64,000 nucleotides of DNA from an uncultured archaeon. GTDB lineage: Archaea; Iainarchaeota; Iainarchaeia; Iainarchaeales; VGJJ01. Location of the stretch: positions 3,308 to 67,307 of the forward strand of contig CAYHNT010000001.1 of NCBI GenBank assembly GCA_964358055.1. Reading direction: 5' to 3'. The notes under the pieces were generated by a model. The model saw nothing but the letters and a program-made list of their open reading frames with translations. It was not told where the DNA came from and ran no database searches. This document shows, piece after piece, positions 1-64,000 of the stretch. Positions within the stretch are counted from its first letter, which is position 1. Each line of letters opens with the position of its first letter. Position numbers and translations under genes: made by a program.

Positions 1-178
1 CCGCATTACGAACGCCGGCACGGGTATTAGGGGCTGCATCCACTAAAAGTCCTTTTTTGTATCGTTCCAATAATGGCCCCTCTAGTTGAGTCCAAAAGGG
101 ATGGTGGTCTCTCTTATCAAACATGATTTTGTGAGAGTATTCGAGATAATCCAGGACTGTTAAATAGGTCTTCCACAT
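1..178 (-). CDS. Partial CDS (N-terminal 59 aa; continues past the window edge); hypothetical protein
   Basis: Hand translation of the minus strand from ATG at 178-176 gives MWKTYLTVLDYLEYSHKIMFDKRDHHPFWTQLEGPLLERYKKGLLVDAAPNTRAGVRNA with no stop before position 1. No motif recognised. Confidence 0.3.
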   Translation of the reverse strand, partial: MWKTYLTVLDYLEYSHKIMFDKRDHHPFWTQLEGPLLERYKKGLLVDAAPNTRAGVRNA

Positions 179-368
179 CACTTTTTTGGGGAGTTTTTGC
201 CACAATTGGCGGATGGAATAGTCTCCTCCCGATTTTCGAATGGCATCTTCTATCATAAGCACGGTATCCAATCGTGGATAGCGGTCGATGGGGTGTTTGA
301 ATATTTGCTCGGTTGCGCGTGCTTTGACCATGCAGATATTGTATATCAATTGATATATAACCTTTTCT

Positions 369-968
369 TCAATTTTTGGACCCTAAATATTTTTCGAGTA
401 TTTTTTCCGGTCCTTCTTTTTGAACGATTTCCCATGCTCGCGCATATGGTTGGTTACTTTGGGCTTTTTGGATATCCCATTCCATACGGTGTTCGCCTCG
501 CTTGGTTTTGTAAATCAATACATGTACTGCGTGAACTAAAATATGAACATACGTTCGAAATGGTTCTGGCGCATAATCTTTTTCGAGTAATTTTAGTGCT
601 TCGCTGTATCGCGGATGTTCAATTAATGCATTATGGATTAACTCGTGTGTTAAATCGTCGATTAAGTGGTCAATATCTCGGACCTTTCCGCGTTCCCAGC
701 AAAGTGAAAGTGTTAACGGTCGAGAAAATACGCCAATGCTGAGACTGACCATCCATACTTCAATTTCCTTTCTACTCCATTCAATTCCTAATATTCGTGT
801 TATATCTCGTAAATATTCTTGAAATAATTGTTTCCGTGCGCGAATTTTATTGACGCTTTGCAGAAATTGTTCTTCATTTATTTTTGGAGGTTTTGTGAGT
901 CTAAAGTCCCACCACTTACCTTCATAAACGGGGCTAGTGTAGAATTTTATTTCCGGGATGCGCGTCAT
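369..968 (-). CDS. Predicted zinc-dependent hydrolase, DUF45/COG1451 (YgjP/SprT-like) family
   Basis: 199 aa. HELIHNALIEH gives the HExxH-x5-H spacing characteristic of DUF45/WLM-like metal hydrolases. Confidence 0.5.
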   Translation of the reverse strand: MTRIPEIKFYTSPVYEGKWWDFRLTKPPKINEEQFLQSVNKIRARKQLFQEYLRDITRILGIEWSRKEIEVWMVSLSIGVFSRPLTLSLCWERGKVRDIDHLIDDLTHELIHNALIEHPRYSEALKLLEKDYAPEPFRTYVHILVHAVHVLIYKTKRGEHRMEWDIQKAQSNQPYARAWEIVQKEGPEKILEKYLGSKN

Positions 969-992
969 GCTATTATCTAAAATGGGATTGAA

Positions 993-2198
993 TTAAAATC
1001 CCGCGTTCTCCAATCGTTCAAATGCTTCTTTTATTTTTTCTTTTTTAGTGGCATAGGAGATGCGTACGAATCCTTCTCCTTTTTTTCCGAATTCGTTTCC
1101 GGGGACCATCAGCACTTTGGCTTTTTTGAGCATGGAGTGAACGAATTCCGAGGATTTTTGCTTGTTTGTGATGCGTGGAAACACATAGAATGCTCCTTCC
1201 GGATTCACTTCCACGTGTAAAGAGGGAGTGTTTTTCAATAAGTTGAGTGTGAGCTTTCTTCTTTCATCATACGATCGGCGCATTTTCTCGGTGTAGGATT
1301 TTTTCATGCGCAATGCCGCGAGTGCGCCGTATTGGTTCGCGGTGCTGGCAGCCAAGCTGGTGAATATGTGTATTTTGCTTATTTCGCGTACGAGTTCAGG
1401 ATGCCCTGCCACGTATCCTAGTCGAAAGCCTGGCATGGCGTAGGATTTGGAAAACGAATGGCAGGTGAGTACGTGGTCGTGCATGCCGTTTAACGATGCC
1501 ATGCTTACGTGTTTGCTTTTGCCGAATACGAACTTTTCATATGCCTCATCCGAGAACACAATCAGGTCGTGCTCCACGGCAATATCCGCAATGTCTTCGA
1601 GCACTTTCTTGGACAATACGGTTCCTGTAGGATTAGAGGGCGTGTTAAGAATAATGGCCTTGGTTCGATTGGTTATTTTTTCTTCCAAGTCTTCCGGGTG
1701 GATTTGAAACCCGTCCTTGTCGGTGAGGTTGTAAGGTAAGGGTTCTCCCGTCACTAAATCCACCATGGGTTCATAGGCTAAAAATGAAGGATTGGGCACC
1801 AGCACCTCTTCTCCTGCATCCACGATGCTCAATAATCCCATCAATAGGGCTTCCGTGCTTCCTGCAGTCACACACACTTGATGATCAGGGTCATCGAGTG
1901 TAATGTGGTTTTCTTTCTTGAGTTTTCGTGCGATTTCCTCACGTAATTCTTTCAAACCGGGGATTGCGGAGTAGTGTGTTTTTCCATTCTTTAGTGCGTT
2001 GATCGTCGCGTTGACAATGGGTGCGGGCGCATCAAAATCAGGTTCTCCGGGTCCCAACGAAACCACGTCGTGGTCTTCTTTGGCCACGCGCATGATCTCT
2101 TCAAATTCGGAATCGGGCAGTTCCTCTACGCGCTTGGAAAGGATGTGCTGCCATCGCGGCTTTCGGTTGCTTCTTTTTCCGTGGAGGAAGTGGTGCAT
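993..2198 (-). CDS. Class I/II PLP-dependent aminotransferase (aspartate aminotransferase-like)
   Basis: 401 aa. SFSKSYAMPGFRLGY PLP-lysine motif. GPGEPDF near the N-terminus, typical of AAT fold type I. Confidence 0.85.
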   Translation of the reverse strand: MHHFLHGKRSNRKPRWQHILSKRVEELPDSEFEEIMRVAKEDHDVVSLGPGEPDFDAPAPIVNATINALKNGKTHYSAIPGLKELREEIARKLKKENHITLDDPDHQVCVTAGSTEALLMGLLSIVDAGEEVLVPNPSFLAYEPMVDLVTGEPLPYNLTDKDGFQIHPEDLEEKITNRTKAIILNTPSNPTGTVLSKKVLEDIADIAVEHDLIVFSDEAYEKFVFGKSKHVSMASLNGMHDHVLTCHSFSKSYAMPGFRLGYVAGHPELVREISKIHIFTSLAASTANQYGALAALRMKKSYTEKMRRSYDERRKLTLNLLKNTPSLHVEVNPEGAFYVFPRITNKQKSSEFVHSMLKKAKVLMVPGNEFGKKGEGFVRISYATKKEKIKEAFERLENAGF

Positions 2199-2239
2199 GC
2201 TTGGAGGAATTTTGTTTTCCTATTTAAGGGTCGCGCTTG

Positions 2240-2935
2240 CTAGAAGTGGGGGATCCAGTACGTGGGTTTTTGGGCCATGATTTCTTCTTCCGTATGGCTT
2301 CCGGTTCCCACTCCAATGGAGTCCATTTGTGCGGCGCGTGCGGCCAGAATGTCATTGGGCGTGTCTCCCACCACGATGCAATCCTTTCGTGTAAGGGAGG
2401 GGTCTTTTTTCACTGCTTTTTCGAATGCGATTTCAAGCATTTGGCTTCGCTGCTTTATTTTTTTTCCATGATAAAGGTCATCAGAGAAAATGGTTTCGTC
2501 CAAGTAAGGGAGGAGTTTGGTTTGCTCAAGTATGTGTGTGGACATCTTGCGTGTTCCTCCAGTGATGGTCATGATTGTCTTGTGGTCTTTTTTCAGTTTG
2601 GTAAGAAGTGGAGTCACGCCGGGAATCACGTTTCCGGTTGCGATTTCATGTGCGCGTGCAGCTATTTTTTCAAAGTGATAATCCACAATATTATGAATCA
2701 TTTTTTCGTCGTGAGTAATTTTATTTTCCGTGAGAAAATTGCGCGCCATTTCATGGGTGGGCACTCCAAAGTGTTTAGATACTTCCCTATTATTTCGTGG
2801 TTTGATTCCCGCGTGCTCATGGTACGCGTCCGCGAGGATGTCGATGTGCATTTGGAGAATGTTCACGAGCGTCCCGTCAATGTCAAACAGGATGAGTTTC
2901 TTGGATCCAAAAACAGCACGATAATCAAACGTCAT
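2240..2935 (-). CDS. HAD-superfamily hydrolase (phosphatase/beta-phosphoglucomutase-like)
   Basis: 231 aa. LILFDIDGTLV (DxDGT motif I) plus a downstream GDTPNDI-like motif IV. Confidence 0.75.
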   Translation of the reverse strand: MTFDYRAVFGSKKLILFDIDGTLVNILQMHIDILADAYHEHAGIKPRNNREVSKHFGVPTHEMARNFLTENKITHDEKMIHNIVDYHFEKIAARAHEIATGNVIPGVTPLLTKLKKDHKTIMTITGGTRKMSTHILEQTKLLPYLDETIFSDDLYHGKKIKQRSQMLEIAFEKAVKKDPSLTRKDCIVVGDTPNDILAARAAQMDSIGVGTGSHTEEEIMAQKPTYWIPHF

Positions 2936-2973
2936 ACTGATTATTTTTTCCTGCCACGCACTTAAAAATCGGA

Positions 2974-3615
2974 CTATTCGATGATGCGCACGTCCACGGC
3001 TTCTACTTTGGTGGATGTGGCAATCACGGGATTCAAATCCAATTCTTTTATTTTCTCCCCACTCATGAGTTGTGAAACACCTTTAAGTATTTTTTTCAAA
3101 TCCGTAAAATTGATTCCTTTTTGTCCGCGCGTCCCCATGAGTATGGGGTAAATTTTCAGCTCGTGAATCATTTCTTCCATATCAGTATCCGAGAGTGGGG
3201 CAATACGTATGCTCGCGTCCTTGAATACTTCCGTGTACACGCCGCCCATTCCTAATAGTACTGTAGGGCCAAACTGCGAGTCCATTTTTCCACCCACAAT
3301 TAACTCGATTCCCTTTCGCATGGGCTGCACCACCACATATTCGCAACCATTAATCTTTTTCATTGTCTTGAATGCGCTTTGTGCCTCGTTTTCATTTTGA
3401 ATGTTGAGCTTCACTCCCCCCACATCTGTTTTGTGGATGAGTTTTTTTCCAATGGCCTTCATGGCCCATGGGAAGGGGATTTTTTTACTGGTTGAGTGTA
3501 ATTGTTTTTCGTTTTTTATTCCCGTGCTGGGGGCAAATGGTATGTGCATGCGTTGGACTTTCTTCATGGACTGGATGAAGTCCTGTTGAACATGAGTTGT
3601 TTTTGCTTCGAGCAT
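2974..3615 (-). CDS. ATP-grasp domain protein resembling the beta/ATP-grasp part of ADP-forming acetyl-CoA synthetase
   Basis: 213 aa. HKTDVGGVKLNI, IELIVGG and LDLNPV resemble the ACD/succinyl-CoA-synthetase-like ATP-grasp. Confidence 0.5.
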   Translation of the reverse strand: MLEAKTTHVQQDFIQSMKKVQRMHIPFAPSTGIKNEKQLHSTSKKIPFPWAMKAIGKKLIHKTDVGGVKLNIQNENEAQSAFKTMKKINGCEYVVVQPMRKGIELIVGGKMDSQFGPTVLLGMGGVYTEVFKDASIRIAPLSDTDMEEMIHELKIYPILMGTRGQKGINFTDLKKILKGVSQLMSGEKIKELDLNPVIATSTKVEAVDVRIIE

Positions 3616-3645
3616 GATGGTTTCATTCTTTTTTGGTTTATAATT

Positions 3646-4185
3646 TCACCTGAGTCTACGTCGCTGTCTCCAGGAGCGTTGGCTGTGGATGATGTATTTT
3701 TTTGTTTTCTGAATAGCCTCCTCTATCGTGGGCTTGGGCCATAAGGTGATGCCACGTTTGTCATAGTGGCGTTCCCTCGAGGGGTTGTCATCCATGGTGG
3801 ATGTGAAATGAAAGCGAGGGTGTTTTTTCTGGAGCTCCTTGAGTACGACAAGTTCGGCCAGGGAGCCGAGTCCGGTGTCGCGAAAGGGTGTTTGTGATAC
3901 GCCGCCGGGCTCAAACCAGGGAGCGGCGATGTCATGGGAGCGGTGGCTGATTTGGTAGGTGACTCGTCCTATCGTTTGACCATTCTTGTATCCTAATATT
4001 GCGATGCGCTGGCGAATAGCGGGATTAGAGGCAAACAGGATGCCCTTCTGTTGCATTCCTCGCACGCGATGCCCAATAAGGGTGGTGTATCCCACGTTTT
4101 CACTGCGGGTTGCTTCTTCTCCTATGGTGTAATAGTAGATGGCATTCGGAACGAGGAGGATTCCAATCGGGGAACGGGTGGCCAT
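3646..4185 (-). CDS. GNAT-family N-acetyltransferase (putative)
   Basis: 179 aa. FRDTGLGSLAELVVL fits GNAT motif A (R/Q-x-x-G-x-G/A) and is preceded by beta-strand-like segments. Confidence 0.4.
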   Translation of the reverse strand: MATRSPIGILLVPNAIYYYTIGEEATRSENVGYTTLIGHRVRGMQQKGILFASNPAIRQRIAILGYKNGQTIGRVTYQISHRSHDIAAPWFEPGGVSQTPFRDTGLGSLAELVVLKELQKKHPRFHFTSTMDDNPSRERHYDKRGITLWPKPTIEEAIQKTKKYIIHSQRSWRQRRRLR

Positions 4186-4253
4186 ATGGTCCTGGGGGTT
4201 TTCTTGGATTTAAACCCTATTTGGGGGAACCTTTTTCCTTGCATTTGGGCCCC

Positions 4254-4261
4254 CTTTTATA
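4254..4261. promoter_or_regulatory. Palindromic TATA-like box (TTTATAAA) in the divergent intergenic region
   Basis: Self-complementary TTTATAAA lies between the divergently transcribed genes at 4185(-) and 4416(+). Confidence 0.35.
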
Positions 4262-4415
4262 AAGGCCTTGTCCCCCTATTTGATAGAAACTAAGCATTAT
4301 TGAGTGTTTTTTCGTTCCCGTTTTGACCCAGTCGGGGTCTCGTATTAGGTGGGTGCACGCTTGTGCCCGGAACGTTACGAAAAATCCCAGATGCAGGATT
4401 TAGTGAAAAAAAACT

Positions 4416-5690
4416 ATGAGTAATTATACGTTAACCGTGCATGGTGCCGGTAAAGAAATTGGCCGTTCATCCTTTGTGTTGAATGCCGAGAATGAAAACA
4501 TTTTGATGGACTATGGTGTAAAGTTTACGCCTGAAGAAACGGCCTATCCGTTTCCCATCAAGGGAAAGCTAGACGCGACTATTTTGTCGCACGCCCACTT
4601 CGACCACTCGGGTTTCATTCCGCATTTGTTTGTGAACAACCCCAATCCCATCTTCACAACCAAGCCTACGCTTGAGTTGAGTAAGATGTTGTGGGCCGAT
4701 TCGTTGAAGATTGCCGCCCAGGAAGGAGAGATTCCTCCTTACAATCAGTCGCATATTGCGGCAACAGAGACAAGTACGATTGGCACGCACTTTCGTAAGC
4801 CCATTGATATTACCAAGAATGCCCGTCTCGAATTTTTCGATGCCGGACACATCTTAGGGAGTGCGATGGTGAAGGTGGATGTGAAAAATAAGACTTTTTT
4901 GTATTCGGGAGACTTCATGGTCCCTCCGATTCGCCTACACAATGGTGCGGAGATCAAGAAGATTGGTAAAGTGGATTATTTGATGATGGAATCCACGTAC
5001 GGTAATCGTGTCCATCCCAATCGTGAGAAAGTGATTCACGAATTTGTCGCGAAAATTAGGGAAACCTTGGATCGCGGTGGACACTGTGTGATTGCAGCGT
5101 TTGCGATTGGCCGCTCACAAGAAATTTTGGACATTTTGTTCGAATACGGAGTAGACGCACCCGTGTTTGTGGATGGAATGGCACGTAAGGCAACGGAAAT
5201 TTATCATCAGTTTCCCCAATACAATAGCAAGCCTAAGGTTGTGCAGCGAATGTTGGAACAATTAAACTTTGTTCAGCATCCGGGTATTCGTAAGCAAACG
5301 CTGAAACAGCCTTCGGTGATTGTCACGACTGCCGGAATGTTGGAAGGCGGTCCCGTCATGTTCTATTTGGACAAGCTTCACGCGGATGAGCGAAACAGTT
5401 TGCTCATCACGGGATACCAGGTTCAAGGAACTAAAGGACGAACGTTGTTGGAAACGGGTAAAATTGAATTGGACCACGGTGTCGTGGAACCTAAGATGGA
5501 AATCCAGCGATTTGATTTTTCCGCACACTCGGGAAAGGATTCGTTAATGGAAACCATCAATACGCTCTCGCCTGAACACCTCATCCTCATTCACGGGGAC
5601 GAGAAGATCAGCGGACAGTTTACGCAAGAGTTGCGCGAACAGGGATTCAAGGTAAGCAATCCTGGAGTGGGAGAGACGGTCACCCTGTAA
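4416..5690 (+). CDS. beta-CASP metallo-beta-lactamase family ribonuclease (archaeal CPSF-like)
   Basis: 424 aa. HAHFDHSG (HxHxDH) MBL motif, a beta-CASP-like middle region and C-terminal ILIHGDE. Confidence 0.8.
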   Translation: MSNYTLTVHGAGKEIGRSSFVLNAENENILMDYGVKFTPEETAYPFPIKGKLDATILSHAHFDHSGFIPHLFVNNPNPIFTTKPTLELSKMLWADSLKIAAQEGEIPPYNQSHIAATETSTIGTHFRKPIDITKNARLEFFDAGHILGSAMVKVDVKNKTFLYSGDFMVPPIRLHNGAEIKKIGKVDYLMMESTYGNRVHPNREKVIHEFVAKIRETLDRGGHCVIAAFAIGRSQEILDILFEYGVDAPVFVDGMARKATEIYHQFPQYNSKPKVVQRMLEQLNFVQHPGIRKQTLKQPSVIVTTAGMLEGGPVMFYLDKLHADERNSLLITGYQVQGTKGRTLLETGKIELDHGVVEPKMEIQRFDFSAHSGKDSLMETINTLSPEHLILIHGDEKISGQFTQELREQGFKVSNPGVGETVTL

Positions 5691-5733
5691 AAGGGATGAT
5701 TTTTTCTCTTTCATTACCTAAAAGGTATCTCCC

Positions 5734-6495
5734 ATGGCATCCAAGCACACCTCCCATTCCATGTGCCCAAAATGTGGCACGAAAGAGGGGGCATTCGTGG
5801 GAGTATTTTGTCAATCCTGTTTCCTGAAGGACCATCCTAAACTGATTGAGATTCCATCCAAGCTTGAAATAGAAAAATGCAATCGCTGCGGGAAAGTCCG
5901 TGTGCAAGGACAATGGAAAGAATGGGATGATGATTCGGTTCACCGTTGGATTAAGGAAAAAGTAAAAGCAAAAGGAATGCACGACGTTTCCATTCAACTC
6001 GAAATGACCCCGCATCCAAAGGAAGAGAAGGAGTTTCGTGTGAAAATAGCAGTGGATGGAGAAATCGAGCATTCGAAAGTGGATTTGGTTTTGCATTCCA
6101 TCTTATTTATTCGCAATACTATTTGCAATGATGACATGCTCATTTCGAGCGATTATTATGAGGCCATTATTCAAGTTCGTTTCCCCGATCGTACCGTTGA
6201 ACGCGTACGTTCGTTGCAAGATGAATTAGTCAAGGCACTTGCTCCTATTCAGAAGCTCGATTCGAAAGCAGTTGTAGTGAATTGGGCCTTGCAAACCAAT
6301 GGTTTTGATGCCTGGATTGTTTCCAGTAAGGCTGCTAAGGCTGCGGCTGTTTATCTTTCACGCCAACACAAGGGAACGATTTCGGTTTCAAACAAACAAA
6401 TCGGATTGGATACGCACACGAGTAAAACGAAGTATCGTTTTACGTATTTGGTTCGTTTGCCTGAACAAAAAGTAGAAAAAACCGAAAGCGATTAG
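5734..6495 (+). CDS. Nmd3-like ribosomal large-subunit biogenesis protein (N-terminal Cys4 zinc clusters)
   Basis: 253 aa. CPKCG, CQSCF and CNRCG cysteine pairs at the N-terminus resemble the archaeal Nmd3 N-domain. Confidence 0.5.
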   Translation: MASKHTSHSMCPKCGTKEGAFVGVFCQSCFLKDHPKLIEIPSKLEIEKCNRCGKVRVQGQWKEWDDDSVHRWIKEKVKAKGMHDVSIQLEMTPHPKEEKEFRVKIAVDGEIEHSKVDLVLHSILFIRNTICNDDMLISSDYYEAIIQVRFPDRTVERVRSLQDELVKALAPIQKLDSKAVVVNWALQTNGFDAWIVSSKAAKAAAVYLSRQHKGTISVSNKQIGLDTHTSKTKYRFTYLVRLPEQKVEKTESD

Positions 6496-7193
6496 CTTTC
6501 CATTCCTTTCATTACTTCATTTATTTTATCTATGGGTTTTTGTGTGACAATGAGTGGTATTTTTTCGTTCTCTGCGATTCGTTTCGCAATCGGATCTACT
6601 TTTTGGCAGCCGTGCAATACGACAACCGATGGTCGCATGTCGGTGGCGAATCTTCCTACTTTCACTGCAATCATGGGGCTTCTTCCATTTTCTACTTGGG
6701 TGAAAATAAGCGCACGCTCGGGTGTTTTTCCATACATTTGTAAATACTCATGCACGGGCGTGTCCAAAATAACTTTCAAGGAGTCAATGACCGTGTACCC
6801 GTACAAGTTGATTTCTTTCAATCGTAAAGGGTTTGCAATGCATTCGCCTTCAATTTTCTCCATGAACTCTCTCCCGCTAATTCCGCTGGTGAATTCGTGA
6901 ATGTCAAATACTTTTTCTTTGACTCCCTCTTCGCGTGATAATTGGTGCGTGACTTTGGCTCCTCTTCCTTTATCGATTTCAATAAGCGCTTCAACCAAAC
7001 GATTGATGACGGCAATTCCGGGGCTTTTACGTCTTCCCCCTTCGTAGTCGGAAATGGTCGAGGAAGAGACGTGCAAAAACTCGGCTAATTCGGTCTGGGA
7101 GATGCCAAATATTTCTCTCCACTTCTTCATCGACCCACCGGGGTCTTTGGATAGGGTTATTTCGCCGGCTATCGTAACTTTCAATTGGTCCAT
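6492..7193 (-). CDS. XRE-family HTH transcriptional regulator with a C-terminal domain of unknown function
   Basis: 233 aa. ISQTELAEFLHVSSSTISDYEGG is a classic HTH_XRE. A TATA-like TATTTAAAT at 7216-7224 lies about 25 bp upstream. Confidence 0.65.
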   Translation of the reverse strand: MDQLKVTIAGEITLSKDPGGSMKKWREIFGISQTELAEFLHVSSSTISDYEGGRRKSPGIAVINRLVEALIEIDKGRGAKVTHQLSREEGVKEKVFDIHEFTSGISGREFMEKIEGECIANPLRLKEINLYGYTVIDSLKVILDTPVHEYLQMYGKTPERALIFTQVENGRSPMIAVKVGRFATDMRPSVVVLHGCQKVDPIAKRIAENEKIPLIVTQKPIDKINEVMKGMES

Positions 7194-7328
7194 GCTCGGA
7201 ACATCGGTAAACGTCTATTTAAATCTACGTCAAAAAGCGTGGAGGGGTTACGTCAATGAGGTGCGGACTATCAGCATAGTTGGCGGAACACCGACGATTA
7301 GGTTTTTAGGGTAGTGGTAGTGGGTAAG

Positions 7329-7376
7329 TCCAAAGGGAAAAGTGTACCTTGAGGTGCACGCCAAAAAAGCCCTTTG
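7329..7376. other. Nested perfect hairpin (outer 8-bp stem CCAAAGGG/CCCTTTGG; inner 7-bp stem with TTGA loop)
   Basis: Read directly from the sequence. Lies in the intergenic region between 7193 and 7428. Confidence 0.4.
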
Positions 7377-7427
7377 GGTCCACATCTTATTTCCACAGTC
7401 GTTTGGCTGTTTTAATTCGTTTTTCAA

Positions 7428-7823
7428 TCAGTTCGTAGACGGGTATAATTTTGCAAATGTTTTCCCATCGGGTGTTCTACACTGTTCAGGATAGGATTCC
7501 ATGATGGGATATCCTGCGGCAGCGCAATCCTCGAATGAATCAATGTCATTGACTCCTGGAATAATCTGTGTTACCGTTTGCCCATTCGGCCACACGCACT
7601 TGGCGGGGTACGTTTTGAGAATGGGGTTTCCTGCAGCCGCACAGTCTTCATAAGGGGTGTTATACGTCGTCGTTACACTCGTTGGAACGATGAGGAGTAC
7701 GGCGAACACCACAATCAGGACGAGCGCTAGGAGAAACGTCCCTGCTATTTTGAGGAACGTGATTTCCACGGGTTCCTCGTGAACAACTGGATTTCTATTT
7801 TTGATGTTGGTCTTGATGGCCAT
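7428..7823 (-). CDS. Small membrane-anchored secreted protein with an internal tandem repeat
   Basis: 131 aa. N-terminal TM (FLLALVLIVVFAVLLIV). Two ~35-aa repeats each containing EDCAAAG(N/Y)PI. Confidence 0.45.
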   Translation of the reverse strand: MAIKTNIKNRNPVVHEEPVEITFLKIAGTFLLALVLIVVFAVLLIVPTSVTTTYNTPYEDCAAAGNPILKTYPAKCVWPNGQTVTQIIPGVNDIDSFEDCAAAGYPIMESYPEQCRTPDGKTFAKLYPSTN

Positions 7824-7852
7824 ACGTACGTGCCTGTTTTTTTCTTTTTAAT

Positions 7853-8317
7853 GTGCATGGTTTACAAAGGAATTTCTCGGGCAAGCTTATTAGGGGAAAA
7901 AGCCGTTCTCGTGTGATGTCAGCCAAAGAAAAAATGCCTCATTCAGATGAGGAGTGGAAAAAGAAACTTTCTCCTGAACAATACCGTGTGTTGCGTAAGA
8001 AATCCACGGAGATTCCATTCACTGGAAAATACGTTCACACGAAAGATAAGGGAATGTATGCCTGTGCGGCGTGCGGGAATGAATTGTTTGATTCCAGTGC
8101 GAAGTTTGATAGTGGAACAGGATGGCCAAGTTTTGACGAGCCTTCAAATTTGAAAAACATTGAATTGCACGAAGACAAAAGCCTCTTTACGACGCGCATT
8201 GAAGTGACGTGCAAAAAATGCGGTTCGCACTTAGGACATGTGTTTGATGATGGTCCTACGAAAACGGGTAAACGTTTTTGCATTAATAGTTGTGCGCTAG
8301 AATTGATGAAGAAATAG
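7853..8317 (+). CDS. msrB: Peptide-methionine (R)-S-oxide reductase MsrB
   Basis: CAACGNELF...GWPSF...GHVFDDGP...RFCINS are SelR/MsrB motifs. The true start may be an internal Met (7916 or 7934). Confidence 0.85.
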   Translation: MHGLQRNFSGKLIRGKSRSRVMSAKEKMPHSDEEWKKKLSPEQYRVLRKKSTEIPFTGKYVHTKDKGMYACAACGNELFDSSAKFDSGTGWPSFDEPSNLKNIELHEDKSLFTTRIEVTCKKCGSHLGHVFDDGPTKTGKRFCINSCALELMKK

Positions 8318-9329
8318 TTTTTTTGTTTGCAGGATTCCATTCGTCGAAATCTACGTATTTTTGTCTGATTTTGGCTCGATGTCTTTCATTGGATGACCCT
8401 ACTTTTTCGAAGAACTTCCGGACTTCTACTTTGGATGTCACATGTAAATGCTTGCCGTTTCCTAAAACTTTGGATTCAATCCCTAATTCAGTTAGGATTT
8501 GGTTGAGTTGAGTTAGGATGGGGACGTTTATCATTGTAATATCGACTCGCATATAATGTTCTTTGTAGATTTGCCTTTTGTCGAAAAAGACACACCCATC
8601 CGTGTCGAAAACGCCCCTTACAAACGCCGCTTTATTTTCCAGTTTTCCTTTCATTATTTCTTGAGGGACAAGTACCTTGTTCCATTTTTCTCCAGCAGGC
8701 ATTTGAAAACGTTCGGTAATCATTTTATGTAATAGTTTAGAATGAAACGTTACCCACATAGAGTTCTTTTTTCTTCGAATTGTTTGGTGTTTCATGTTAA
8801 AAAACTTTTTAGTGATTGGGATGATTTTTTCTTGATAATAATTCCAGTCAAATCGACTGTCACCTGCAAAACTAGTAAAATGATGTCCATCATAACAATT
8901 TGTGCACCCGTCTCCGGCGAATGCTCCTAAAAATTCACAGATTTCGGAAGTAAGTGGCAAGTTAACATCAAATTGTGATTCAATCTTTTCTTTTGCTCTT
9001 CTGTTAGCAATTGTTCGAGCTTTTAAAATATTATTTGGGTGGCGATAATGTGTGGCGTCTCCACCTTTTCTTGCGCCCCAATTTGCATCGCGTATTATTT
9101 TAATTGTTTGATATTTTTCTCGGATATGCTGTGGCAAAAATTCAATTAGCATTTTGTATTTACTTTCGGTAAGACTCCTTTTTCCAGTTTGAATATACCA
9201 AAAATTTCCGTGGCTTACTTTCAGAAGATGATATATCCCTTGATAACTCGAAAAACCACCTGAAACTTTGATGTCCTTGAAAAAAGCGATAGAATTTTCG
9301 CGATTCCCGACGAAAATTCGGTTTTCCAT
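8283..9329 (-). CDS. Free-standing LAGLIDADG-family homing endonuclease (two motifs)
   Basis: EICEFLGAFAGDGCT and AAFVRGVFDTDGCVF are the two LAGLIDADG motifs. Start trimmed to Met40 so it does not overlap the tRNA. The coding region is markedly AT-richer than its flanks. Confidence 0.6.
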   Translation of the reverse strand: MENRIFVGNRENSIAFFKDIKVSGGFSSYQGIYHLLKVSHGNFWYIQTGKRSLTESKYKMLIEFLPQHIREKYQTIKIIRDANWGARKGGDATHYRHPNNILKARTIANRRAKEKIESQFDVNLPLTSEICEFLGAFAGDGCTNCYDGHHFTSFAGDSRFDWNYYQEKIIPITKKFFNMKHQTIRRKKNSMWVTFHSKLLHKMITERFQMPAGEKWNKVLVPQEIMKGKLENKAAFVRGVFDTDGCVFFDKRQIYKEHYMRVDITMINVPILTQLNQILTELGIESKVLGNGKHLHVTSKVEVRKFFEKVGSSNERHRAKIRQKYVDFDEWNPANKKTISSSILAHNY

Positions 9330-9334
9330 AAATA

Positions 9335-9406
9335 AGCCCGTAGAGGGAATTGAACCCTCAATCTCCAGTTTACGAAACTGGCGCGATACCATTTCGCTAT
9401 ACGGGC
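9335..9406 (-). tRNA. tRNA-Thr (anticodon CGU)
   Basis: Hand-folded cloverleaf: acceptor GCCCGTA/TACGGGC, D-stem GCGA/TCGC, anticodon stem CCAGT/ACTGG with loop TTCGTAA, T-arm GAGGG-TTCAATT-CCCTC. No encoded CCA. Confidence 0.85.
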
Positions 9407-9500
9407 AGTATAGCCTATTCCAACCCCATTTCGCCATTGGTTCCAATGCGTTGGTACCACTATTTCGGTTCGGGAGTGCTTTAAAACGCTGGGGTTGGCT

Positions 9501-10088
9501 TTAGGGGTTTTTGGGAACCAGATTGATAATGGCTTCAATCGCCTGGATTTCTTTCTCTAAACACTTGATTTGGAGGTCGAGCCTTTCTCGCATATCTCGG
9601 CTTCTTCGGATTTTCACCCATTTGAGGGCAGCGCGTCTGTACCCGCGTGCCTCTTGCTGGTCTCTCTTTGGAATTCGTTCAATCACTTGGCTCAACGTTT
9701 CCCCTAGTTCAGGGGCTTCATTCTGTGCAATCCTACTCTTTCTCGGCTTGGGTTGGAGTGCGCGCAATTGTTCCACGCGCGCGCTCAGCAGATTCACCAA
9801 GTATTCTCGCTGGACTGCTAACTGCTTTTGTCTACGCTGGAGACGTCGGGCGGGAGTAGGATATGCGATTAAGAGGATGTCTTCCGGCACGAGTGGTCTC
9901 AGCCCCATTTTTGTTCGAGTTGCATTAAATGTTTTGAGCCTAGCTCGAAATTGATGGTAAAATAGAATGTAATTTTCAGGTTCGTTTTTTTGGATGGTTT
10001 TCAACCGATTGTACTGGTCCGCCAGTTGGCGAATTTCAGGCCTTTTCTCTGCCATTTTTTCTTTGAGGGCGCGTGAAAGGTGTTCCAA
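9501..10088 (-). CDS. Hypothetical basic coiled-coil protein
   Basis: 195 aa, Arg/Lys/Gln-rich. No recognisable motif. Confidence 0.4.
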   Translation of the reverse strand: MEHLSRALKEKMAEKRPEIRQLADQYNRLKTIQKNEPENYILFYHQFRARLKTFNATRTKMGLRPLVPEDILLIAYPTPARRLQRRQKQLAVQREYLVNLLSARVEQLRALQPKPRKSRIAQNEAPELGETLSQVIERIPKRDQQEARGYRRAALKWVKIRRSRDMRERLDLQIKCLEKEIQAIEAIINLVPKNP

Positions 10089-10284
10089 TTGTTTGAGGAT
10101 CGCCCGGGAATCCTTCGTGGAGCATGGGCACGCGCACCCATTTTCTCTTGTTGGGTCCCTCGTTTTCTAAAACTTCCCAATGGCTACCGTTACGTCGAAC
10201 AAATTTATCAGTGTGCTTGAGTTTTTGACCCGAAGAATGCATCGGAGAAATTGTAATCGGCTTGCTTGCTTTAGGGCGAGGCAT
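10036..10284 (-). CDS. Small hypothetical protein; overlaps the downstream ORF by 53 nt in a different frame
   Basis: 82 aa from the ORF track only. Confidence 0.25.
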   Translation of the reverse strand: MPRPKASKPITISPMHSSGQKLKHTDKFVRRNGSHWEVLENEGPNKRKWVRVPMLHEGFPGDPQTIGTPFTRPQRKNGREKA

Positions 10285-10324
10285 TCAAATGGAATCGTTT
10301 TCGGGTATTAAAGTGTGCGTTTTT

Positions 10325-11830
10325 TTAGTCCGCTAAATCGTCGAATGTTTTTCTTCCGGTTGAAAATTTCCAGAACACTTCGTCTAACGCATCTACTGGG
10401 ATGCGTTTCTGTTGCATCGAGTTTCGCTCGCGTAAGGTTACGGTTTGCTCTTTGATGGTGTCATAGTCAATCGTAATTCCATACGGTATTCCTATCTCGT
10501 CCCCACGTGCATAGCGTTTTCCAATGCTTCCACTTTCATCGTAATACGCATTCACGGACATGGATTGGAGTCGTTGGAAAATGCGATACGCTTCCTCGGA
10601 CATTCCATCTTTTTTCATCAAGGGATAAATTCCTACTTTGTAGGGTGCAATGCGATGAGGTAAATCCAGGAAAACGCGCTCTTCTTCTCCGCGTGTTTCT
10701 TTACGATACGATGCATCAAGTGCGGCGATGAATGTTCTGTCGAGTCCCATGGATATTTCGAAAATATGGGGATAGTATTTGGAAATGTCTCCTTCTTCTC
10801 GTACTTGTAAATCCGCTTTGGATGTTTCGGCGTGCGTTTTCAAATCGTGATCCGTGCGATAATTGCATGCGGCGAGTTCCAACCAGTTTCCATCTAAATT
10901 TACTTCAAAGTCCCATGTTTCATGGGAATAGAAAGCCCGTGCTTCTTTTTCGAGTTCGCGGAAGCGCATTTTTCCAAGAGGAAACGACAACATTTCTCCT
11001 AATTGTTGCGTGCGGGCTAAAAAGTAGGCAATGGTTTTTCCTGAAACAATGCTTTGATCTACAGCTTCTTGACACGTCAGCGAATGGATTTCTTTATCGG
11101 AGAGTAAATACAAATTGATTTTGTACTCCTTCACATCGTCCCAGTTTTCCACATGATCAATTTTATCCGGATTGAAGAATATTTCCACATCCATTTGTTC
11201 GAGTTCGCGTTTACGTATCAATCCTTGTCTCGGAGCAATCTCATTTCGGAATGCCTTTCCTACTTGTCCAATTCCTAATGGCAGTTTTACTTTTCCTTGC
11301 TTCCATATTCGGATGAAATCCAAGAAGATGCTTTGACACGCTTCGGGTCGTAAGTACGCAGGATTGGCTTTCATCGCTCCCACATTCGATTGGAGCATCA
11401 TGTTGAACCTGGTTGTGCGTCCGAGGGGCATTTTGTCTTTGGCGCACACAATGTTGTATTCTTTTACTTTTTCGTCGTAGAATTCAAGCGCTGCTCCTTC
11501 GGGTACTTCATGTCCTAATTTTTCTTCCACCAATTTATCCACACGATAAGGTGTCTTGCACGTCTCACATACTACAAGTGGATCGTTGAAGTTTTCTAAG
11601 TGTCCGGAGGCGCGAAACACGCTCTCGGGGAGGATGATGCTTCCGTCTATTTCAATCATCCCTTCACGCTCAACAAGGAATCGTCTCCATAGTTGTACGA
11701 TACGGTGCTTGATGCGCATGCCTTCAGGTCCGTATTCGTAAAAACCCGCGAGTGCATCCGAGTATATTTCGGCGCTCGGAAAAAAGAGTCCTCTGCGTTG
11801 GGCAAGGTTGGTGATTTCGGGTAATGGCAT
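10325..11830 (-). CDS. glyS: Glycyl-tRNA synthetase (archaeal/eukaryotic alpha2 type)
   Basis: RRGLFFPSAEIY..GFYEYGP N-terminal signature. Class II motif 2 GKAFRNEIAPRQGLIRKREL. C-terminal anticodon-binding domain. Confidence 0.85.
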   Translation of the reverse strand: MPLPEITNLAQRRGLFFPSAEIYSDALAGFYEYGPEGMRIKHRIVQLWRRFLVEREGMIEIDGSIILPESVFRASGHLENFNDPLVVCETCKTPYRVDKLVEEKLGHEVPEGAALEFYDEKVKEYNIVCAKDKMPLGRTTRFNMMLQSNVGAMKANPAYLRPEACQSIFLDFIRIWKQGKVKLPLGIGQVGKAFRNEIAPRQGLIRKRELEQMDVEIFFNPDKIDHVENWDDVKEYKINLYLLSDKEIHSLTCQEAVDQSIVSGKTIAYFLARTQQLGEMLSFPLGKMRFRELEKEARAFYSHETWDFEVNLDGNWLELAACNYRTDHDLKTHAETSKADLQVREEGDISKYYPHIFEISMGLDRTFIAALDASYRKETRGEEERVFLDLPHRIAPYKVGIYPLMKKDGMSEEAYRIFQRLQSMSVNAYYDESGSIGKRYARGDEIGIPYGITIDYDTIKEQTVTLRERNSMQQKRIPVDALDEVFWKFSTGRKTFDDLAD

Positions 11831-11884
11831 ATAGGGGAAAAAGGACGGGGGCTCTTTTAAAGCCTACGAGCCCGATTTGACTGT

Positions 11885-12754
11885 ATGTCCCTCGATAAGC
11901 CTTTTTCGGGAGGTAGCCAGATTCATGCGCTGCGAAAGCGACTCATGGAGCAGACCAAATGGAGCATCTCCTCGGAGCTCTCCTCTAAAGACGCCCACGT
12001 GATTCGTGCGGTGCAAACCAGTAAGAATTTGGAGGCCATTTACAATCTTTTATTCGAACAGGCACTCGAATGGTACGCGTTGCATTTCCCTGAGATTCGA
12101 CAACTCGTACGCGACCCCCAAAACGTGTTAGGATTAATCGTCCGCGGCGGTTCGAGAGGAAAAATAACCACGGATGTGCTGAAACAATTCTACACCGACG
12201 AGTATTCCATCACGCGCGTATTAGAAGCCGCCCAAAAAAGTGCGGGTGGAGAAATGGAGGAGCGCGCATTGAAGGCCATTCAGGGGGTAGCTCAAACCGC
12301 GTTGGATATCAAGAAGGAACAACTCAAACTAACGGATTACGTGGTGCGCCAGATGATGGAGATTGCACCCAATTTTTCCGAGCTTGCAACTCCTACGATT
12401 GCCGCGCAATTGTTGAGCAAAGCGGGGAGCTTGAAACACTTAGCTGAGTTGCCCGGTTCCACCATTCAAGTGATGGGTGCCGAGGAAGCGTTATTTTCTC
12501 ATTTGAAAACGAAGACAAAGCCTCCAAAGCATGGATATTTGTTCAATCATCCGTTAGTCAAACCATTGCCCAAGCACGCAAGGGGAAGAATGGCACGCAC
12601 ACTTGCGGGAAAATTAGCTATTTGTATTCGCGTGGACATGTTTGGTAAGAAACGGGTGGTGGAAGAATATTTGCCCAAGCTTCAAGCGCTTTCAAAGAAG
12701 CTCGCTAAAACAAATCCACGTGTACGTAAACCCTTTGTTCCTCGGAGAAAGTAG
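11885..12754 (+). CDS. nop5: Nop5 (Nop56/58) C/D box snoRNP protein, short form
   Basis: NOP domain with ALFSHLKTKTKPPKHGYLFNHPLV and LAGKLAICIRVD. Sits immediately upstream of fibrillarin. Confidence 0.8.
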   Translation: MSLDKPFSGGSQIHALRKRLMEQTKWSISSELSSKDAHVIRAVQTSKNLEAIYNLLFEQALEWYALHFPEIRQLVRDPQNVLGLIVRGGSRGKITTDVLKQFYTDEYSITRVLEAAQKSAGGEMEERALKAIQGVAQTALDIKKEQLKLTDYVVRQMMEIAPNFSELATPTIAAQLLSKAGSLKHLAELPGSTIQVMGAEEALFSHLKTKTKPPKHGYLFNHPLVKPLPKHARGRMARTLAGKLAICIRVDMFGKKRVVEEYLPKLQALSKKLAKTNPRVRKPFVPRRK

Positions 12755-12763
12755 GAAAGTGGT

Positions 12764-13417
12764 ATGAATCCTTCCCTTCGAAAAGATGGAAAGAATTATT
12801 TCACGCGCTCATTAGTGAAGGGACAAAAAGTCTACGGTGAACGCATCGTCACGGAAGGAAAAATAGAATGGAGAGAATGGAATCCTTTTCGTTCAAAGCT
12901 CGCGGCTGCACTGTGTTCGGATTTGAAGGATTTTCCCATTGCATTGGGAAACCACGTGTTGTATTTGGGTTCCGCCGAAGGAACCACAGTTTCACACGTC
13001 TCGGATTTGGTTGGAGAGAATGGACTCATTGTGAGTGTGGATATTTCCCCTAAGGCTATGGCTACTTTTTCCGCGTTGGTTGAGAGTCGAGAAAATATTA
13101 TTCCATTGCTCGCAGATGCAAACCAAGTTGAGCGTGTGAAAAAAGAATTGGGTGATTTTTCCGCGGATGTAATCGTGCAGGATGTTTCGCAGAAAAACCA
13201 AGCGGATATTTTTATCAAAAACATGCAGGCGTTTGGGAAGAAGACTGCACATGGATTGCTTGTCATCAAGGCGCGTTCAGTTGATTCGTCTCTTGCCCCA
13301 GAAATGGTGTTGAAAAATGAGTTGCGTAAAGTGAAGGAAAAACTTCACGTGTTGCAGGTGGTGGATTTAAATAGATTCGAATCCGACCACTATCTCATTC
13401 ACTGCGTAATGTCGTGA
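12764..13417 (+). CDS. flpA: Fibrillarin, rRNA/tRNA 2'-O-methyltransferase
   Basis: KVYGERIV..EWREWNPFRSKLAAAL..VLYLGSAEGTTVSHVSDLVG is the conserved fibrillarin signature. Confidence 0.9.
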   Translation: MNPSLRKDGKNYFTRSLVKGQKVYGERIVTEGKIEWREWNPFRSKLAAALCSDLKDFPIALGNHVLYLGSAEGTTVSHVSDLVGENGLIVSVDISPKAMATFSALVESRENIIPLLADANQVERVKKELGDFSADVIVQDVSQKNQADIFIKNMQAFGKKTAHGLLVIKARSVDSSLAPEMVLKNELRKVKEKLHVLQVVDLNRFESDHYLIHCVMS

Positions 13418-13426
13418 ACTCCCCTT

Positions 13427-14011
13427 ATGAAGAAAAAAACGGAAAGTGCGGTTCCCCTCGTTGAAAGGGAAATGGTTCGACAGATGATTCATTTGGGATT
13501 AGGACTCTCCCTTGCGTCCGTGTTGTACACTACTAATATTGTTTTCTTTCGTCAGTTTTTGATTGGCCTGCTTCTCATTGGAGCGGTTTTTTCGTACATC
13601 GCCATGACCAAGAAATGGAAATGGTTGAATAGAGTACTTGCAAGCGTTGAGCGTCCAACCGAAACGGTGCCTGGACAGAGTGCATTCATGTTTGTGTCAG
13701 GGGTAATGATTCCTGCTTTTTTGTTTTCGAATCCCATGGCCGTATTTTTGAGCATCATTGGATTAAGCTTGCAGGATGCGTTTTCCGCATTGATTGGGAT
13801 TCGTTTTGGTAAAACAAAAATATTACCCACTAAATCGGTCGAGGGTTCGCTTGCCGGATTTGTAGTGTGTTTGATGGGCTTTGCTTTGTTTCTTCCCTTC
13901 TATCCTGCTTTCCTATTGGCACTCTCCGCTGCGGTAGTGGAGCTGTTTCCCTTTGATGATTCGCTTAGCATTCCTGTCTTTGTCGCCTTCATGGCCCATG
14001 CCTTCGTATAA
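13427..14011 (+). CDS. CTP-dependent polyprenol/dolichol kinase / CdsA-like membrane protein
   Basis: Multi-TM protein. DAFSALIGIRFGKTKILPTKSVEGSLAG matches the cytidylyltransferase/DUF92 motif. Confidence 0.5.
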   Translation: MKKKTESAVPLVEREMVRQMIHLGLGLSLASVLYTTNIVFFRQFLIGLLLIGAVFSYIAMTKKWKWLNRVLASVERPTETVPGQSAFMFVSGVMIPAFLFSNPMAVFLSIIGLSLQDAFSALIGIRFGKTKILPTKSVEGSLAGFVVCLMGFALFLPFYPAFLLALSAAVVELFPFDDSLSIPVFVAFMAHAFV

Positions 14012-14055
14012 GGCGTGTTTTAATGAGTTTTCGTGGGGTTTTAGGTATAACTCCA

Positions 14056-14133
14056 GGGCCCGTAGCTCAGCCTGGACTTCAGAGCACTTCCGTCCTAAGG
14101 AAGGGGTCGTGGGTTCGAATCCCACCGGGCTCG
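14056..14133 (+). tRNA. tRNA-Arg (anticodon CCU), with an unusually long 13-nt D-loop
   Basis: Acceptor GGGCCCG/CGGGCTC, D-stem GCTC/GAGC, anticodon stem CTTCC/GGAAG with loop GTCCTAA, T-arm GTGGG-TTCGAAT-CCCAC. Confidence 0.6.
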
Positions 14134-14141
14134 TATTGTTT

Positions 14142-15656
14142 TTACGTGGTCACAATTACATTGATGGGATCGTTTTGCGTAACGTCCCCGGTCTTCGGAT
14201 CCAAATAGGATATTTGCACTAAACAGTTTTGCGTGGATGCAGGTAAAGCAGTAAGGGGTGCGGTGATTTGTAAGGTAGTCGTTTTCGTGCTTCCTGTTTT
14301 TCCTTTCTCTGCGAGTTCTAAATTCAAAAAGAAGTCCGTATCCAAGAGTTTGATGTAATCATCACAGCCGCCCGTGTCCATGAGGATGTTTTCAATGGGC
14401 AATGCACTTTGATTATCTAATCGTAATAACGCGTTCTTGGTTTCATAATTCCCTGCCGCTTCTTTCGTCAATGAATAGGTTTTAGTTGTAGCCGAATTGT
14501 CAATCGTGACACGCAATTCAACCTTGGCTTCCGTCAAGTTGAGCGTAAATGGGACAATCTGGGACCAAAATCCGGTAAAGAAACGAATTTCTCCCGTGAT
14601 TGTATCGCTTAATGCGGAGGGTGGAGTCATGAGTTGCATTTGCACGGGCAAGCTTTCTCCTTTTTTGAGTGCGTTGAATGGAACCGAGGGACTCCACGTG
14701 AACCAGGTTGGAATTTCCGTGATGGTGTTTTCCTGCGTACTTTTGATGGTAACCTCTGCTTGAACGGCCTCACTTGAATCCGCCCCTGAAGTATTGCGTA
14801 AAGTGAATGTTTTGGTGAATAGTTTATTCGCCGTCACGGCAAACGATTGGGGAGTTTTAGGATTCACGTCTAAACTGAATGTTTTGAATAACGTAAAGGG
14901 GGATTTTTTTTCATTATTCGTGTATTTGATTCGAACAGTCCCTGTTTTGGAATCCCCAGTCTTTGTATTGCCCACTTTGATGGTGGAGGGAACCGAAAAC
15001 GTGATGGAAACGGGAACAACGCCTCCTGAGACGCCTGAAATGATAGCAGGTTGCACCGTAATGTCCATGGTGGCGAATCCATCTTCAAATACTAATTCAA
15101 TCGGTTGTGCTTGCGTACCAAAGCGAACCGTAACAGTTCCTTGTGCGTTTTGTTGTCCCGCTACAAACGTTTGGGGGAGTTCTACACTTTCAATGCTTGC
15201 GTCAATTTCTTTTTCCACTTCAACGGTTTGAGTGAATCCCGCTTCTTTGTCTTCAGAAGAAATAGTAAAAGGAATGGTCCCTGGATCTGCGTATTCGCTT
15301 CCACCCGCGTTCACCTCTACACGATACTCTCCTGGGCGCAAACTTGCGGTGTGTGTGCCGGAGAATGTGGTAATGGGTGTGGTTGAGCTTCCTTCGAACA
15401 GGCGTGCGTCCAAAACCCCAAGTGTTTTGTTTTCCGTGTCCGTAATACGAATGGTCGTGTTTACGAGTGAGCCTACGAAATAATCATAGATGAAAAAACC
15501 AACCACGGCCACCACTAATACAACTAGGATTGATTTTCCATTCTTTTGAATGAAGTCCTTGGCCTGGTCCATTGGGGAAGGTTGCGGATTATAGTCTCCT
15601 CCAAAGGGTCCTGAGTATTCCGAGGGTCCATCGTTGGATGCGGAGGGATCGTACAT
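14142..15656 (-). CDS. N-terminally anchored cell-surface protein (hypothetical)
   Basis: 504 aa. Pro/Gly/Ser-rich cytoplasmic N-tail, one TM (ILVVLVVAVVGFFIY), then Thr/Ser-rich beta-rich ectodomain. Confidence 0.5.
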   Translation of the reverse strand: MYDPSASNDGPSEYSGPFGGDYNPQPSPMDQAKDFIQKNGKSILVVLVVAVVGFFIYDYFVGSLVNTTIRITDTENKTLGVLDARLFEGSSTTPITTFSGTHTASLRPGEYRVEVNAGGSEYADPGTIPFTISSEDKEAGFTQTVEVEKEIDASIESVELPQTFVAGQQNAQGTVTVRFGTQAQPIELVFEDGFATMDITVQPAIISGVSGGVVPVSITFSVPSTIKVGNTKTGDSKTGTVRIKYTNNEKKSPFTLFKTFSLDVNPKTPQSFAVTANKLFTKTFTLRNTSGADSSEAVQAEVTIKSTQENTITEIPTWFTWSPSVPFNALKKGESLPVQMQLMTPPSALSDTITGEIRFFTGFWSQIVPFTLNLTEAKVELRVTIDNSATTKTYSLTKEAAGNYETKNALLRLDNQSALPIENILMDTGGCDDYIKLLDTDFFLNLELAEKGKTGSTKTTTLQITAPLTALPASTQNCLVQISYLDPKTGDVTQNDPINVIVTT

Positions 15657-15706
15657 GTTTTTTTCACCGAGTTGGGGCTCTTAAAGGTTTAGTGCGTGTA
15701 GAGAAT

Positions 15707-16171
15707 ATGCAATCCCCCCTGGACGATGTTCCTGCGCACAAAGATGCGCTCGTTGAGCGTGATTCGGTACGAATACTCGTGGTATTCACCCTCGTCATGT
15801 TGGCCTTTGCACTGGGATATTTGATTATTTTCCCTAATCGCGAGGCCGCTAGTTTTAGTGACGTGCAGTGGGCACATTATCCTTCGTTGGTGAAAGAGGA
15901 CACCTCGCAGCGCGTGGATTATTCCATTCTCCTTCGTTCGTTTGAGAAGGAAACCACTTCCTATCTCGTCACCGTGTTTTTTGACGGACAAACGAATCTC
16001 ACCAAAAAAGTGAGCCTGTTGCCGGGCGGAACGAAGATACTTGATTTTTCGACACCTATTGAAGGAGAACTCGTTGAACAGACGCAAGTAAAGGTTGTAA
16101 TCACACGCCCGAATGAAGATACGAATGCATCCCCTCGCGAGGCGCTTGAATTAGTAGGATATGTTCCGTGA
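15707..16171 (+). CDS. Membrane-anchored hypothetical protein
   Basis: Start trimmed to Met46 to avoid overlapping the convergent gene. One TM (ILVVFTLVMLAFALGYLIIF). Confidence 0.35.
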   Translation: MQSPLDDVPAHKDALVERDSVRILVVFTLVMLAFALGYLIIFPNREAASFSDVQWAHYPSLVKEDTSQRVDYSILLRSFEKETTSYLVTVFFDGQTNLTKKVSLLPGGTKILDFSTPIEGELVEQTQVKVVITRPNEDTNASPREALELVGYVP

Positions 16172-16172
16172 A

Positions 16173-17255
16173 TTAGCTGACCATTTTTTTGGCCCGTTGC
16201 GTAATTTCTTTTCGTTCTTTTTCGGGTAATTTTTCCGCGATGCGCGCCACCTGTCTTTCTTTCTCTCGTGCAAGTGCATCCAGCTCGCGAATGAGCTGTT
16301 CCTGTTCGCGTGTTTTCTTTTCTAGAGTAGAAATTTTCTGTCGATGCTTCTCTTCAATCTCTTGCTTGAGTGCGTGCTTCTTCTCATCCAACGTTAACAG
16401 TTCTTTGGAATAGAGGGCGCGTATCGAGGCAGTCTCCCCTTCCATGTCTAATGCAAGCTTTCGTGCAAAGTCTCGTTCTTTTTTGAGTGCCCCTGCAATG
16501 CTGATGTGTTTCTTTTGTAAATCGTGGACCATTTGCTCCATTTTCTTGGTTTTGTGCTCCAAGTGCATGTGGTGAGTAGAGTATTCTTCGAGTTTTTTCT
16601 TCCCTTGTTCCAAATGATCGAACATTCCGTGTTTTTCAATCGCAAAACGCTGCAATAATTCCTGCAATTCGTTCTCTGCATCCGTGAGAGAGAATTTTTC
16701 GTGGGGTCCAAAGTATTTTTCTCTTTTGAGAACATCTCTTTCTTGTTTGAGTTTTTGGATTTCTTCCTCTTTCGTTTTAACGAGTGAAAATAGTTCCCCT
16801 TCAATGGCCTTGGCATTAGTTGGATTCACCATGCTTTGGCGTAAGGCAATGGATAATTGTTCGTGGGCACGGTGCAAGGCTAACCATTGCCTATGCATGC
16901 GGGCTTCCAATTCTGCCCCTAGTGCGGGCGTGGTGACTTTTTCCGTTAAGTCAATTTTTCGATTGGTTTTGTCTTTTTCAAAATTAAGATTGCGTCCTAA
17001 CACTTCGTCTGTTTTTTGTAGGAACGTTTCGGCTTCGCGTAAATTAATGTCTTTTAATTCCGGGTATTTCATTTGCTCCATTTGAAGGAGGGTAAGCAAT
17101 TCTTTGCTTTGCTTGGTGTGCGTGTGCCATTGCTTGAGTTTTTCCACCAATTGTGCACGGTTGGCATTCTCCCAGGGCACGAAGGAGAGCGATTTGAATC
17201 GCGTCAATTCCTCTTGGAGCTGGTCCAGGAGTAGTAAGGCTTCACTCATGCGCAA
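16173..17255 (-). CDS. Coiled-coil protein (Glu/Lys-rich), hypothetical
   Basis: 360 aa with long heptad-like E/K/L/Q stretches. Confidence 0.5.
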   Translation of the reverse strand: MRMSEALLLLDQLQEELTRFKSLSFVPWENANRAQLVEKLKQWHTHTKQSKELLTLLQMEQMKYPELKDINLREAETFLQKTDEVLGRNLNFEKDKTNRKIDLTEKVTTPALGAELEARMHRQWLALHRAHEQLSIALRQSMVNPTNAKAIEGELFSLVKTKEEEIQKLKQERDVLKREKYFGPHEKFSLTDAENELQELLQRFAIEKHGMFDHLEQGKKKLEEYSTHHMHLEHKTKKMEQMVHDLQKKHISIAGALKKERDFARKLALDMEGETASIRALYSKELLTLDEKKHALKQEIEEKHRQKISTLEKKTREQEQLIRELDALAREKERQVARIAEKLPEKERKEITQRAKKMVS

Positions 17256-17418
17256 GTTGAGTATTTCGTCTATTTATGCGTTTGGCCTGGGGTTAAGGCT
17301 CCCATGGCAAAAGAAGCCATTTACGGGTTTCTTTTCTCTTTTCGTTCTCGGCGGAAAATTCTACATAGGTATTTAATCGAGTCACCCATGTTAGGCGTTA
17401 GGTTGGGAGGGAGAGGAC

Positions 17419-18054
17419 ATGAGGGTTGAGAAAAACATATTGGTAATCGGAATACTCATTTTAGGAATGAGTGGAATATGGGCCGCGAGCAATTGGCTGA
17501 CACCCACTGAGTCGAATTTTATTTCAACAACTTCTCCAAACAATACCAATCCCACTTATTTCTCCAGCCCCACTTCAATTGGTTATACGGATCTCTCCCA
17601 TAATTCAATTCAGACCAAAATGAGTTTGCAAGGAAAAGTAACGGACTTTAATGGTAATTTAGTAGATGATGCAAATTTAGGAGTAAAAATTAGTGATGCA
17701 AACTCCTGTACAACGAATGTGTTCTATGATTACACCTTCCCAAATTTGATCCAGGATGGATTCTTCAACGTGTTATTAGGACAAAACGAATTATTGAAAC
17801 TCAATTTTAATCAAGACTACTTCATGTGTCTGTATGTTAACAACGAACAGCTCTCCGGTCCCCAAGTGTTTCGTGGTGGACAAGGAGAGGTTCATTCAGA
17901 TGCATTATTTGATGGAAACGCGACAACTCCTTTAGATGTGAATTATTTGAACGTCAAGAATGATTTGAATGTTACAGGCAACCTCAAGTTTGGTTGTGGT
18001 AAGATTTATTGGAATGATTCGAATCAAACCCTCGTAATCCAGGTGAGCTGCTAA
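17419..18054 (+). CDS. Secreted hypothetical protein with signal peptide (operon gene 1)
   Basis: Signal peptide MRVEKNILVIGILILGMSGIWAASNW. GGAGGGAGAGG RBS-like element 8 nt upstream. TAATG overlap with the next gene. Confidence 0.5.
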   Translation: MRVEKNILVIGILILGMSGIWAASNWLTPTESNFISTTSPNNTNPTYFSSPTSIGYTDLSHNSIQTKMSLQGKVTDFNGNLVDDANLGVKISDANSCTTNVFYDYTFPNLIQDGFFNVLLGQNELLKLNFNQDYFMCLYVNNEQLSGPQVFRGGQGEVHSDALFDGNATTPLDVNYLNVKNDLNVTGNLKFGCGKIYWNDSNQTLVIQVSC

Positions 18055-18824
18055 TGCGAGAAATCACGATAGTATGCGTGTTCGTGATGGCGCTCTTCTT
18101 CGCAGGAGGAGTGTACAGCCAGTTTGCGCAAGGTAACGAGGTGCAGGAAAGTATCTCGCGCGGCCTTGCGTATTTGGAATCACGACCCCAGTATGACAGT
18201 GAGCTGTTAGTGATGCATATGATTCAAGCGAAAGGAAATCATCCTGAAGTAGGAACAGCCATTTCAAGTAAATCGTCAAAAACGGATGATTTTCATTATC
18301 CGATTAAGCAGTTTGTTTCGAATGAGCCGATTGAAATGGGGTCTGTTTCCAAAGAAACATTAGAAGCGCCATTTTACTCCGATTTTATTAAATATTTCAA
18401 ATGCGAACCATTATCTCAAGAGTGGATTAATTCTCTTTCAAATCTTTCAGACACAGAAGACGAACCTTACAACGGCGCGCATGCTCTGTGGATTCTTTCG
18501 TTGATTCGTCAAGATTATTTGGGTGGTCGTTGCGGGGATCATTCTGCTTTTGCTGAATCGTTAAATGTTGCTATTGATGCCAAAGCGATAGAATTGGAAT
18601 CGCGTTTAGAAGATAAGAAGAATTTTGATGCATGGGTCGAGCGAATCGCAGTTTTAGGTTTTGCAGGCCATTCGATTTCTCAAGAAAATGTCGAGTATAT
18701 TGTTTCAATGCAGGCTGAGAATGGCGGCTGGGCTCCTCAATTATTTGAGGGTGAGACATTGAATGAAGAACGTTCTCATACGACGGCTCTTGCTGTTTGG
18801 GCCTTGGTGGAGGCATCTTCATGA
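18054..18824 (+). CDS. Secreted protein with prenyltransferase/terpene-cyclase-like alpha/alpha-toroid repeat (operon gene 2)
   Basis: Signal peptide. QAENGGWA....SHTTALAVWAL resembles the PF00432-type repeat. Confidence 0.4.
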   Translation: MREITIVCVFVMALFFAGGVYSQFAQGNEVQESISRGLAYLESRPQYDSELLVMHMIQAKGNHPEVGTAISSKSSKTDDFHYPIKQFVSNEPIEMGSVSKETLEAPFYSDFIKYFKCEPLSQEWINSLSNLSDTEDEPYNGAHALWILSLIRQDYLGGRCGDHSAFAESLNVAIDAKAIELESRLEDKKNFDAWVERIAVLGFAGHSISQENVEYIVSMQAENGGWAPQLFEGETLNEERSHTTALAVWALVEASS

Positions 18825-19588
18825 ATTTCAAATTTTTTTTGGTCGGCTTTGCCCTGGTTGTTTTTTCGTTCTCGGCTTGGGCAGATTCCTGTGCGGATCC
18901 TTCTATTTCGATTGTGGTTGGCACGGACCGATGGTCTATTGGAAATACGTTGGATGTGAATCTCACGTTTTCGGCGAACCCCTCTCCTTCCTCTCTTTGT
19001 CATTGTTTAGAGACAGCTGACTGCGGGATGGAGTGGCAGTCGGATCACAATGGTTCGTGGAATAAAATTCCCAAGAATACCAATTCCGCCATTGATTTGA
19101 ATTGTTCTGACGTTGAATGTTGGACTGGTCGGAGTCATCCGACTGAGGATTTAATGCAAACTCGTTCAATTTCATGCATTGATCAAAATACTTTTCACAT
19201 TCGAGGGCATCATAAGTTTACGAATACGAGTAGTGCGGTAGTAACTGTGTACTGTTATCCTTCTCCAGCATGTACGCCTCCTGTGAGTGGAAATTTTACG
19301 GTGAATCAATCCTGCACATTCATCGCCGTTCCTGTCTTAGTGGACGGGAATTATTATATTGGTTCGAGTGGGTATGTAAAGCACAATGATTCGGATGTTA
19401 ATTTCTTTTCGAATGGTGCAAAGTATTTGAATATTCAGGATGGTGGAAGAATTGATTTGAATCATAGCATGATTTTCGCGGGATTGAGTTTTGAGCAAGG
19501 TTTATTGGGTGGGTTTCTTGGTTTGATTGGCATTTCTTTAGCTGGAGCTTATTCTTTTTTTATTCGAAGAAAGGGGGCGTTGGCGTGA
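18821..19588 (+). CDS. Cys-rich secreted protein with a C-terminal TM anchor (operon gene 3)
   Basis: Start at Met9 gives an ATGA overlap with the previous stop. Signal peptide, about 20 Cys, C-terminal GGFLGLIGISLAGAYSFFIRRKG anchor. Confidence 0.5.
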   Translation: MNFKFFLVGFALVVFSFSAWADSCADPSISIVVGTDRWSIGNTLDVNLTFSANPSPSSLCHCLETADCGMEWQSDHNGSWNKIPKNTNSAIDLNCSDVECWTGRSHPTEDLMQTRSISCIDQNTFHIRGHHKFTNTSSAVVTVYCYPSPACTPPVSGNFTVNQSCTFIAVPVLVDGNYYIGSSGYVKHNDSDVNFFSNGAKYLNIQDGGRIDLNHSMIFAGLSFEQGLLGGFLGLIGISLAGAYSFFIRRKGALA

Positions 19589-22350
19589 GGTCGTTTCTTT
19601 TTCTTTTCATTTTTTTGTTTTTTTCTTCTGTGGTTTTTGCTCAGTCATATCCTTTGATTTCGGATGGTTCTTTTGAGGAAAATTGTGCATTATCTAAGTG
19701 TGATTATAATGTTTCTCAAACGATTGGGGACGATTGGATTTTTTCCAAGAATGGTGCGGCGAATGTTCAGGAGTTTACGATTACTCAAGACTTGAATAGT
19801 TCAGATGGTTGGCCTTCTCATGGCAGTTATTATGGAAAGCTGGATGCGAATTCTATTGGTGGTTTTGCTCAGATTCAAAGCACGTTTGTTTTCAATGGTG
19901 GAATTATTTACTATGATGTGAACCATTATGGAGGGGCTCCTTCTTTTCCGAATCCTCCTTTTTCAGGTGCACATTTCCAAATTACCTATACCTATGAAGA
20001 TGGCAGTGGTGAGGTCACATTATTGGACTCTAACACGAATTTGATTGGTCTAGACAGAAATGTGGTATTGCCAAATCATCCTGGGAAGGTTTCTTTCAAA
20101 TTGACGAATCAGTTTCAGCAGCAGCATAATACGATTGTTTTTGACAATTTGCGCTGGCGACGTCTTCCCGTGATTGAAACAGATTCGTATCCTTTTGATT
20201 CGCATGTTTATACGGGTCAAAGCTTTTTTGTTGATATCAATTTTTCTACGGGAGCCTCTTGCCAACTTAAAGATGATAGCACAGGACAATCTTATTCAGC
20301 TACGTACATTGGGAATGGTATTTACCGTTCGAGTGGTTTGTCTTTTTCGAGTACTGGGTCGAGTCTGGTGAAGAATTTTAGTGCGATTTGTAATAGCGAG
20401 ACCAATGATGATTCTTTTTACTTGTTGAAGTTGAATAGGGATGGGTTGATTTCACAAAACGGTGGCTTTGATGTAAATGGAACGCCGTCCACGACTACTA
20501 GCACAAACACAAAGTTTCAGGATTGGAATGTGGGAAGAAGTGGAACAGGCTCGTTTGCCGTGATTATAGATAATTCATCGAGTAAGATTGCAGCAGATGG
20601 TCTTCATTATGGAATAATGACAGCAACGGGAATTGGGAGTGCAACGGATATTACTTCCCAGAGTCTTTTGCAAGGTGGAACCGTATTCTTTGATGTGAAT
20701 CGGATAACCGGACCAACGCTTGGTGATTCAAACTTCCAAGTGATTTATTTCCCATTGTCAGGCGGTTCTACGGTGTTGTTGAACCTTTCTTTCACCATTC
20801 AATCCAGTCAAATCGTTGGGTCTGACAAAAATGTGAGCATCCCTAATCAATTGGGTCATCTCCTTTTTCGTGTTCAAAACGTTGGAGTTGGACAAAACGC
20901 GCAACTGTATTTGGATAATGTACGATATTCAAGTCCAAAATTTTCTGAAAACACATCCTGTAAACAAGTTATTTACAAAGGGGACTCATCACAAAAGATT
21001 GATTTAGTCTTTGTTGGAAGTGGATTTGAAGACCAAAATCAATTTGAATCAACGATACGATTCGTGATAAATGAAGATGGCGACCAGAACGGATTATTTT
21101 CATTTGAACCATTCAAATCAAATATTAACAAATTCAATATATGGATGGTGGATGAATACAAAACATATACACTTCACCATCTGGACGTGTCGCCAATTAT
21201 CGATAAATGGACATTTGGTCCTTTTCCATTGATTGATGCGACGATAGCATGTCCATTTGGAAATGAATTTGCGCTATTATCACTTTATCCGCGATTCCGA
21301 TCTTACGTTGATGCTGACGCTAATTCAGCTTCATATACAGGTAAGCCTGCTCATTTTGCCCATGTCGGGTTGGGTGGCGAAATAGTTGGTGACTTGAATT
21401 ATCCTATTGACGTGGGTATTACTGATCCGTATGATCAAAATTGTCAAGGGAATGGACAATGGCCTGCGTGTGGGATTTCCGCCTATGATCCTAATGATTC
21501 ACAAAGGCTTTTCGCTCACGAATTTGGCCACAGTTTTGGTGGATTATTTGATGAATATAATAATGGAAGTTCCAGTAATGGAAGAGATACTGGGACACTA
21601 GCGAATTGTGATGCAACAAATATTTGTCCTAAATTCTCAGGATATTCAGGGATTGATTGTAATGCAGTATGTGGTTTTACAAACTGGTATCGTCCATATG
21701 CCGAAAACACTTTGATGGGGGATCACAGAAAACAAAAGATCGATTATGAGGAAGTAAGTGAAGACAGACTAACTGCCATTACTAATGGTTATTCAACTGC
21801 AACCATTTATGATCAAACAATTGATATTTTTCACACTTTCATCTTGAATGGGGCAATTGGGGCTGGCAATATGGACCTAAGCTCCGTGAATTTCGTTCCG
21901 GGAGCAGCTCCAGAGATGGTATTACCTACGAACCCACGCTACATGCTAAAAGAATTTTCGAGCACAAATGATGTGCTATATGATTACAACTTCGACATCC
22001 CCTCTGCTATTAATTTTGATCTTTTAAGTGGGGATGATGCAAATGGCAGTTATTCATTAATCGAGGATAGCAATACTCTGATCGATCTAGTAGATGTAAA
22101 CTTTTCTGTTAGAGCACCGTATTTACCCGGAGCAGTGAGAATAATTATTTATGACATAAATGGAACGCAGTTACTAGAAATCAGTACCTTGCCATTCACG
22201 ACTAATTTGTCGACTAGTATCGGATATGGCGGTGGATTTGTTACTTCGGCCAATTATAAAGTTGGATATAGTTTATTGCAACAACCTACAGTCGACCTCA
22301 ACAGTTCGAGTTATAAAGTACAATTGGGGTGGAATGCATATTATGACTAA
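19585..22350 (+). CDS. Secreted zinc metallopeptidase, M64 (IgA-peptidase)-like (operon gene 4)
   Basis: GTG start in a GTGA overlap. Signal peptide MRSFLFLFIFLFFSSVVFA. AHEFGHSFGGLFDEY (HExxH...DEY) at nt 21514-21558. KIDLVFVGSGFED resembles the M64 N-terminal motif. Confidence 0.55.
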   Translation: MRSFLFLFIFLFFSSVVFAQSYPLISDGSFEENCALSKCDYNVSQTIGDDWIFSKNGAANVQEFTITQDLNSSDGWPSHGSYYGKLDANSIGGFAQIQSTFVFNGGIIYYDVNHYGGAPSFPNPPFSGAHFQITYTYEDGSGEVTLLDSNTNLIGLDRNVVLPNHPGKVSFKLTNQFQQQHNTIVFDNLRWRRLPVIETDSYPFDSHVYTGQSFFVDINFSTGASCQLKDDSTGQSYSATYIGNGIYRSSGLSFSSTGSSLVKNFSAICNSETNDDSFYLLKLNRDGLISQNGGFDVNGTPSTTTSTNTKFQDWNVGRSGTGSFAVIIDNSSSKIAADGLHYGIMTATGIGSATDITSQSLLQGGTVFFDVNRITGPTLGDSNFQVIYFPLSGGSTVLLNLSFTIQSSQIVGSDKNVSIPNQLGHLLFRVQNVGVGQNAQLYLDNVRYSSPKFSENTSCKQVIYKGDSSQKIDLVFVGSGFEDQNQFESTIRFVINEDGDQNGLFSFEPFKSNINKFNIWMVDEYKTYTLHHLDVSPIIDKWTFGPFPLIDATIACPFGNEFALLSLYPRFRSYVDADANSASYTGKPAHFAHVGLGGEIVGDLNYPIDVGITDPYDQNCQGNGQWPACGISAYDPNDSQRLFAHEFGHSFGGLFDEYNNGSSSNGRDTGTLANCDATNICPKFSGYSGIDCNAVCGFTNWYRPYAENTLMGDHRKQKIDYEEVSEDRLTAITNGYSTATIYDQTIDIFHTFILNGAIGAGNMDLSSVNFVPGAAPEMVLPTNPRYMLKEFSSTNDVLYDYNFDIPSAINFDLLSGDDANGSYSLIEDSNTLIDLVDVNFSVRAPYLPGAVRIIIYDINGTQLLEISTLPFTTNLSTSIGYGGGFVTSANYKVGYSLLQQPTVDLNSSSYKVQLGWNAYYD

Positions 22351-22687
22351 TTTAACGCTTGGTCTCACAGTGATTGGTGTACTTTTATTTATTTTTGGGC
22401 TGAACGGGGTCATTGTTTCTTTTTCGAATTATTCAACATCGGCCGGATTGGAAAATACGTTTCCAAGTCCTACAGCATATTTTTGGGCTGGTATCGGGTC
22501 AATTTTGATTGTGATTTCTTCAATAACAATTACGCCTATTTATGAAAAATTCTTTAAGAAAAATAAATTCTTAATGAATATCTATATGAGATCGGTTATT
22601 TTTATTTTGCTTTTGTTGATTGGGTATTCAATTATTTTTCTCACGATGCAATTCCAAACAACTCCGGCGTTATATCCTGTACAGTGA
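22334..22687 (+). CDS. Small polytopic membrane protein (hypothetical)
   Basis: About 118 aa with 3-4 hydrophobic segments. Start overlaps the peptidase stop. Confidence 0.4.
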   Translation: MHIMTNLTLGLTVIGVLLFIFGLNGVIVSFSNYSTSAGLENTFPSPTAYFWAGIGSILIVISSITITPIYEKFFKKNKFLMNIYMRSVIFILLLLIGYSIIFLTMQFQTTPALYPVQ

Positions 22688-23001
22688 TTTTTCCAATGAA
22701 TATTGAAAAAATTAAAACAGTAATCGGTGTTGGAGTCTCTTTAATTAGCCTTTATTTTTTTTATTTGATGGCTTTATGGCTCCCGACAACCGGCGGGACT
22801 AATCCTACTCGCGAATTTTACATGAATATTTTGGGCCCTTTCTTGTTACTCTTGTCTGGATTATTGTGGATTAGTTCTATTAGAAAAAATATTCCATTTT
22901 TCAAACAATTTAATGATGGTAGTCAAGTAATAATATCTGTTCTTCTTCTCATTGTAGGATTTTTGTTTATGTTTGCGATGTCACCTTTAAGTGGGATTTG
23001 A
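22684..23001 (+). CDS. Small polytopic membrane protein (hypothetical)
   Basis: 105 aa with 3 hydrophobic segments. 4-nt overlap with the previous gene. Confidence 0.4.
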   Translation: MIFPMNIEKIKTVIGVGVSLISLYFFYLMALWLPTTGGTNPTREFYMNILGPFLLLLSGLLWISSIRKNIPFFKQFNDGSQVIISVLLLIVGFLFMFAMSPLSGI

Positions 23002-23367
23002 AATGATATTTGAAAAGAATAAAATCCAATTTAATTATCTGTATAAACCTGTTTGTAAACTCGACGGGGAATATTATGTCCAAGGATAAACAAATTTCTA
23101 TTTTTGCCGATTCTGGCGGTAATTATGCTTGCTATAGTAGTTTGGCTCTTAATGCCAATTTCACCATCCTCCAATCATATTGGACTTACTGGATACACTT
23201 GTACAGTAAGACCCAAATATTGGATAAATACGAATAAGTTTGTTTGTTTTCCATTGTCGGCTTCGTGACTCTTTGAGGATTTGACAGGCGATTTCGGCAC
23301 TTCCCCACCCATCTCGTTTTTATTGCGCCTTTTCATTCTGCCTGAAGTCAAAGAAGAGGTTTTTTTC

Positions 23368-24372
23368 ATGCAAGTGTTTGAGGATCGTGGAGTGATGATT
23401 CGGGGTTCAGAGCGTCTTTTAGTGGACCCTTCTCATCGAAAGGTGGATGCAGACAAAGTGTTTGTGACGCATGCGCACTCCGATCATACTATTATTGGGG
23501 CCAAAAACGAATTCCCCTATTTCATGAGCACGCAAACCCATGGAATGATTGAGGAAAAGATTCCAAAGAAAGCCGTTACTAGAAAAATGGATTTTGCTAA
23601 AAAGTATCGCGCGGGAAACGAGCGTGTTTCACTGGTGAATGCGGGACACATTTTGGGTTCGTCGCAGGTAGTAGTAGAAGGGGATCAGAAAGTAGTGGTT
23701 ACGAGTGATTTCAAATTGCAGGATTCCATTGTAATGAAAGGCGCGGAAGTGGTGCCGTGTGATATTTTAGTGATTGAGTCCACTTTCGGACAAAAACAAT
23801 TTGCATTCCCCCCACGTGAAAGTGTGTATGAGGAAATTGGAAACTGGGTAAAAGAAGCGAAGAAAAATAACATGCTTCCCATTCTCGCAGGATATGCAAC
23901 TGGGAAAACGCAGGAGTTAACTAAAGTCGTGAATGAATACGCAGGTGTTACTCCGTATGTCCATGAAAGTATTTTTGATAAAAACAAATTGCATGAAAAG
24001 TTTGGCGGAAAATTAGGAGACTATGTGAAGTTGGATCATAATTTGAAAGAAGCCGAGTTGCTCATTCTCCCACAGAGTTTGTGCGCCCCGCACGTGTTGC
24101 ACGCGATTAGTGTTTCGGCTAAAAAATCAATTGCCTCCGCCAAGTGTACAGGTTGGGTGTGGAAGGAAAGCTATGATCGTAATTTTGCATTAAGTGATCA
24201 CGCGGATTACAATCAATTGATGCAATACGTTCAGGAAGCGCGACCCAAGCAAGTGTACACTCATCATGGTTTTGAGCGTGAATTATCGTTATCCATTACT
24301 AAAGAATTGGGCATTCTATCCAAACCTATTGGGGAAGCGAAACAGAAAGCATTGGCCTCGTTTGTTCATTAA
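23368..24372 (+). CDS. beta-CASP metallo-beta-lactamase family nuclease (short paralog)
   Basis: Start at Met30. VFVTHAHSDHT (HxHxDH), NAGHILGS, C-terminal SDHAD...THHG. Confidence 0.7.
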   Translation: MQVFEDRGVMIRGSERLLVDPSHRKVDADKVFVTHAHSDHTIIGAKNEFPYFMSTQTHGMIEEKIPKKAVTRKMDFAKKYRAGNERVSLVNAGHILGSSQVVVEGDQKVVVTSDFKLQDSIVMKGAEVVPCDILVIESTFGQKQFAFPPRESVYEEIGNWVKEAKKNNMLPILAGYATGKTQELTKVVNEYAGVTPYVHESIFDKNKLHEKFGGKLGDYVKLDHNLKEAELLILPQSLCAPHVLHAISVSAKKSIASAKCTGWVWKESYDRNFALSDHADYNQLMQYVQEARPKQVYTHHGFERELSLSITKELGILSKPIGEAKQKALASFVH

Positions 24373-24399
24373 ACGGGATTTACCGAATCATATTTATAA

Positions 24400-27300
24400 A
24401 TGAAGAAAAACCTGCTTCCGAGTATGAGCGTCTTAGATTCACTCAAGAATGTTTATTTTGAGCTTGAGGACAAATATTACGCTTTTTTGGACAAACTTCA
24501 AACCAAACTCCCCGTGTATTCAGTCGTTGATCCGGTGGATAAAATACTCCCCAGTTTTGGTATTCTCCTTGCCCTTGTGGTAGCAATTTTGGGCTTTGGT
24601 TTGTTCTCCGCGCTGGCAGGAGTGGGCGGGGGATTTGAGACGGTTGTTGAATTCAATGACACGCAAGGAAACCCCTTGGAAGGCGTGCAGGTTTCATTTG
24701 AACGTGATGGAAAATTAATCGAAACACTCTTTACGAAAGAAGATGGTTCTGCAACCACGAGCGTGGGGGCAGGAACTTATTTTATTACGGCCTCCAAAGA
24801 AGGCTATGTCGAATTAGTGGAAGAAGTGGAAATCAATTCCGCATTCACTCGAATTTTTACGCTTTCAAGCGCGACCCCTGAAACCACGCAGCGTGCGTTG
24901 TTGATTCAGGATGCACAGCAAGGAATTGTGGGAATGCTTTCACCGGTGGCCATCTCTCTTGCGTTCTCCTGTCAATCGGGAACGCCTCCTTCGAATCAAA
25001 CCGTGTACAATGGAAATGTTTCATTTTTGCAGCCCGGTGACTGTACCGGATTGAGTGTAACGATTTCAGCCAATGGTTTCCTGACTAAAACACAATCAAT
25101 CTTAGGCGACACTACCATTGTCGTGTTGCAATCCACTGCCGCATTTGAGCCCCCTCCTGAAACGGAACAACCCGATGCGGGAAGTGTAGAAATCATTGCA
25201 GTGGAGACCGGCGGTGCACCCTTGGAACAAGCACAAATAAAATTATACAAAATTCCAAGTGTAGGTTCTAACATTCTTGCAGACCAAGGATTGTCCGACC
25301 CGAATGGATTGTCTACGTTTTCAAACGTTACTCCCGGAAAGCACATCGTGATTGTGTCCAAGGCCGGATATAAACAAACTCAGAGTGCGGAATTCCAAGT
25401 CAATGCGGGGGAGAAAGCCACGTTGAATGTGGAAGTCGCCAAAAGCAGTTCTAAACGAAAAGTGTTTGTGAAAATTTTGAGTAGCGCCAATCAAATTATT
25501 GTTCTAGGCTCGAGTGTTTCATTGTTCGTGCAAACCGCGGGTGGAAAATACATTGAGTACGAGTCCTTCACCAGCGACACGAATGGAATAGTAAGCGCAC
25601 CCCTTGCGGATTTCAATGGGAACACCCAACTTGTCGTAACGCACGGAGATTTTGTCACCAAAATTTTACTCAACACGGGGATTGTTTCGGAAGACGCAGT
25701 GAGTCCCATTCCTATCTTACTCGATCCCTTAGCCGCACCCGGTTCAAACGGTAGCAGTTCGAACGCCGTTGTGGCAGATGTGAAAGTAATAGACGAAGTA
25801 GGATTGAGCGTGGTGAATGCGACTGTTCACTTGTACACGCCGGATGCAAATGGGGTGTTAGTTGGAACGCTTCAAACGAATACCCTTGGAATTGCACGAT
25901 TTACCAATCTTCCCGCCGGCACTTACCAAGCCACTGCCTCTACAAGCGTAGGCGATGGGGCAAGTCCTAAAATACAAGGAGATTTGGGTAAGATTATTGT
26001 ACTCCCTGTAAGCTTGTCTCTCGGAAACGCATTGGTGCAAGTGACAGTGAAAGATGAATTAGGTAAAGTAGTGACGGATGCGAATGTTTTCATTTATTCA
26101 TTTGTTGAAAACACCCTTCAATCTGCAAGTAAAACAAACGCACAAGGGTTGGCACAATTGGGTGTGATAACCGGACAAAAGGTGTATGTAAAAGTCGAGA
26201 AGGCTACCTATCTTCCTTTTTCATCTGTGCCGTTTGACGTGATCAAGGATAACACGCACATTATTCAGCTTGAAGTTAGTCTTACGAGCGCCTCGCAGGG
26301 AGTGGATGTTTCATTAACGAGTATTTACGAGCTCTCTGCGACGCAGGGACCAATTCTCGCACAAGCATTAGTGCCGGGTAACACGTATGCTTTCCATTTT
26401 GCAGTCAAAACGCCCGTGCAACAAACAGGAATGAAAGCAGTGGTGCGCGTGAACAAAGATTCTCCTGCTGCACAAGGCGCAACGGATGTGGGTAGCATTG
26501 TAGGTGGAAGCACGGCCAAAGGTGGCGTGGCGTTTTACACGACGTATAATTCAAATGATGAATTTTCTCCCTTGATTCCTGCAGACTCAGGAGTTCCCTC
26601 GAAAGTGGCATTGAATACGCTTGGAGATGTGAACGGTGCCAGTTCGTTTGAGTATATTGTGAATGTTAAAATTAATCCCGCTGCGCTACCCAACACGGAC
26701 AAGTTGGATGTGAAGTTCCAATCTAAAGGCGGCACGCAAGTTTCGCCCTTGTATTTTGAATCCTTCACCATCGGCGCACCTCTCCCTGGGCAAGGGGATT
26801 TTTCATTTGTCTTTTTCGTTTCCACGCAAGGAGGGACAAAGACTCAGGTGAGCTCGTCTGTTCCTTTGGTGATGTTCGCCCAGCAAGACTATGTGTTAGA
26901 CTACGTGATAACGAATACCTCGGGTAGCAACTTCCCCAGCGCCACCATGCTCCTCACTACGAATACTCCCGCGTCATTCACCGCCGCACCCAATCAGGTC
27001 TCGTTACCCGGATTCAACAATAGTTCTTCCGTGAGCGGGAGCATCACCATCAAGAGCACGCAAGAGTGTAGCAGTTCTCAAACGCAGTGTTCTACTCTCA
27101 CAGCAAACTTGAGTGGGGTAGGAACAGGAAATTCACCCACGAATTATCCCTTGTCCATTTTCACTTCTCCCGAGAAACAACTCGCGATGAATATTACTCC
27201 TTCCTATTTGATTCCGGCTCAAACACAATTAGTGCAAGTAGTAGTAACGGATCAATTGAGTAATCTTGCAGGGACATCTAAAGGAGTACAAGTGGAAGGC

Positions 27301-30300
27301 CAATTGGAAAACTCCTCCGGCGCCCCTCTTGGAAGTTCTATTCTTTTTACGGAATCAACCAATGCATTGTTTTTTGCTTCCATTCCTGCCGCGAGTGAGG
27401 TAAGCCAATTGCGCGTCACGGCATCCGCGGCAGGCTACGTATCAGATGTGGTAGTTCTTCCAGTTTCCAATCAGATTTTGTTGAATTATTCGCAGGACTT
27501 TAGTTGCGTGAGTTTGAATCCAAATCCTTTGTCTTTCAACTTGGGCGCATCCGGCTCGTTGAGCGTGCAAACCATTAGTTGCCCAGAGGACATTGATCTT
27601 TACACCACGGGCTTCTCTGAGAATAGCACTGTGATTCAATTGGCCGTGAAGAATGGTTCGAATACCATCACCTCGAGCAACCCCTTGTCCTTGAATGAGA
27701 GTGAATCCAAAACGTTAAGCGTGCAATCTCCTTCGTATTTTGGACAATACCCTTTGTACGTGTATGCTAAGTACAAGAGTCAGTCTACTTATTCCTTAGT
27801 CAAGAATGTCGATGTGATTGTCAATCCTCTTGCAGGAAGTTCCACGTGTTTAAATTTGTCCAAGTACGCGTTTGACGTGAAAGACGGTAGCGACAATGCA
27901 ACCGTAGTCAACAATTGTAATCCCGGCGTCCACGATGCGTTTTTGCCCCGTGCTGTGGTGAATGTGAATGGGGTATACGGTCATGCCATTCCTCCTGTAC
28001 TCACTCCTGAGATGCAAAACCCTGGTAGTTTGGTTCCCTTTTCATACCGTGTGAGTATGGATTATGATAATTCAACTAATTTGGATGTCAATCACGATGA
28101 TTTTCCTCAGTTTTTCACGGCATCCAATTGGAACCGATATGCTATCACTAATCCTGCTAAGTTTTTTACCCTGAAAAGCGAATTTGCTGGAGTCACTCCT
28201 GTTTTGATTAATGATGATCATTACAATGGTAGCGATTTCATTCTTGAAAGTCCAAACGATCCCCAAACCCCGTGGGCGGCTCCTGCAAGCGTGCGTTCGG
28301 TGTTGTTTGAAACCACCTTTGTCACGAGAAATGAAGTCACGCTCGATGAACTTTGTTTTACCTCCACCAATATCGATGCTATTCTGGTTCGAATTGATGG
28401 GGTGGATGTGCAGACCGCCCACTCTCCCAAATGTGCAATCCCCAATTATCTTTTTTCACCCGGGCCCCATGCGATTCAGATTTTCATGTATGCGGTAGAA
28501 GGTCAGAACTATACGCTGACTGTCAAATACAAAGACGCCCCTGCCACCACCGTTGGAAGCAATACGGGTGGATACGCTCCTCTTTCGGATGGTAAAAACA
28601 AGGGATTCTTTGTGAGTCCCTTGTATGGTATTCTATACAGCAATGACACCAAGAAGAACGGCCCCCTGTTACACGGTCCCTTTTCCAATGGAGTCATTCC
28701 CTCTACCAATAGTGTAACGCCTAAGTACATTGACAATGTAGGCGGGAATATTCAGTCGATTATTCGTAACAAAGCCGGTGGAATGGAGCACTTGAAGCAG
28801 TCCTATCTGCATATTTCCTCCACCAACCCCTCCGTGCGTACCTTCATGCATCACACGGATGCATATGCCCAATACGTTGGGTTCGACGACGCGACGGGAC
28901 AACAAGATATTGTATTTGAGAACTTGGGAATGGAAGGAGAAAAGTACGGTCTTCTTACGTTAACCGATTATTCACTCCCCACCAGTGCGTCGGGTAAAAC
29001 ACTCGATGTTGGGATTCTCTTGGATTCGTCTCCTTCTATTATTTTGAATGAGAATGATGAAACCTCCTCTTCAAGCGGAACCGTGTATCAGGAAGGACTA
29101 TGTAAGACGTTAATTGACATTAAGCGCGGATTGGAGTATTATTCCAACGCCACCATCAACATGCAAGTCGCATTGATGCACGACGTGAGTGATACGTATC
29201 ATGCGTCCTCGAATCAAGCACAAAATCTCCCGTGTTTAGCACAGTTTCCCAACATCACGGAGTTATTCCCTGGGCAATTTCCTGGTTACACGGAAGGCAC
29301 GCATAATTTGGATGAAGCCTGGGCATGGGGTGCACAAAAGTTTGCCTCGCATGCGTTTTGGAAAAACTCGACCAAATTAATGATTGTTGTCACGGACAAT
29401 AAGCCCACGGGATTGGGAAACGGAAAACTCACGACGGATTGGCAAGGGAGTATTGAGGAGTTGCACGTGAATAATGCGGCAACCGAATTAAATAATCGTG
29501 GAATTCGTGGAGTGGTATTGTACAAGTATCCTTTGGAATCTTCTTCGGAAGCAAACCACCCGGCAGGAAGCGATACCAAGCAGGATGCCGTGGAAATGTA
29601 TGAGTTGTTTGCCCAGCAAACGAATGGTTTCACGGAGGCATTAGACTTTTCGGAGCTCATCAACAATAACAACCCCCATTCCTTTGATCAGGCCGAATAC
29701 AATAAGGTGGCCATTCGTTTGTTACAACATGCGTTTCCTACTAAACAGGAAACCATTGTGGTGAAACTGGTCTCGCATCCCTTAGACGCGTGTATTGGGG
29801 AGAATGGGGAAGTGGGTGTTACTGGAAGCTCCGCGTTGCCTAAGGTTTCCTACAATTGGCAATGGGGTTCCACGCAACAAAACATGTGTGATTTCAAAAC
29901 AAACGATCCTACGAACTTCCGTTACTGTGACGCCACCCAATTCATGATTACGCTTACGCAAAAATTGTTTGCATTGGAACAAGCCTATGCACCGGGTGCC
30001 ACCCCTGCACAGCAAGCCCAAATCCCTTCCCTCACAAGTTTTGATGTGTACGTGATGCGCGACGCATTGAATGATGATTTTAGGAATGACTTTGTGGAGT
30101 TCTTTGTGAACAGCAGCTTCACCGACGCTCCTGCGTATTTCAAAAGCGCATTGGGCGGAGCATGGAAAGACTATGTAAACCCCGCATTCAACAAACTTAC
30201 GTTTGAAATTGATGGAAACCCCACTAATTCAATTGTGTCAGCGGGATTGTATCGTGCGCAAATTCAAGTCACGTGGGAAAGTGACGTGGGCACGTTCTTC

Positions 30301-31704
30301 GTGGCGAGTTCTCCTTCCGCACAAATTACAGTTAAGCTGACCAAGCTCGGAGATGCAAGTGGACTTTCAGGTTATTCTGAATTCCTCGAGCTTCCCTTGG
30401 ATGGCCTAATTGGTTTGGATGATTCCTCTCTGACATTCCATCGCAATGGGTACGGTACTGCTTTCACCGGACAAACCTTGGACTTAGTTCCCACTCCCGG
30501 CTTAACGTTACGAACGTATCCCAGTCAGCCCGGGCAAACGGCGTTGAACACGGTCAACGTGCCCGCGCTTCCTGCATTCAAAGAGTTGAACACGCAGAAT
30601 AGGGGTGAATTGGTGAGCTTCAACAAGAGCAGCGGAACGCTTTCCCTGCGTCCAAGTGTCCCCGCTCCCGTGTTAGGAAAATGGTCAAGCAATTCCTCAG
30701 GACAAGGACACCTATATTATGGGATTAGCGAAACTTCTTCTCAAGGCGGACAGAGCTACGTTTCTCATTCAACGGACACTGGAACACCCTTATCTAAATG
30801 GGTTCCCATTGCATCGGATTTAACCCAGAGCACATTCGGTTGCACCACCCCTAATTGTGATATTTGTTTGGATGCCGGAGGAAACGCCTTTGTTTCTTCG
30901 CTCAAGTTTGATTTAAACCCGGGAACAGGTGCATGCGGGTTACGTCCTCCTCTTACAAAAAATACGGCGTTTGGTTTTACGTCAACGGGTAGCGTGAGTA
31001 ATGAGTCGTATTTGAGTACGGTGTTCTATCGTGTCCCTGGAAATGATTATTCCATTATTTTAGGATGTAACGATTCGTCCTCCCAACAAATTGGAGCGAT
31101 TGCCACCCATTCAAGTGTGATTTCGAACGGTGGCGCATCCGTTGCGGGATTGGATTTAGGCTCGTCTTCGTTAGAGGATCAACTTGACAATGCGGTTTCG
31201 TTATACGGCATGCTTAATTTGATGGAAAGCAACTACACCTGTATCAACAACACGGCAGGCACGAGTCGCGTGTATTGGAATGCTCCGCGTTTGCGCGAGG
31301 ACTTGGCGAATGCAAAACCCTCATTTGGTCACATAGGAAATTCGTGTGTGGCAACTGGTAATCCATTAGGTGCAGCCGGAACGTTCACCTTGCTCTCCAA
31401 GAATGGAATCATTTCTCAGTCTCAAACCACGTTGGGGATGTGTCCGTTGTACAACAATAATAATGCCCAGAATGGGTATTATGCAAAACTTGGTGTGCCT
31501 TTTCCGGTTGGCACGCAGATTCGTTTCTTAGGATCAGGTGCCATTACGGATGACCCCTTGAATGGGGTGGTGCAGTATCGTTCGAATGCTACTAATTGTA
31601 CGCAGTTGACTTCATTGAATTGTCCGGGTCCAGGAACTCCGTTTGATTTTTGCTCCGCAAACACGGAAAGGTATTGGTCGGGCACTCCTGCAATTAACCC
31701 GTAA
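24400..31704 (+). CDS. Giant (2434 aa) N-terminally anchored surface protein with CarboxypepD_reg/Ig-like repeats and a vWA (MIDAS) domain
   Basis: N-terminal TM ILLALVVAILGFGLFSALAGV. Repeated G(T/K)Y.I.ASK.GY modules. DSSPS (DxSxS) at about nt 29015-29030 and MIVVTDNKPTG at about nt 29380. No C-terminal anchor. Confidence 0.75.
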   Translation: MKKNLLPSMSVLDSLKNVYFELEDKYYAFLDKLQTKLPVYSVVDPVDKILPSFGILLALVVAILGFGLFSALAGVGGGFETVVEFNDTQGNPLEGVQVSFERDGKLIETLFTKEDGSATTSVGAGTYFITASKEGYVELVEEVEINSAFTRIFTLSSATPETTQRALLIQDAQQGIVGMLSPVAISLAFSCQSGTPPSNQTVYNGNVSFLQPGDCTGLSVTISANGFLTKTQSILGDTTIVVLQSTAAFEPPPETEQPDAGSVEIIAVETGGAPLEQAQIKLYKIPSVGSNILADQGLSDPNGLSTFSNVTPGKHIVIVSKAGYKQTQSAEFQVNAGEKATLNVEVAKSSSKRKVFVKILSSANQIIVLGSSVSLFVQTAGGKYIEYESFTSDTNGIVSAPLADFNGNTQLVVTHGDFVTKILLNTGIVSEDAVSPIPILLDPLAAPGSNGSSSNAVVADVKVIDEVGLSVVNATVHLYTPDANGVLVGTLQTNTLGIARFTNLPAGTYQATASTSVGDGASPKIQGDLGKIIVLPVSLSLGNALVQVTVKDELGKVVTDANVFIYSFVENTLQSASKTNAQGLAQLGVITGQKVYVKVEKATYLPFSSVPFDVIKDNTHIIQLEVSLTSASQGVDVSLTSIYELSATQGPILAQALVPGNTYAFHFAVKTPVQQTGMKAVVRVNKDSPAAQGATDVGSIVGGSTAKGGVAFYTTYNSNDEFSPLIPADSGVPSKVALNTLGDVNGASSFEYIVNVKINPAALPNTDKLDVKFQSKGGTQVSPLYFESFTIGAPLPGQGDFSFVFFVSTQGGTKTQVSSSVPLVMFAQQDYVLDYVITNTSGSNFPSATMLLTTNTPASFTAAPNQVSLPGFNNSSSVSGSITIKSTQECSSSQTQCSTLTANLSGVGTGNSPTNYPLSIFTSPEKQLAMNITPSYLIPAQTQLVQVVVTDQLSNLAGTSKGVQVEGQLENSSGAPLGSSILFTESTNALFFASIPAASEVSQLRVTASAAGYVSDVVVLPVSNQILLNYSQDFSCVSLNPNPLSFNLGASGSLSVQTISCPEDIDLYTTGFSENSTVIQLAVKNGSNTITSSNPLSLNESESKTLSVQSPSYFGQYPLYVYAKYKSQSTYSLVKNVDVIVNPLAGSSTCLNLSKYAFDVKDGSDNATVVNNCNPGVHDAFLPRAVVNVNGVYGHAIPPVLTPEMQNPGSLVPFSYRVSMDYDNSTNLDVNHDDFPQFFTASNWNRYAITNPAKFFTLKSEFAGVTPVLINDDHYNGSDFILESPNDPQTPWAAPASVRSVLFETTFVTRNEVTLDELCFTSTNIDAILVRIDGVDVQTAHSPKCAIPNYLFSPGPHAIQIFMYAVEGQNYTLTVKYKDAPATTVGSNTGGYAPLSDGKNKGFFVSPLYGILYSNDTKKNGPLLHGPFSNGVIPSTNSVTPKYIDNVGGNIQSIIRNKAGGMEHLKQSYLHISSTNPSVRTFMHHTDAYAQYVGFDDATGQQDIVFENLGMEGEKYGLLTLTDYSLPTSASGKTLDVGILLDSSPSIILNENDETSSSSGTVYQEGLCKTLIDIKRGLEYYSNATINMQVALMHDVSDTYHASSNQAQNLPCLAQFPNITELFPGQFPGYTEGTHNLDEAWAWGAQKFASHAFWKNSTKLMIVVTDNKPTGLGNGKLTTDWQGSIEELHVNNAATELNNRGIRGVVLYKYPLESSSEANHPAGSDTKQDAVEMYELFAQQTNGFTEALDFSELINNNNPHSFDQAEYNKVAIRLLQHAFPTKQETIVVKLVSHPLDACIGENGEVGVTGSSALPKVSYNWQWGSTQQNMCDFKTNDPTNFRYCDATQFMITLTQKLFALEQAYAPGATPAQQAQIPSLTSFDVYVMRDALNDDFRNDFVEFFVNSSFTDAPAYFKSALGGAWKDYVNPAFNKLTFEIDGNPTNSIVSAGLYRAQIQVTWESDVGTFFVASSPSAQITVKLTKLGDASGLSGYSEFLELPLDGLIGLDDSSLTFHRNGYGTAFTGQTLDLVPTPGLTLRTYPSQPGQTALNTVNVPALPAFKELNTQNRGELVSFNKSSGTLSLRPSVPAPVLGKWSSNSSGQGHLYYGISETSSQGGQSYVSHSTDTGTPLSKWVPIASDLTQSTFGCTTPNCDICLDAGGNAFVSSLKFDLNPGTGACGLRPPLTKNTAFGFTSTGSVSNESYLSTVFYRVPGNDYSIILGCNDSSSQQIGAIATHSSVISNGGASVAGLDLGSSSLEDQLDNAVSLYGMLNLMESNYTCINNTAGTSRVYWNAPRLREDLANAKPSFGHIGNSCVATGNPLGAAGTFTLLSKNGIISQSQTTLGMCPLYNNNNAQNGYYAKLGVPFPVGTQIRFLGSGAITDDPLNGVVQYRSNATNCTQLTSLNCPGPGTPFDFCSANTERYWSGTPAINP

Positions 31705-31773
31705 GTAGAGCGTCACCTCGGCGGTCCCTCAGGGGCCCAACTTAAATATCACAAACCTCGTTTAACGTGTGGG

Positions 31774-32364
31774 TTGAGTATGGGTATTTTAGAAAAAGGA
31801 TTAGTTCACGTCTACACGGGCGATGGAAAAGGAAAAACCACTGCCTCCTTAGGATTAGCCATCCGTGGAGTAGGACATGGGATGAATGTATTCATGGTCC
31901 AGTTCATGAAAATAGGATACACGGGAGAGGCCATGGCCCTGAAAAAGTTTGGTTTGCCTATTACGTTTGAATCATTCAACGTGCAATGCAAGAACCAATC
32001 CGATCATGATGAGGAAATAACGAAAGGAACATTTGCGGGTTATTGTCGTGAATGTTTTGTTCCCAATGCGTATGACAATCCCATGGCCGTGAAAGCATTT
32101 AATGAGGGAAAGAAAGCCGTGGAGAGTGGGAAATATGATTTGGTTATTTTTGACGAGTTAAACGTGGCACTGAACATGAAAATTTTGCCAGTAGAGCCGG
32201 TTGTGAAAATGGTGGAAGACAAACCCGTGCACACGGAAATCGTATTCACGGGGAGAAATGCCCCGGAAGAATTATTGAAAGTGGCGGATTACATTACCAT
32301 TATGGGATTGAAGAAACATCCTTACATGAAGCAGATTTATGCGCGAAAGGGAATTGAGTTCTAG
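31774..32364 (+). CDS. cobA: Cob(I)alamin adenosyltransferase, CobA/BtuR (CobO) type
   Basis: VHVYTGDGKGKTTASLGLAIRGVGHGMNVFMVQFMK is the P-loop signature of this family. Confidence 0.8.
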   Translation: MSMGILEKGLVHVYTGDGKGKTTASLGLAIRGVGHGMNVFMVQFMKIGYTGEAMALKKFGLPITFESFNVQCKNQSDHDEEITKGTFAGYCRECFVPNAYDNPMAVKAFNEGKKAVESGKYDLVIFDELNVALNMKILPVEPVVKMVEDKPVHTEIVFTGRNAPEELLKVADYITIMGLKKHPYMKQIYARKGIEF

Positions 32365-32885
32365 CGTTTTCTTCTTTGACCTGCTTTTTTTACCCCTGCT
32401 GGAACTTCCTTTTCAATGTAATTACGCCAAGTGCCATGTTCAAAAAACTTAGCATTTTGCAAGGTCTTAATCACCCCTCTGAGTCCGCTTGTTCTCGCCC
32501 AATACCCGCTTTTCAAGGGTGTATCTTTTGTGCGTGCGATAACAAAACTTCGAAGGGACTCACGAGAATGTTGCAGGGGCAAAAAATAGTTACCAACCAT
32601 TCGATGCGGAACCACTCCGATTTCTACGCGCAGAAATTCATTCCAAGTGGGTTGTCCAAGAAAATGGGCTTCATGCGCTCGCTTGTAAAGCCGGTTGAGC
32701 AGGGGTTGTTTGATCCAATAGTTACTGCTCCCAGGATAGCCTGCATTAAAGGCCGCACGGATGCATTCAATCAATCGCTCGTTGTACCCTGGAGTGCCTT
32801 TTTTCCCCAATGCGCGATAAAGTTTTTCAAAATACTCCTTTTGTTCCGGCGATGCATACTTGCTTATTTTTTTATCCATATTCAA
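32361..32885 (-). CDS. Hypothetical basic protein
   Basis: 174 aa with a Lys/Arg-rich C-terminus. No confident motif; RAHEAH is only weakly suggestive of an Rx4H pattern. Confidence 0.35.
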   Translation of the reverse strand: MNMDKKISKYASPEQKEYFEKLYRALGKKGTPGYNERLIECIRAAFNAGYPGSSNYWIKQPLLNRLYKRAHEAHFLGQPTWNEFLRVEIGVVPHRMVGNYFLPLQHSRESLRSFVIARTKDTPLKSGYWARTSGLRGVIKTLQNAKFFEHGTWRNYIEKEVPAGVKKAGQRRKR

Positions 32886-32975
32886 GGAATTATTTTCCCG
32901 TTCTTATTTCTTTGGTGTCTCTCCCTGGTTTTCAATTTCAATTAAAAACCCTTTGAAGGAGTTTGTGGAGTATCT

Positions 32976-33617
32976 ATGACCATTTACGTGGATACGGCTA
33001 ATATTCTTGAAGCTGAAAGATGGCTTAAGCAGCCCTTTGTGAAGGGTATTACCACGAATCCACTGCTCCTGGCCCAAATTAAGACCAAGGATCGTTTTGA
33101 GCATTTGAAAAAGCTCAATATGCTGTTGAATAAGGAGCAAATCCTCATGGTGCAGGCGGTTGGTGAAACGCCCGATGAATTATTAGAAGATGCGCGCACC
33201 ATTCATGAGATTCTCCCTCAAGCCGTAATTAAGATTCCCGCGGACAAGAATGGTTTCTCTATTGCCCCTACATTAAACCACGATGAGATTGAACTTTGTT
33301 TTACGGCTATTTTTTCGGCCGCACAAGGAATCATTGCCGCGTTTGCGGGCGGACACTATGTCGCCCCGTATGTAGGTAGAATGCAGGACGTCAACATTGA
33401 TCCGTGGGGAGAAATTGAGGACATGATGGATGCATTTGACGCCCACGAATTAGACGCCCATGTGTTGGCGGCCTCTTTGAGATCTCCTGAAGATGTAGCT
33501 AAGGCCTTTGCATTGGGATGCCATGTCACCGCTAAACCCTCCGTGTTGGAACAATCCATTTCCCCTGAACATACGGATAAAATGGTCAAAGAGTTCAACA
33601 AGGCTCGATTATTATAA
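32976..33617 (+). CDS. tal: Transaldolase / fructose-6-phosphate aldolase (Tal/FSA family)
   Basis: MTIYVDTANILEAERW...GITTNPLL and AVIKIP (Schiff-base Lys) match the short Tal family. Confidence 0.85.
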   Translation: MTIYVDTANILEAERWLKQPFVKGITTNPLLLAQIKTKDRFEHLKKLNMLLNKEQILMVQAVGETPDELLEDARTIHEILPQAVIKIPADKNGFSIAPTLNHDEIELCFTAIFSAAQGIIAAFAGGHYVAPYVGRMQDVNIDPWGEIEDMMDAFDAHELDAHVLAASLRSPEDVAKAFALGCHVTAKPSVLEQSISPEHTDKMVKEFNKARLL

Positions 33618-33647
33618 GTGTAAATTAAATACTCTGCTTTTTTTCTT

Positions 33648-34172
33648 TTGTTCATGCGTGAAGTGGAAATCAAGATTTTGGAAGTCAACGTTTCCTCTCT
33701 TGTTGCAAAGCTGAAAAAATTGGGGGCGAAAAAAGTATTTGAGGGGGAGATGATTGGGTACGCCTATGATTTTCCGGATGGGCGATTGAAAAAGAATGGT
33801 TCGTTTCTGCGTTTGCGTTCAAAAGGGGATCATTTTGAGTTGACGTTCAAAAAAAGCATTCAAAGCAAGAAAGCGAAGATTGCCGAAGAGTATCAGGTCT
33901 CATTGAAGGAAGGCAAAGCGGCCCAAAAAATAGTGCAGTCATTGGGCTTGAAGCAAATTCGAAAGGGGACTAAAAAAAGAATATCGTATTCATTAGGGAA
34001 AATCAATTTCGATATTGACAAATACGATGAAATTCCCGCCCTTTTGGAAATTGAAGCGCCTGATGTAAAGACCCTCCATCATTGGGTGAAAAAAATTGGT
34101 TTTTCCCTCACGGACATGAAGCTGTGGAATGGGAAGCAAGTATTCAAGTATTATGGGAAAAAGCAGGATTGA
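33648..34172 (+). CDS. CYTH-domain protein (triphosphate tunnel metalloenzyme)
   Basis: N-terminal EVEIK (ExExK) motif. Size of 174 aa and the Lys/Arg/Glu pattern match CYTH. Confidence 0.7.
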   Translation: MFMREVEIKILEVNVSSLVAKLKKLGAKKVFEGEMIGYAYDFPDGRLKKNGSFLRLRSKGDHFELTFKKSIQSKKAKIAEEYQVSLKEGKAAQKIVQSLGLKQIRKGTKKRISYSLGKINFDIDKYDEIPALLEIEAPDVKTLHHWVKKIGFSLTDMKLWNGKQVFKYYGKKQD

Positions 34173-34217
34173 GTCTCCTTGTTCCTCATTTTTAATCCTT
34201 CTTTCAAGGTTTAACAT

Positions 34218-35411
34218 ATGTTGATTGGATTTGTAGGAAAGCCCTCATCAGGGAAAAGCACCATCTTCGCCGCCGCTACTCTGATTGACGTGGCGCGTGC
34301 ATCGTATCCCTTTACCACCATCGAACCCAATCGTGGAATGGGATTTGTACGCGTGGAGTGTGTGGATAAGGAATTCAATGTGCAGTGTAACCCCCGTTCA
34401 GGTTTTTGTGTAAACCACACGCGCTTTGTTCCGGTTGAACTGTTGGACGTCGCAGGATTAGTCCCCGGTGCCCATGAAGGAAAGGGATTGGGGAACAAGT
34501 TTTTGGACGATTTGAGACAGGCGGATGTACTCATTCACGTGGTGGATGCAAGTGGGAGTACGAATGAAAAGGGAGAAGCAGTGGAGAGCGGTTCCCATGA
34601 CCCTAGCAAAGACGTGAAGTTTTTGGAAGAGGAACTAGAATTATGGATGTTAGGAATATTGGAAAATAATTGGGCCAAGTTTGCTAGGCAACCCTTGAGT
34701 AGCAAACAGCAAATTATTGATGCGGTTTCCAAAGGACTTTCGGGGTTGGGAATTAATGATATGCAGGTGGATGCTGGGCTTACCAAATCTAAGCTCATGG
34801 AGAAGCGCTTGAACGATTGGACCGTGGAAGACAAGCGTGCGTTTGTTCATCAGTTGCGTTTGATTTCAAAGCCCATGGTGATTGCAGCCAACAAATACGA
34901 CTTGCCTCATTCCAAAGAAAATGTGGAGCGAATGAAAAAGGAATTTCCTCATTTGAAAATTTATCCCTGTTCAGGCGAAGCAGAATTGACGCTAAAGAAG
35001 GCCGCCAAGGCGGGGGTAATTGATTACGTTCAAGGAAACAGTTCATTTGAAATGAAGAAAGAACTAAACGATGCACAAAAAGCCGGACTGCATTACATTC
35101 AGGAAAATGTCCTGAAGAAATTGGGTTCTACCGGCGTACAAGAGGCATTGGATAAGACCGTGTTTGAGGCCCTGGGATACATGGCTATTTTCCCGGGTGG
35201 AACAAAGGGTCTTGCCGATGCGAAGGGAAATATAATTCCTGATTGCTTCCTCATGCCCCGTAATTCAACCTCTCTTGATTTTGCTTTTCGTTTGCACACG
35301 GACTTTGGAAAGAACTTCATTAAGGCCATTGATGTGAAAACGCGCATGCTATTAGGAAAGGACCACTTGCTCAAGAATAGGGACGTGATTGAGATTGTCT
35401 CCAACAAATAG
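34218..35411 (+). CDS. OBG-HflX-like GTPase with C-terminal TGS domain (Drg/COG1163-like)
   Basis: P-loop GFVGKPSSGKST, G3 DVAGLV, NKYD G4. C-terminal DFAFRLHTDFGKNFIKA...DVIEI is TGS-like. Confidence 0.75.
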   Translation: MLIGFVGKPSSGKSTIFAAATLIDVARASYPFTTIEPNRGMGFVRVECVDKEFNVQCNPRSGFCVNHTRFVPVELLDVAGLVPGAHEGKGLGNKFLDDLRQADVLIHVVDASGSTNEKGEAVESGSHDPSKDVKFLEEELELWMLGILENNWAKFARQPLSSKQQIIDAVSKGLSGLGINDMQVDAGLTKSKLMEKRLNDWTVEDKRAFVHQLRLISKPMVIAANKYDLPHSKENVERMKKEFPHLKIYPCSGEAELTLKKAAKAGVIDYVQGNSSFEMKKELNDAQKAGLHYIQENVLKKLGSTGVQEALDKTVFEALGYMAIFPGGTKGLADAKGNIIPDCFLMPRNSTSLDFAFRLHTDFGKNFIKAIDVKTRMLLGKDHLLKNRDVIEIVSNK

Positions 35412-35432
35412 GCATTTATTTTAGTCCTGTTT

Positions 35433-35879
35433 TTGTTTGGAATGAAAACGATAATGGTAGTAGTAGGATTTTTAGTTGTCCTTTCCTCCGGCTGCCTTTA
35501 TTCATCCACTTCCCTCCCCCCTCAAGCGTGTTTTGGTGAGGATTGTTTTTTCATTGAAATTGCCGACACGTCTGAGGAACGTGCTTTAGGATTGATGGGA
35601 CGTGAATCCCTTTCAGCCAATCAGGGAATGCTGTTCGTTTTTGAGAGTGAGTCCATTCATGGTTTTTGGATGAAAAACACGTTGATTTCATTGGATGCGA
35701 TTTGGATCAATGCGCAAAATCAAGTGGTGGATGTGAAAACCATGGTTCCGTGTGAGAAAGACCCTTGTCACGTGTACAATCCAAACGGTAGTTCATTGTT
35801 TGTGTTGGAGATAAACGCTGGGCTTGCAAATGAGTATACTATTCAGCCCGGCGACGTGGTTCACATTTCGGGCGTATGA
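35433..35879 (+). CDS. DUF192 (COG1430) family protein with an N-terminal membrane anchor
   Basis: ALGLMGRESL..GMLFVFESE...FWMKNTLISLDAIW matches DUF192. Confidence 0.7.
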   Translation: MFGMKTIMVVVGFLVVLSSGCLYSSTSLPPQACFGEDCFFIEIADTSEERALGLMGRESLSANQGMLFVFESESIHGFWMKNTLISLDAIWINAQNQVVDVKTMVPCEKDPCHVYNPNGSSLFVLEINAGLANEYTIQPGDVVHISGV

Positions 35880-36484
35880 TGCGTAAGCACATGCGTGCTT
35901 TCGTCTGGGGGTGCTAAGCTTTGCGTGAGTTCCACAAAGTTGTCCACGGCCTGATCCAAGAAGCTTTGTTTGAAAGTAACTAATATTTTCTGTGCCTCAT
36001 GAGGACTACTCAGCGTGAAGAAGCTCTTTCTTCCTGCGCGCTCTTTTTTCAACACGCCTGCTTCAACGAGTTTATCCAAGTGCCAGCTTGTGGTAGAGGG
36101 AGAAAGGTTGATTTCTTGGGCAATCCGTTCGTTATTCGCACGTTTTTCATTCAGTAAAAATAAAATGATTTTTCTCGTTGATTCGTGGCGTAAAAAGGCC
36201 ATCGTATTTTGCCCCGAAGAAAACTGCTCCCCTTCCCCCACTTGGGGTCCGCGCACGGAATAATAGCGTACAAACTTTCCTTCTTTCTGGGTGCGGATAA
36301 TGTGGTGTTTTTGCAAGTAATCTAAATGGTATTGTAGACTTCCCACGGCCAAACTCGTGCGTCGTTGGATCTCCCTGAAGTGTAATCCGGGCGACTGTTC
36401 AATTTCGGAGTATATTTTTTTCCTTACTCCTAATTGGAGTGCCTTTTCAAATCCTGCGTCATCAGCCATGAGGAATACACTCAC
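35861..36484 (-). CDS. Transcriptional regulator with two winged-helix (ArsR/TrmB-like) domains
   Basis: Two ~90-aa repeats, each with an HTH-like segment (REIQRRTSLAVGSLQYHLDYLQKHHII; NERIAQEINLSPSTTSWHLDKLVEAGVL). Confidence 0.6.
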   Translation of the reverse strand: MSVFLMADDAGFEKALQLGVRKKIYSEIEQSPGLHFREIQRRTSLAVGSLQYHLDYLQKHHIIRTQKEGKFVRYYSVRGPQVGEGEQFSSGQNTMAFLRHESTRKIILFLLNEKRANNERIAQEINLSPSTTSWHLDKLVEAGVLKKERAGRKSFFTLSSPHEAQKILVTFKQSFLDQAVDNFVELTQSLAPPDESTHVLTHHTPEM

Positions 36485-36487
36485 GTG

Positions 36488-36889
36488 TTATTTTTCTCTC
36501 CGTGGAGAAAAGATGGCGAATGCAATCATGGCGAGGCTGGCGAGCTCGAGTACGTTTTCCGCGTGATCGGGGAAAAATTGTCCCGTGCTCACGAACAAAT
36601 CCATGACTTTGAGCAACCATTTGAATGCAATAAAACCAAATGCAATGGCAATCCACTTGACGCGAGAAGAGGGGTTTCGTTTCCAGGCGAGGAACCCTAT
36701 CACAAAAATGGCAACCGAGAATACAAACACGATGATACGTGTGGCGTAGTCGAACTGCTGCGCCTCATTCGTGAGAATACGTAATGGGTTGGTAAAGAAT
36801 CCTATTGCCTCGTTGGCGTGAACCATTGGAATCAAAAGTAGTACAATCCATAGAAGGATGAATTTTTTAGTCATATTTCCACCTCTCAC
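36488..36889 (-). CDS. Small polytopic membrane protein (hypothetical)
   Basis: 133 aa with 4 hydrophobic segments. Confidence 0.45.
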   Translation of the reverse strand: MRGGNMTKKFILLWIVLLLIPMVHANEAIGFFTNPLRILTNEAQQFDYATRIIVFVFSVAIFVIGFLAWKRNPSSRVKWIAIAFGFIAFKWLLKVMDLFVSTGQFFPDHAENVLELASLAMIAFAIFSPRREK

Positions 36890-36923
36890 GACTCAATGGT
36901 AAAACTGGCCTTAAAAAAAGGAT

Positions 36924-36950
36924 GGGAAAGGCCATTCGTGGCCCTTTCCC
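36924..36950. other. Stable hairpin with TTCG tetraloop (11-bp stem, one bulge)
   Basis: GGGAAAGGCCA-TTCG-TGGCCCTTTCCC lies in the divergent intergenic region upstream of the pilin-like genes. Confidence 0.45.
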
Positions 36951-37096
36951 TATGTTCTTGCTTGTGAGGAGAGTTATTTTCTACTAGAATTTGTTATTTT
37001 CTTTTAATAGGAGTTTTGGTATGCCCCTCGATGAATGGTACATCCTTCCACGCGTGAGGGGGATTAAAAAAGGAAAAAGAAATCTCCTGGCATAGG

Positions 37097-38458
37097 ATGT
37101 ACGGACTTAGACGGGCGCAGAGCTCATTGGAATACTTGCTTCTCATTGGGGGGGTCGTGCTGATTGCGGCCGTGGTGATGCTGGTTATTTTTACAAATGT
37201 GATTCCTGCGGGAGAAGGGATTTTACAAAATAACTTAGTTCAATCCGGAAATGAAATTACGGCATCCGGATACAAATGTGGAAACGGTTCGTTGGACGCC
37301 GGAGAGGCCTGCGATCCTGTTGGTTTTGCGTGTGTGAATGGAAATGCGTGTCAGAATAATTGTTCATGCGGTAGTCCTCCTTCTGCGTACGGGGGTCCCA
37401 TTTCATTGGATTGGGGAACTATTGCGCATACGGATTATGCGGAACTGGTTAGCACTGCACAAAAAAGTGTGAGTGGTTTCAAAATTAAAAACGATGGAAC
37501 TTCTCCTATTGTGATTGAAAAAATATCCGTGTTTTATTCGTTCGCCAGTCCGCACCCCGCACTGTACCTTCCCCTTCCTTCTTCTCTTTCTACTCTTTCG
37601 TTTCGCGACTCCTTTTCAGCGAATGTGCTGACGCTCAACAACGTTGCATCGGGATCAATCATCACGCTCATGAATCCCATTACGCTTGGCGCGGGAGAAG
37701 AGTGGACCGGTTCACTTGTTTTTAATCAACCCATTTTCCCTATTTATCAAGTGGATGCAGGAGGGGGCGTTTTTCATTATTTTCCCGCTGCGGGGTCCCA
37801 CTTCATGCAGGTGCAATTCACGGATGATGCGGGAGCCCTTCATCGTCCACCTTCATTGAATGATTTTTTGTCCTATGAGAAAGGAGATGGTTTAGGTGGA
37901 TTGGACCCCTACATTAACGTCTGCAATGCCGGAGCGAGTATTCCCTCCGGAGACGTGTTTGGGGTTGCCACTGACTTGTGTGACGGGGAACCCTGCGCGT
38001 ACACGAAGGACTTCGGATACTCCACCGTGTTTCAATTCCCCTTTCCTCTTCCCGTTTCATTTGATACTATTCATTCCCAGTTTTTTGCCACGCAGGATAA
38101 CGCCATTGTGGTGGGGGCAGGGCAGTATGGTGATGCCGACCCCTATTCGTTTGTGAAAGGAGGCGTTAGTTGTGACCCGATCATCTTTGATGATGTCGAG
38201 GAAACGGGAAACACTCCTGGAATCACTGCCTCTCCCGTGGATGCCGATGGGGTCTTTCCTGAAGTCAAGTATTTTGATGTAGATGGGCTCATTTCCCCTG
38301 GAGAAGACCGTGTATTCTTTTCCCTGGTGGGGGCCGACTCTCCTTCGTATGGGATGGATAGTCAAGGCTGGAGATGGTGGCGTTCGGGACACTATTTGGG
38401 GCCAGTGGATGGGTATCCGTTTCCTTTCTTTCTATTTCGATATAGCGTTCCTGGGTGA
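37097..38458 (+). CDS. Archaeal type IV pilin-like protein (class III signal peptide) with one Cys-rich repeat
   Basis: MYGLRRA|QSSLEYLLLIGGVVLIAAVVMLVIF is a prepilin-type signal. CGNGSLDAGEACD is a Myxococcus-type Cys-rich repeat. Confidence 0.65.
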   Translation: MYGLRRAQSSLEYLLLIGGVVLIAAVVMLVIFTNVIPAGEGILQNNLVQSGNEITASGYKCGNGSLDAGEACDPVGFACVNGNACQNNCSCGSPPSAYGGPISLDWGTIAHTDYAELVSTAQKSVSGFKIKNDGTSPIVIEKISVFYSFASPHPALYLPLPSSLSTLSFRDSFSANVLTLNNVASGSIITLMNPITLGAGEEWTGSLVFNQPIFPIYQVDAGGGVFHYFPAAGSHFMQVQFTDDAGALHRPPSLNDFLSYEKGDGLGGLDPYINVCNAGASIPSGDVFGVATDLCDGEPCAYTKDFGYSTVFQFPFPLPVSFDTIHSQFFATQDNAIVVGAGQYGDADPYSFVKGGVSCDPIIFDDVEETGNTPGITASPVDADGVFPEVKYFDVDGLISPGEDRVFFSLVGADSPSYGMDSQGWRWWRSGHYLGPVDGYPFPFFLFRYSVPG

Positions 38459-38522
38459 CGTGACTCTATATTTATAAAGCAAGGAAGGATGGTCAACATG
38501 GATTAAGGGGAATTGGGAAAGC

Positions 38523-39611
38523 ATGCATTCAACACTAAAACGTAATTCAGGTCAGGGTGCACTGGAATACTTATTATTAATCGGCGGTGCTGTGCTGATT
38601 GCCACCATCATTATGGTGATTGCTCTTACTCAAATTTTTCCCGCAAGTAGTGATATTGTGAATGATAATCTTAGTCAATATCAAAACCAGATTACTTTGA
38701 ACGCATTCGGTTTGGGCGGGGGATCAGGAAGTGGTTCTGTTTGTGGAAATGATATTGCGGAATCCGGGGAAGTCTGCGATGGTGTTGATTTGGATGGAGA
38801 AACGTGCGTGTCCCAATCATTCGCGGGCGGAACATTGGCCTGTGCTTCTAATTGCTTGAGTTTTGATACCAGTAGTTGTACGTCCCCCCCTACTTGCGGT
38901 AATGGAACCATTGGTAGCGGCGAAACATGCGACGATGGTGCGGCCCTTTCAGGTGATGGATGTAGTTCATCGTGCCAAGTTGAAGCCGGATGGAACTGTT
39001 CAGGTGAACCAAGTACTTGTACTTCAATATGTGGAGATGCACTTGTGGTAGGAACCGAAGTGTGTGATGGTGCTAATTTGAACGGACAATCGTGTACGAC
39101 ATTGGGATCGGGATATACGGGTGGGACTCTCTCTTGTGCAGGCACCTGTAACACATTTGTTACTTCATCCTGTAATCAGACTGTTTTGTTTGAAGTGGAA
39201 AATTATGCTTCACTAGGTGCGGGATTGCAAGTAGATAGTGCTACGTACTCTCCTGAATCCGTGGTGACGTTCTTAACGGGATGTACGGCAGCAAATAACA
39301 CCAATACGTATTCAAACTTCAATGTCCCAGTTGCGGGTAACTACAACGTGTGGGTGAAAGCGGACAACGTCGCAGGAGTAGCAGTTTCGTTTAATACAAC
39401 AGTCATTACAGCCGCCGGCTCTACGATTATCCCTGTTCCAAGCTCAGCCACTATTGCCACATGGTCGGGAGGCACTACTGTCGCATTACCTGTGGGTGCT
39501 TCGACTCGCAATGTGCAGATTCAGTGTAATGCCAACCTGCGCGTGGACAAAGTGATGATTACCAACAACACCACGTGTACGCCTACTGGAAACGGCTCGA
39601 ACTGTTCGTAA
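38523..39611 (+). CDS. Archaeal type IV pilin-like protein with three Myxococcus-type cysteine-rich repeats
   Basis: SG|QGALEYLLLIGGAVLIA signal. Three CG(N/D)..G.GE.CD...GD/GE.C repeats at about nt 38740-39100. Confidence 0.65.
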   Translation: MHSTLKRNSGQGALEYLLLIGGAVLIATIIMVIALTQIFPASSDIVNDNLSQYQNQITLNAFGLGGGSGSGSVCGNDIAESGEVCDGVDLDGETCVSQSFAGGTLACASNCLSFDTSSCTSPPTCGNGTIGSGETCDDGAALSGDGCSSSCQVEAGWNCSGEPSTCTSICGDALVVGTEVCDGANLNGQSCTTLGSGYTGGTLSCAGTCNTFVTSSCNQTVLFEVENYASLGAGLQVDSATYSPESVVTFLTGCTAANNTNTYSNFNVPVAGNYNVWVKADNVAGVAVSFNTTVITAAGSTIIPVPSSATIATWSGGTTVALPVGASTRNVQIQCNANLRVDKVMITNNTTCTPTGNGSNCS

Positions 39612-39630
39612 AGCCATTTTTTTTATGGCT

Positions 39631-40935
39631 TTACGGAACAATCCTATTCATGGTTCTGGGGAAACCTACCGTGTCGCGAATGTGTTCCATTTTGAACAAC
39701 CACATGGTGAGGCGAGACAAACCGAGTCCTCCTCCTGTGTGGGGAACGCTACCATATTTTCGTAAGTCTACGTACCACTGATAATCTTTCTCTTTGAGTT
39801 TGGCCGCTTTCATACGTGTAATTAGTTCCTCGTATTTCCAGCAGCGTTCCCCGCTACCAATGATTTCCCCATACCCTTCGGGTGCGAGCATGTCCACACA
39901 CATCACGGTTTCGGGCTTCTTTGGATCGGGACGATGATAGAAGGGCTTCAATACGGTGGGATAGTGGTGCACCATGATGGGTACATCAAAGTCCTTGGTG
40001 ATTTCCCTTTCCTGTGCTTCTCCCAAATCGTCTCCCCATTTGAGTTCGGGAAATTTCTTTTGAGCAATGGCAAACGCCTCGTCATACGTGACGCGTTTGA
40101 ATTTTGACTTAATTACTTTCTCTAAATCTTCTTTCTTTCGACCGAAATATTCGAGTTGTGCGGGGGCGTGTTCAAGTACGTATTTCGCCACGTGCTTAAT
40201 CATGCGTTCTTCCCAGTCCATTAATTCATCTAAACTCGAAAAGGCAGTCTCCCATTCGGCGTGCCAGAATTCAGTTAAGTGTCTTCGCGTACGTGAAGGT
40301 TCGGCACGGAAAGAGGGTGCCACCGTGTACACTTTTTCTAATGCGTGGGCATACACTTCCAAATAGAACTGCGAACTCTGCGTGAGGAATGCTTTTTTAC
40401 CAAAATAATCCACCTCAAATAATTCGCTTCCACCCTCAACGGCACCACTCACAAACATCGGGCATTGTACTTCCAAATAGCCGTCTTTTTTACAAAAATC
40501 GTGGAATGCTTCAAATACAACGGCAGAGGCGCGAAGCCCTTGTTGCATTTTGGTTGAACGTAACCATAAGTGGCGGACGTCCAACAGGAATTCCTCACTC
40601 AAATCCTTCCCAATGGGAAACTCATCCCCTGCGTGAATAATGTCCACTTTACTCACTTGGATTTCTTTTCCACCGGGCGCACGGGGGTCCTCTTTGATGG
40701 TTCCTTCAATTTCAATCGAGCTTTCCATTAATGCCTTGCGTGCGTGCTCGTAGGATTTTTTGTCCGTGATGCTTTCGCTCGAAAGAACGGCCTGCATTTC
40801 TCCGCTTCCGTCTCGTACGAGCCAGATTAAGGTTCCCTTGAAGTCGCGCTTGCGCTTGATCCATCCCTTAATGTGGGCTTTCTCCCCTTTCGTGTGTAAC
40901 ACTTCGTGAATTGTTTTTCGTTCCATATCTCCCAT
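39631..40935 (-). CDS. asnS: Class IIb aminoacyl-tRNA synthetase, most likely asparaginyl-tRNA synthetase
   Basis: Start trimmed to Met43; a TATA-like TATTTTTTTAAG lies about 40 nt upstream. Class II motifs and C-terminal GGGLGLSRL..IRDTVGFPR. The AsnS versus AspS-paralog call is from N-terminal similarity only. Confidence 0.6.
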   Translation of the reverse strand: MGDMERKTIHEVLHTKGEKAHIKGWIKRKRDFKGTLIWLVRDGSGEMQAVLSSESITDKKSYEHARKALMESSIEIEGTIKEDPRAPGGKEIQVSKVDIIHAGDEFPIGKDLSEEFLLDVRHLWLRSTKMQQGLRASAVVFEAFHDFCKKDGYLEVQCPMFVSGAVEGGSELFEVDYFGKKAFLTQSSQFYLEVYAHALEKVYTVAPSFRAEPSRTRRHLTEFWHAEWETAFSSLDELMDWEERMIKHVAKYVLEHAPAQLEYFGRKKEDLEKVIKSKFKRVTYDEAFAIAQKKFPELKWGDDLGEAQEREITKDFDVPIMVHHYPTVLKPFYHRPDPKKPETVMCVDMLAPEGYGEIIGSGERCWKYEELITRMKAAKLKEKDYQWYVDLRKYGSVPHTGGGLGLSRLTMWLFKMEHIRDTVGFPRTMNRIVP

Positions 40936-41169
40936 CTCCCTGCGTGTTTGTTGGATTGATAACTGACTTAAAAAAATAGGCCTCGGAGGGACCCTCGCAT
41001 AGGGAGCCCCTGGAAGGGTAAAATTAGGAACGATTGGAGTTGATGCGTACAAGTAAAGCAATAGGCGAAACGCGCGATTGCATGGTCAATAAGGTACGCA
41101 TCTAGAGAAACAATGGGCCTGAACTCGTTTAAAACCTATCCTTGGGGGGTTCTTTTTTTTAGAAACATA

Positions 41170-41562
41170 TCACGTCTTCTGTGCGAACTGTATTTCGATT
41201 GATTTGAAGGGGGTGGTGACGAGTACATTTTTTCCTAGTTTTTTGAGTTCTACTAGGTTCATGGTGGCTAATTGATGCAAATCGCGAGAGATAGCGGTTT
41301 GTTTTCGATTCGTTTTTTGGGCAATAGCACCTACTTCTTTTGCTTCCGATGGATTGTATGACATGAGTTGTTTCAATAAATCCAGTTTGGCTGGGGAAAG
41401 CAAACGGTGTAGTTGTTCGTAACTATTCACATAGAAAACATTCCGGGGGTGAGTTTTCCAAGCATGGGGGTCGGTGAATAATCGATCTTCATCGTCCTCC
41501 ATGTTTCCCCCGACAATAATGGTCAAAATAGTGCTTGGACGTTTTTGTTTCATCATAAACAA
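41170..41562 (-). CDS. Putative winged-helix transcriptional regulator
   Basis: 130 aa. LLKQLMSYNPSEAKEVGAIAQKTNRKQTAISRDLHQLATMNLVE is HTH-like. Confidence 0.45.
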   Translation of the reverse strand: MFMMKQKRPSTILTIIVGGNMEDDEDRLFTDPHAWKTHPRNVFYVNSYEQLHRLLSPAKLDLLKQLMSYNPSEAKEVGAIAQKTNRKQTAISRDLHQLATMNLVELKKLGKNVLVTTPFKSIEIQFAQKT

Positions 41563-41591
41563 GTAACCTCTATGTTATATATTAATCTTCT

Positions 41592-41939
41592 CTACCTCAA
41601 CTCCTTTGGAAGATAACGTATGCAAAATTGGATCATGCGTTCTTCCCAATTGGCTCTTGTTTCATTTCGAGCGTGCTGATATAACCCATAGGATAATGGA
41701 ATTTCTGGTTTTTCGATTCGATTGGTATGACCTAAATAGTTTCGATGGATATTGTAACAGCCATGCGAAAAATCGTGTTTGATAATCTCATGAGTGTGTT
41801 CATCCGTATCAATAAATAGCTGGATTACTGCAAAATTGATTAGCTCCTTCGTGTGCGCGTCATACACAATGTTGGTCCGAAGGACATTTCGTTCCTTCAG
41901 ATCGAGATACTTCTGACTTTTCTGCACAATAATTGGCAT
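41592..41939 (-). CDS. Hypothetical protein, co-directional with and 29 nt upstream of the HTH gene
   Basis: 115 aa. No motif recognised. Confidence 0.35.
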   Translation of the reverse strand: MPIIVQKSQKYLDLKERNVLRTNIVYDAHTKELINFAVIQLFIDTDEHTHEIIKHDFSHGCYNIHRNYLGHTNRIEKPEIPLSYGLYQHARNETRANWEERMIQFCIRYLPKELR

Positions 41940-42012
41940 GATACATTCAACAAATCGGTACTGTTTTAAAACTAGGGAAAATTTTTCAACGATTGAAAAT
42001 TCATTAGAGTTC

Positions 42013-43335
42013 CTACGGCGTCAATCGTTCCGGATCTCTTGGAAGCAAAATGGCTTCTTTGACGTTTTCCAAATTCAGCATTTGTTTGACAATACGATCC
42101 ATTCCTAACCCCACTCCTCCGTGAGGAGGGGCACCATATCGGAAAATATCGCGGTAGAATGTCATTTGATTGAAGTCAATTCCTTTCTCCTCGCATTGGG
42201 CCATGAGGATGGGTAAGCGGTGTTCGCGTTGGGCGCCGGTTCCTATTTCCACTCCCTTGTACAACAAGTCAAATGATTTGGTGACCTTTTTGTCGTTCTC
42301 CGGGCGCATGTGATAAAACGGTCTTTTTTCCCATGGATAATCCAGCATGAACACGAAATCGCTCTGGTATTTTTCCTTCACGTATTCCCCCATCATTTTT
42401 TCCCCTTCCGCATCCAAGTCGTCGTCCTCGGGGATGGTTTTTACCTTCGTTGAGAGTATTTTTCGTGCCTCGTGCAAGGAAAGCTTTGGTATTTCGTGTG
42501 GGACAATAATTTCGATCCCCATCTTGTCTAATTCAGGTTGACACTCGGCTTTGATTCCGCTCAATAAGATGTGGAAGTATTTCTCAATCACCTTCATGAC
42601 GTCAAACTCACTTTCAATGAATCCCATCTCAAAGTCAATGCCCGTGAACTCGGTTAAGTGTCTTGTTGTATGTGATTTTTCTGCGCGGAAGATGGGTTCA
42701 ATGGAATACACTTTTTCCAATCCTCCCACTACAAACATTTGTTTGTAGATTTGAGGACTCTGTGCAAGCGAGGCCGTTTTTCCAAAATAAGGGAGCTTGA
42801 ATTCCTCTGCACCGCTTTCAACCCCTGCGGCTGTTAATTTGGGCGTTTGAATGTTTACAAACCCTTCTTTTTCAAAAAAGTCAACTGTCTTGGAGAATAT
42901 TTTGCTTCGAAGGATGAAAATGTTCTTTACTTTTTCTCTGCGTACATCCAGGAAGCGATAATCTAATCGCTTGTCTATTCCTGTCGTAGTTTCCGTTGTA
43001 AGTTCGATAGGTAATGGTTGTTCGGCTTCATTTAGAATGGTGATTTCGGATGCCTCTAGTTCAACTTCACCCGTGGGAATTTCCGCGCGCACTTGGTTTG
43101 CGGGTCGCTTGTTGACTTTTCCTTTGATGCGTATGACGGATTCATTTTTGAGTGCGTGTTTGTTTGTTGACGTGAGTTCCTTGTTGACAAAAACTTGAGT
43201 TATTCCCGTGCGGTCGCGCAACAAAACAAAGGATATTTTTCCCGTCTCCCTAAATGTATCCACCCACCCTTCTAGAGTGACTTCGTGCCCGGCATGAGTT
43301 GAGCGTAGCTCCCCACACGTGTGTGTGCGTATCAT
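42013..43335 (-). CDS. aspS: Aspartyl-tRNA synthetase (archaeal type)
   Basis: N-terminal MIRTHTCGELRSTHAGHEVTLEGWV..FVLLRDRTGITQVF. C-terminal GGVGLGMDRIV...LLPRDPERLTP. Confidence 0.8.
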   Translation of the reverse strand: MIRTHTCGELRSTHAGHEVTLEGWVDTFRETGKISFVLLRDRTGITQVFVNKELTSTNKHALKNESVIRIKGKVNKRPANQVRAEIPTGEVELEASEITILNEAEQPLPIELTTETTTGIDKRLDYRFLDVRREKVKNIFILRSKIFSKTVDFFEKEGFVNIQTPKLTAAGVESGAEEFKLPYFGKTASLAQSPQIYKQMFVVGGLEKVYSIEPIFRAEKSHTTRHLTEFTGIDFEMGFIESEFDVMKVIEKYFHILLSGIKAECQPELDKMGIEIIVPHEIPKLSLHEARKILSTKVKTIPEDDDLDAEGEKMMGEYVKEKYQSDFVFMLDYPWEKRPFYHMRPENDKKVTKSFDLLYKGVEIGTGAQREHRLPILMAQCEEKGIDFNQMTFYRDIFRYGAPPHGGVGLGMDRIVKQMLNLENVKEAILLPRDPERLTP

Positions 43336-43410
43336 ATTCTGATGGGGTCAAATCCTTGTTTTAAAGGTACCCGTGCAAGCCTATTTATTCCAGGTTTTCA
43401 TTCCCATAGA

Positions 43411-44088
43411 ATGCCTCCTTCTTTCTCCAAAAAATCTTCTTCCCGGAAACGCGTCCCGAGTATGGGCAGAATAGGGGAGACCCTGTTGCGTCATGAGGCG
43501 AAGGGGCGCAGGCGAGACCGATCGCTAAATGAGCTGGTTCGCCTGGAAGTACTTTTTCCTGGATTTGCTGAATACCTGCGCGGAGGAGGAGGCCTCCTTA
43601 ATGATTATGGTCGGACGCTTCCACATTATGCACCCGTTCATCGTTTGCTGTTAAAATATGGCTCGGGTTTGCGTGGGAAAAAATTAGTGCACATTGCTTC
43701 CTCCCTAGGGCTCTATACCCAATTTTTACAGAGTCTTGGCGTTAAGGCCATCGGGCTTGACATGAATACGGCAGCATTAAACGTAGCAAAGAAAATAGGT
43801 AACCGTCGTGGAGTAAGAGGGGATGCACAATTTCTACCAGTACGCAATAACGCATTGGACTATGTTTTGGCTGACCATTTTCTTCTTGCCAATTATGGGC
43901 CCATCCGTGGCGTTGAGAGGGAATTTTTTGCTCAAATTCATCGTGTATTACGGCCTGGCGGCATTCTTATTGTTTCGTCTATTAGCAAGTTGGGGCTAAG
44001 AATATATCCAGACGTACTGACTGGGTTAGGTTTCAAGGTGCTTCAGCGTCCCAAAGTATATGGAAATATGGTTTTACAAAAAATATGA
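43411..44088 (+). CDS. SAM-dependent methyltransferase-like protein (degenerate motif I)
   Basis: LRPGGILIVSS is a post-I/motif II-like segment. Start chosen at the Met with TATTTATT 21 bp upstream. Low certainty. Confidence 0.4.
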   Translation: MPPSFSKKSSSRKRVPSMGRIGETLLRHEAKGRRRDRSLNELVRLEVLFPGFAEYLRGGGGLLNDYGRTLPHYAPVHRLLLKYGSGLRGKKLVHIASSLGLYTQFLQSLGVKAIGLDMNTAALNVAKKIGNRRGVRGDAQFLPVRNNALDYVLADHFLLANYGPIRGVEREFFAQIHRVLRPGGILIVSSISKLGLRIYPDVLTGLGFKVLQRPKVYGNMVLQKI

Positions 44089-44197
44089 AAAAGAGAGTAA
44101 GGTGGCGAGGCCCCATTTCCAGCATCCCAATCAAATGGTGAACCGGACTTGGAACCCCCTCCACAACCGTAAGAGGGGATTTTTTTTCGTAATCCCA

Positions 44198-46447
44198 CTA
44201 AACGCTGCAGTAGCTATACCCGCAGTCCATGCAGGTGGCGCAACCCTCTTGCATGTGGAGCTTGTTTCCTCCGCACTTCTCGCATTTCTTGGTTTCTCCC
44301 TTTGACAAGTCATGGGCCTTCATGACCTTAGCCTTGAAGTCCTCTTCCACTTGCTTGTTTGATTTTCCTTCCACGTTCAAATTGAGTACCTGGTTTTCGA
44401 ATCCCTTGCTTCCATCCCTGTAAATCGTGACACCTTTGCATCCGAGTTTGTATGCTAGCATGTACACTTCGCGCACCTCGTCTACTCCCGCGTCGTGAGA
44501 GAAATTAACGGTCTTGCTAATCGCGTTGTCCGTGTATTTCTGCCATGCTGCTTGCATGCGGAGATGCCAATAGGGGGTAATGTCATGTGCACATACGAAG
44601 ACGTTGCGCACGTCTTCAGGGATTTCAGTCAAATGATGCAATGTTCCCTGTGCAGCTATTTTTTCCATCAATTCCTCGTTATAGAATCCGCGTTTGATGG
44701 CGGCCTCTTTGAATATCTCATTCACGTACAACAATTCCTGCCCGTCCATCACGCGTTTAACGAATGAAATAGCAAACAATGGTTCGATTCCACCTGAACA
44801 ATCCGCAATCATGGAAATCGTTCCCGTGGGTGCAATCGTTATGCGTGCGCAGTTACGGAAAGTAGGCCCCTCGGGCGTGTCATAGGTGCTTCCTTTGTGG
44901 TGGAGGAAAACGCCTTTCTCTTTTCCTAACTCCTGCGACATGGCATCCGCCTCTTCGCGAATAAACTTGGCCATTTTCTCTGCAAACGAACAACCCTCTT
45001 CCGAGTTGTACGGAATGTTTAATTTAAACAACAAATCGGCCCAGCCCATGACTCCTAATCCAATGCGTCGGTTTCCCTTGTTCATGTGTTCGATTTGGGG
45101 AATCACATACTTGTTCATGTCAATCGTGTTGTCTAAGAAACGAACCGCCGTGCGAACCGTTTCGCGCAAACGAGACCATTCGACTTGTCCATCATGCGTG
45201 ACGTATTTGACGAGGTTGATGATTCCTAAATTACAAGAGTCATACGGACCCAAGGGCTGCTCTCCACAAGGATTCGTGGCTTCAATTTCGTAAATATGTG
45301 AAATGGTATTATCCCTGTTGATTCGGTCAATGAAAATGATTCCCGGATCTCCTGTTTTCCATGCACTCATCACGAGGTCTTCAAACAATAGTTTAGCGTT
45401 CTCTCGGCGCACCACCTGCTGATTGGAGGGATTGATGAGTTCGAAATCCTCATCTTTTTCAACCGCTTCCATGAACTTTTCTGTAATTGCCACGGAGATG
45501 TTGAAGTTGTTGATTTTGGTAATATCGTCCTTACAGTGAATAAATTCGTGAATATCGGGATGATCCACGCGCAGAATACCCATGTTGGCCCCGCGGCGTT
45601 TTCCTCCCTGCTTAATCACTTCAGTTGACGCGTTGTACACGGACATGAATCCCACAGGACCGGTGGCCACTCCCTTCGTGCTTTTCACAATGCTCCCTTT
45701 AGGACGAATACGTGAAAAAGAGAAACCCGTTCCTCCGCCAGACTGGTGGATTAATGCCTGGTGTTTCATCGTCTCGTAAATCGATTCCAAATTGTCCTCA
45801 ATGGGTAAAACAAAGCACGCCGATAATTGTTGCAACGGCGCCCCGGCGTTCATTAATGTGGGTGTATTGGGCATGAATTCCATTTTTTCCATCAAATGAG
45901 AAAATTGTTCAGTCCAATAGTGTACTGTTTCATCCGTTCCCCCATACTTTAATTCGGCCTGCGCAATGTTTCCTGCGACGCGCTTCCAAAGTTGTTCGGG
46001 CGTCTCCTTTACTTTTCCCACTTCGTCCTTCAACAAGTAGCGTTCCTTCAACACGCGTAATTGATTGATTCCCACATTCGTGTCGACGTTCAACCCTAAC
46101 ATCGTGCGCTTGAGGTCGCGTTCTTCGGTTCTTTTTTGTCGGTATAAAATATAGGACTTGGCTACTTTGGTTTCCCCTGTCTTCATCAATTCCTCTTCCA
46201 CAATATCTTGAACGTACTCCACGGAGGGAATGCTTTCCTCGGGGTGCTTCTCTCGTTCCTGGATCAATCGTTCCATGATGCGATCCGAGATACGCAAGGA
46301 GGTGGTTTCGTCGTCCTTTCCTGTGGCGTGGAATGCTTTGGTAATGGCGAGGGTTATTTTGTCCTGATTAAAAGAGACTACGGCCCCGTTTCTTTTTTTG
46401 ATGTTAGGGATTAATGTCTGGATTTGAGCATCATGCATATGTTCCAC
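44198..46447 (-). CDS. nrdJ: Adenosylcobalamin-dependent ribonucleotide reductase (class II, NrdJ) with N-terminal ATP-cone
   Basis: 749 aa. ATP-cone KKRNGAVVSFNQDKI. Class II core. C-terminal CEKCGG...CATCMDCGYSYC zinc-ribbon-like tail. Confidence 0.9.
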   Translation of the reverse strand: MEHMHDAQIQTLIPNIKKRNGAVVSFNQDKITLAITKAFHATGKDDETTSLRISDRIMERLIQEREKHPEESIPSVEYVQDIVEEELMKTGETKVAKSYILYRQKRTEERDLKRTMLGLNVDTNVGINQLRVLKERYLLKDEVGKVKETPEQLWKRVAGNIAQAELKYGGTDETVHYWTEQFSHLMEKMEFMPNTPTLMNAGAPLQQLSACFVLPIEDNLESIYETMKHQALIHQSGGGTGFSFSRIRPKGSIVKSTKGVATGPVGFMSVYNASTEVIKQGGKRRGANMGILRVDHPDIHEFIHCKDDITKINNFNISVAITEKFMEAVEKDEDFELINPSNQQVVRRENAKLLFEDLVMSAWKTGDPGIIFIDRINRDNTISHIYEIEATNPCGEQPLGPYDSCNLGIINLVKYVTHDGQVEWSRLRETVRTAVRFLDNTIDMNKYVIPQIEHMNKGNRRIGLGVMGWADLLFKLNIPYNSEEGCSFAEKMAKFIREEADAMSQELGKEKGVFLHHKGSTYDTPEGPTFRNCARITIAPTGTISMIADCSGGIEPLFAISFVKRVMDGQELLYVNEIFKEAAIKRGFYNEELMEKIAAQGTLHHLTEIPEDVRNVFVCAHDITPYWHLRMQAAWQKYTDNAISKTVNFSHDAGVDEVREVYMLAYKLGCKGVTIYRDGSKGFENQVLNLNVEGKSNKQVEEDFKAKVMKAHDLSKGETKKCEKCGGNKLHMQEGCATCMDCGYSYCSV

Positions 46448-46684
46448 CGCCTTCCATTTTAGGGTAAAATTGACTCTTTCTAACTCAACGCTTACTTTCT
46501 TTTTAATTCCAAGAGAAAATTTTTTTCTCCGGCGCGGATTGGGAATACTCCTGACGCTTGGAGAGTATTAAAACATATTTCAGGCCCCCAAATTTCCAAC
46601 CCATTCACGCAAACAAGGGAGTTAGCGCGCATTGTTGGACGCGCGCACGAACCTCCTTTAAGTACATCCTTTCTTTTTGGAAGA

Positions 46685-47632
46685 ATGGCCCCCTTTTCTG
46701 CCCGATTGCTTGAACGATACAAGGAACTCCTTCCTGAAAAAGAAGACTATGATTCCTTCCTCAGCGTCTCTAAAACGCGTTGGCCCAAAACCATCCGCAC
46801 CAACACCCTCAAGGCAAACGATGAGTGGATTGAGTCGCGTCTCCGCGAGCGTGGCATTTCCTATGAACGGCACCCCTCCATTCCTCACGCCTTTACCTTG
46901 CACCAGCTTTCCGTGCTCCTGGGTGGACTTTGGGAGACCCAACAAGGGTTCTGGCAGCCCCAAGAACTCTCCTCTCAACTCCCTCCCTTCGTACTCAAGC
47001 CCCTCCCGGGAGAGCGCGTACTGGATATGGCTGCGGCGCCCGGTAACAAAACCATTCAGCTTGCTTCCGCGATGAAGAATACTGGACAGCTGGTGGCCTG
47101 CGAGCCCAACAAAGAAAGGGCAAAGGCATTGCGTTTTGTTCTAGGAAAAGGAGGCGTGTCAAACGCAGGGGTGGCGTTACAAGACGCGTTAACGCTTCCT
47201 GAATCATTGATGTTCGATAAAATTTTGTTGGATGCCCCGTGCTCCGGGGAAGGGCTCCTGCGTAAGAAACCCCAGACGTTGAAAAGCTGGTCCGAAAAAT
47301 ACGTGGTGCACAAAGCGCAGCTCCAAACGAAGCTCATACTAAAAGCCGCGGATTTGTTGAAAGAAGGCGGAGAAATGGTGTACAGCGTATGCACGCTTTC
47401 CCCGGAAGAATGCGAGGGCGTACTCACCACGCTTTTACATGAGCGAAAAGAAATGAAACTGACGGACATTGATTTATTCGGACTCAAAACGCGCCCCGGC
47501 TTGAGCGCGTTTCGTAATCGGACATTCAGTAAGGGCATGGAAAAGACCCATCGTATTTATCCCCAAGATAATAACACCCAATCCTTTTTCATTGCCGCAC
47601 TCAAAAAAACAAAAAGTGAGGGAGCCAAATGA
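46685..47632 (+). CDS. NOL1/NOP2/Sun-family RNA (cytosine-C5) methyltransferase
   Basis: VLDMAAAPGNKT (motif I), LLDAPCSGEG (motif IV with PC), and a TC-containing motif near the C-terminus. Confidence 0.85.
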   Translation: MAPFSARLLERYKELLPEKEDYDSFLSVSKTRWPKTIRTNTLKANDEWIESRLRERGISYERHPSIPHAFTLHQLSVLLGGLWETQQGFWQPQELSSQLPPFVLKPLPGERVLDMAAAPGNKTIQLASAMKNTGQLVACEPNKERAKALRFVLGKGGVSNAGVALQDALTLPESLMFDKILLDAPCSGEGLLRKKPQTLKSWSEKYVVHKAQLQTKLILKAADLLKEGGEMVYSVCTLSPEECEGVLTTLLHERKEMKLTDIDLFGLKTRPGLSAFRNRTFSKGMEKTHRIYPQDNNTQSFFIAALKKTKSEGAK

Positions 47633-48102
47633 AAATCACGTTTTGCACGCCGGAAGAAAAAAAGCGATACGTGAATTATTTAGTTTCACGATATGGGATT
47701 TCTATTTCCATACTAAATGAGTGTGCGTGGATCACGTATGGGTTGAGCGTATTTATGATTAGTAAGACATGGGAGAAAATTCTAATTGAAAAAGAACTCA
47801 ATCTTTTTTCAGTAGGAATCCAAGCGTTCACGAATGGCAAGGAATTCCAACCCACCGCCAATTTTATTACACTCATGGGAGAACATATTACGCAAAACTG
47901 CATGGAATTGCCCGAAGGAAAGCTACTGTCTTTCTTTCAGGGGAAAAGCCTCTCTAAAACGGAAGCCAAATCCATTCGTGTTCTTTCCGACGGCTGGGTA
48001 GCGGTTTCATCTAAAGGAAAAGTCGTGGGTTCCGCTTCCCTGAAAGGAAACCATTTAATTCCCAATCTCCCGGGGCATGTTCATGCAAGCGAAAGCGAGT
48101 AA
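47629..48102 (+). CDS. Putative PUA-like RNA-binding protein, a stand-alone partner of the Nop2/Sun MTase
   Basis: ATGA overlap with the MTase stop. C-terminal GWVAVSSKGKVVGSASLKGNHLIPNL is PUA-like. Confidence 0.35.
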   Translation: MKITFCTPEEKKRYVNYLVSRYGISISILNECAWITYGLSVFMISKTWEKILIEKELNLFSVGIQAFTNGKEFQPTANFITLMGEHITQNCMELPEGKLLSFFQGKSLSKTEAKSIRVLSDGWVAVSSKGKVVGSASLKGNHLIPNLPGHVHASESE

Positions 48103-48730
48103 AAAAACAAAAGCAAAAATCCCTCCTACGAAAGGAGAGCGTCCCTTTTGGTTAGTCTTAGACGTTCACGGCGTACTGATTCAAAGTTCGGAGCGCTGGA
48201 TCATGACCTTGCTCTCCAAGCGCACGCACCAGCCTAAATGGTTGATGTATCTGCGATGGATGGCCAATATTCGTTTGGCACAGAAAGGAAAGATGCAGGC
48301 CAAAGCGTTTTACGAAAAAGTATTGGACCAAAAACTAACGCAGAAAGAATTCAATGAATGGGTGATGAAGGGATACGCCATGCGCGGAGACATTCCTTTT
48401 CTTATCATGAAAGAATTGATACGATTGAAAAAAGAAGGATGGAAGCTCGCCATTCTCTCGGATATGAATACAGCACAGGCAGAGTTTCATCGTAACAAAA
48501 AACATTTTTCTATTTTTGATGAGGTATTCATTTCCTGCGAAACGGGATTGATGAAGCCTTATCCGGGTGCTTTTTCTGCATTTGAAAAACGACTCAAAAC
48601 GAGGAAGGACCACATTGTGTTCTGCGATGACTTGTGGTTCAATTCCTTCGGTGCAATGTTGCATGGATGGAGAGCCGTCACCATCAAAGGACATAAGCAA
48701 TTGGAACATTTCCTCAAAGATCTACACTAG
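48077..48730 (+). CDS. HAD-like hydrolase with atypical motif I (DxH instead of DxD)
   Basis: VLDVHGVL (motif I variant), ILSD (II), GLMKPYP (III Lys), FCDD (IV). Confidence 0.5.
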   Translation: MFMQAKASKKTKAKIPPTKGERPFWLVLDVHGVLIQSSERWIMTLLSKRTHQPKWLMYLRWMANIRLAQKGKMQAKAFYEKVLDQKLTQKEFNEWVMKGYAMRGDIPFLIMKELIRLKKEGWKLAILSDMNTAQAEFHRNKKHFSIFDEVFISCETGLMKPYPGAFSAFEKRLKTRKDHIVFCDDLWFNSFGAMLHGWRAVTIKGHKQLEHFLKDLH

Positions 48731-48788
48731 TCCTTTTTTTAGGACGAACAACCCATACCTGGTATCGTTTTAGTGGAGCGTGATTGTA

Positions 48789-48983
48789 ATGGTTCGTATT
48801 GTAATGAAAACAGCCCATGGTCCGGTGGAAGTAAAGGTAGGCGATGAGAGCAAATGGATCTGTCAATGCGGACTCACCACGAATCCACCCTTTTGCAGCG
48901 GAATGCACAAGAAAACACTGGATGAGAAAGAAGGAAAAGTGTACGTGTATCACCCCGATGGAACACGTACGGAATTAGCGTAA
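48789..48983 (+). CDS. CDGSH-type iron-sulfur domain protein (variant CSGMH)
   Basis: CQCGLTTNPPFCSGMH fits C-x-C-x2-(S/T)-x3-P-x-C-D-G-(S/A/T)-H with D replaced by S. Confidence 0.5.
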   Translation: MVRIVMKTAHGPVEVKVGDESKWICQCGLTTNPPFCSGMHKKTLDEKEGKVYVYHPDGTRTELA

Positions 48984-48987
48984 ATTT

Positions 48988-49548
48988 TTACTTGCGGTGC
49001 TTCTGCACCGTAGTATTCATTTTTTCTCTATGTGCATCGCTGGGCTTCTCAATGAGCGTGTTGATTTTCCAGTATTTGTTTTGATGATACGCCAGTGATT
49101 CTTTTTCAAACGCCTGACCATGAACCACTTCCCCAACAAACAAATGATGGTCGCCGTGTTTGACAATGTCGATCAGTTTGCATTCTGCATGCAGTGAACT
49201 TCCTTCCACTAATTGCACGTCCAACTTTTTTCCTTTCGTAAACGTAACGCCTAATTCTTCAAGCGCAGAAACTTTCTTTACGTCTTTCCCGCTGCTGTCC
49301 CCAGCAATGGAGGAAACCCAATTTTGATCTTCGGCGGCCAAACTTACTCCGAACATTTTGGTTTCTACAATGTTTTCGGCCGTGGCTTTATGGGGGCCAA
49401 TTGAGACCACTATAATCGCAGGAGAATAACTCGTCAAATAGGTCCATTCGGCCGCCATGATATTCCTTCCATGAGTGCCGTTGCTCGTGATCAACCCCAC
49501 ATTCGTGACAAACTTTTGATGATATTCGCTTCCCCAGGGAAAATCCAT
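48988..49548 (-). CDS. Flavin reductase-like (FMN-binding split-barrel) protein
   Basis: 186 aa. AAEWTYLTSYSPAIIVVSIG...HHLFVGEVVHGQAF matches the Flavin_Reduct family. Confidence 0.7.
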   Translation of the reverse strand: MDFPWGSEYHQKFVTNVGLITSNGTHGRNIMAAEWTYLTSYSPAIIVVSIGPHKATAENIVETKMFGVSLAAEDQNWVSSIAGDSSGKDVKKVSALEELGVTFTKGKKLDVQLVEGSSLHAECKLIDIVKHGDHHLFVGEVVHGQAFEKESLAYHQNKYWKINTLIEKPSDAHREKMNTTVQKHRK

Positions 49549-49943
49549 TTTTTTTCACGCTCCACTAAGAAGTAGGTATCGGACATACGATATTAAAAAG
49601 AGATTCGGCAACCCGTTATAAAAAGTCAAACGTATGTTTGGTGTATGACTGATAAATTACAAAAAAAAGCAAGAAAAAAAATCAATAAGAAACCGAAAAG
49701 TATGTTCGGAGTTTTGAAAGGAAAATTGGGTCCTTTTACGCGCGAAGACAGATGGAACGATCGAGAATGACTTAGTGCTAATTTCCCCCCTGTTTGATAG
49801 TTCAACCACTTAACCATTCCTTGGCTTTTTTTCATCGCGTTTGATTTCGAAAAGTGGTATTTTTTCACGGAACTTTAGCTTCCAAAGCTTTTTATTTCGC
49901 AATTATTATATACGTGTTCCCACATAAGTGCTATGTGGTGTTT

Positions 49944-50192
49944 ATGCCGAATATGACCCTCTCCTTCCCACCTGAAACGAAGAAGCGTATGGAACAGCAT
50001 CCGCATGTGCGCTGGTCAAATGTAGTACGTACTATCATTGAACAAAAATTAGACGATTTTGAGGAAGCGGAGCGACTGGCTAAAAAGAGCCGCTTAACTC
50101 AAAAGGATGTGGATGAACTTACTGCAAAGGTGAATCAGGGCATGCGGAAGCGCGCGGAGGCGATGTTGCATGAACATCACCGTCGACGCTAA
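49944..50192 (+). CDS. vapB: Putative VapB-like antitoxin (RHH/CopG-like)
   Basis: 83 aa overlapping the PIN gene by 23 nt. Charged helical C-terminus. A 7-bp inverted repeat (49920-49938) lies 6 nt upstream of the ATG. Confidence 0.4.
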   Translation: MPNMTLSFPPETKKRMEQHPHVRWSNVVRTIIEQKLDDFEEAERLAKKSRLTQKDVDELTAKVNQGMRKRAEAMLHEHHRRR

Positions 50193-50580
50193 TGTTCTCT
50201 TTTCAGCACTCTTGAAAGATAGCGGTACTCGTCATCTCTGGTTTAATCCGGAGTTCACCTTATTTGCCCCCGCTTATTTGCGGATCGAATTCACCAAATA
50301 TGAAGGGGAATTGCGCAGAAAATTTACAGGCACGGATAAGGAATTTATAGAATGGGCTGCCAAATTCTTTGCACAAATCCGATTTATTCAAGATGAAGAG
50401 TTAGCCCCCTTTCTTCCGGCAGCCGCTTCTCTGATTCATGATCCTAAAGACTGGCTTTATTTGGCATGTGCACTAAAGGAAAATACCATTATTTGGAGCC
50501 AGGATAAAGGATTCAAAGAACAGAAACGAATTTCGATAAAAACGACGAACGAATTGATGGAAGAATTTGGAGGACTTTGA
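50170..50580 (+). CDS. vapC: PIN-domain ribonuclease (VapC-like toxin)
   Basis: MNITVDANVLFSAL with conserved Asp6, later DPKD and SQDKGF acidic residues. 136 aa. Confidence 0.6.
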   Translation: MNITVDANVLFSALLKDSGTRHLWFNPEFTLFAPAYLRIEFTKYEGELRRKFTGTDKEFIEWAAKFFAQIRFIQDEELAPFLPAAASLIHDPKDWLYLACALKENTIIWSQDKGFKEQKRISIKTTNELMEEFGGL

Positions 50581-50669
50581 GAAGGTCACGAATGAACACT
50601 TAAAAGGGAAAAATACGGTACAATTGCGTTGAGAATTATCTTTCAATTCCTTTTTTATGTCGCTTATTT

Positions 50670-51644
50670 TCAGGTTGTCGTATTTTCCCAATGTAAATTT
50701 TTAATTGGTCTTTTTTCGGCCATATCAAACCATTCCCGGAAGAAATCAGCCGTGCTATCACCTCTATTGGCGAGAAGAATATTGCCTCCAAAAATACGTC
50801 GAATTCGGCTTACTGCAGTGTTGTCATTTCCTTTGCATGTTCCAAATATTTCCTTACCTAAATAGTCAGCGATGTTCAACCGCTCCATGTTTAATTTATG
50901 GTATCCAAATCCAATGAAGCAGATGACATCAGCATCTTTTAATGCGAGCTGAGCTCTTTCAAATTCGCTAAATCTATCATCCTCTTCATGGATTACTCTA
51001 ATCCCCTGATATGCGCTCTTTATCGCAGGAAGCTGTTCTTCAATGGTTATCGGCCAACCATATTCTCTGCCGTTCTCTTCCTGCCAATCGAGAGGTCCAA
51101 GCTTTCCATGTACATGTATGATTGGAATATTTTTTAGTTTTTCTTCGCATTTTTCTTTCGTCATTTTCTGGGACGAGTGCATCAGTGCTTGATGGAGGAA
51201 GTGTTCAAGGGAACGGTCGTAATTGAACGTGATTATTGATATGTTGCTATTGTTGAAATTTTCGGGCCCATCCTTATTGAATTCTCTAAAGAGCGTGCTG
51301 TAAAATTGCGATTTTTTGCTGAGATCTGTATCTCTTTCTCTTTTCATTAAGATTGCGGCGATGCATGCTTTTCCCATTTCAGCATAGTCTGGGAATTCTT
51401 TCAGATATGCGTCGATAGAAGTTTCTTGTGAGAATCGAAGTGATTCCCTGAATGGCGCCATTTTGTGAGAATCAGTATCGAACTCAAGTTTTTCTAGGTA
51501 TTTGATGAGGCTTCCGTTTGGGTCTATCCCTTCTTGGATTTCTTTCTTGACTGCATCTCCAGTAGGATAACTTAAATCCGCACTGACTCCTGCCCCCAGA
51601 ACAAGTGTTAATTTTCGTTGAACCATTCTTCTCTCTCCATGCAC
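50670..51644 (-). CDS. Stand-alone SIR2-like (SIR2_2 family) protein, a putative NADase/defence effector
   Basis: KLTLVLGAGVS, IITFNYDRSLEHFL and IIHVHGKLG correspond to the GAGxS / TxNYD / HG motifs of the SIR2_2 family. Confidence 0.55.
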   Translation of the reverse strand: MHGERRMVQRKLTLVLGAGVSADLSYPTGDAVKKEIQEGIDPNGSLIKYLEKLEFDTDSHKMAPFRESLRFSQETSIDAYLKEFPDYAEMGKACIAAILMKRERDTDLSKKSQFYSTLFREFNKDGPENFNNSNISIITFNYDRSLEHFLHQALMHSSQKMTKEKCEEKLKNIPIIHVHGKLGPLDWQEENGREYGWPITIEEQLPAIKSAYQGIRVIHEEDDRFSEFERAQLALKDADVICFIGFGYHKLNMERLNIADYLGKEIFGTCKGNDNTAVSRIRRIFGGNILLANRGDSTADFFREWFDMAEKRPIKNLHWENTTT

Positions 51645-51695
51645 TTTGAAGTAATCTCCTACAGCATAACGGGAGACGTATCGAAAGTCAACTAG

Positions 51696-51769
51696 TGCAC
51701 CGGGGAGGATTTGAACCTCCGACCTTCCGATTATCAGTCGGATGCTCTACCAGGCTAAGCTACCAGTGC
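51696..51769 (-). tRNA. tRNA-Ile (anticodon GAU)
   Basis: Hand-folded: acceptor GCACTGG/CCGGTGC (one G-U), anticodon stem TCCGA/TCGGA with loop CTGATAA, T-arm GGAGG-TTCAAAT-CCTCC. Confidence 0.85.
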
Positions 51770-51826
51770 GTCTAGCAAAGATGGCAATGGAATGCTTTTA
51801 AAGACTCTTTTGGGGGCAACCATCAT

Positions 51827-52765
51827 ATGAGCATTGTAAAGTATGCCGGTCTCCGTCTCTCTTCCCCTGCCGTATTAGCCCCCATGTCAGGTGTTTCGAC
51901 GTTGCCCTTTCGTTTACTCTGTAAAGAGCTGGGCGCCGGTTTAACGTACACCGAATTTGCCTCGGCCATTGCCATTGCGCGAAACCTCGCAAATAGGGCG
52001 AGCAATAATAAGGTGTTTGCGCGCGTGGAAACCGTGAAAGAGGAACATCCTGTCGGGGTGCAGTTGTTTGCTCCCAATGAAAAAGACTTGGGAACGGCCA
52101 TCGAATACGTCGAGAAAGATTTTGATTTGGTGGACATTAATTTCGGCTGCCCTTCCCCTAAAATTACAGGAGGGGGGTGCGGGGCGTTCTTGTTGAGAGA
52201 ACCGGAGAAACTTATTTCACTCATTAAAGCCGCCGTGTCCGTTTCGAGCAAGCCCGTGACGTGCAAGTTACGCATGGGCTGGGACAAGCCCGTATTGCAT
52301 GAGTTTGTGGAAAAAATCCAGGACGCAGGAGTGCAGGGAATCGCAGTGCATGCACGCACAGCATTGCAAGGATATAGCGGTAAGGCCGATTGGGAATACA
52401 TCAAAAAAATAAAATCACTCATCAGCATTCCTGTAATTGGAAATGGAGACATTGGAAATGCAAACGATCTGTTTGATAAAATTCAAAATAATTACTGCGA
52501 TGTGGTCATGGTGGGAAGAGCCGCGTGGAATAATCCAAGTATTTTTTCCGAAGTAGCCGGGTTAAACGTTCCCTCACGAAATGAAGTATTGCAAAAATAT
52601 TTTTCATTGTGCCAAAAACATCCTGTTACGGATTTAATCGATGTCAAGGCACAAGTTTCAGGAATTTTTTCCGGAATGCCCAATGCGAAGAAAGTACGGG
52701 TTGAAATGATGCAGGCCCAGAGTTTGGAAAACGTTCAGGCGATTGCATTGGGAAATGTGATATAG
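51827..52765 (+). CDS. dus: tRNA-dihydrouridine synthase (Dus family, FMN-dependent)
   Basis: VLAPMSGVSTLPFR, INFGCPSPKI, and the GxxAxxxG and KxR regions typical of Dus. Confidence 0.8.
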   Translation: MSIVKYAGLRLSSPAVLAPMSGVSTLPFRLLCKELGAGLTYTEFASAIAIARNLANRASNNKVFARVETVKEEHPVGVQLFAPNEKDLGTAIEYVEKDFDLVDINFGCPSPKITGGGCGAFLLREPEKLISLIKAAVSVSSKPVTCKLRMGWDKPVLHEFVEKIQDAGVQGIAVHARTALQGYSGKADWEYIKKIKSLISIPVIGNGDIGNANDLFDKIQNNYCDVVMVGRAAWNNPSIFSEVAGLNVPSRNEVLQKYFSLCQKHPVTDLIDVKAQVSGIFSGMPNAKKVRVEMMQAQSLENVQAIALGNVI

Positions 52766-52766
52766 A

Positions 52767-53384
52767 GTGTTAGAAGACCAGAAAGAAAATGCCGATTCGT
52801 ACAATCGAGACCCCAATTACTACGAGGCTAAATTCAAGAAGCATTTTCAGCAGTATGCCCTTCCGGATGCGGAGCGTTTTATTTCCGAGCTTAAGGGTAA
52901 AAAAATCCTTGACGTGGGTTGCGGTCCAGGGGTATATTTGGATTATTTTAGGGAAAAAGAATTGGATGCACTTGGAATTGATTTGTCGAATACTTTTTTG
53001 GATCGTTGCGAGTCAAAAGGATTGAATGTGCGCAAGATGGATATGGAGCAGCCCTTGCTTTATCCGTATTCCTTTGATGGTATCTGGGCGACTGCTGCGA
53101 TATTGCACGTGCCACGCGAACGTGTTCCCAAATTGATTGAAACATGGGCCAAGCTTCTCAAACCCCGCGGCCTACTGTGGGTGACCGTAAAAGAAGGAGA
53201 AAAAGAAGGATTCGAGCCTGCGGAGAATGGAGATTCAAGCAAACGTTGGTTTACTTACTTTACTGAAGACGAATTAAAAAAAATAGTTGGAACACGATTT
53301 GACGTGGTGTACGGCTACAAGCAGGTCACAGATAATCAGAAAACATGGATTAAGTATTTGTTTCGTTTGAAACCAGCAAAATAA
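52767..53384 (+). CDS. Class I SAM-dependent methyltransferase
   Basis: KILDVGCGPGVYLDYF (motif I) and LKPRGLLWVTV (motif II-like). Confidence 0.75.
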   Translation: MLEDQKENADSYNRDPNYYEAKFKKHFQQYALPDAERFISELKGKKILDVGCGPGVYLDYFREKELDALGIDLSNTFLDRCESKGLNVRKMDMEQPLLYPYSFDGIWATAAILHVPRERVPKLIETWAKLLKPRGLLWVTVKEGEKEGFEPAENGDSSKRWFTYFTEDELKKIVGTRFDVVYGYKQVTDNQKTWIKYLFRLKPAK

Positions 53385-53442
53385 AGAGTAGGAATGATCC
53401 ATGAATCCGGGCCTTGTGCGTGGCCCGAACTCTCGGATGTTG

Positions 53443-53736
53443 TTAGGGGAGTTTCTCTTCGATGACTGGTTTTTTCTCCGGTACTTCTCTAATGATTTCG
53501 TGTACAACCTCGCGGACTACGATGGTGTTTACCGCGCTAGGTTCGGGGAATATATTATCCAACACGACCACGGGAACAAGAGATGCGCCACAGTGCGTCC
53601 CCGGGTCTTTGGATAGGAATCCGCAAAAGTTGCACTTGTATGCATTTTTGTACATACGAGGCCTCCTTCGCAAAAGGAATGCCTCTTTTCGAGTGTAAAA
53701 GGTCTCGCTTTGCCTGTTTAGGTTGTTAAAAAGCAT
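53443..53736 (-). CDS. Small hypothetical protein with a CxxC..HC motif
   Basis: 97 aa. YKCNFCG...THCG is a possible zinc ribbon. Competes with the overlapping +strand ORF 53401..53616. Confidence 0.25.
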   Translation of the reverse strand: MLFNNLNRQSETFYTRKEAFLLRRRPRMYKNAYKCNFCGFLSKDPGTHCGASLVPVVVLDNIFPEPSAVNTIVVREVVHEIIREVPEKKPVIEEKLP

Positions 53737-53757
53737 TCCTCTTGTTGCGCGTTCGGG

Positions 53758-54174
53758 CTACAAATCAAATCCAATGAGGAGCGTGGCCTCGTCTCCCTCT
53801 ACGCGCACTTTCTTGGACAGCCATCCGTGAATTTCAATCCCTGGTGAAGAAGAAACCACATTGTGTGCGGGCACCTCAGGAAAAACAACGGGTGGAAAAA
53901 CGATTTCCCCGTTTTCTTTTTTCACGATGTTCTGCACCGGCTCCCTCCAATTGGAGTCGTGAATTAAACACACGCAGTATTGTCGTCTCGCTGCTTCCAA
54001 TACCCCTAAATTATTCGCATCCTCATGTGCCGTGACGTGTTTTTTTTCGTCTGCAGAAAGCAAATAGTAGCGTGTAATCCCCTGCAACAGGGAAAGCTGG
54101 TGGATAATATGTTTGACCTCGCGGGGGACATCCATACGGGTAATAGAGGGCTTTTCCTTATATTTGGTCAGCAT
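53758..54174 (-). CDS. Hypothetical protein
   Basis: 138 aa. No motif recognised. Confidence 0.4.
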   Translation of the reverse strand: MLTKYKEKPSITRMDVPREVKHIIHQLSLLQGITRYYLLSADEKKHVTAHEDANNLGVLEAARRQYCVCLIHDSNWREPVQNIVKKENGEIVFPPVVFPEVPAHNVVSSSPGIEIHGWLSKKVRVEGDEATLLIGFDL

Positions 54175-54199
54175 GAATCTTGCTTAAAATGAAAAACAA

Positions 54200-55963
54200 T
54201 CATGTTTTTTTGAGCAGGGCGAGCTTTTTCTCTAGGATAGTAAATCCTTTTCTCCAGCTTTGCTTTTGATTGGGATCAAACCCTATTTCGTTGAGCATTT
54301 TTTCAGGAGATTCACTCCCTCCATAGGAGAGGAATTTCAAATAGCGCGGAATGAAATCCTTCCCTTCTTTCTGGTACATCTCCCATAATGCAAGCACGAG
54401 TAGTTGTCCAAATGCATACGCGTACACGTAAAATGGCGAATGAAAAAAGTGCGATATCATCCCCCATTCGTATTTCGTATGGGCAGGCAATTGCATTTTT
54501 TTTCCGAACTGCAAACGAAGGTTTTGGGCGTATAACTCATTTAATTCAGGAATCGATTTTCCCTCACGAATGGCATTGAATGCATCCACTTCGAATAATG
54601 AAAAGAAGGATTGACGTTGAATTGAAGCGTACGCCTCGTCTAATTGATATGCGAGAATATGTCGTTGCATTTCTTCATTGGGATTTTCTTCAAGCATTCG
54701 TTCGAGCACCAGCATTTCCCCAAACGTAGACGCGGTCTCCGCTAAGGGAAGGCCGGCTTGTTGGAGAAAAATAGAATGGTGCCCCGACACATGATCGTGC
54801 ACCGCGTGTCCCAATTCGTGTGCGAGCGTGGTGACGTCGTGTAAGTGATTGGTCCAATTGAGCATAACAAAAGCGGTTTCTTTTCCTGAAACACCGGCGC
54901 AAAATGCGCCTCCTTGTTTTCCTTTTCTCGTGGGAACATCGAGTCGTTTTTCTTTCAATACGCGATGGGCCTGCTCTTTGAAGTGGGGAGAAAATTGCTC
55001 ATAGGTATCCATTACGTAGGAATATCCCTCATTGAATGTCCATTTTTTCTCCTTATGAGGAAGAGGCGCGTACACGTGATAACGAGAATAGGGCACGCGC
55101 AGCGTTTTCATTTTCCATTCCATGTATCCTTGGAAAATGGAGGTGTTTTTTCTACACACCTCAAGGAAGTTTTCCACTAATTCATCCGGCAAATCATTTG
55201 AAAGATTGCGTACGGAAATAGGATGTTTGTACTTGCGAAGGGACACGCCTTCATTCCAATGATCTAATGCGATATGGGTGTAAATTTCGCCTATCTTTCC
55301 ATTATGCTCCTTGAATTTATTCCATATCATATCATAGGCCTTGATTCGAATGGCAGGATTAGCATCCCTCACGTTTGAGCGAAGCTCCTCTTCGGTTATC
55401 ATCTCTGTTTTCTTTCCTTTCTTCCAAGGAAACGTAAATTCGTTCGTGAGAAGGTCGTAGATTTTAATTAACGCATTTTCTCCCGTGCTATCCTTGAGAT
55501 TGATGAGCTGTTCTTCTTTTTCGGAAAGCAAGTGTTTCTTGTATTTTCGCATCTCAATAAGCGCCCGGGCATGCTCTTTATTTTTTGGCAAAAATTTGCG
55601 CGCGGTTTTATCCTCTAGATTTTTCCACCACAGCCCAAAGAACAATGTCTTATTCCCCATGCGCGTGAAGAATTGATTCACATTTGTTTCAATGGCTTTC
55701 GCTTCCTCATTCATGGTGTTTTGGGCAAAAAAGAGATGAGAATATGTGCCAATACGATGGCCCTTTTCAGCCATACGTTCATTGAGCTCCATGAGCTTGC
55801 CAACTAGTTCTTTTGTTGGACGTGTTTCGAGTGCTTTTCGATACGAGGCGAACTCGTTAATCTTTTTTTCATAGGGCTTGAGCTCGCCGAGAACATGACG
55901 GGAAGTAGGATAGAGTTGGTTGAGGTTCCACTCGGGAAGTTTGGGAGAGCCTTTCATATTCAC
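54200..55963 (-). CDS. pepF: Oligoendopeptidase F (M3B family metallopeptidase)
   Basis: 587 aa. HELGHAVH zinc motif and the overall PepF-like length and pattern. Confidence 0.85.
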   Translation of the reverse strand: MNMKGSPKLPEWNLNQLYPTSRHVLGELKPYEKKINEFASYRKALETRPTKELVGKLMELNERMAEKGHRIGTYSHLFFAQNTMNEEAKAIETNVNQFFTRMGNKTLFFGLWWKNLEDKTARKFLPKNKEHARALIEMRKYKKHLLSEKEEQLINLKDSTGENALIKIYDLLTNEFTFPWKKGKKTEMITEEELRSNVRDANPAIRIKAYDMIWNKFKEHNGKIGEIYTHIALDHWNEGVSLRKYKHPISVRNLSNDLPDELVENFLEVCRKNTSIFQGYMEWKMKTLRVPYSRYHVYAPLPHKEKKWTFNEGYSYVMDTYEQFSPHFKEQAHRVLKEKRLDVPTRKGKQGGAFCAGVSGKETAFVMLNWTNHLHDVTTLAHELGHAVHDHVSGHHSIFLQQAGLPLAETASTFGEMLVLERMLEENPNEEMQRHILAYQLDEAYASIQRQSFFSLFEVDAFNAIREGKSIPELNELYAQNLRLQFGKKMQLPAHTKYEWGMISHFFHSPFYVYAYAFGQLLVLALWEMYQKEGKDFIPRYLKFLSYGGSESPEKMLNEIGFDPNQKQSWRKGFTILEKKLALLKKT

Positions 55964-55991
55964 ACTGGGTCATGGCTTGAATAAATAGCTA

Positions 55992-57746
55992 CTAGGTGTC
56001 ATTCCCATTTCCCTGTTGTTCTCTCCAGTAGGCATAATAGAGTCCTTTCTTGCGCACCAGTTGGGCGTGGGTGCCATCCTCGATGACGCGTCCTTTTTCG
56101 AGGACATAAATGCTATCCGCATGCGTAATGGTAGAGAGTCGGTGTGCAATTAATACGAAGATAATCTCAGGACGATTCTTCTTCAGTTCATGAATCGTCT
56201 CCGTGATGGATTTTTCGGTAATTGAGTCCAATGAACTAGTTGCTTCATCGAATATCAAAATGTCCGGGTCGCGTAAGAGTGCGCGGGCAATTGCCAATCG
56301 CTGCTTTTCCCCACCTGAGAGTTTGATTCCCCCTTCTCCAATCTTATTGTTCAATCCTTTTTCTCCCCGTATAATGAGATGTTGCGCGTTGGCGTACTTG
56401 AGTGCGTCAATCATTTCCTTTTCACTTGCGTGGGGATTTACAAACAATAGATTTTCACGAATGGTCCCGGCAAACAACTGTGTTTCCTGTGCCACGATCC
56501 CAATGCGCTTGCGCAGCGCTTCCGTGTCTAGCTTCTTCACGTCCATCCCATTAATGGTGATTTTTCCTTGCGTGGGGGAATACAATCCCGTGAGGAGCTT
56601 GATGAGAGTGGATTTTCCACTCCCACTGGCACCTGCAAATGCGACGGTTTCCCCTGCACTAATTTCAATATTGATCTCATTCACAGAGGGGATTTGATTC
56701 GAGGAATAGTGAAATGAGACGTTCTCGTAATTGATATGTTTAATTTTAGTCAAGGGAGAAGGATTCTTGGGCTTGGCCTCTGGAGGAAGTGCGAGGATTT
56801 CCTCTAATGCATCCAATGAAGCACGGGCTTCCTGGTAGCGCTGTGCCACTGTCCCTAATTCGGAAAGTGGTCCAAATATGAAGAAGGAATAGAAGAGTAG
56901 TGAAAACAGCGCACCCAGTGTTATTTCTCCAGTGAACACGAGCCAGAGCATCAATCCTAATAGCCCGGTGCGCAGCGCATTGATGAGGGTTCCTTGTACG
57001 AATGCAAGTAGTCGCACCAGCTTGACCTTGGTGAGTTCTAATGTGAGTATTTTTTCATTCACCTGATTTAAACGAGCAATTTCCTGTCCTTCAAGTCCCA
57101 TGCTCTTGACTAATTCGACATTTCGAATAGTTTCGGTAGTACTCCCTGCAAGTTCAGCGGTTTCCGACACAATGGCCTTTTGGGCAGTCTTGATACGTGA
57201 GGAAAGCGTGTAGGTAATAATTCCAATCAACGGCATCATCACCAAATACGCGGCCGCCACGGCCCAGTGAACGGTGTACGCGTAAATGAGGACAAATACA
57301 ATCCCCACCACTGAGAAAAATAATACCCCAATCATGATTTCGATAAAACCCTGCATGTCCGTGCGTGCTTTTTGGAGTTTCTGCAATATCTCTCCTGAGC
57401 GTCGATCCTCAAACACGGCATACGGGAGAGAAAACGTGTGCTCTACACTCCGTGCGTACATTTCAGTCCCCACCCGTTGCGTGATGACGTTGACGAAATA
57501 TTCCTGGAACGTTTTGGCGGTGCGCGAAACGAATGCCACGGCCATAGATCCTAACAAGAGTAGGGTGACTCCTTGCAAAAATTGATCCGTGGTTAACTCC
57601 CCTACTTTCGTGGCATAATCATCGATGACAAACCTAAAAATGAGGGGGTCCATCAGGGAGAATATTTGGTTGATGGCCGCGAGTAACAACGCAAGTGCGA
57701 TGGTTCGCTTATGGTTTCGCAGGAACTTCCATCCGGGGAGAATCAT
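55992..57746 (-). CDS. ABC transporter, fused permease/ATP-binding exporter (MsbA/MdlB-like)
   Basis: 584 aa. Six-TM N-domain. GASGSGKST (Walker A), LSGGEKQRLAIARAL (signature), ILIFDEATSSLD (Walker B). Confidence 0.9.
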   Translation of the reverse strand: MILPGWKFLRNHKRTIALALLLAAINQIFSLMDPLIFRFVIDDYATKVGELTTDQFLQGVTLLLLGSMAVAFVSRTAKTFQEYFVNVITQRVGTEMYARSVEHTFSLPYAVFEDRRSGEILQKLQKARTDMQGFIEIMIGVLFFSVVGIVFVLIYAYTVHWAVAAAYLVMMPLIGIITYTLSSRIKTAQKAIVSETAELAGSTTETIRNVELVKSMGLEGQEIARLNQVNEKILTLELTKVKLVRLLAFVQGTLINALRTGLLGLMLWLVFTGEITLGALFSLLFYSFFIFGPLSELGTVAQRYQEARASLDALEEILALPPEAKPKNPSPLTKIKHINYENVSFHYSSNQIPSVNEINIEISAGETVAFAGASGSGKSTLIKLLTGLYSPTQGKITINGMDVKKLDTEALRKRIGIVAQETQLFAGTIRENLLFVNPHASEKEMIDALKYANAQHLIIRGEKGLNNKIGEGGIKLSGGEKQRLAIARALLRDPDILIFDEATSSLDSITEKSITETIHELKKNRPEIIFVLIAHRLSTITHADSIYVLEKGRVIEDGTHAQLVRKKGLYYAYWREQQGNGNDT

Positions 57747-57898
57747 TCATATATCGGGTGTCCGATGAGTTTTTTAAGCTCGCGGGGAAACACCGAATGA
57801 GGGAGTGTGGGGACTCCTTGTTTAGAGGCCCACTTTTTCGCTCAACGCATTATAGAGCCAGGCAAATAGTCCAGCAAGAATGGATTTATTTTCCAGCT

Positions 57899-60118
57899 TC
57901 ATTTGTGTTTCTTCTCCTCTCTACTGGATGAAAGTTTGGTTCCTCTCAATAAAAGAGCATTGCTCACCACGCTCACACTGCTCAGGGCCATGGCTCCTCC
58001 TGCTAGAATGGGGGAGAGCAGCCATCCCGTAAATGGATAGAGAATTCCCGCCGCGATGGGGATGCCTAATACATTGTAGATGAGTGCCCAGAACATTCCT
58101 TGTTTTATTTTGTCCATGGTAGCCTTTCCGAGTTTGAGGGCATTCACCACATCGTAGGGGTCGCCTTTCATGAGGACGATGTCCCCGGCTTCGATGGCAA
58201 TGTCCGTTCCTGAACCCATGGCGATGCCCAAGTCCGCCTGTGCGAGTGCGGGCGCGTCATTCACGCCGTCTCCCACAAACGCGACCTTTTTTCCTTGGGC
58301 TTGGAGTTTTTTTACATACGCTGCTTTTTCTTCCGGCAGCACGTGAGCGAAAACGTTGGGGATGCCGGCTTGTTTAGCAATGGCTTTGGCCGTGCGTTCA
58401 TTGTCTCCGGTAATCATCCAGGTTTCTTTTTTCCACTCATGCAACGTACGAATGGTGTGCATGGCGCTCTCTTTGAGGACATCGGCCACACCCAACACGG
58501 CGAGTGCTTTTTTTTGGCTGGATAATACAACGACTGTTTTTCCTTGATTCTCCCACTCCTCAATCATGTCCTCGTATGCGGTAAGGGAAATTTTTTGTTC
58601 TTCCATCCAGCGAATGTTTCCGAGTTTGTATTCGACTCCATTGTTTTTTCCCTGGACTCCCTTTCCAAAGGTTGCTTTGAATGATTCGATTTTCACAGGG
58701 GTTATTTTTTGGTGTGAAACGTACTGCGTAATGGCCTGTGCGAGAGGATGCTCTGATTTTTCTTCGAGCCCGCGCAAGAGGCCTAGTATTTCCTTCTCGC
58801 TCACGCGGGGGGCAAATTCAACATTAGTGACTTGGGGTTTTCCTTTCGTGATGGTTCCCGTTTTGTCAAAAATAATGGTGTCAATCGCATGCATGGTCTC
58901 CAATGCCTCGGCTCCTTTAATGAGGATGCCATTCTCCGCCCCCACGCCTGTTCCCACCATTATTGCGGTAGGGGTGGCGAGTCCAAGTGCGCACGGGCAC
59001 GCAATCACGAGCACGGAAACACTTGTAACGAGTGCAAACGCGAGCGTGGATTGTCCCAATGTCACCCATCCCCCAAAAGTTAAGATGGCGATGACGATAA
59101 CAATGGGCACGAACACGGCGGAGATTTGGTCAGCGAATCGTTGGATGTCCGCTTTTCCGCCCTGCGCTTCCTCCACCAATTGCACAATGCGTGCCAGCAC
59201 GGTATTTTTTCCAATTCCTCGAGCCTTGAATGTGATGTTCCCGTTTAGGTTGATGGTTCCCCCAACCACGGTGTCTCCTTTTTTCTTTTCAGCGGGAATG
59301 CTTTCTCCCGTAATCATGCTTTCATCAATGCTCGTTTGTCCCTCTACAATGATGCCATCCACCGGAATGCGCTCCCCTGGACGTACGACAATGAGGTCGT
59401 TCAATTTGACGGAGGCCACAGGCACCTCCACTTCTTTTTTTCCCCGTAGTACGCGTGCCATCTTGGAGCTTAAGTCCATGAGCTTGCGTATCGCGTCCCC
59501 CGTTTTTCGCTTGGCGATGGCTTCCAAATATTTTCCAAAAATAACCAGTGTAATGAGAATGGCTCCCACTTCAAAGTATTGTTCCTCCACCAAACCAAAC
59601 AAGGAGGCCACGCTATAGAAATAGGCCGCGCTGGTTCCTAGTGCGATGAGCGTGTCCATGCTGGCAGTCTTGTTAAGCAGTGCCGTCCATGCCCCCAAGT
59701 AAAAATGCCTTCCCACGTAGAATTGGACAGGAGTTGCGAGCACAAACAATACCCATTCACGGTAAGGAAAATCCATGAATATCATTCCGATGAGTAGGGC
59801 AGGAAAACTGAAGATGGCTCCGAGAATGAGTTGTTGTTTTAATTGTCTAATTTCGTGCTCGCGTAGTTGTTGTTCGCGCTGCGGAGAAACATCCAGGTTT
59901 GCCGTGTATCCTCTTTTTTTTACGGCCTCCATTAAATCGTTTTCATTGGCGAGTTTTTCATCAAACTCCACGTGTGCTTTTTGGGTCCCATAATTCACGT
60001 TGGCGGTTTTGACTCCGGGGATTTTCTCCAATGACTTCGTGATGAGCACGGCGCAGCTGGCGCAGTGCATTCCATCAATGGCCATTTCAATTTTTTTCAT
60101 GTTAAAACAATCCCCCAC
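57899..60118 (-). CDS. copA: Copper-translocating P1B-type ATPase (CopA-like)
   Basis: N-terminal [14 protein letters not shown] in TM6, [15 protein letters not shown]. 739 aa. Confidence 0.9.
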
Positions 60119-61026
60119 GCGATGCTGGACTTGGGTCCAAATAAAATCAGTGCAAGCACGGCCAAGAAGAGGAGAGTATTCATCAGGGCGAATGGGATGA
60201 AATCCACGTGTTTTTTTTCCTCTTGAATAAGACCCACCTCCTTTACGATGAAATAGCTCATTCCCCCTAAGATAAGGATGCAGGCCCCAAATAGGATATA
60301 GAGGAATAGAATCAGGTTATCGGACAGCATCATCACGCTCAACATGGCCCCCATGGTCCCGGCCATGAGTCCGGCCATCATTCCTTCTAACACGCCCATG
60401 ATGCCGGTCTTGCGCACCGCATAGGCACTGGCGCTCATTCCAATGGTCATTCCTGTAAGGGAGCCCATGAACATGCCATTGGTGGCTCCTATCAGGGCGC
60501 CGCTCATGAATCCGGATATCATCCCCACAATCATTCCTGTCATCATCCCATTCGTACAGTTGAAATGCTGTCGCACGTTTCGGACGTGCAATAATGCACC
60601 TGCATTAACGGCTATTCCGAGGGGAAGCAAAATCAGAATGGGGGACAACTTGTAAAAAATTTCCATTTGGCTGAACCAAAAAAAATACGCTCCTCCGAGC
60701 ACGAGAAGGAGGAGGGTGAAGATGCCCATTGTTTGCGTGAACAGTTCGTGTTCGGCCTCGTAGCCGGGCTGGTTTCCCAGGATGCGTTTCATGACATAGG
60801 AGAAGTGCGGCTGGTTATTTTTTTCTTCATTCAAGTAGTTGTATTCGCGAAGCCTATTTTTGATTTGAGGCAAATCCTCTGCGTAGCAAGAAAGGGTCAA
60901 TGTTGTGGCGTCACTGGAGATGGATTCGATTTTGGCCTGGCTGTATCTGCGAAGTATTCTTCCGATGACCTTCTCGCATGCGTCGCATGAAACATTACGA
61001 ATGGGCAATTGGGTGGTGTGGGTCAT
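60097..61026 (-). CDS. HMA-domain membrane protein with Met/Gly-rich TMs (putative copper-handling transporter/CopD-like)
   Basis: N-terminal CDAC HMA-like region. C-terminal TMs rich in GM repeats ([17 protein letters not shown]...). Overlaps the copA start by 22 nt. Confidence 0.45.
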
Positions 61027-61047
61027 ATTTTTTTTCCTTTGACTCCC

Positions 61048-61245
61048 TTATGCCATCGTGTATCCTTCTTTTTCGATTGCTTTTTTGATGGCGGGTATTT
61101 CGTTATCGCTTTTAACATCGACTACTATTTCTCCTTTTTGGTGGTTGGCTGAAATCACTTTTCTTCCGTCCTCCTCGATGGCCTCTTTCAATAATATTTC
61201 ACAGCTCGTGCAGTGCATGCCCTTAATTTTGAGTGTTTTTTTCAT
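61048..61245 (-). CDS. copZ: Copper chaperone CopZ (HMA domain)
   Basis: 65 aa. KIKGMHCTSCE is the GMxCxxC motif. Confidence 0.8.
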   Translation of the reverse strand: MKKTLKIKGMHCTSCEILLKEAIEEDGRKVISANHQKGEIVVDVKSDNEIPAIKKAIEKEGYTMA

Positions 61246-61652
61246 TCAATCACCTCGATGATTCCATTGAACATTTTCATGGAGCAATGATAGGGGAATC
61301 TCCCTGTGCGTGTGGGAGTAAACTCGATGAGCGCCTCGCCTTGAGAAGGGGCGAGCTTTCGTATCTTGAATTCGGGGAAAATCACTTCCCTGCCGCACCC
61401 CGCATACTCGTCGGAGGAATAATGGATACGCACGGGAATGTCTTTCTTAACTTTCAAGTATGTTGGATTGTATACTCCTGCCTGCGTGGCCTTGAGATAG
61501 AGGTCTTGTTTTCCATCCACCATAGGGGGAAATGAAGTGTTGGGTGGAATGGTAATGGCTTTTCCCGTGGGGTTGGCCGATGCCCCAGTAATGAAAATAA
61601 ACCCAACGAGGGTCAGTCCGGCCATAAGTCCAACAATCAAAAGGTTATTCAT
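61242..61652 (-). CDS. Secreted cupredoxin-like domain protein (putative copper-binding)
   Basis: Start at Met26 (MNNLLIVGLMAG signal/TM). C-terminal FPYHCSMKMFNGIIEV is cupredoxin-like with Cys/His/Met ligands. 4-nt overlap with copZ. Confidence 0.4.
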   Translation of the reverse strand: MNNLLIVGLMAGLTLVGFIFITGASANPTGKAITIPPNTSFPPMVDGKQDLYLKATQAGVYNPTYLKVKKDIPVRIHYSSDEYAGCGREVIFPEFKIRKLAPSQGEALIEFTPTRTGRFPYHCSMKMFNGIIEVIE

Positions 61653-61662
61653 CGTATCACCA

Positions 61663-61727
61663 TATGTTTCATGCGTTGAAACAATATATATAAATGGATG
61701 AAACAGTGTTTCAGTTATATGAAACAT
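61663..61727. promoter_or_regulatory. Array of TGAAACA/TGTTTCA half-sites (two inverted repeats plus a single half-site) and TATA box in the cop divergent promoter
   Basis: TGTTTCA-tgcgt-TGAAACA (61665-61683), TATATATAAAT (61685-61696), TGAAACA-g-TGTTTCA (61699-61713), TGAAACA (61720-61726). Confidence 0.6.
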
Positions 61728-62246
61728 CCCTTATTTCGCCCCATTTCCATGCGCAAGCGGATGGGTCTCTGGCTGGTGCTGTCGGTTCTTTTTCTGGGGG
61801 TATTGACCCTTACCACTATTTCCTATTTTGCTCCCTCCTCCAACGGGTTCATTGGTTTTTTTGTCCAGTATCATTTTGAGGCCATGGTGTTGATTGGCCT
61901 GTTGGGCATTGGGATTGGCATGGCGAGCTCTTACTTGCTTTCAAAGGAATTGCAGGCCTCTCATGAGACGGTTCAAAGCCAGTCGGCCCTACTATTGTCT
62001 TTTTTGACCCCCTTGGAGAAAGAATGCGTATTATTCTTAGTCCAAAACAACGGGGAAACGTTTCAATCCGATTTGTCCAGACTTTCCGGGATGACTCGGT
62101 TGAAGGCGCATCGGATTGTGAGTAAATTACATGAGCGAAAAATTATCCATATCTCCTCTCACGGCAAGGCCAACAAAATCGTGTTGAGTGAGGAGTGGAA
62201 AAATGGCTTGATGGAGGGCCGCATAAAACGCGCAGACAGTGTATGA
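61698..62246 (+). CDS. Membrane-anchored winged-helix transcriptional regulator (candidate copper-responsive regulator)
   Basis: N-terminal TM ([18 protein letters not shown]), second TM, C-terminal wHTH ([31 protein letters not shown]). Start is ambiguous (61698, 61719 or 61749). Confidence 0.5.
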
Positions 62247-62863
62247 CGTCCGAACAAAACGAACTGTGTAAAGAACTGTTTGATTGTGGCGCAGTAAAAT
62301 TTGGATTATTCACACTCAAATCGGGACTGAAGAGTCCTATTTACATTGATTTACGCGTCCTCGTCTCGCATCCACCCATCCTCAAACGAGTGGCGCACTT
62401 GCTTCAACACTTGGCCTCCTCGTTACGATTTGATCGAATTGCTGCCATTCCATATGCTGCAATGCCCATTGGCACTGCATTAAGTTTAGAAACAGGGTGG
62501 CCCATGGTGTATGCGCGAAAAGAAATGAAAGAATATGGGACCAAGAAACAAATTGAAGGAAAATACAACGCAGGAGAAACCATCCTGGTGATTGACGATT
62601 TGATTACCACTGGAGAAAGTAAATTCGAAGCAATTAATCCTTTGATACAAGCCGAACTCGTGGTGCGTGATATTGTAGTGTTAATTGATCGTGAGCAGGG
62701 AGGAAAAAAAGAACTGGCCAGAAAAGGATACACTTTGCACTCAGTACTTACTATTTCTGAAATAATAAACGGACTAAAAGAAATTGGAAAAATATCTGAA
62801 ACACAATACGCCGATATTCAAACTTATCTTATGAGTCCTGAAAAATGGATTGAAGGAAAATAA
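62243..62863 (+). CDS. pyrE: Orotate phosphoribosyltransferase
   Basis: [21 protein letters not shown] and [17 protein letters not shown] motif. ATGA overlap with the regulator stop. Confidence 0.85.
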
Positions 62864-62867
62864 CCGT

Positions 62868-63113
62868 ATGTCTTTCGTCGTGTATTTACTTTCATGCGCG
62901 GACCGCTCGCTCTATTGCGGGTATACGAATGATATCGCTACGCGCGTAACTAAGCATAATGCTGGAAAGGCCAGTAAATACACACGTTCACGATTGCCCG
63001 TCAGGCTGGTACACAAAGAGAAATTTTCTACCCAACGCGAGGCCATGCAGCGTGAGGCGTTTATCAAAAAACTTTCGAGGAAAAAGAAACTAGAATTGGT
63101 TAAAGGAAATTAA
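62868..63113 (+). CDS. GIY-YIG nuclease domain protein (UPF0213/Slx1-like)
   Basis: FVVYLLSCADRSLYCGYTND..RV.KHN is the GIY-YIG core. 82 aa. Confidence 0.7.
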   Translation: MSFVVYLLSCADRSLYCGYTNDIATRVTKHNAGKASKYTRSRLPVRLVHKEKFSTQREAMQREAFIKKLSRKKKLELVKGN

Positions 63114-64000
63114 TTGTCGTCGTTTTTCTTGGCGTGCTTCAATCCGAAGTGCTTCACAATAGGAAAATCCTTCTGAGCATAGGCACCGGGTTTGTTTCCG
63201 AACTTTTTGAATCCAGGCTTACCAAATGGCTTCTTTCCATACGTCGAGTGTTTCTCAAACGGCTTTCGTTTCTCGAAACCATGTGATTTGTTTTTGGAAA
63301 AGAAGGGCTTTCCGGATGCTTCTTGCTGCGAAAACGAACCTTCTCCCGTTGCGCGACGGGGAGCAAAGTTGCCGGGCTTGAATCCATGTGAGGGGCGATT
63401 TCCATACGCGGGTCGAGCATGAGGACGGGGTCCTGAAGACACTTCATGTTCACGTGCAGGCTTTCCTTTTCCGGTTGTATACTGTTCGTTTGCTAATTCA
63501 TTCAACGGAACTTCCGTGATCTCGTGTGATTTATCCTTGATGATGGAGCGGAAATACGCATAGTCTGGGGGAGCCAGTAATGAAATGATTTTTCCTTCCT
63601 CTCCTGCTCGTGCTGTGCGTCCTGAGCGATGAATGTAGTCGCTGGGTGTGCGTGAAATGTCATAGTTGATGATGTGTGAAACGTTCTTGATGTCAAGACC
63701 GCGTGCGGCTACGTCACTCGCAACAAGTACGTGGAATCGTCCGCTATGAAAATCTTCGAGCGTGCGCTTGCGCTGATTCTGTGACAATCCACCGTGAATG
63801 GCTTCAGCTTTGATTCCATTCGCATTCAAATTTCGTTCAATCTTATCGACGTTTCTTCGTGTGCCACAGAAAATAATGGCCAATGGGGGTTTTTCTTCCT
63901 TCAAAATGTGCATGAGCAATCCAAATTTCTGATCAGACTTCTTGTCTAAGTCGTAATACATTTGGGAAAGCTTCCCTTTGTCTACGTACACTTCTGCCTT
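63110..64000 (-). CDS. DEAD-box RNA helicase (C-terminal part; N-terminus lies beyond the window)
   Basis: HRSGRTARAG (motif VI) and the RecA2 domain, followed by a Gly/Lys/Phe-rich low-complexity tail. ORF open to the window edge. Confidence 0.8.
   Translation of the reverse strand, partial: KAEVYVDKGKLSQMYYDLDKKSDQKFGLLMHILKEEKPPLAIIFCGTRRNVDKIERNLNANGIKAEAIHGGLSQNQRKRTLEDFHSGRFHVLVASDVAARGLDIKNVSHIINYDISRTPSDYIHRSGRTARAGEEGKIISLLAPPDYAYFRSIIKDKSHEITEVPLNELANEQYTTGKGKPAREHEVSSGPRPHARPAYGNRPSHGFKPGNFAPRRATGEGSFSQQEASGKPFFSKNKSHGFEKRKPFEKHSTYGKKPFGKPGFKKFGNKPGAYAQKDFPIVKHFGLKHAKKNDDN

What the first reader, a model, noticed from the sequence alone, without database searches (positions are those of the whole stretch)
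24400..31704. 2434-aa N-terminally anchored surface giant with Ig-like repeat region and a vWA/MIDAS domain
A single ORF takes up 11% of the window. It has one N-terminal TM. At least six CarboxypepD_reg/Ig-like modules span aa 80-700. A von Willebrand A domain has an intact DxSxS MIDAS motif (DSSPS, about nt 29015) and a TDN motif. The C-terminal region is Cys-containing and there is no C-terminal anchor. Giant adhesin-like proteins of this architecture are hallmarks of host-attached DPANN archaea and are candidates for cell-cell attachment. A beta-CASP nuclease gene sits immediately upstream and the low-GC protease operon lies just before that.
Basis: partly seen in the sequence, partly recalled or inferred. 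Interest (0 to 1): 0.6.

Follow-up and report, generated by a model that had tools for sequence, protein, structure and literature searches.

The report
Giant conserved surface protein of Iainarchaeota
The ORF is a real, intact gene of about 2,426 codons for a membrane-anchored giant protein of a DPANN archaeon, and it belongs to a large family that I found described nowhere, defined by a conserved 40-residue cytoplasmic tag at one end and a 520-residue domain with no known structural relative at the other, with a metal-site (vWA) domain in between.

Summary
The ORF is real and intact. It is colinear over 99-100% of its length with ten orthologues (41-51% identity). These come from Candidatus Iainarchaeum / Diapherotrites genomes and sit in the same housekeeping gene order. 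A conserved TATA box contains the first ATG, so the true start is probably ATG 24424 (2,426 aa).

Confirmed:
- one N-terminal TM segment and no C-terminal anchor
- 26 Cys, 22 of them invariant
- a beta-CASP gene immediately upstream

Partly confirmed:
- Only four CarboxypepD_reg modules are detectable, not six.

New findings:
- About 1,800 aa are non-repetitive and match no Pfam family or solved structure.
- The C-terminal ~520 aa module is found in 688 cluster representatives, mostly at the C-terminal end of 2,200-3,100 aa proteins. Every taxonomic label seen was Diapherotrites or Micrarchaeota.
- 71 of 83 full-length members also share an N-terminal cytoplasmic motif (LEDKYY..LD..PVY..DPIDK..PSF).

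Most likely it is an N-in/C-out cell-surface spike with a metal-dependent binding head. Its function is inferred, not shown.

The parts
24390..24399 (+). TATA-box-like element (ATATTTATAA; core TTTATAAAT runs into the first ATG). It is the probable promoter of the giant gene.
   Evidence: TTTATAAAT is seen at the same distance (about 24-30 nt) upstream of the start codon in the window, L001 and L002. Promoter function is inferred from the usual archaeal TATA spacing (general knowledge).
24400..31704 (+). Maximal ORF of 2,434 codons plus stop. The probable CDS is 24424..31704 (2,426 aa), likely with a leaderless or near-leaderless mRNA.
   Evidence: Searches give the ORF. P0001 (NCBI, 100% identical) is 2,426 aa. 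The homologues start at the position of M9. The TATA element overlaps ATG 24400.
24442..24558 (+). N-terminal cytoplasmic motif, aa 15-53 (LKNVYFELEDKYYAFLDKLQTKLPVYSVVDPVDKILPSF). The family consensus is LKxxYxxLEDKYYxxLDxxxxxIPVYxVxDPIDKxVPSF.
   Evidence: E23, Y27 and P51 are invariant, and P38, D44, D47, S52 and F53 are >=90% conserved, in 34 diverse members. The motif is found in 71 of 83 full-length family representatives that were retrieved only through their C-terminal module. There is no Pfam hit. The cytoplasmic location is inferred.
24559..24621 (+). Single transmembrane segment or signal anchor, aa 54-74 (GILLALVVAILGFGLFSALAG).
   Evidence: It is the only sustained 19-residue Kyte-Doolittle window above 1.9 (peak 2.7 at aa 55). 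The position is conserved in all homologues.
24631..24885 (+). CarboxypepD_reg / Ig-like beta-sandwich module 1 (aa 78-162).
   Evidence: PF13620 scores 34.3 bits against a cut-off of 32.3. hhalign to the other modules gives probability 92-94%.
24886..25164 (+). Unassigned segment aa 163-255, carrying the invariant pair C191/C215.
   Evidence: There is no Pfam hit and no hhalign match to the four modules. The Cys residues are invariant.
25165..25455 (+). CarboxypepD_reg / SpaA-like module 2 (aa 256-352).
   Evidence: PF13620 scores 38.7 bits and PF17802 scores 29.4 bits.
25456..25770 (+). Unassigned segment aa 353-457.
   Evidence: There is no Pfam hit. The best hhalign probability against the four modules is 17%.
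25771..26025 (+). CarboxypepD_reg / SdrD_B-like module 3 (aa 458-542).
   Evidence: PF13620 scores 28.6 bits, which is below the cut-off. PF17210 scores 25.2 bits. hhalign to modules 1 and 4 gives probability about 92%.
26026..26289 (+). CarboxypepD_reg / Big_1-like module 4 (aa 543-630).
   Evidence: PF13620 scores 22.8 bits and PF02369 scores 24.3 bits, both below their cut-offs. hhalign to module 2 gives probability 94.7%.
26290..28986 (+). Conserved, non-repetitive region of unknown fold, aa 631-1529. It contains the Cys pairs C890/C897, C1036/C1061, C1150/C1173 and C1319/C1345.
   Evidence: There is no Pfam hit at E<=1. phmmer against PDB finds nothing. hhalign finds no internal repeats at probability >=50%. 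Mean per-column conservation is 0.50-0.74.
28987..29739 (+). von Willebrand A-fold domain, about aa 1530-1780.
29023..29037 (+). MIDAS DxSxS motif (D1542-S-S1544-P-S1546).
   Evidence: D, S and S are invariant in 11 sequences. A canonical D[TK]SGSM sits at the homologous position in more distant members.
29314..29316 (+). Invariant E1639 (motif [DN]EAW), two residues before helix alpha3. It is a candidate fourth MIDAS ligand.
   Evidence: It is invariant and its position relative to helix 152-160 of the model is known. The ligand role is inferred by analogy with the Glu in the integrin beta I-domain MIDAS (from memory).
29392..29400 (+). TDN at the end of strand beta4 (T1665-D1666-N1667). D1666 is the fifth MIDAS position.
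   Evidence: D1666 is invariant and T1665 is >=90% conserved. It aligns with ITDG of the alphaM I-domain.
29743..31329 (+). Family-defining C-terminal module, aa 1782-2310. It has a helical sub-domain followed by beta-rich sub-domains.
31330..31701 (+). Clade-specific Cys-containing tail, aa 2311-2434, ending in ..NTERYWSG... It has no hydrophobic anchor.
   Evidence: It lies outside the part of the profile matched by distant members. The model has low confidence here. C2316, C2348, C2400, C2408 and C2418 are invariant in the orthologous clade. There is no C-terminal TM segment.

Best explanation
The gene encodes a giant membrane protein of about 2,426 aa from an Iainarchaeota (Diapherotrites, DPANN) archaeon. 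It probably has type II topology.

Layout, from N- to C-terminus:
- a conserved peptide of about 45 residues that stays in the cytoplasm
- one TM helix that anchors the protein
- an acidic, disulfide-stabilised ectodomain of about 2,350 residues that projects from the cell

The part of the ectodomain nearest the membrane contains four CarboxypepD_reg beta-sandwich modules. A long run of unique domains follows. The far end carries a vWA domain with an intact metal-ion-dependent adhesion site, followed directly by a ~520-residue module of unknown fold and a Cys-containing tail.

The most likely mechanism is that the distal vWA/C-terminal head binds an acidic residue or glycan of a ligand through a divalent cation held by D1542, S1544, S1546, (E1639) and D1666. 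That would make the protein a cell-surface binding spike. The conserved cytoplasmic motif would tie the spike to an unidentified intracellular partner or to a dedicated insertion step.

Shown: the intact gene, the orthology and synteny, the single TM segment, the four beta-sandwich modules, the vWA fold (from a predicted model), the invariant MIDAS residues, and the family-wide N-terminal and C-terminal signatures.
Inferred: the topology, metal binding, ligand binding, and any role in cell-cell contact.
For: - Intact ORF, colinear with ten orthologues.
- The same gene order (orf360 / beta-CASP / giant / CobA / transaldolase / Obg-GTPase / DUF192) in nine loci from other genomes. Neighbours are 58-84% identical; the giant's first 600 aa are 46-59% identical.
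- A single N-terminal hydrophobic segment and none at the C-terminus. 206 acidic against 131 basic residues.
- 26 Cys, of which 22 are invariant at an overall column identity of 58%. This argues for structural disulfides and therefore an extracellular location.
- CarboxypepD_reg, SpaA, SdrD_B and Big_1 hits, which are domain types typical of secreted proteins.
- DxSxS, E1639 and D1666 are invariant. The registers coincide with an integrin I-domain.
- More distant family members carry a canonical D-T-S-G-S-M at the same place and give near-threshold Pfam VWA hits: 19-23.6 bits against a cut-off of 23.8, in five of the ten regions tested.
- The family signatures at both termini.
Against: - There is no significant vWA HMM hit in the query itself. 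The vWA model has only moderate confidence (pLDDT 68.5), and I could not inspect the geometry of the MIDAS residues.
- The canonical Thr of the MIDAS is not conserved. E1639 as its replacement is my inference.
- The vWA domain is detectable in only about 28 of 86 full-length family members. It cannot be the family's core function.
- Conservation is even along the protein with no variable tip, and the gene is core and syntenic. This is unlike most adhesins that track hosts.
- N-x-S/T sequons are not enriched (34 observed, 30 expected).
- The charge bias around the TM segment is weak, so the topology is not proven.
- There is no experimental or expression evidence, and no partner gene is conserved next to it across the wider family.
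Confidence: 0.5

Rival explanations
1. It is a structural element of the cell envelope rather than an adhesin. In this reading it is a membrane-anchored pillar or spacer that holds, spaces or organises the S-layer or pseudo-periplasm. The C-terminal module would dock to the cell's own surface layer, or oligomerise, and the cytoplasmic motif would tie the envelope to the cell interior.
For: - The gene is core, vertically inherited and syntenic.
- Conservation is even along the whole length with no variable tip.
- The most conserved, family-defining part is the distal C-terminal module. That fits an invariant ligand of the cell itself.
- Genomes carry several paralogues, often in tandem. This is a large investment for ~1 Mb genomes.
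- The protein is acidic with invariant cysteines.
Against: - No S-layer family is matched in Pfam or NCBIfam.
- In Micrarchaeota, which also carry this family, the S-layer protein identified experimentally is a different 101 kDa protein with a PF05123 domain (bioRxiv 10.1101/2021.04.28.441871).
- An intact MIDAS points to ligand capture, although a ligand belonging to the cell itself is not excluded.
- Sequons are not enriched.
Confidence: 0.25
2. The distal C-terminal module is an enzyme of a new fold, for example a glycan-, pseudomurein- or protein-cleaving activity. The long stalk would present it, and the vWA domain would serve as a substrate clamp, to remodel or breach a partner cell's envelope.
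For: - The module has many invariant polar and aromatic residues: E1801, D1844, Q1847, D1888, D1897, W1922, Y1925, R2015, Y2018, N2064, T2065, R2068, D2158, D2171, W2293 and N2294.
- It is conserved across 688 representatives.
- Short versions of ~770-870 aa made of little more than this module exist in tandem arrays, as expected for an autonomous functional unit.
Against: - There is no sequence or fold similarity to any enzyme.
- No HExxH, GDSL or thioester motif is present.
- Invariant polar residues are equally expected in a binding site or an oligomer interface.
Confidence: 0.1
3. The ORF is an artefact: an assembly chimera, a fusion of neighbouring genes, or a decaying pseudogene.
For: None found. 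The only correction needed is that the first eight codons are probably promoter rather than coding sequence.
Against: - The reading frame is uninterrupted.
- Ten independent full-length orthologues from different samples and assemblers align end to end.
- The GC content (0.467) is close to the window's (0.448).
- Both termini carry family signatures.
Confidence: 0.01

Closest known systems
vWA-containing pilus-tip adhesins of Gram-positive and Bacteroidota bacteria (RrgA, PitA, SpaC, Mfa5)
   Different: Those proteins have about 800-900 aa, are polymerised by sortases or type V pilus machinery, and sit on pilus tips. This protein has ~2,426 aa and is archaeal. It is anchored by its own N-terminal TM helix with a conserved cytoplasmic tag, has no LPxTG, and carries ~1,800 aa of unrelated unique sequence, including a C-terminal module with no fold relative.
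Giant RTX/LapA-type bacterial adhesins (LapA, Aeromonas large adhesion protein; MpIBP-like)
   Different: From memory, those adhesins have stalks made of dozens of near-identical Big repeats, are exported C-terminus-first by type I secretion, have RTX repeats, and are retained in the outer membrane by an N-terminal plug. Here there are no RTX hits, no repeats beyond four modules, an N-terminal TM anchor, and an archaeal single-membrane envelope.
Integrin I / beta-I domains and other eukaryotic vWA adhesion domains (TRAP, CMG2, collagen VI, VWF A1)
   Different: There is no detectable sequence homology above noise in the query. The domain has insertions (about 250 aa against about 190). The protein has one chain and one N-terminal anchor rather than a heterodimer with C-terminal anchors.
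Other giant surface proteins of DPANN archaea (e.g. SPEARE proteins of Nanohaloarchaeota; large PKD/CARDB/LamG proteins of Micrarchaeota Mia14)
   Same: These are very large predicted surface proteins in small DPANN genomes and have been proposed to mediate host contact. The Mia14 proteins are described in PMC5498576. The SPEARE proteins are recalled from memory.
   Different: The domain content differs: protease, restriction-endonuclease, PKD, beta-propeller or LamG domains there, and none of them here. Those proteins are described as strain-specific or laterally acquired. This one is core and syntenic.
NOMO1 / CarboxypepD_reg bead-on-a-string proteins
   Same: They contain the same kind of beta-sandwich module (PF13620; weak or faint NOMO1-like matches to PF22902/PF22904).
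   Different: The resemblance is at the level of single domains only and covers about 14% of the protein.

Membership tests
von Willebrand factor A (vWA) superfamily | Rossmann-like alpha/beta fold with a central beta-sheet flanked by helices, closest to known vWA domains | tested here: met
von Willebrand factor A (vWA) superfamily | MIDAS motif DxSxS at the end of strand beta1 | tested here: met
   D1542-x-S1544-x-S1546 follows the hydrophobic strand VGILL and is invariant in 11 sequences. It aligns with DGSGS of an integrin I-domain.
von Willebrand factor A (vWA) superfamily | Remaining MIDAS ligands: Thr (or Glu) before helix alpha3, and Asp at the end of strand beta4 | tested here: inconclusive
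   D1666 (TDN) is invariant and aligned with ITDG. The Thr position is not conserved: T1634 occurs only in some sequences. The invariant E1639 lies two residues before the helix. Its role is inferred, and I could not inspect the coordinates.
von Willebrand factor A (vWA) superfamily | Significant match to a curated vWA sequence model (Pfam PF00092, PF13519 and related) | tested here: not met
   There is no hit at E<=1 on the full protein. The segment gives E 0.15 and 12.7 bits. The PDB profile search gives 0 hits at E<=10. More distant family members reach 19-23.6 bits against a cut-off of 23.8.
von Willebrand factor A (vWA) superfamily | Binding of a divalent cation and of a ligand carboxylate | not testable with these tools
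   This needs protein biochemistry.
CarboxypepD_reg (PF13620) beta-sandwich repeats | Score above Pfam's gathering threshold | tested here: met
   The whole protein scores 80.8 bits against 32.3. Modules aa 78-162 (34.3 bits) and aa 256-352 (38.7 bits) pass on their own. Modules aa 458-542 (28.6 bits) and aa 543-630 (22.8 bits) do not pass, but hhalign links them to the others.
Archaeal S-layer proteins (S_layer_N PF05123, TIGR01564/01567 types) | Match to an S-layer domain model | tested here: not met
   No such hit appears in Pfam or NCBIfam. The Micrarchaeota S-layer protein is a different 101 kDa protein.
Alpha-2-macroglobulin-like proteins | Thioester motif CGEQ and full MG-domain series | tested here: not met
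   There is no CGEQ or CxEQ motif. The bMG3/MG4 matches are faint and lie on the generic beta-sandwich modules.
RTX / type I-secreted giant adhesins | RTX nonapeptide repeats and long arrays of near-identical Big repeats | tested here: not met
   There is no HemolysinCabind or comparable hit. hhalign finds no internal repeats beyond four modules.
Archaeosortase (PGF-CTERM) or sortase (LPxTG) anchored surface proteins | C-terminal sorting signal with a hydrophobic helix | tested here: not met
   There is no hydrophobic segment after aa 74 except two marginal windows at aa 359 and 532. The C-terminus is ...NTERYWSGTPAINP. There is no LPxTG. The only PGF is internal, at aa 870.
The unnamed family defined here (N-motif + TM + ... 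+ C-module) | N-terminal LEDKYY..LD..PVY..DPIDK..PSF motif directly before a single TM segment | tested here: met
   The motif is aa 15-53 of the query. It is present in 71 of 83 full-length representatives.
The unnamed family defined here (N-motif + TM + ... + C-module) | C-terminal ~520-aa module at or near the C-terminal end | tested here: met
   Query aa 1782-2310. The profile finds 688 representatives, 413 of them at E<=1e-30.

The most novel reading that the evidence does not exclude
The family may be a lineage-defining, possibly essential surface organelle of Iainarchaeota and Micrarchaeota. In this reading it is a single-chain, integrin-like transmembrane link. A conserved cytoplasmic peptide of about 40 residues would engage an intracellular partner such as the cytoskeleton, the division machinery or a dedicated insertase. 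An extracellular head, built from a MIDAS vWA domain and a 520-residue domain of a new fold, would engage a conserved ligand on a partner cell. That would make it the principal contact device of these DPANN lineages. Its tandem paralogues would provide different specificities.
Probability: 0.15. Interest if true: 0.8.

Novelty: new variant of a known kind. Interest (0 to 1): 0.55.

Why it matters
How DPANN archaea touch, recognise and exploit other cells is a central open question, and for Iainarchaeota no host or contact apparatus is known. This gene offers a concrete candidate that can be followed up.

- It is not a strain-specific oddity. It belongs to a family of at least 688 sequence clusters with a fixed architecture.
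- Paralogues of about 7 kb each are kept in genomes of roughly 1 Mb, sometimes as two or three copies in tandem.
- Two of its defining parts, the cytoplasmic N-terminal tag and the C-terminal module, have no Pfam model and no solved or recognisable structural relative. They are targets for structure determination and for new family models.
- The invariant MIDAS gives an immediate experimental handle, through metal-dependent binding and point mutants.

If the family instead turns out to be an envelope pillar, it would still revise the picture of the cell envelope in these lineages.

Tried and rejected
1. Pfam and NCBIfam on the whole protein and on ten segments. Nothing beyond aa 630. NCBIfam gave nothing at all.
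2. PDB sequence searches with the vWA profile, the C-terminal profile and the middle region. No hits, apart from a chance flagellin match at E 0.36.
3. The search for homologous proteins with the C-terminal alignment A3 returned nothing, although the family exists. I take this to be an artefact of the word pre-filter. The exhaustive search replaced it.
4. The search for homologous proteins with the N-terminal motif alignment returned only five short contig-end fragments. Whether the motif occurs on other architectures therefore remains open. In 460 kb of related loci it occurs only on family members.
5. Foldseek against AFDB50 was unavailable. Foldseek against PDB was used instead.
6. Internal-repeat search by hhalign over aa 160-460, 631-1490 and 1830-2434. 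No repeats, so the 'repeat stalk' picture is rejected.
7. Alpha-2-macroglobulin, zincin, RGD, LPxTG and PGF-CTERM motifs. All absent, except one internal PGF that is not at the C-terminus.
8. S-layer identity was rejected on domain content and on the Micrarchaeota S-layer paper.
9. Literature searches combining DPANN or Diapherotrites with von Willebrand, carboxypeptidase regulatory, giant or surface proteins, and reading of three papers. I found no description of this family. The library is incomplete, so this is not proof of absence.
10. A functional link to the upstream beta-CASP gene was considered and set aside. The synteny holds only in the close clade. Other subfamilies sit next to a Hel308-like helicase, Cdc6, SepF and PolD or in tandem arrays. 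In addition, the giant gene has its own TATA box.
Full report
**1. The observation**

The + strand is open from 24400 to 31704, which is 2,434 codons. This is not an assembly artefact. A search of about 5.8 billion proteins returned the identical protein (P0001, NCBI, on a 115 kb contig). It also returned ten full-length homologues of 2,444-2,509 aa at 41-51% identity, covering 99-100% of the query. Two of them are named 'Candidatus Diapherotrites archaeon'. The 11-sequence alignment has 58% mean column identity. Conservation is even along the whole length, at 0.49-0.75 per 50-residue block, and no segment is hypervariable.

The start codon needs correcting. The sequence just upstream reads ...CATATTTATAAATGAAG... 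The element TTTATAAAT recurs at the same distance, about 24-30 nt, upstream of the annotated ATG of the orthologues in L001 and L002. The homologues and P0001 begin at the residue that corresponds to M9. ATG 24400 is therefore part of a TATA box. The CDS most probably starts at 24424 (2,426 aa) on a leaderless or nearly leaderless transcript. This inference rests on the usual archaeal TATA-to-start spacing.

**2. Anatomy**

*(a) N-terminal motif and TM segment.* Residues 15-53 form a motif, LKNVYFELEDKYYAFLDKLQTKLPVYSVVDPVDKILPSF. It is followed directly by the only strong hydrophobic segment, aa 54-74.

*(b) Beta-sandwich modules.* Four CarboxypepD_reg-type modules are detectable, at aa 78-162, 256-352, 458-542 and 543-630.
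- Two of them pass Pfam's threshold on their own.
- hhalign links them to one another at 92-95% probability, except the aa 256-352 / aa 458-542 pair at 43%.
- The interleaved segments aa 163-255 and 353-457 match neither Pfam nor the four modules.

*(c) Middle region.* Residues 631-1529 match nothing in Pfam (E<=1) or in PDB sequences. They contain no internal repeats. They do carry invariant cysteine pairs.

*(d) The vWA domain (aa ~1530-1780).*
- Sequence models fail. There is no VWA hit at E<=1 on the protein, only E 0.15 on the segment, and nothing in PDB with the family profile.
- An AlphaFold2 model of aa 1490-1830, built on the 11-sequence alignment (pLDDT 68.5, pTM 0.69, core strands 84-97), has the alternating strand/helix order of a vWA domain.
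- D1542, S1544, S1546, E1639 and D1666 are invariant.
DxSxS aligns with DGSGS, and TDN with ITDG.
- More distant family members have a canonical D-[TK]-S-G-S-M at the homologous place, 190-270 aa upstream of the C-terminal module. Five of the ten regions tested reach 19-23.6 bits on Pfam VWA, against a cut-off of 23.8.
- I conclude that the vWA domain is real but divergent. The fourth MIDAS ligand is uncertain. The canonical Thr is not conserved, and the invariant E1639, two residues before helix alpha3, may replace it, as Glu does in integrin beta subunits (memory and inference).

*(e) C-terminal module and tail.* Residues 1782-2310 form a module that is modelled with reasonable confidence (pLDDT 73.2, pTM 0.70). 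It has a helical sub-domain followed by beta-rich sub-domains. It has no relative in PDB:
- best Foldseek E 0.08
- no hit with the sequence profile
- no shared Pfam match in any of 11 members at E<=10

Residues 2311-2434 are a clade-specific tail that contains cysteines and is poorly modelled. There is no C-terminal hydrophobic anchor and no LPxTG or PGF-CTERM signal.

*Overall composition.* The protein is acidic (206 D+E against 131 K+R). It has 26 Cys, 22 of them invariant. It has 34 N-x-S/T sequons against about 30 expected, so sequons are not enriched.

**3. Context and family**

*Synteny of the close clade.* The order orf360(-) / beta-CASP nuclease / giant / CobA-BtuR / transaldolase / Obg-like GTPase / DUF192 is kept in nine loci from other genomes, seven of them with both flanks. 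Neighbours are 58-84% identical. The giant's first 600 residues are 46-59% identical. The gene is thus a vertically inherited core gene of this Iainarchaeal clade. It evolves somewhat faster than its housekeeping neighbours but is far from hypervariable. The upstream gene is a CPSF73/FttA-like beta-CASP enzyme.

*Breadth of the family.* I ran an exhaustive profile search with the C-terminal region against 1.84 billion cluster representatives.
- It found 688 proteins at E<=1e-3, 571 at E<=1e-10 and 413 at E<=1e-30.
- The module, about 520 residues, lies at the C-terminal end of proteins that are mostly 2,200-3,100 aa long. The median of the full-length ones is 2,404 aa.
- Every taxonomic label I could retrieve was Candidatus Diapherotrites/Iainarchaeum or Candidatus Micrarchaeota. 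The one exception is a locus labelled Thaumarchaeota that has the Iainarchaeal synteny.
- The labels are sparse, so the family's true range is untested.

*The N-terminal motif travels with the C-module.* 71 of 83 full-length representatives, fetched only through their C-terminal module, carry the N-terminal motif immediately before a TM segment. In 460 kb of related loci the motif occurs only on proteins of this family. The two ends define the family, while the middle varies.

*The vWA domain is a subfamily feature.* It is recognisable in only about 28 of 86 full-length members, namely the query's clade plus several others.

*Paralogues.* Other subfamilies sit in a different conserved neighbourhood: Hel308-like helicase / giant / Cdc6 / SepF / PolD. 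Others form tandem arrays of two or three paralogues. Short forms of ~770-870 aa, with the C-module but without the N-motif, also occur in tandem. Several genomes hold at least two paralogues.

**4. Mechanism**

The best-supported reading is an N-in/C-out (type II) membrane protein whose ~2,350-residue ectodomain projects from the cell.
- Support for the orientation: the invariant cysteines, domain types typical of secreted proteins, and a weak charge difference across the TM segment. The orientation is inferred, not shown.
- The head, farthest from the membrane, combines a MIDAS-bearing vWA domain with the conserved C-terminal module. By analogy with every characterised extracellular vWA domain, it would capture a ligand carboxylate through a bound divalent cation.
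- The strictly conserved cytoplasmic peptide implies a conserved intracellular interaction, either an anchoring or signalling partner or a dedicated insertion step.
- I give this reading about 0.5.

The main rival, at about 0.25, is a structural envelope pillar that docks to the cell's own surface layer. The core, syntenic, evenly conserved and multi-copy nature of the family favours it. So does the fact that the distal module is the most conserved part. Against it, no S-layer domain is present, and the experimentally identified Micrarchaeota S-layer protein is a different 101 kDa protein.

A new-fold enzyme at the tip (about 0.1) cannot be excluded. An artefact is excluded for practical purposes.

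**5. Comparison with what is known**

The protein works most like the vWA-bearing tip adhesins (RrgA, PitA, SpaC, Mfa5) and the giant LapA-type adhesins, whose ligand-binding region with a vWA domain lies at the cell-distal C-terminal end.

It is not a member of those families:
- It has no sortase or pilus signals.
- It has no RTX repeats.
- It has no long repeat array.
- It has its own N-terminal TM anchor.

It also differs from the giant DPANN surface proteins described so far, such as the PKD/CARDB/LamG proteins of Mia14 (PMC5498576) and the SPEARE proteins (from memory). The domain content differs, and this protein is core rather than strain-specific.

I found no paper describing this family. 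Sources call its members 'carboxypeptidase regulatory-like domain-containing protein' or 'hypothetical protein'.

**6. Verdict**

The gene itself is already deposited but uncharacterised. What is new is the recognition of a large family of fixed architecture, with two undescribed signature modules and a divergent but intact MIDAS vWA domain. I rate it a new variant of a known kind (giant prokaryotic surface proteins), with interest 0.55. It is a good, concrete lead for DPANN cell-surface biology, but no functional evidence is available here.

Noticed in passing
window 17419-23001: There are six + strand ORFs with low GC (0.32-0.43 against 0.448 for the window). Four have N-terminal signal-like hydrophobic segments, including a 921-aa protein with HEFGH and a weak Peptidase_M64 match. 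Two are small proteins with three TM segments each. The block lies between orf360 and the beta-CASP gene. None of the six ORFs has a counterpart in any syntenic locus, and in most of those loci the two flanking genes lie 60-250 nt apart. It is probably a strain-specific inserted island of secreted proteins.
   Followed up: partly
window 24390-24426; L001 ~9960-10003; L002 ~6412-6455: The TTTATAAAT element is conserved 24-30 nt upstream of the giant gene's start codon in three genomes. This implies the gene has its own promoter and a leaderless or near-leaderless mRNA. The first ATG of the ORF (24400) is part of this element.
   Followed up: partly
window 37097-38458 and 38523-39611: Two adjacent genes encode proteins with archaeal class III (type IV pilin-like) signal peptides. 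The second also has DUF4215 Cys-rich repeats. The distant family member P0012 ends in Cys-rich repeats that look similar (not tested). Syntenic loci carry a class III signal protein at the same place (L002).
   Followed up: no
window 14056-14133 (+): Rfam finds a third tRNA here (54.8 bits) that ARAGORN did not report. It may be an atypical or intron-containing archaeal tRNA.
   Followed up: no
L021 (1-19000), L023 (1-18920), L018, L028, L015, L016: Distant family members occur as tandem arrays of two or three giant paralogues. In L015 and L016 there are three consecutive ~770-870 aa short forms that carry the C-terminal module but lack the N-terminal motif.
   Followed up: partly
L003 and L027: A second orthologous subfamily (P0012, P0035) sits in a different conserved neighbourhood: Hel308-like helicase / giant / Cdc6-Orc1 / SepF / PolD large and small subunits / NOG1-like GTPase / SecDF.
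   Followed up: partly
L007 (JAGVNS010000057.1): The record is titled 'Thaumarchaeota archaeon isolate DeMMO3_24', yet it carries the orthologue at 44% identity in the exact Iainarchaeal gene order. The label or the binning of this contig is probably wrong.
   Followed up: no
window 39631-41061 and 42013-43335 (- strand): Two class II aminoacyl-tRNA synthetase paralogues of the Asp/Asn/Lys type lie about 1 kb apart. The same pair is seen in L001.
   Followed up: no
tool behaviour: The word-indexed homologue search returned nothing for the 11-sequence C-terminal alignment, although the exhaustive search later found 688 relatives. For the N-terminal motif it returned only short fragments. Negative results from that tool in alignment mode should not be read as absence.
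   Followed up: yes

Follow-up and report, generated by a model that had tools for sequence, protein, structure and literature searches.

The window analysed here is a 64 kb stretch of DNA from an uncultured groundwater archaeon, for which a placement among the DPANN is suggested by a single marker (AspRS) together with the source labels. At 37097-39611 it carries two ORFs on the same strand, separated by a gap of 64 bp and encoding proteins of 453 and 362 aa (hereafter proteins 1 and 2), exactly where the first-pass annotation had placed them. The features of the two genes, counted from the first letter of the window, are as follows.

37097..38458, + strand: protein 1 (P0121), modular class III signal pilin-like protein; ORF of 453 aa, PF04021 25.5 bits
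37097..37117, + strand: leader peptide MYGLRRA of protein 1, from the sequence motif; predicted cleavage between A and Q
37118..37240, + strand: pilin module of protein 1, alpha-1 helix only (QSSLEYLLLIGGVVLIAAVVMLVIF, then the ILQNNL helix), E at +5; AF2 helices 10-34 and 36-48
37277..37369, + strand: degenerate 6-Cys module of protein 1, CGNGSLDAGEACDPVGFACVNGNACQNNCSC; 50-63% identity to canonical units, closest copies in CPR bacterial proteins
37394..38455, + strand: two beta-rich domains of protein 1 (about aa 100-260 and 270-453), 4 Cys
38523..39611, + strand: protein 2 (P0001), modular class III signal pilin-like protein; ORF of 362 aa, PF04021 22.9 bits, TIGR02232 56.1 bits, DUF4215 43.5 bits
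38523..38552, + strand: leader peptide MHSTLKRNSG of protein 2, from the sequence; predicted cleavage between G and Q
38553..38690, + strand: pilin module of protein 2, alpha-1 helix only (QGALEYLLLIGGAVLIATIIMVIAL, then DIVNDNLSQYQNQITL); AF2 helices 12-38 and 43-56
38703..38741, + strand: flexible Gly/Ser-rich linker of protein 2 (FGLGGGSGSGS), from the sequence; the Gly-rich stretch is conserved in the family
38742..38879, + strand: Cys module 1, type B, 6 Cys; 62.0 bits with the type-B HMM, alone no TIGR02232 match
38895..39020, + strand: Cys module 2, canonical TIGR02232 unit plus C-terminal extension, 6 Cys; 58.3 bits, DUF4215 32 bits
39030..39173, + strand: Cys module 3, type B, 6 Cys; 53.6 bits with the type-B HMM, DUF4215 19.9 bits (below cut-off)
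39174..39608, + strand: predicted CBM6/CBM35-fold beta-sandwich of protein 2, 4 Cys, conserved tail C-x-P-T-G-x-G-S-N-C; AF2 pLDDT 70-84

Class III signals and the pilin-type helix

Protein 1 begins with MYGLRRA followed by QSSLEYLLLIGG, and protein 2 with MHSTLKRNSG followed by QGALEYLLLIGG, so that both present a G/A at position -1, Q at +1 and E at +5. Both match PF04021 (Class_IIIsignal, or DUF361, of the QxSxExxxL type), in agreement with the class III (prepilin) signals that had been claimed for them: with the Pfam gathering cut-off at 23.7 bits, protein 1 passes and protein 2 lies marginally under, and the matches of both are precomputed in the protein database. Each has a short basic leader with G/A as its last residue and, behind it, Q+1, E+5 and a hydrophobic stretch of 20 residues or more (MYGLRRA before QSSLEYLLLIGGVVLIAAVVMLVIF; MHSTLKRNSG before QGALEYLLLIGGAVLIATIIMVIAL). 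The residue at -2 is S in protein 2 and K or R in its homologues, and the class III motif itself is invariant across the family. In a six-frame regex scan of the 64 kb, no long ORF other than these two combined a QxSxExxxL-type motif with a hydrophobic stem. In both proteins the AF2 helices lead straight into the linker, with no globular pilin head predicted.

Counterparts of these N-termini lie in a complete filament locus from a related Ca. Diapherotrites MAG (L015), in which the gene order is a T2SSE ATPase, two T2SSF genes, five pilins of 47-56 aa and a Peptidase_A24/Arc_PepC gene. The first 17 mature residues of protein 2, QGALEYLLLIGGAVLIA, are identical (17/17) in two of these pilins, which are 56 aa long and helix-only, and the identity amounts to 20-21/30 overall; protein 1 agrees with the short pilins of that locus at 16-18 of its first 30 mature positions. 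As had been noted, the two proteins greatly exceed structural pilins in size, the related filament-locus pilins having 47-56 aa. Pfam scans of all ORFs of at least 250 aa and of most smaller ones revealed no prepilin peptidase, secretion ATPase or platform protein in the window, and in none of the ten related loci examined (0/10) do the corresponding genes adjoin filament machinery. In a recent archaeal TFF survey, System 1 (Epd) is described as combining headless pilins with an ATPase and a pair of platform genes, and it is reported in DPANN too (bioRxiv 10.64898/2026.04.22.720090).

These observations bear on another account, according to which the two are ordinary Sec-secreted or misannotated proteins whose prepilin resemblance is a matter of chance. 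The PF04021 score of protein 2, slightly under threshold, would be in line with it, but a Glu within the hydrophobic core, a G/A-Q junction ahead of the hydrophobic stretch and the 17/17 identity to filament-locus pilins are incompatible with a Sec signal, and neither the invariance of the motif in the family nor its occurrence in just two long ORFs of the window favours coincidence. The N-termini, for which an ordinary Sec signal had been named as the adverse outcome, are thus pilin-type and not Sec-type; we have rejected the Sec signal reading, and consider this account as a whole to be very improbable.

Cysteine-rich modules and C-terminal beta domains

The cysteine-rich part of the proteins was compared with TIGR02232 (myxo_disulf_rpt, a cysteine-rich acidic repeat), which has a curated cut-off of 20.8 bits. 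Protein 2 as a whole scores 56.1 bits; when its modules are scanned singly only aa 123-159 behave as a canonical unit (58.3 bits), and modules 1 and 3 give no TIGR02232 match and at most sub-threshold DUF4215 ones. The latter two correspond to a longer and widespread variant, CGNGxxExGExCDGxxLxGxxCxxxGFxGGTLxCxxxCxFDTSxC, which we designate type B and have scored with an HMM of our own, built from 114 such units in homologues. Modules 1 and 3 of protein 2 and the module of protein 1 have the head CGNGxxxxGExCD in common with the canonical unit; there are 6 Cys per module and 4 per C-terminal domain.

A weaker relationship was observed for protein 1. Over about 30 aa its module, CGNGSLDAGEACDPVGFACVNGNACQNNCSC, shares 50-63% identity with canonical units of multi-repeat bacterial proteins, but it gives no TIGR02232 or Pfam match even at E<=10, the whole protein has no TIGR02232 match at E<=1, and the score on the self-built HMM is 7.1 bits; with pairwise similarity but no HMM match, it counts as a degenerate unit, which the curated test leaves outside the family. 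The orthologues P0122, P0123 and P0124 of protein 1 have no Cys module, and a scan of a genome collection with protein 1 returned only CPR bacterial proteins having the Cys module in common. Hence, of the one repeat in protein 1 and three in protein 2 announced by the first-pass annotation, three 6-Cys modules do exist in protein 2, only one of them being canonical, and the profile check it had proposed succeeds for protein 2 and fails for protein 1. The repeats do not follow the hydrophobic stem immediately, as had been stated, for a second helix and a Gly-rich linker intervene. Nor is the association of Cys repeats with a pilin N-terminus a one-off: a pilin-type N-terminus was found in at least 23 of 123 retrieved proteins, attributed to DPANN archaea, most of them with Cys module(s) and variable domains. 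AF2 confidence over the Cys-repeat region is low (pLDDT 23-40), meaning that this region is not modelled reliably, and a literature search for TIGR02232 had no returns. Overall, a repeat family curated from myxobacteria emerges as a cross-domain building block, with variants missed by the current curated models.

The C-terminal parts of both proteins are predicted to be carbohydrate-binding-type beta-sandwiches. In a Foldseek search against the PDB with aa 218-362 of protein 2, nearly all of the best 45 or so matches are CBM6/35/36 modules or enzymes bearing them; the match to 2cdp_B has an E of 1.9e-5 and a TM of 0.75 over 137 columns, and single-domain CBM6/35 targets give TM values of 0.70-0.75 at 12-20% sequence identity. 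For the model of protein 1 the best fold matches are polysaccharide-binding modules, namely alginate- and glycosaminoglycan-/chondroitin-sulfate-binding CBMs. In both proteins these assignments come from predicted structures with 8-20% sequence identity to the matches, and a Pfam scan at E<=1 returned no CBM family, the only match being a weak one to Golvesin_C (14.6 bits for a cut-off of 31.6). Among the retrieved proteins the C-terminal domain of protein 2 occurs almost only together with the pilin N-terminus, and that of protein 1 is rare, with about 9 representatives among 1.84 billion proteins. The central idea of the first-pass annotation, pilin-like proteins bearing adhesive modules, is thus sustained in part, by the class III signal, by the TIGR02232 unit of protein 2, by the modelled CBM-type sandwiches and by the 17-residue identity of protein 2 with filament-locus pilins.

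A gene slot of variable content

Comparison of ten related loci indicates that the two genes occupy one slot, which holds from 0 to 3 such genes with differing architecture and which is bordered by an HTH regulator and a small membrane protein on one side and an AsnRS-like gene on the other.

35861..36484, - strand: double winged-helix regulator (HTH_HVO_0163_N + HTH_24) adjoining the slot; 69-82% identical in relatives
36488..36889, - strand: left slot boundary, 133-aa membrane protein (weak DUF5985/DUF7521), divergent; position kept in the related loci reaching that far, 62-70% identity
39631..41061, - strand: right slot boundary, AsnRS-like class II aminoacyl-tRNA synthetase, convergent; position conserved, 78-88% identity

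Most flanking genes are 62-88% identical between relatives at about full length (46-59% for the DUF192 flank), and the slot genes have 27-38% identity or partial matches. The true start of the AsnRS-like gene is probably internal, because its homologues have 431 aa. Both left-hand neighbours may be relevant to the slot: the membrane protein could be functionally linked to its genes, and the winged-helix regulator could act on them. A mobile-element or viral origin of the slot was also considered and set aside; gene tables list no integrase, transposase or tRNA at its boundaries, and the GC content, 46-48%, is unremarkable.

The N-terminus is common to 93 retrieved proteins, ranging from 56 to 1226 aa, and in one of the related loci (L011) one occupant of the slot is an 830-aa penicillin-amidase-family enzyme with an N-terminus as in proteins 1 and 2. 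The presence of this N-terminus on an enzyme suggests that the helix may be a general surface anchor and not strictly a filament subunit. Indeed, surface display could be achieved without a pilus, the helix serving for export and membrane anchoring or forming a short bindosome-like pseudopilus, as proposed for Sulfolobus sugar-binding proteins, in which case proteins 1 and 2 would be lectins or polysaccharide-capture proteins on a Cys-rich stalk. The fused enzyme and proteins of up to 1226 aa are hard to fit in a filament body, the slot genes stand apart from filament machinery in all ten loci, and functional domains unrelated to pilins have been documented on archaeal class III signal proteins in the same preprint (bioRxiv 10.64898/2026.04.22.720090). 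However, the near-identity of the alpha-1 helix to that of bona fide short pilins from a filament locus exceeds what anchoring needs, and in bacteria Glu+5 and a flexible Gly linker let bulky modular pilins join filaments (PMC8179133). We regard display without a pilus as a possible, though clearly less probable, explanation.

A further alternative concerns what the distal domains would bind. Instead of mediating adhesion to a host, the CBM-like domains may tether the cell to environmental polysaccharides (biofilm matrix, plant or algal glycans), or harvest them, in concert with secreted hydrolases. The closest folds are indeed those of CBM6/35 modules from glycoside hydrolases and of CBMs that bind alginate or chondroitin sulfate, and the window encodes further large secreted proteins; yet proteins 1 and 2 have no catalytic domain, no glycoside hydrolase gene adjoins them, and the extreme variability of the slot between genomes typifies recognition or attachment molecules more than polysaccharide-binding accessories. 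Nutrient scavenging thus appears unlikely to us. It touches only the ligand and fits either anchoring model.

Interpretation and comparison with known systems

The pilin-like N-termini, the Cys-rich spacers, the predicted sugar-binding domains and the changing slot together make proteins 1 and 2 candidate attachment proteins. The explanation we favour, with a probability of about 0.62, is that they are archaeal modular pilins acting as glycan-binding adhesins. The short basic leader would be removed by the class III (prepilin) signal peptidase before Gln+1, leaving a mature start that would correspond to a type IV pilin alpha-1 helix, with Glu+5, some 28 hydrophobic residues and an amphipathic continuation; such a pilin module would be headless, as in Flp/Tad and Epd major pilins. 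Behind it, the Gly-rich linker together with the 6-Cys modules (one to three, presumably held by disulfide bonds) could form a stiff spacer ending in the putative CBM6/35-like sandwich (protein 2) or in the two beta domains (protein 1). Through its helix the protein may join an Epd/Tad-like type IV filament, at the tip or elsewhere, whose subunits would be helix-only pilins of about 50 aa, a step suggested only by the N-terminal identity with filament-locus pilins; minimally, the helix would keep the protein in the membrane. The distal domains would then bind glycans on a host cell or surface. The locus behaves like a fast-evolving cassette slot, in keeping with selection for changing binding specificity in a DPANN archaeon whose cells are probably attached to others.

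More tentatively, we propose that the locus as a whole may determine specificity, a broader reading that we hold to be rather improbable. The slot would be a recombination-prone site dedicated to this purpose in a DPANN lineage. Cys-rich spacers and lectin domains (an enzyme in one relative) would be swapped behind a constant pilin helix, and an Epd/Tad-like filament would thereby be directed to different glycans of hosts or surfaces, the Cys blocks being common to CPR bacteria and Myxococcota of the same groundwater. If correct, polymorphic recognition receptors, of which TraA is one, would have a counterpart in archaea, and the host range of uncultured episymbiotic archaea could be approached directly from genomes.

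To our knowledge, little has been learned of how DPANN archaea recognise partners or surfaces and attach to them, since hardly any are in culture. Adhesive modular pilins of the kind we favour would offer concrete candidates for this function, in which a conserved pilin helix acts as carrier, the spacer is disulfide-capable and the heads are predicted to bind glycans. Genomes that are otherwise syntenic differ in what the slot contains, and in metagenomes this variation could be correlated with the hosts present. The 'modular pilin' idea, established in bacteria (PMC8179133, PMC9934059), would also be extended to archaeal helix-only pilins.

The architecture of modular pilins, an N-terminal pilin module, a linker and a functional module unrelated to the pilus, is present in both proteins, with the pilin module reduced to the alpha-1 helix. 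The bacterial examples, from Streptococcus sanguinis, are PilB and PilC, whose grafted modules are of the vWA and the ConA-like lectin type, respectively (PMC8179133, PMC9934059). Like these, proteins 1 and 2 have a class III signal and a pilin alpha-1 carrier, a linker and a grafted adhesive or lectin-type module. PilB and PilC, as minor pilins, greatly exceed the major pilin in size and are proposed to adhere to glycans or proteins, and the same would apply here. The differences lie in the archaeal host, the helix-only pilin module, the Cys-rich spacer, a predicted CBM6/35-like instead of a ConA-like lectin fold and the location of the genes in a variable slot away from the machinery. The survey of modular pilins was based on the bacterial IPR012902 signature and does not mention archaea (PMC8179133).

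Among archaeal systems, the QxSxExxxL-type N-terminus is that of Epd/System 1 and other DUF361 proteins (PF04021), and the Ca. Diapherotrites locus has the features of System 1: an ATPase, two platform genes, headless short pilins and a dedicated A24 peptidase. The described Epd pilins, however, are small structural subunits, whereas proteins 1 and 2 have 362-453 aa, predicted lectin-type domains and Cys repeats and are encoded outside a pilus locus. A second parallel is the bindosome of Sulfolobales, in which a class III signal and N-terminal helix are likewise fused to a ligand-binding domain foreign to pilins, and a system resembling type IV filaments is needed for surface display. The bindosome proteins are solute-binding proteins of ABC transporters, and neither that fold nor a neighbouring transporter is present here; conversely, the Cys repeats and predicted CBM folds are absent from the bindosome. 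A keyword search for pilins with Cys repeats found none in PMC4858521, which does not cover DPANN, or in bioRxiv 10.64898/2026.04.22.720090.

The remaining comparisons concern the distal modules. With aa 123-159 as a full-scoring unit, protein 2 resembles the TIGR02232/DUF4215 proteins of Myxococcota, other bacteria and eukaryotes; typical TIGR02232 members, however, are secreted bacterial or eukaryotic multi-repeat proteins with Sec signals and T9SS tails or other anchors, unlike the one to three units found here behind an archaeal pilin helix. The C-terminal domain of protein 2 differs from known CBM6/CBM35 in having no attached enzyme, in its extra disulfide-capable Cys and in its conserved C-terminal Cys loop. 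Finally, a distal lectin-type domain carried on a 'rigid stalk' of cysteine-rich repeats is also the design of Myxococcus xanthus TraA (PMC3325183), which is described as highly polymorphic between strains (PMC6372800). TraA is a bacterial outer-membrane protein with a PA14 lectin-like fold and the repeat TIGR04201, not TIGR02232 (PMC3325183), and NCBIfam and Pfam scans revealed no PA14, TIGR04201 or MYXO-CTERM in proteins 1 and 2. Given the different repeat family, we have rejected TraA as a relative; it is an analogue and not a homologue, with a reversed topology in which the anchor is C-terminal (MYXO-CTERM) in TraA and N-terminal in the archaeal proteins.

Prepilin signals and a helix-only pilin module

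Two neighbouring ORFs, 64 bp apart, lie exactly where the first-pass annotation had placed a tandem of pilin-like genes:

37097-38458, forward strand: protein 1, 453 aa
38523-39611, forward strand: protein 2, 362 aa

The class III signals claimed for both are borne out by the motif, protein 1 opening with MYGLRRA followed by QSSLEYLLLIGGVVLIAAVVMLVIF and protein 2 with MHSTLKRNSG followed by QGALEYLLLIGGAVLIATIIMVIAL. Judged by sequence, these N-termini are prepilin signals of the QxSxExxxL/DUF361 type and not Sec signals, because each has a short basic leader, a glycine or alanine at -1, Gln+1 and Glu+5 within the hydrophobic core; a Sec signal is effectively excluded. Against Pfam PF04021 (Class_IIIsignal) protein 1 passes the 23.7-bit cut-off (25.5 bits) and protein 2 falls marginally under it (22.9 bits). 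A six-frame search of the 64 kb for Q-x-[SAGT]-x-E-x3-[LIVM] preceding a hydrophobic stem returned these two as the sole long ORFs, besides one 43-residue remnant. The mature forms of both are acidic, with a pI of about 4.1; N-x-S/T sequons number ten in protein 2.

A globular pilin head is missing from both proteins. The AlphaFold model of protein 2, built on a 14-sequence alignment, contains helices at 12-38 and 43-56, and the pilin module of both proteins is predicted to consist solely of the alpha-1 helix, like the major pilins of the Flp/Tad and Epd types. Prepilin peptidase, secretion ATPase and platform protein are absent from the window ORFs scanned. A profile search retrieved P0258, a 56-aa protein from a 'Ca. 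Diapherotrites archaeon' that bears the NCBI annotation class III signal peptide protein and belongs to the following locus:

L015, 2729-11713, forward strand: complete type IV filament locus of a 'Ca. Diapherotrites' MAG, in the order T2SSE ATPase, T2SSF, T2SSF, five pilins of 47-56 aa, Peptidase_A24/Arc_PepC

The T2SSE ATPase is interrupted by two inteins. An ATPase, two platform genes and headless pilins are likewise the description given of archaeal 'System 1' (Epd-type) filaments in a recent survey, which reports these filaments in DPANN too (bioRxiv 10.64898/2026.04.22.720090). The first 17 mature residues of protein 2 are identical to those of two L015 pilins (20-21 of the first 30), and protein 1 has 16-18 of its first 30 mature residues in common with pilins of this locus. 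This identity, found in a related genome and not in this one, is the strongest evidence pointing to a real pilin module in the two proteins.

Cysteine modules and C-terminal domains

One Myxococcus-type repeat had been assigned to protein 1 and three to protein 2, immediately after the hydrophobic stem. In both proteins another helix and a linker rich in Gly intervene, and the canonical repeats number one, not four. The TIGR02232 model does match protein 2 (56.1 bits, cut-off 20.8), as does DUF4215 (43.5 bits). When the modules of protein 2 were scanned one by one against both models, only aa 123-159 proved to be a canonical TIGR02232 unit (58.3 bits); for module 1 (aa 74-119) and module 3 (aa 170-217) there was no TIGR02232 match and, at best, a sub-threshold DUF4215 score. 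These two represent a longer variant, here called type B (consensus CGNGVIEGGEECDGADLGGETCASLGFAGGTLACAADCTFDTSGC), and score 62.0 and 53.6 bits, respectively, with an HMM rebuilt from 114 units of homologues.

The corresponding segment of protein 1, CGNGSLDAGEACDPVGFACVNGNACQNNCSC, had no match among the curated models, with the limit set as loosely as E<=10. It shares 50-63% identity over about 30 residues with canonical units of multi-repeat bacterial proteins, is absent from the protein 1 orthologues, and is treated here as a degenerate unit. The nearest copies of this module (CGNGxxDAGEACDP...CxC) are in CPR proteins (Saccharibacteria, Paceibacterota), which hints that the modules may be shared between ultrasmall bacteria and archaea; they are carried by a 631-aa Cys-rich surface protein of Saccharibacteria (L004, 1709-3604, forward strand) and a 96-aa Paceibacterota protein (L005, 55-345, forward strand). 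Every module contains exactly six cysteines and each C-terminal domain four.

In the protein 2 model the repeat region has no modelled fold (pLDDT <40), and aa 220-362 form a confident beta-sandwich (pLDDT 70-84). Of the top ~45 Foldseek matches of this model in the PDB, almost every one is a CBM6/CBM35/CBM36 module or an enzyme bearing one, with 2cdp_B in first place (E 1.9e-5, TM 0.75).

The combination of pilin helix and Cys modules is a recurrent family, not a singleton. Protein 2 gave 194 matches, the majority through the repeats alone; examples with names come from Polyangia and Myxococcota and also some Woesearchaeota and Aenigmatarchaeota. A near-invariant N-terminus, (K)GQG(A/S)LEYLLLIGG, was present in 23 of the 123 proteins fetched by then, followed by a Gly linker, none to three Cys modules, in some proteins an FN3-like domain, and a C-terminal domain, either CBM-like with the conserved tail C-x-P-T-G-D-G-S-N-C or of protein 1 type. 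The CBM-like domain was paired with this N-terminus in 14 of 15 fetched cases, the exception being N-terminally truncated. The N-terminal helix had hundreds of matches in the profile search, in proteins ranging from 56 to >1200 aa; the protein 1 C-terminal domain is rare (about nine carriers when 1.84 billion representatives were searched exhaustively by profile).

A variable slot among housekeeping genes

The window is made up of housekeeping genes of an archaeon, among them Nop5, fibrillarin, NMD3, AspRS, an AsnRS-like synthetase, ribonucleotide reductase and Dus. By its AspRS the organism belongs to the DPANN archaea, the nearest named relatives being 'Ca. Diapherotrites' (73-77%), Nanoarchaeota (73%) and Woesearchaeota (70%). 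Hainich groundwater is the source of a copy of the locus that is identical to this one. Both genes are flanked on one side by a divergently transcribed HTH_HVO_0163-type regulator together with a membrane protein of ~130 aa, and on the other by the AsnRS-like gene; this position is a variable slot.

Slot contents in ten related loci
L001, L002, L009, L013: protein-1-type gene plus a different partner (Cys/CBM, Cys/FN3/CBM or Cys/protein-1-like)
L006/L007, L008: one gene
L012: one protein of 714 aa, containing two type-B modules, FN3 domains and the CBM tail
L011: three genes, one of them for a penicillin-amidase-family enzyme of 830 aa that has the same N-terminus
L014: empty

Flank proteins are 62-88% identical to those of the window over about their full length (DUF192 lower, 46-59%). 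Protein 1 and its orthologues, where present, share 27-38%, the helix alone matching in other loci, and protein 2 gives partial matches or 28% over its full length. Because the L011 amidase (15427-17919, reverse strand; N-terminus KGSLEYLLLIAGAIL) bears the same N-terminus in the same slot, the helix may be a general surface-display carrier. The main rival reading, that the helix is an export and anchoring device only, giving bindosome-like display, draws on this fusion and on the very large family members; we consider it rather unlikely.

Other features were noted in the window. Some 5 kb upstream of the slot lies the gene of a giant 2434-aa surface protein (24400-31704, forward strand), which has a membrane segment at its N-terminus and CarboxypepD_reg/SpaA/Ig-like repeats. 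It is another fast-evolving surface protein, since identity is only 47-50% despite its kept position in related genomes. Four consecutive ORFs with signal peptides (17419-22350, forward strand) match no family, the last (921 aa) having a weak Peptidase_M64/reprolysin-like zinc-protease motif, and a membrane-anchored 131-aa protein (7428-7823, reverse strand) has an internally duplicated 2-Cys motif (EDCAAAGxPI..YP..C..P.G.T). Ribonucleotide reductase (44198-46447, reverse strand; 749 aa) is without intein; in L006, L008, L011 and L012 it has one or two intein/LAGLIDADG insertions (1157-1427 aa). A LAGLIDADG_3 homing-endonuclease ORF (8283-9446, reverse strand) probably starts downstream of tRNA-Thr (9335-9406), because its mechanically called N-terminus overlaps that gene. 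An Rfam tRNA (14056-14133, forward strand; 54.8 bits) missed by ARAGORN may be atypical or intron-containing. Toxin-antitoxin- or regulator-like pairs are HVO_A0114 with DUF7718 (41170-41939, reverse strand), near whose position relatives have a ParE-toxin pair or, in some, a PIN-domain gene, and a small ORF followed by one PIN-like by eye (49854-50580, forward strand).

Proposed function and known systems

We favour, with a probability of about 0.6, archaeal modular pilins that are filament-borne and glycan-binding. We infer that the leader is cleaved, that the protein joins a filament, that disulfides form and that glycans are bound: a class III peptidase would remove the leader; by means of the alpha-1 helix the protein would be built into an Epd/Tad-like filament or sit at its tip; the spacer would consist of the Gly linker and the Cys modules, which are disulfide-capable; and the CBM-type domains would bind glycans of a host cell or surface, with specificity retargeted through slot diversification. 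Polysaccharide scavenging instead of host adhesion seems improbable. The original suspicion proved real and largely right, the corrections being the single canonical repeat, the HMM failure of protein 1 and the recurrence of the family; lectin-type folds, the helix-only module, the variable slot and the Epd-like machinery link in a relative go beyond it. Adhesive pilin-like proteins in DPANN archaea should not astonish specialists; the slot offers a concrete, testable handle on attachment specificity.

Myxococcus TraA resembles these proteins in its lectin-like head, Cys-rich 'rigid stalk' and anchor, but its repeat is TIGR04201, its head PA14 and its anchor C-terminal, so that it is an analogue only. 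Archaea are known to have class III signal proteins that carry functional domains, such as bindosome solute-binding proteins (bioRxiv 10.64898/2026.04.22.720090). By keyword, no Cys-repeat/lectin architecture of this kind was found in the 2016 archaeal pilus census, where DPANN are unmentioned, or in the 2026 TFF preprint. The modular-pilin survey used a bacterial pilin signature and does not mention archaea (PMC8179133). The nearest functional concept is the bacterial modular pilin, as exemplified by PilB and PilC of S. sanguinis, the latter bearing a lectin (PMC8179133, PMC9934059).

What the first reader, a model, noticed from the sequence alone, without database searches (positions are those of the whole stretch)
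49549..51769. tRNA-Ile-adjacent islet: stand-alone SIR2_2-like protein, VapBC pair and a 395-bp AT-rich spacer
Directly downstream of tRNA-Ile(GAU) lies a 324-aa protein with the GAGxS / TxNYD / HG motifs of the SIR2_2 family. This is the NADase module of Thoeris ThsA, DSR and SIR2-HerA/pAgo defence systems, but here it has no fused or adjacent partner domain. It is convergent with a PIN-domain toxin gene that overlaps a small antitoxin-like gene. The islet is bounded by an unusually long, A/T-rich non-coding stretch (49549-49943). A tRNA 3' flank plus TA and defence-like genes is the classic signature of an integrated accessory islet. A solitary SIR2_2 protein could be a minimal NAD+-depleting defence or toxin element whose sensor is encoded elsewhere or is intrinsic.
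Basis: partly seen in the sequence, partly recalled or inferred. Interest (0 to 1): 0.6.

Follow-up and report, generated by a model that had tools for sequence, protein, structure and literature searches.

The report
Solitary mini-SIR2 gene beside archaeal tRNA-Ile
Next to a tRNA-Ile gene in a tiny groundwater archaeon lies a variable genome slot holding a toxin-antitoxin pair and a foreign, partner-less 318-residue SIR2 enzyme; the enzyme belongs to a very large untested family that may be the smallest self-contained NAD-destroying immune or suicide protein.

Summary
tRNA-Ile(GAU) lies at 51695-51769(-). A SIR2-like ORF sits 68 nt downstream at 50670-51626(-); it is 318 aa, since the ATG start is better supported than the GTG that gives 324 aa. 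A convergent RHH-antitoxin/PIN_2 pair lies at 49944-50580(+). The 395-bp stretch has 35.7% GC.

The host is a DPANN archaeon (Diapherotrites). In eight relatives the flanking genes are syntenic, but the space before tRNA-Ile differs in every genome, and none carries the SIR2 gene.

The slot is a mosaic, not an integrase-built island: there is no integrase and no tRNA repeat. The "spacer" is not empty. It holds a relic of an older AbrB-type vapB, kept as a 41-codon ORF, and the TATA/operator region of the present TA operon. A 50-nt relic of the old vapC follows the PIN_2 gene. The SIR2 gene is a ~1-kb single-gene insert with aberrant GC3.

The protein has an intact SIR2 active site (GAGVS, N135/D137, H171) and no Zn ribbon. 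It folds most like defence-type SIR2 NADases (SIR2-HerA, ThsA, KomC). Its family has at least 6,380 clusters of ~300-aa single-domain proteins, with no conserved neighbour in 78 loci.

The likeliest reading is an autoinhibited NAD+-cleaving effector. Defence-island association is weak and the activity is untested.

The parts
51695..51769 (-). tRNA-Ile(GAU). It is the conserved right-hand anchor of the variable slot. Homology to relatives resumes at 51680-51696.
   Evidence: ARAGORN; Rfam 73.2 bits; 89-99% identical to the tRNA in L082-L088.
50670..51626 (-). Stand-alone SIR2-like ('sirim'-type) protein of 318 aa; an alternative GTG at 51644 gives 324 aa. The active-site residues G11-A12-G13, N135, D137 and H171 are intact. 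There is no Zn ribbon and no extra domain.
   Evidence: GC3 is 0.379, against 0.44-0.57 in flanking core genes.
50645..51679 (.). Approximate extent of the single-gene SIR2 insert. It is bounded on the left by the vapC relic and on the right by sequence homologous to relative L087 (tRNA plus 15 nt).
   Evidence: blastn of the window against L086/L087; alignments.
50594..50644 (+). Relic of the 3' end of an older PF01850-type vapC (PIN) gene. It reads '..EHLKGKNTVQLR*' and corresponds to the end of the intact PIN genes of L086/L087.
   Evidence: blastn 80.8% over 52 nt, E=5e-6, and 84.6% over 39 nt; alignment; tblastn 77% over 13 aa.
50170..50580 (+). PIN_2-domain toxin (VapC-like), 136 aa. The four acidic PIN positions D6, E40, D91/D94 and D112 are invariant in the family.
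   Evidence: Pfam PF10130, E=3e-21; 126 homologues, all about 136 aa, in Diapherotrites and Micrarchaeota; alignment.
49944..50192 (+). 82-aa antitoxin-like gene (RHH-type VapB) that overlaps the PIN_2 start by 23 nt.
   Evidence: NCBIfam Sulfolobales VapB, E=1.5e-5, below cut-off. The upstream genes of PIN_2 homologues are annotated RHH_12. The N-terminus MPNMTLSF is the same in L119.
49878..49943 (+). Promoter/operator region of the RHH-PIN_2 operon. It has an A/T-rich TATA-like box (TTATTATATA, about 49905-49914) and a perfect 7-bp inverted repeat CCACATA-N5-TATGTGG (49920-49938) just before the ATG.
   Evidence: The inverted repeat was flagged. The same TATA-palindrome-ATG layout is seen in L119 and L120. 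Cassette homology to L119 starts at 49878. The function is inferred.
49645..49770 (+). 41-codon ORF. Its last 24 codons (49699-49770, 'MFGVLKGKLGPFTREDRWNDRE') are the C-terminal toxin-binding tail of an AbrB-type VapB that is intact in L086, L087 and L119. The N-terminal DNA-binding domain is lost, so this is a relic or a micro-antitoxin.
   Evidence: tblastn 71-75% identity to L086/L087, E=4e-10 to 5e-8; L082; L119; substitutions fall mostly at third codon positions.
49549..49602 (.). Conserved 5' flank of the flavin-reductase gene (48988-49548, minus strand). This is the left-hand end of synteny with relatives.
   Evidence: blastn homology to L082 and L088 runs to 49602 and 49598.

Best explanation
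The stretch 49603-51692 is lineage-specific filling of a hypervariable slot in a DPANN (Diapherotrites/Iainarchaeota) archaeal chromosome. The slot lies between the flavin-reductase gene and tRNA-Ile. It is a mosaic built by successive small gene replacements, with three layers.

(a) Relics of an ancestral AbrB-type vapBC pair.

(b) An intact, autoregulated RHH-antitoxin/PIN_2-toxin operon of a type native to DPANN archaea.

(c) A single-gene insert of about 1 kb that looks compositionally foreign. It encodes a 318-aa stand-alone SIR2 protein of the immune ('sirim', SIR2_2-like) branch.

This protein consists of little more than the catalytic domain. It belongs to a very large, uncharacterised, horizontally scattered family of ~300-aa single-domain proteins that never has a conserved partner gene.

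Most likely mechanism (inferred): the protein binds NAD+ through the GAGxS/N135/D137/H171 pocket and cleaves it to ADP-ribose and nicotinamide. It is kept auto-inhibited in resting cells, probably as an oligomer, as the SIR2 subunit of SIR2-HerA is. A change of assembly state, triggered directly by a viral or stress cue, switches it on. The result is NAD+ depletion with growth arrest or abortive infection.

Shown: gene, fold, intact catalytic residues, absence of the Zn ribbon, solitary architecture, accessory and foreign status.

Inferred: NADase activity, autoinhibition, the trigger, and an immune role.
For: Host and slot:
- Dus homologues of 65-80% identity are named Diapherotrites. Fibrillarin, Nop and NMD3 are encoded in the window.
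- RNR-RsmB-156aa-HAD ... tRNA-Ile-Dus-MTase is syntenic in relatives. The content before tRNA-Ile differs in every one. L082 has a RelE-like gene; L083 has Fic; L084 has an AAA_33 gene. L085 has two unknown genes; L086/L087 have AbrB-VapB plus PIN; L088 has a 247-aa gene plus a RelE-like gene. L119 has a ~5-kb set of seven genes including RHH-PIN_2.
- Window homology stops at 49602 and resumes at 51680-51696.

SIR2 is foreign and unique here:
- Its only >90% cluster member is itself, and the next best hit is 42% identical.
- GC3 is 0.379, against 0.44-0.57 in the core genes.

Fold and active site:
- AF2 pLDDT is 88.5.
- Foldseek ranks KomC, SIR2-HerA, DSR2 and ThsA before CobB and SIRT2.
- The profile hits KomC in the PDB at E=2e-5.
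- The invariant residues are GAG, N135, D137 and H171. There is no CxxC.

Family autonomy:
- The family has 11,949 50%-identity clusters at E<=1e-3 and 6,380 at E<=1e-30. The best 150 are nearly all 295-345 aa and matched end to end.
- 341 loci occur in 185,579 species genomes across many phyla, including CPR bacteria and one Methanobacteriaceae archaeon.
- No conserved neighbouring protein, no conserved small ORF and no conserved flanking DNA were found.
- No HerA, TIR, Kom or pAgo model appears among the PADLOC families listed for 49 large ORFs of the window (25 of 29 matched families shown).

Precedents:
- The SIR2 subunit of SIR2-HerA is an auto-inhibited dodecamer (PMC11472057).
- Filament assembly activates ThsA and Avs5 SIR2 domains (abstracts listed).
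- A single-protein 'sole-Sir2' cleaves NAD+ to ADPR, and a close homologue protects E. coli against T2 and T4 (bioRxiv 10.1101/2024.12.27.630466).
- All known antiphage SIR2 proteins fall in the Zn-less 'sirim' clade (bioRxiv 10.1101/2024.09.18.613514).
Against: - No enzymatic or phenotypic data exist for any member of this family.
- Association with defence genes is weak. Among 147 immediate neighbours only a handful are RM or TIR genes. The 114 next-but-one neighbours are mostly housekeeping.
- The family is nearly absent from plasmids and absent from isolated phages, so mobility is inferred only from patchy distribution.
- There is no sensor domain. How a catalytic-domain-only protein would detect infection is unexplained.
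- Pfam SIR2_2 is below its gathering score. TM-scores to solved SIR2 structures are only 0.4-0.56.
- No archaeal TATA-like element is evident in the 68 nt between the tRNA and the start codon. Expression in this host is therefore unverified and may depend on read-through from the tRNA.
Confidence: 0.5

Rival explanations
1. The protein is a non-immune NAD-dependent enzyme. It could be a protein or small-molecule ADP-ribosyltransferase, a deacylase or a metabolic regulator. In that case it would be an ordinary accessory gene that happens to share the Zn-less SIR2_2 fold.
Against: There is no Zn-binding Cys tetrad, which sirtuins use to hold protein substrates (bioRxiv 10.1101/2024.09.18.613514). 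The closest structures are all antiphage NADases. Distribution is very patchy, at 341 loci in 185,579 species, and the gene is absent from all 8 close relatives of the host. Both patterns fit an accessory conflict gene better than a metabolic one.
Confidence: 0.2
2. The protein is an orphan effector that needs a sensor or signal generator encoded elsewhere in the genome. Candidates are a TIR/ThsB-like cyclase, a HerA-like ATPase, or a nucleotide-modifying enzyme as in Kongming. The protein would be only the NADase arm of a split system.
For: Every characterised small SIR2 polypeptide works with partners: KomC with KomA/B, and SIR2 with HerA (PMC11472057). TIR-domain genes are immediate neighbours in 2 of 78 loci. 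Only 64 kb of the genome could be inspected.
Against: No partner-like gene appears among the PADLOC families listed for the window's 49 large ORFs. No recurring neighbour was found in 78 loci across many phyla. Systems that travel by horizontal transfer normally keep their parts linked. A ~1-kb single-gene insert would be useless on arrival if it needed a partner.
Confidence: 0.15
3. SIR2 and the adjacent RHH-PIN_2 pair form one functional three-gene unit, for example with the antitoxin or the PIN toxin controlling the NADase.
For: The genes are physically adjacent, with 89 nt between the convergent stop codons.
Against: The RHH-PIN_2 pair occurs without SIR2 in L119 and L120 and across DPANN. 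SIR2 homologues occur without PIN neighbours in 78 loci. The genes are convergent, so they are not co-transcribed. A relic of an older vapC separates them.
Confidence: 0.03
4. The whole 2.2-kb stretch is a classical genomic islet that was integrated as one piece into the 3' end of tRNA-Ile by a site-specific recombinase.
For: It sits at a tRNA 3' flank, its content varies among relatives, and its G+C is low.
Against: There is no integrase in or near the slot. No direct repeat of the tRNA 3' end was found: one match in the window, the tRNA itself, and local alignment no better than shuffles. The parts have different histories. The vapBC relics are shared with L086/L087. The RHH-PIN_2 cassette is shared with L119 at 71% nucleotide identity. 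SIR2 is unique to this genome.
Confidence: 0.03

Closest known systems
SIR2 subunit of the SIR2-HerA (Nezha / GAO_19) antiphage system (PsSIR2, PDB 8w9l; E. coli 8j4u, 8sub)
   Different: No HerA gene lies next to the window gene or next to any of 78 homologues. The window protein is shorter, at 318 aa against 360-400 aa. Sequence similarity is undetectable by HMMER at E<=1.
KomC, the SIR2 NADase of the Kongming system (PDB 8zsf, 9v0g)
   Different: KomC works in a three-gene operon with KomA and KomB and is switched on by a modified nucleotide (bioRxiv 10.1101/2024.12.20.629578). No such neighbours exist here.
Thoeris ThsA (SIR2-SLOG), DSR1/DSR2 and 'sole-Sir2' single-protein SIR2 defences
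   Different: Each of those carries a sensor or ligand-binding part: SLOG in ThsA, a ~700-aa C-terminal domain in DSR2, and an N-terminal domain in the ~440-aa sole-Sir2. The window protein and its family are about 300 aa with nothing beyond the SIR2 domain.
Vertebrate FAM118A/B (SIRal), filament-forming non-canonical sirtuins
   Different: The structural score is lower than for the bacterial defence SIR2s. They are eukaryotic, and no specific sequence relationship was found.
Archaeal VapBC type II toxin-antitoxin modules (for the neighbouring pair)
   Same: The pair has a PIN-domain toxin with all four acidic residues. A small antitoxin gene overlaps it upstream. An inverted repeat lies between the TATA-like box and the start codon, and this layout is conserved in three loci.
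   Different: The toxin is of the PIN_2 (PF10130) type, paired with an RHH_12-type partner. The family is unusually uniform: 136 aa and 50-74% identity across two DPANN phyla. No toxicity data exist.

Membership tests
SIR2 superfamily, Zn-less 'sirim' / SIR2_2-like branch | SIR2-type Rossmann fold with a helical insert after strand 1 | tested here: met
SIR2 superfamily, Zn-less 'sirim' / SIR2_2-like branch | NAD-binding GAGxS motif, with catalytic Asn/Asp (N-x-D) and His | tested here: met
   G11-A12-G13, N135, D137 and H171 are invariant in 27 family members, including the window protein.
SIR2 superfamily, Zn-less 'sirim' / SIR2_2-like branch | Absence of the four-Cys Zn-binding module | tested here: met
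   The Cys residues are at 88, 160, 236 and 264 only, with no CxxC. Residues 12-125 are all helical in the model.
SIR2 superfamily, Zn-less 'sirim' / SIR2_2-like branch | Seven or more strands in the central sheet (criterion from bioRxiv 10.1101/2024.09.18.613514) | tested here: inconclusive
   DSSP gives six strands of at least 3 residues, plus short extra strand segments near residues 174-187 and 300-307. Sheet membership was not checked in 3D.
SIR2 superfamily, Zn-less 'sirim' / SIR2_2-like branch | Pfam PF13289 (SIR2_2) gathering score | tested here: not met
   The score is 17.9 bits against a cut-off of 24.5, E=0.0035, with only profile positions 2-54 matched. Several homologues do carry the precomputed PF13289 label.
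SIR2 superfamily, Zn-less 'sirim' / SIR2_2-like branch | NAD+ glycohydrolase activity | not testable with these tools
   This needs a biochemical assay.
SIR2-HerA (Nezha) | Adjacent HerA ATPase gene | tested here: not met
   No Pfam family recurs in more than 3 of 147 flanking genes. No HerA model appears among the listed PADLOC matches of the window's 49 large ORFs.
Thoeris (ThsA/ThsB) | SLOG or Macro ligand-binding domain on the SIR2 protein, and a TIR (ThsB) gene alongside | tested here: not met
   The protein is 318 aa and the SIR2 domain fills it. TIR neighbours occur in only 2 of 78 loci and none is in the window.
Kongming (KomABC) | Operon with KomA and KomB | tested here: not met
   The flanks are a tRNA gene and a convergent PIN gene. 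There is no conserved neighbour family-wide.
DSR1/DSR2/sole-Sir2 single-protein SIR2 defences | A large non-SIR2 sensor region fused to the SIR2 domain | tested here: not met
   Family lengths are 295-330 aa (5th-95th percentile). The best 150 representatives are matched end to end. The rare longer members carry no recognisable domain.
Canonical sirtuin deacylases (CobB/SIRT) | Zn ribbon with two CxxC pairs and the GAGIS...FR / TQNID / HG motifs | tested here: not met
VapBC type II toxin-antitoxin | PIN-domain toxin with conserved acidic residues, preceded by a small overlapping antitoxin gene | tested here: met
   PF10130 matches at E=3e-21. D6, E40, D91, D94 and D112 are invariant. The overlap is 23 nt. 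The RHH_12 partner is seen in homologous loci.
VapBC type II toxin-antitoxin | Toxicity neutralised by the antitoxin; autoregulation at an operator | not testable with these tools
   A conserved palindrome before the start codon in W, L119 and L120 is consistent with this but is not proof.
tRNA-integrated genomic island | Integrase gene and a direct repeat of the tRNA 3' end at the distal border | tested here: not met
   There is no integrase among the ORFs. The tRNA 3' 23-mer with up to 3 mismatches occurs once, in the tRNA itself. Local alignment is no better than shuffles.
tRNA-integrated genomic island | Content variable among close relatives while the flanks stay syntenic | tested here: met
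   Eight relatives have eight different contents.

The most novel reading that the evidence does not exclude
The ~300-aa family is a self-sufficient, single-domain immune NADase. The SIR2 catalytic domain itself, perhaps through the family-specific invariant S70-x-D72 / G85-K86 / E97 surface of its helical insert, would sense a viral protein or an infection-derived metabolite. It would then switch on by changing its assembly state. That would make it the smallest autonomous NAD+-depleting defence protein known, widespread in uncultured bacteria. Here it would also be a horizontally acquired antiviral effector in a DPANN archaeon.
Probability: 0.2. Interest if true: 0.7.

Novelty: new variant of a known kind. 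Interest (0 to 1): 0.45.

Why it matters
SIR2 NADases are among the commonest executioners of prokaryotic immunity. Every characterised one is coupled to a sensor, either a fused domain or a partner gene. This locus points to a family of at least about 6,000 sequence clusters of catalytic-domain-only SIR2 proteins. The family has no partner, is missed by Pfam thresholds and NCBIfam, and is almost absent from cultured model organisms.

If these proteins are autonomous immune or suicide enzymes, they would show how little protein is needed to sense and respond. They would also add a defence gene to DPANN archaea, whose antiviral repertoire is poorly known.

Independently of function, the locus is a clear example of gene turnover in a reduced archaeal genome. 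Accessory genes change by small cassette replacements in one hotspot next to a tRNA gene. These replacements leave datable relics of earlier toxin-antitoxin genes, and no recombinase gene is present.

Tried and rejected
- Direct repeat of the tRNA-Ile 3' end (att site). Repeat search in 44000-52000, 23-mer search with 3 mismatches and local alignment against shuffles found nothing.
- Conserved partner protein. All-vs-all BLAST of +-4 neighbours in 78 loci at E=1e-5 and E=1e-2 gave no cluster spanning more than 5 loci and none at a fixed position.
- Conserved small ORFs (25-110 aa) or conserved flank DNA or RNA next to homologues: none.
- Domain fusions in longer family members: none recognisable.
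- Known ncRNA or stable structure in the spacer: Rfam found only the tRNA. The fold z-score of 49771-49943 is 0.14.
- A sigma-70-like promoter (TTGACT-17-TATGCT) between the tRNA and SIR2 looked attractive as a sign of bacterial origin. Such sites are not more frequent than in shuffles (7 found against 5.2 +- 2.2 expected), and the host is archaeal. I dropped it.
- Phage or plasmid carriage: no hit in isolated phages, one weak plasmid hit, and 3 close plus 27 distant hits in IMG/VR. This neither supports nor excludes mobility.
- The exact-match look-up of the window's Dus protein failed. Relatives were reached through a homology search instead.
- The afdb50 fold library was unavailable. The BFVD viral library gave only giant-virus sirtuins at E of about 1e-3.
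- PIN_2, VapB and the 41-aa ORF were scanned against NCBIfam and Pfam. The two small proteins gave only sub-threshold hits.
Full report
**1. What is at the coordinates**

ARAGORN and Rfam place tRNA-Ile(GAU) at 51695-51769 on the minus strand. An ORF begins 68 nt downstream on the same strand and ends at 50670.

- The mechanical ORF list gives a GTG start at 51644, for 324 aa.
- The ATG at 51626 gives 318 aa and is the better start. It is preceded by GGAGAGAG. The public gene call P0001 is 318 aa. All 26 aligned homologues begin at that residue.

A PIN_2-domain gene lies convergent to it at 50170-50580(+) (Pfam E=3e-21). Its start overlaps by 23 nt an 82-codon gene at 49944-50192.

The stretch 49549-49943 has 35.7% G+C. 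That is in the lowest 2% of 395-nt windows of this 44.8%-GC sequence. An independent 1,756-bp ENA assembly from the same Hainich groundwater sample (0.1 um fraction) shows the same SIR2/PIN/antitoxin junction.

**2. Host and genomic setting**

The neighbouring Dus protein has about 35 homologues of 65-80% identity. Those that carry a name are labelled Candidatus Diapherotrites. The window also encodes fibrillarin, Nop and NMD3. The host is a DPANN archaeon.

I fetched the Dus locus of seven relatives (L082-L088). An eighth relative, L119, came from a PIN_2 homologue. The conserved gene order is:

- RNR - RsmB/F methyltransferase - 156-aa gene - HAD hydrolase - (flavin reductase) - [slot] - tRNA-Ile - Dus - methyltransferase - ... 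- M3 peptidase - ABC transporter.

The content of the slot differs in every genome:

| Locus | Slot content |
|---|---|
| L082 | micro-ORF plus a RelE-like gene |
| L083 | Fic plus a 103-aa gene |
| L084 | an AAA_33 kinase-like gene |
| L085 | two unknown genes |
| L086 | AbrB-type VapB plus PF01850 PIN, and a membrane protein |
| L087 | AbrB-type VapB plus a shortened PIN |
| L088 | a 247-aa gene plus a RelE-like gene |
| L119 | seven genes spanning about 5 kb (orphan AbrB-type VapB, NUDIX, RHH-PIN_2, HIT, two unknown genes, ATP-grasp) |

By blastn, window homology to relatives ends at 49598-49602 and resumes at 51680-51696. None of the eight relatives carries the SIR2 gene. The accessory, variable nature of the locus is shown.

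**3. The slot is a mosaic, not an integrated island**

There is no integrase among the ORFs. No copy of the tRNA 3' end occurs anywhere in the window. Instead the stretch carries layered remains.

(i) Relic of an older vapB.
- The last 24 codons of a 41-codon ORF (49645-49770) read MFGVLKGKLGPFTREDRWNDRE.
- They are 71-75% identical to the C-terminal tail of the intact 66-67-aa AbrB-type VapB of L086, L087 and L119.
- The N-terminal DNA-binding half is gone.
- L082 has the same tail-only ORF, and the differences fall mostly at third codon positions.

(ii) Relic of an older vapC.
- Positions 50594-50644 match the last codons and stop of the L086/L087 PF01850 PIN gene ('EHLKGKNT..LR*').
- The matches are 81-85% nucleotide identity, E=5e-6 and E=1.7e-5.

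(iii) The present TA cassette.
- Between these two relics lies 49878-50580, which holds the promoter region, the 82-aa gene and PIN_2.
- It is 71% identical at nucleotide level to the corresponding cassette of L119. That is about the divergence of core genes (65-77%). The module is therefore probably an old resident of this lineage's slot.

(iv) The SIR2 insert.
- About 50645-51679 is unique to this genome.
- Its GC3 of 0.379 is the lowest of the compared genes apart from the 41-codon relic ORF. Core genes lie at 0.44-0.57.

So the 'AT-rich spacer' consists of the flavin-reductase upstream region, a vapB relic, about 100 nt of unassigned sequence, and the regulatory region of the TA operon.

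**4. The TA pair**

- The PIN_2 protein has 126 homologues. Nearly all are exactly 136 aa and 47-74% identical, and those that are named come from Diapherotrites and Micrarchaeota.
- D6, E40, D91, D94 and D112 are invariant.
- In both homologous loci that I inspected, an RHH_12-type gene overlaps the PIN_2 start.
- The window's 82-aa protein matches Sulfolobales VapB only below threshold. It shares its N-terminus, MPNMTLSF, with L119.
- Upstream, an A/T-rich TATA-like box is followed by a perfect inverted repeat CCACATA-N5-TATGTGG (49920-49938) and then the ATG. The same layout occurs in L119 and L120.
- I read this as a promoter plus antitoxin operator. This is an inference.

**5. The SIR2-like protein**

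Sequence:
- Pfam SIR2_2 is sub-threshold at 17.9 bits against 24.5.
- A PADLOC 'SIR2' model aligns residues 6-249 at E=6e-7.
- NCBIfam has nothing.
- A profile of 27 family members hits only KomC-type chains (8zsf/8zsi/9xvc; 9v0g/9v12) among PDB sequences, best E=2e-5 for KomC 8zsf.

Structure:
- The AlphaFold2 model is confident, with pLDDT 88.5 and pTM 0.88.
- Canonical sirtuins follow at 9.9-13.0, and human FAM118B scores 12.5.
- Foldseek gives the same order, with TM-scores of only 0.4-0.56.

Active site:
- G11-A12-G13, N135, D137 and H171 are invariant.
- There is no Zn-binding Cys tetrad. Residues 12-125 are helical.
- These are the features that a published phylogeny uses to separate immune 'sirims' from sirtuins (bioRxiv 10.1101/2024.09.18.613514).

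Other invariant residues have no assigned role. They are S70, D72, G85, E97, R138 and S139, and F237, G239, F240 and G241 of the FxGFG motif. The last group aligns with the final Rossmann strand and loop of KomC.

**6. The family**

- An exhaustive profile search finds 11,949 50%-identity clusters at E<=1e-3 and 6,380 at E<=1e-30. The best 150 are almost all 295-345 aa and are matched from first to last residue.
- In one-genome-per-species GTDB there are 341 loci. The 80 listed include Planctomycetota, Acidobacteriota, Chloroflexota, Bacteroidota, Desulfobacterota, Omnitrophota and CPR groups. They also include one Methanobacteriaceae archaeon and one cultured strain, Desulfatibacillum alkenivorans DSM 16219.
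- Crude gene calling and all-vs-all BLAST of up to four neighbours on each side in 78 loci found no conserved partner.
- Pfam scans of 147 immediate and 114 next neighbours show no family in more than 3 loci.
- There are no conserved small ORFs or flank sequences.
- Longer members carry no recognisable extra domain.
- Immediate neighbours include a few type IIG/ISP RM enzymes, TIR proteins, IetA and PDC candidates. Most neighbours are housekeeping genes, so defence-island association is weak at best.
- The family is absent from isolated phages and nearly absent from plasmids. It is rare in IMG/VR, with 3 loci at 33-35% identity.
- No HerA, TIR, KomA/B or pAgo model appears among the PADLOC families listed for the 49 larger ORFs of the window (25 of 29 matched families shown).

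**7. Mechanism**

Shown: an intact SIR2 NAD pocket in a protein that is essentially only that domain. The gene is solitary, horizontally scattered, and newly arrived in this archaeon.

Inferred from established knowledge of the nearest systems:
- Zn-less SIR2 domains of SIR2-HerA, ThsA, DSR2, Avs5 and KomC cleave NAD+ and cause abortive infection.
- They are held inactive and are switched on by changes of oligomeric state. The apo SIR2 of SIR2-HerA is an auto-inhibited dodecamer (PMC11472057). ThsA and Avs5 form filaments (abstracts).
- A single-protein 'sole-Sir2' cleaves NAD+ to ADPR, and a homologue protects against T2 and T4. That protein is ~440 aa with an extra N-terminal part (bioRxiv 10.1101/2024.12.27.630466).

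I therefore favour an auto-inhibited, assembly-controlled NADase that acts alone, with confidence about 0.5.

The main rivals are:
- a non-immune NAD-dependent enzyme (0.2), favoured by the ordinary neighbourhoods;
- a split system with a partner encoded elsewhere (0.15).

A functional link to the neighbouring TA pair, and a one-piece integrase-mediated island, are both contradicted by the comparative data.

**8. Novelty and verdict**

The components are of known kinds: a SIR2 effector, a VapBC-like TA pair, and a tRNA-adjacent hotspot. Two things are not described in the sources I could search:
- the very large family of catalytic-domain-only, partner-less SIR2 proteins;
- its presence as a single-gene insert in a DPANN archaeon.

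I rate it a new variant of a known kind, with interest 0.45. It is a well-defined, testable candidate rather than a surprise. Its immune role rests on analogy.

Noticed in passing
window 14056-14133 (+): Rfam finds a third tRNA (54.8 bits, 78 nt) that ARAGORN does not report. The sequence has a longer-than-usual anticodon region, so it may be an intron-containing or otherwise atypical archaeal tRNA.
   Followed up: partly
window 24400-31704 (+): A single 2,434-aa ORF, very large for a small DPANN genome. I did not analyse it individually.
   Followed up: no
L082 6087-6575 and L088 3424-3741: In two relatives the slot carries a RelE/ParE-like 105-113-aa gene; the two copies are 80% identical to each other. 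In L082 it is preceded by the same tail-only remnant of the AbrB-type VapB seen in the window. The vapB tail therefore persists next to unrelated toxins. It may be retained for a reason, such as a promoter or a micro-antitoxin, or it may simply be a slow-decaying relic.
   Followed up: partly
L119 2888-3091: An intact 67-aa AbrB-type VapB has no PIN gene beside it; a NUDIX gene on the other strand follows immediately. It is an orphan antitoxin in the same slot.
   Followed up: partly
L084 313-3786: The class II ribonucleotide reductase of this relative carries an intein with a LAGLIDADG endonuclease (1,157 aa). The window's orthologue (44198-46447, 749 aa) has none. blastn shows the window sequence joining exactly across the insertion point (45267-45269).
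   Followed up: partly
window 50170-50580 and homologues: The PIN_2 protein family is strikingly uniform: nearly every member is exactly 136 aa, with 47-74% identity across Diapherotrites and Micrarchaeota. That is more like a conserved lineage gene than a typical fast-evolving TA toxin. Its cellular role may go beyond addiction.
   Followed up: partly
window 48780-48983 (+): A 67-aa CDGSH iron-sulfur protein gene lies between the HAD hydrolase and the flavin reductase. No gene was called at that position in the relatives inspected, so it looks like another small lineage-specific insertion just outside the slot.
   Followed up: no
window, 49 large ORFs: PADLOC models 'mad2' (4 ORFs), 'mad3', DpdF, Csa3/CARF and BrxH/DrmD-like helicase models match proteins elsewhere in the window. 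Most are probably generic methyltransferase, helicase or ATPase similarities. A Csa3/CARF-like regulator in a DPANN genome might merit a look.
   Followed up: no
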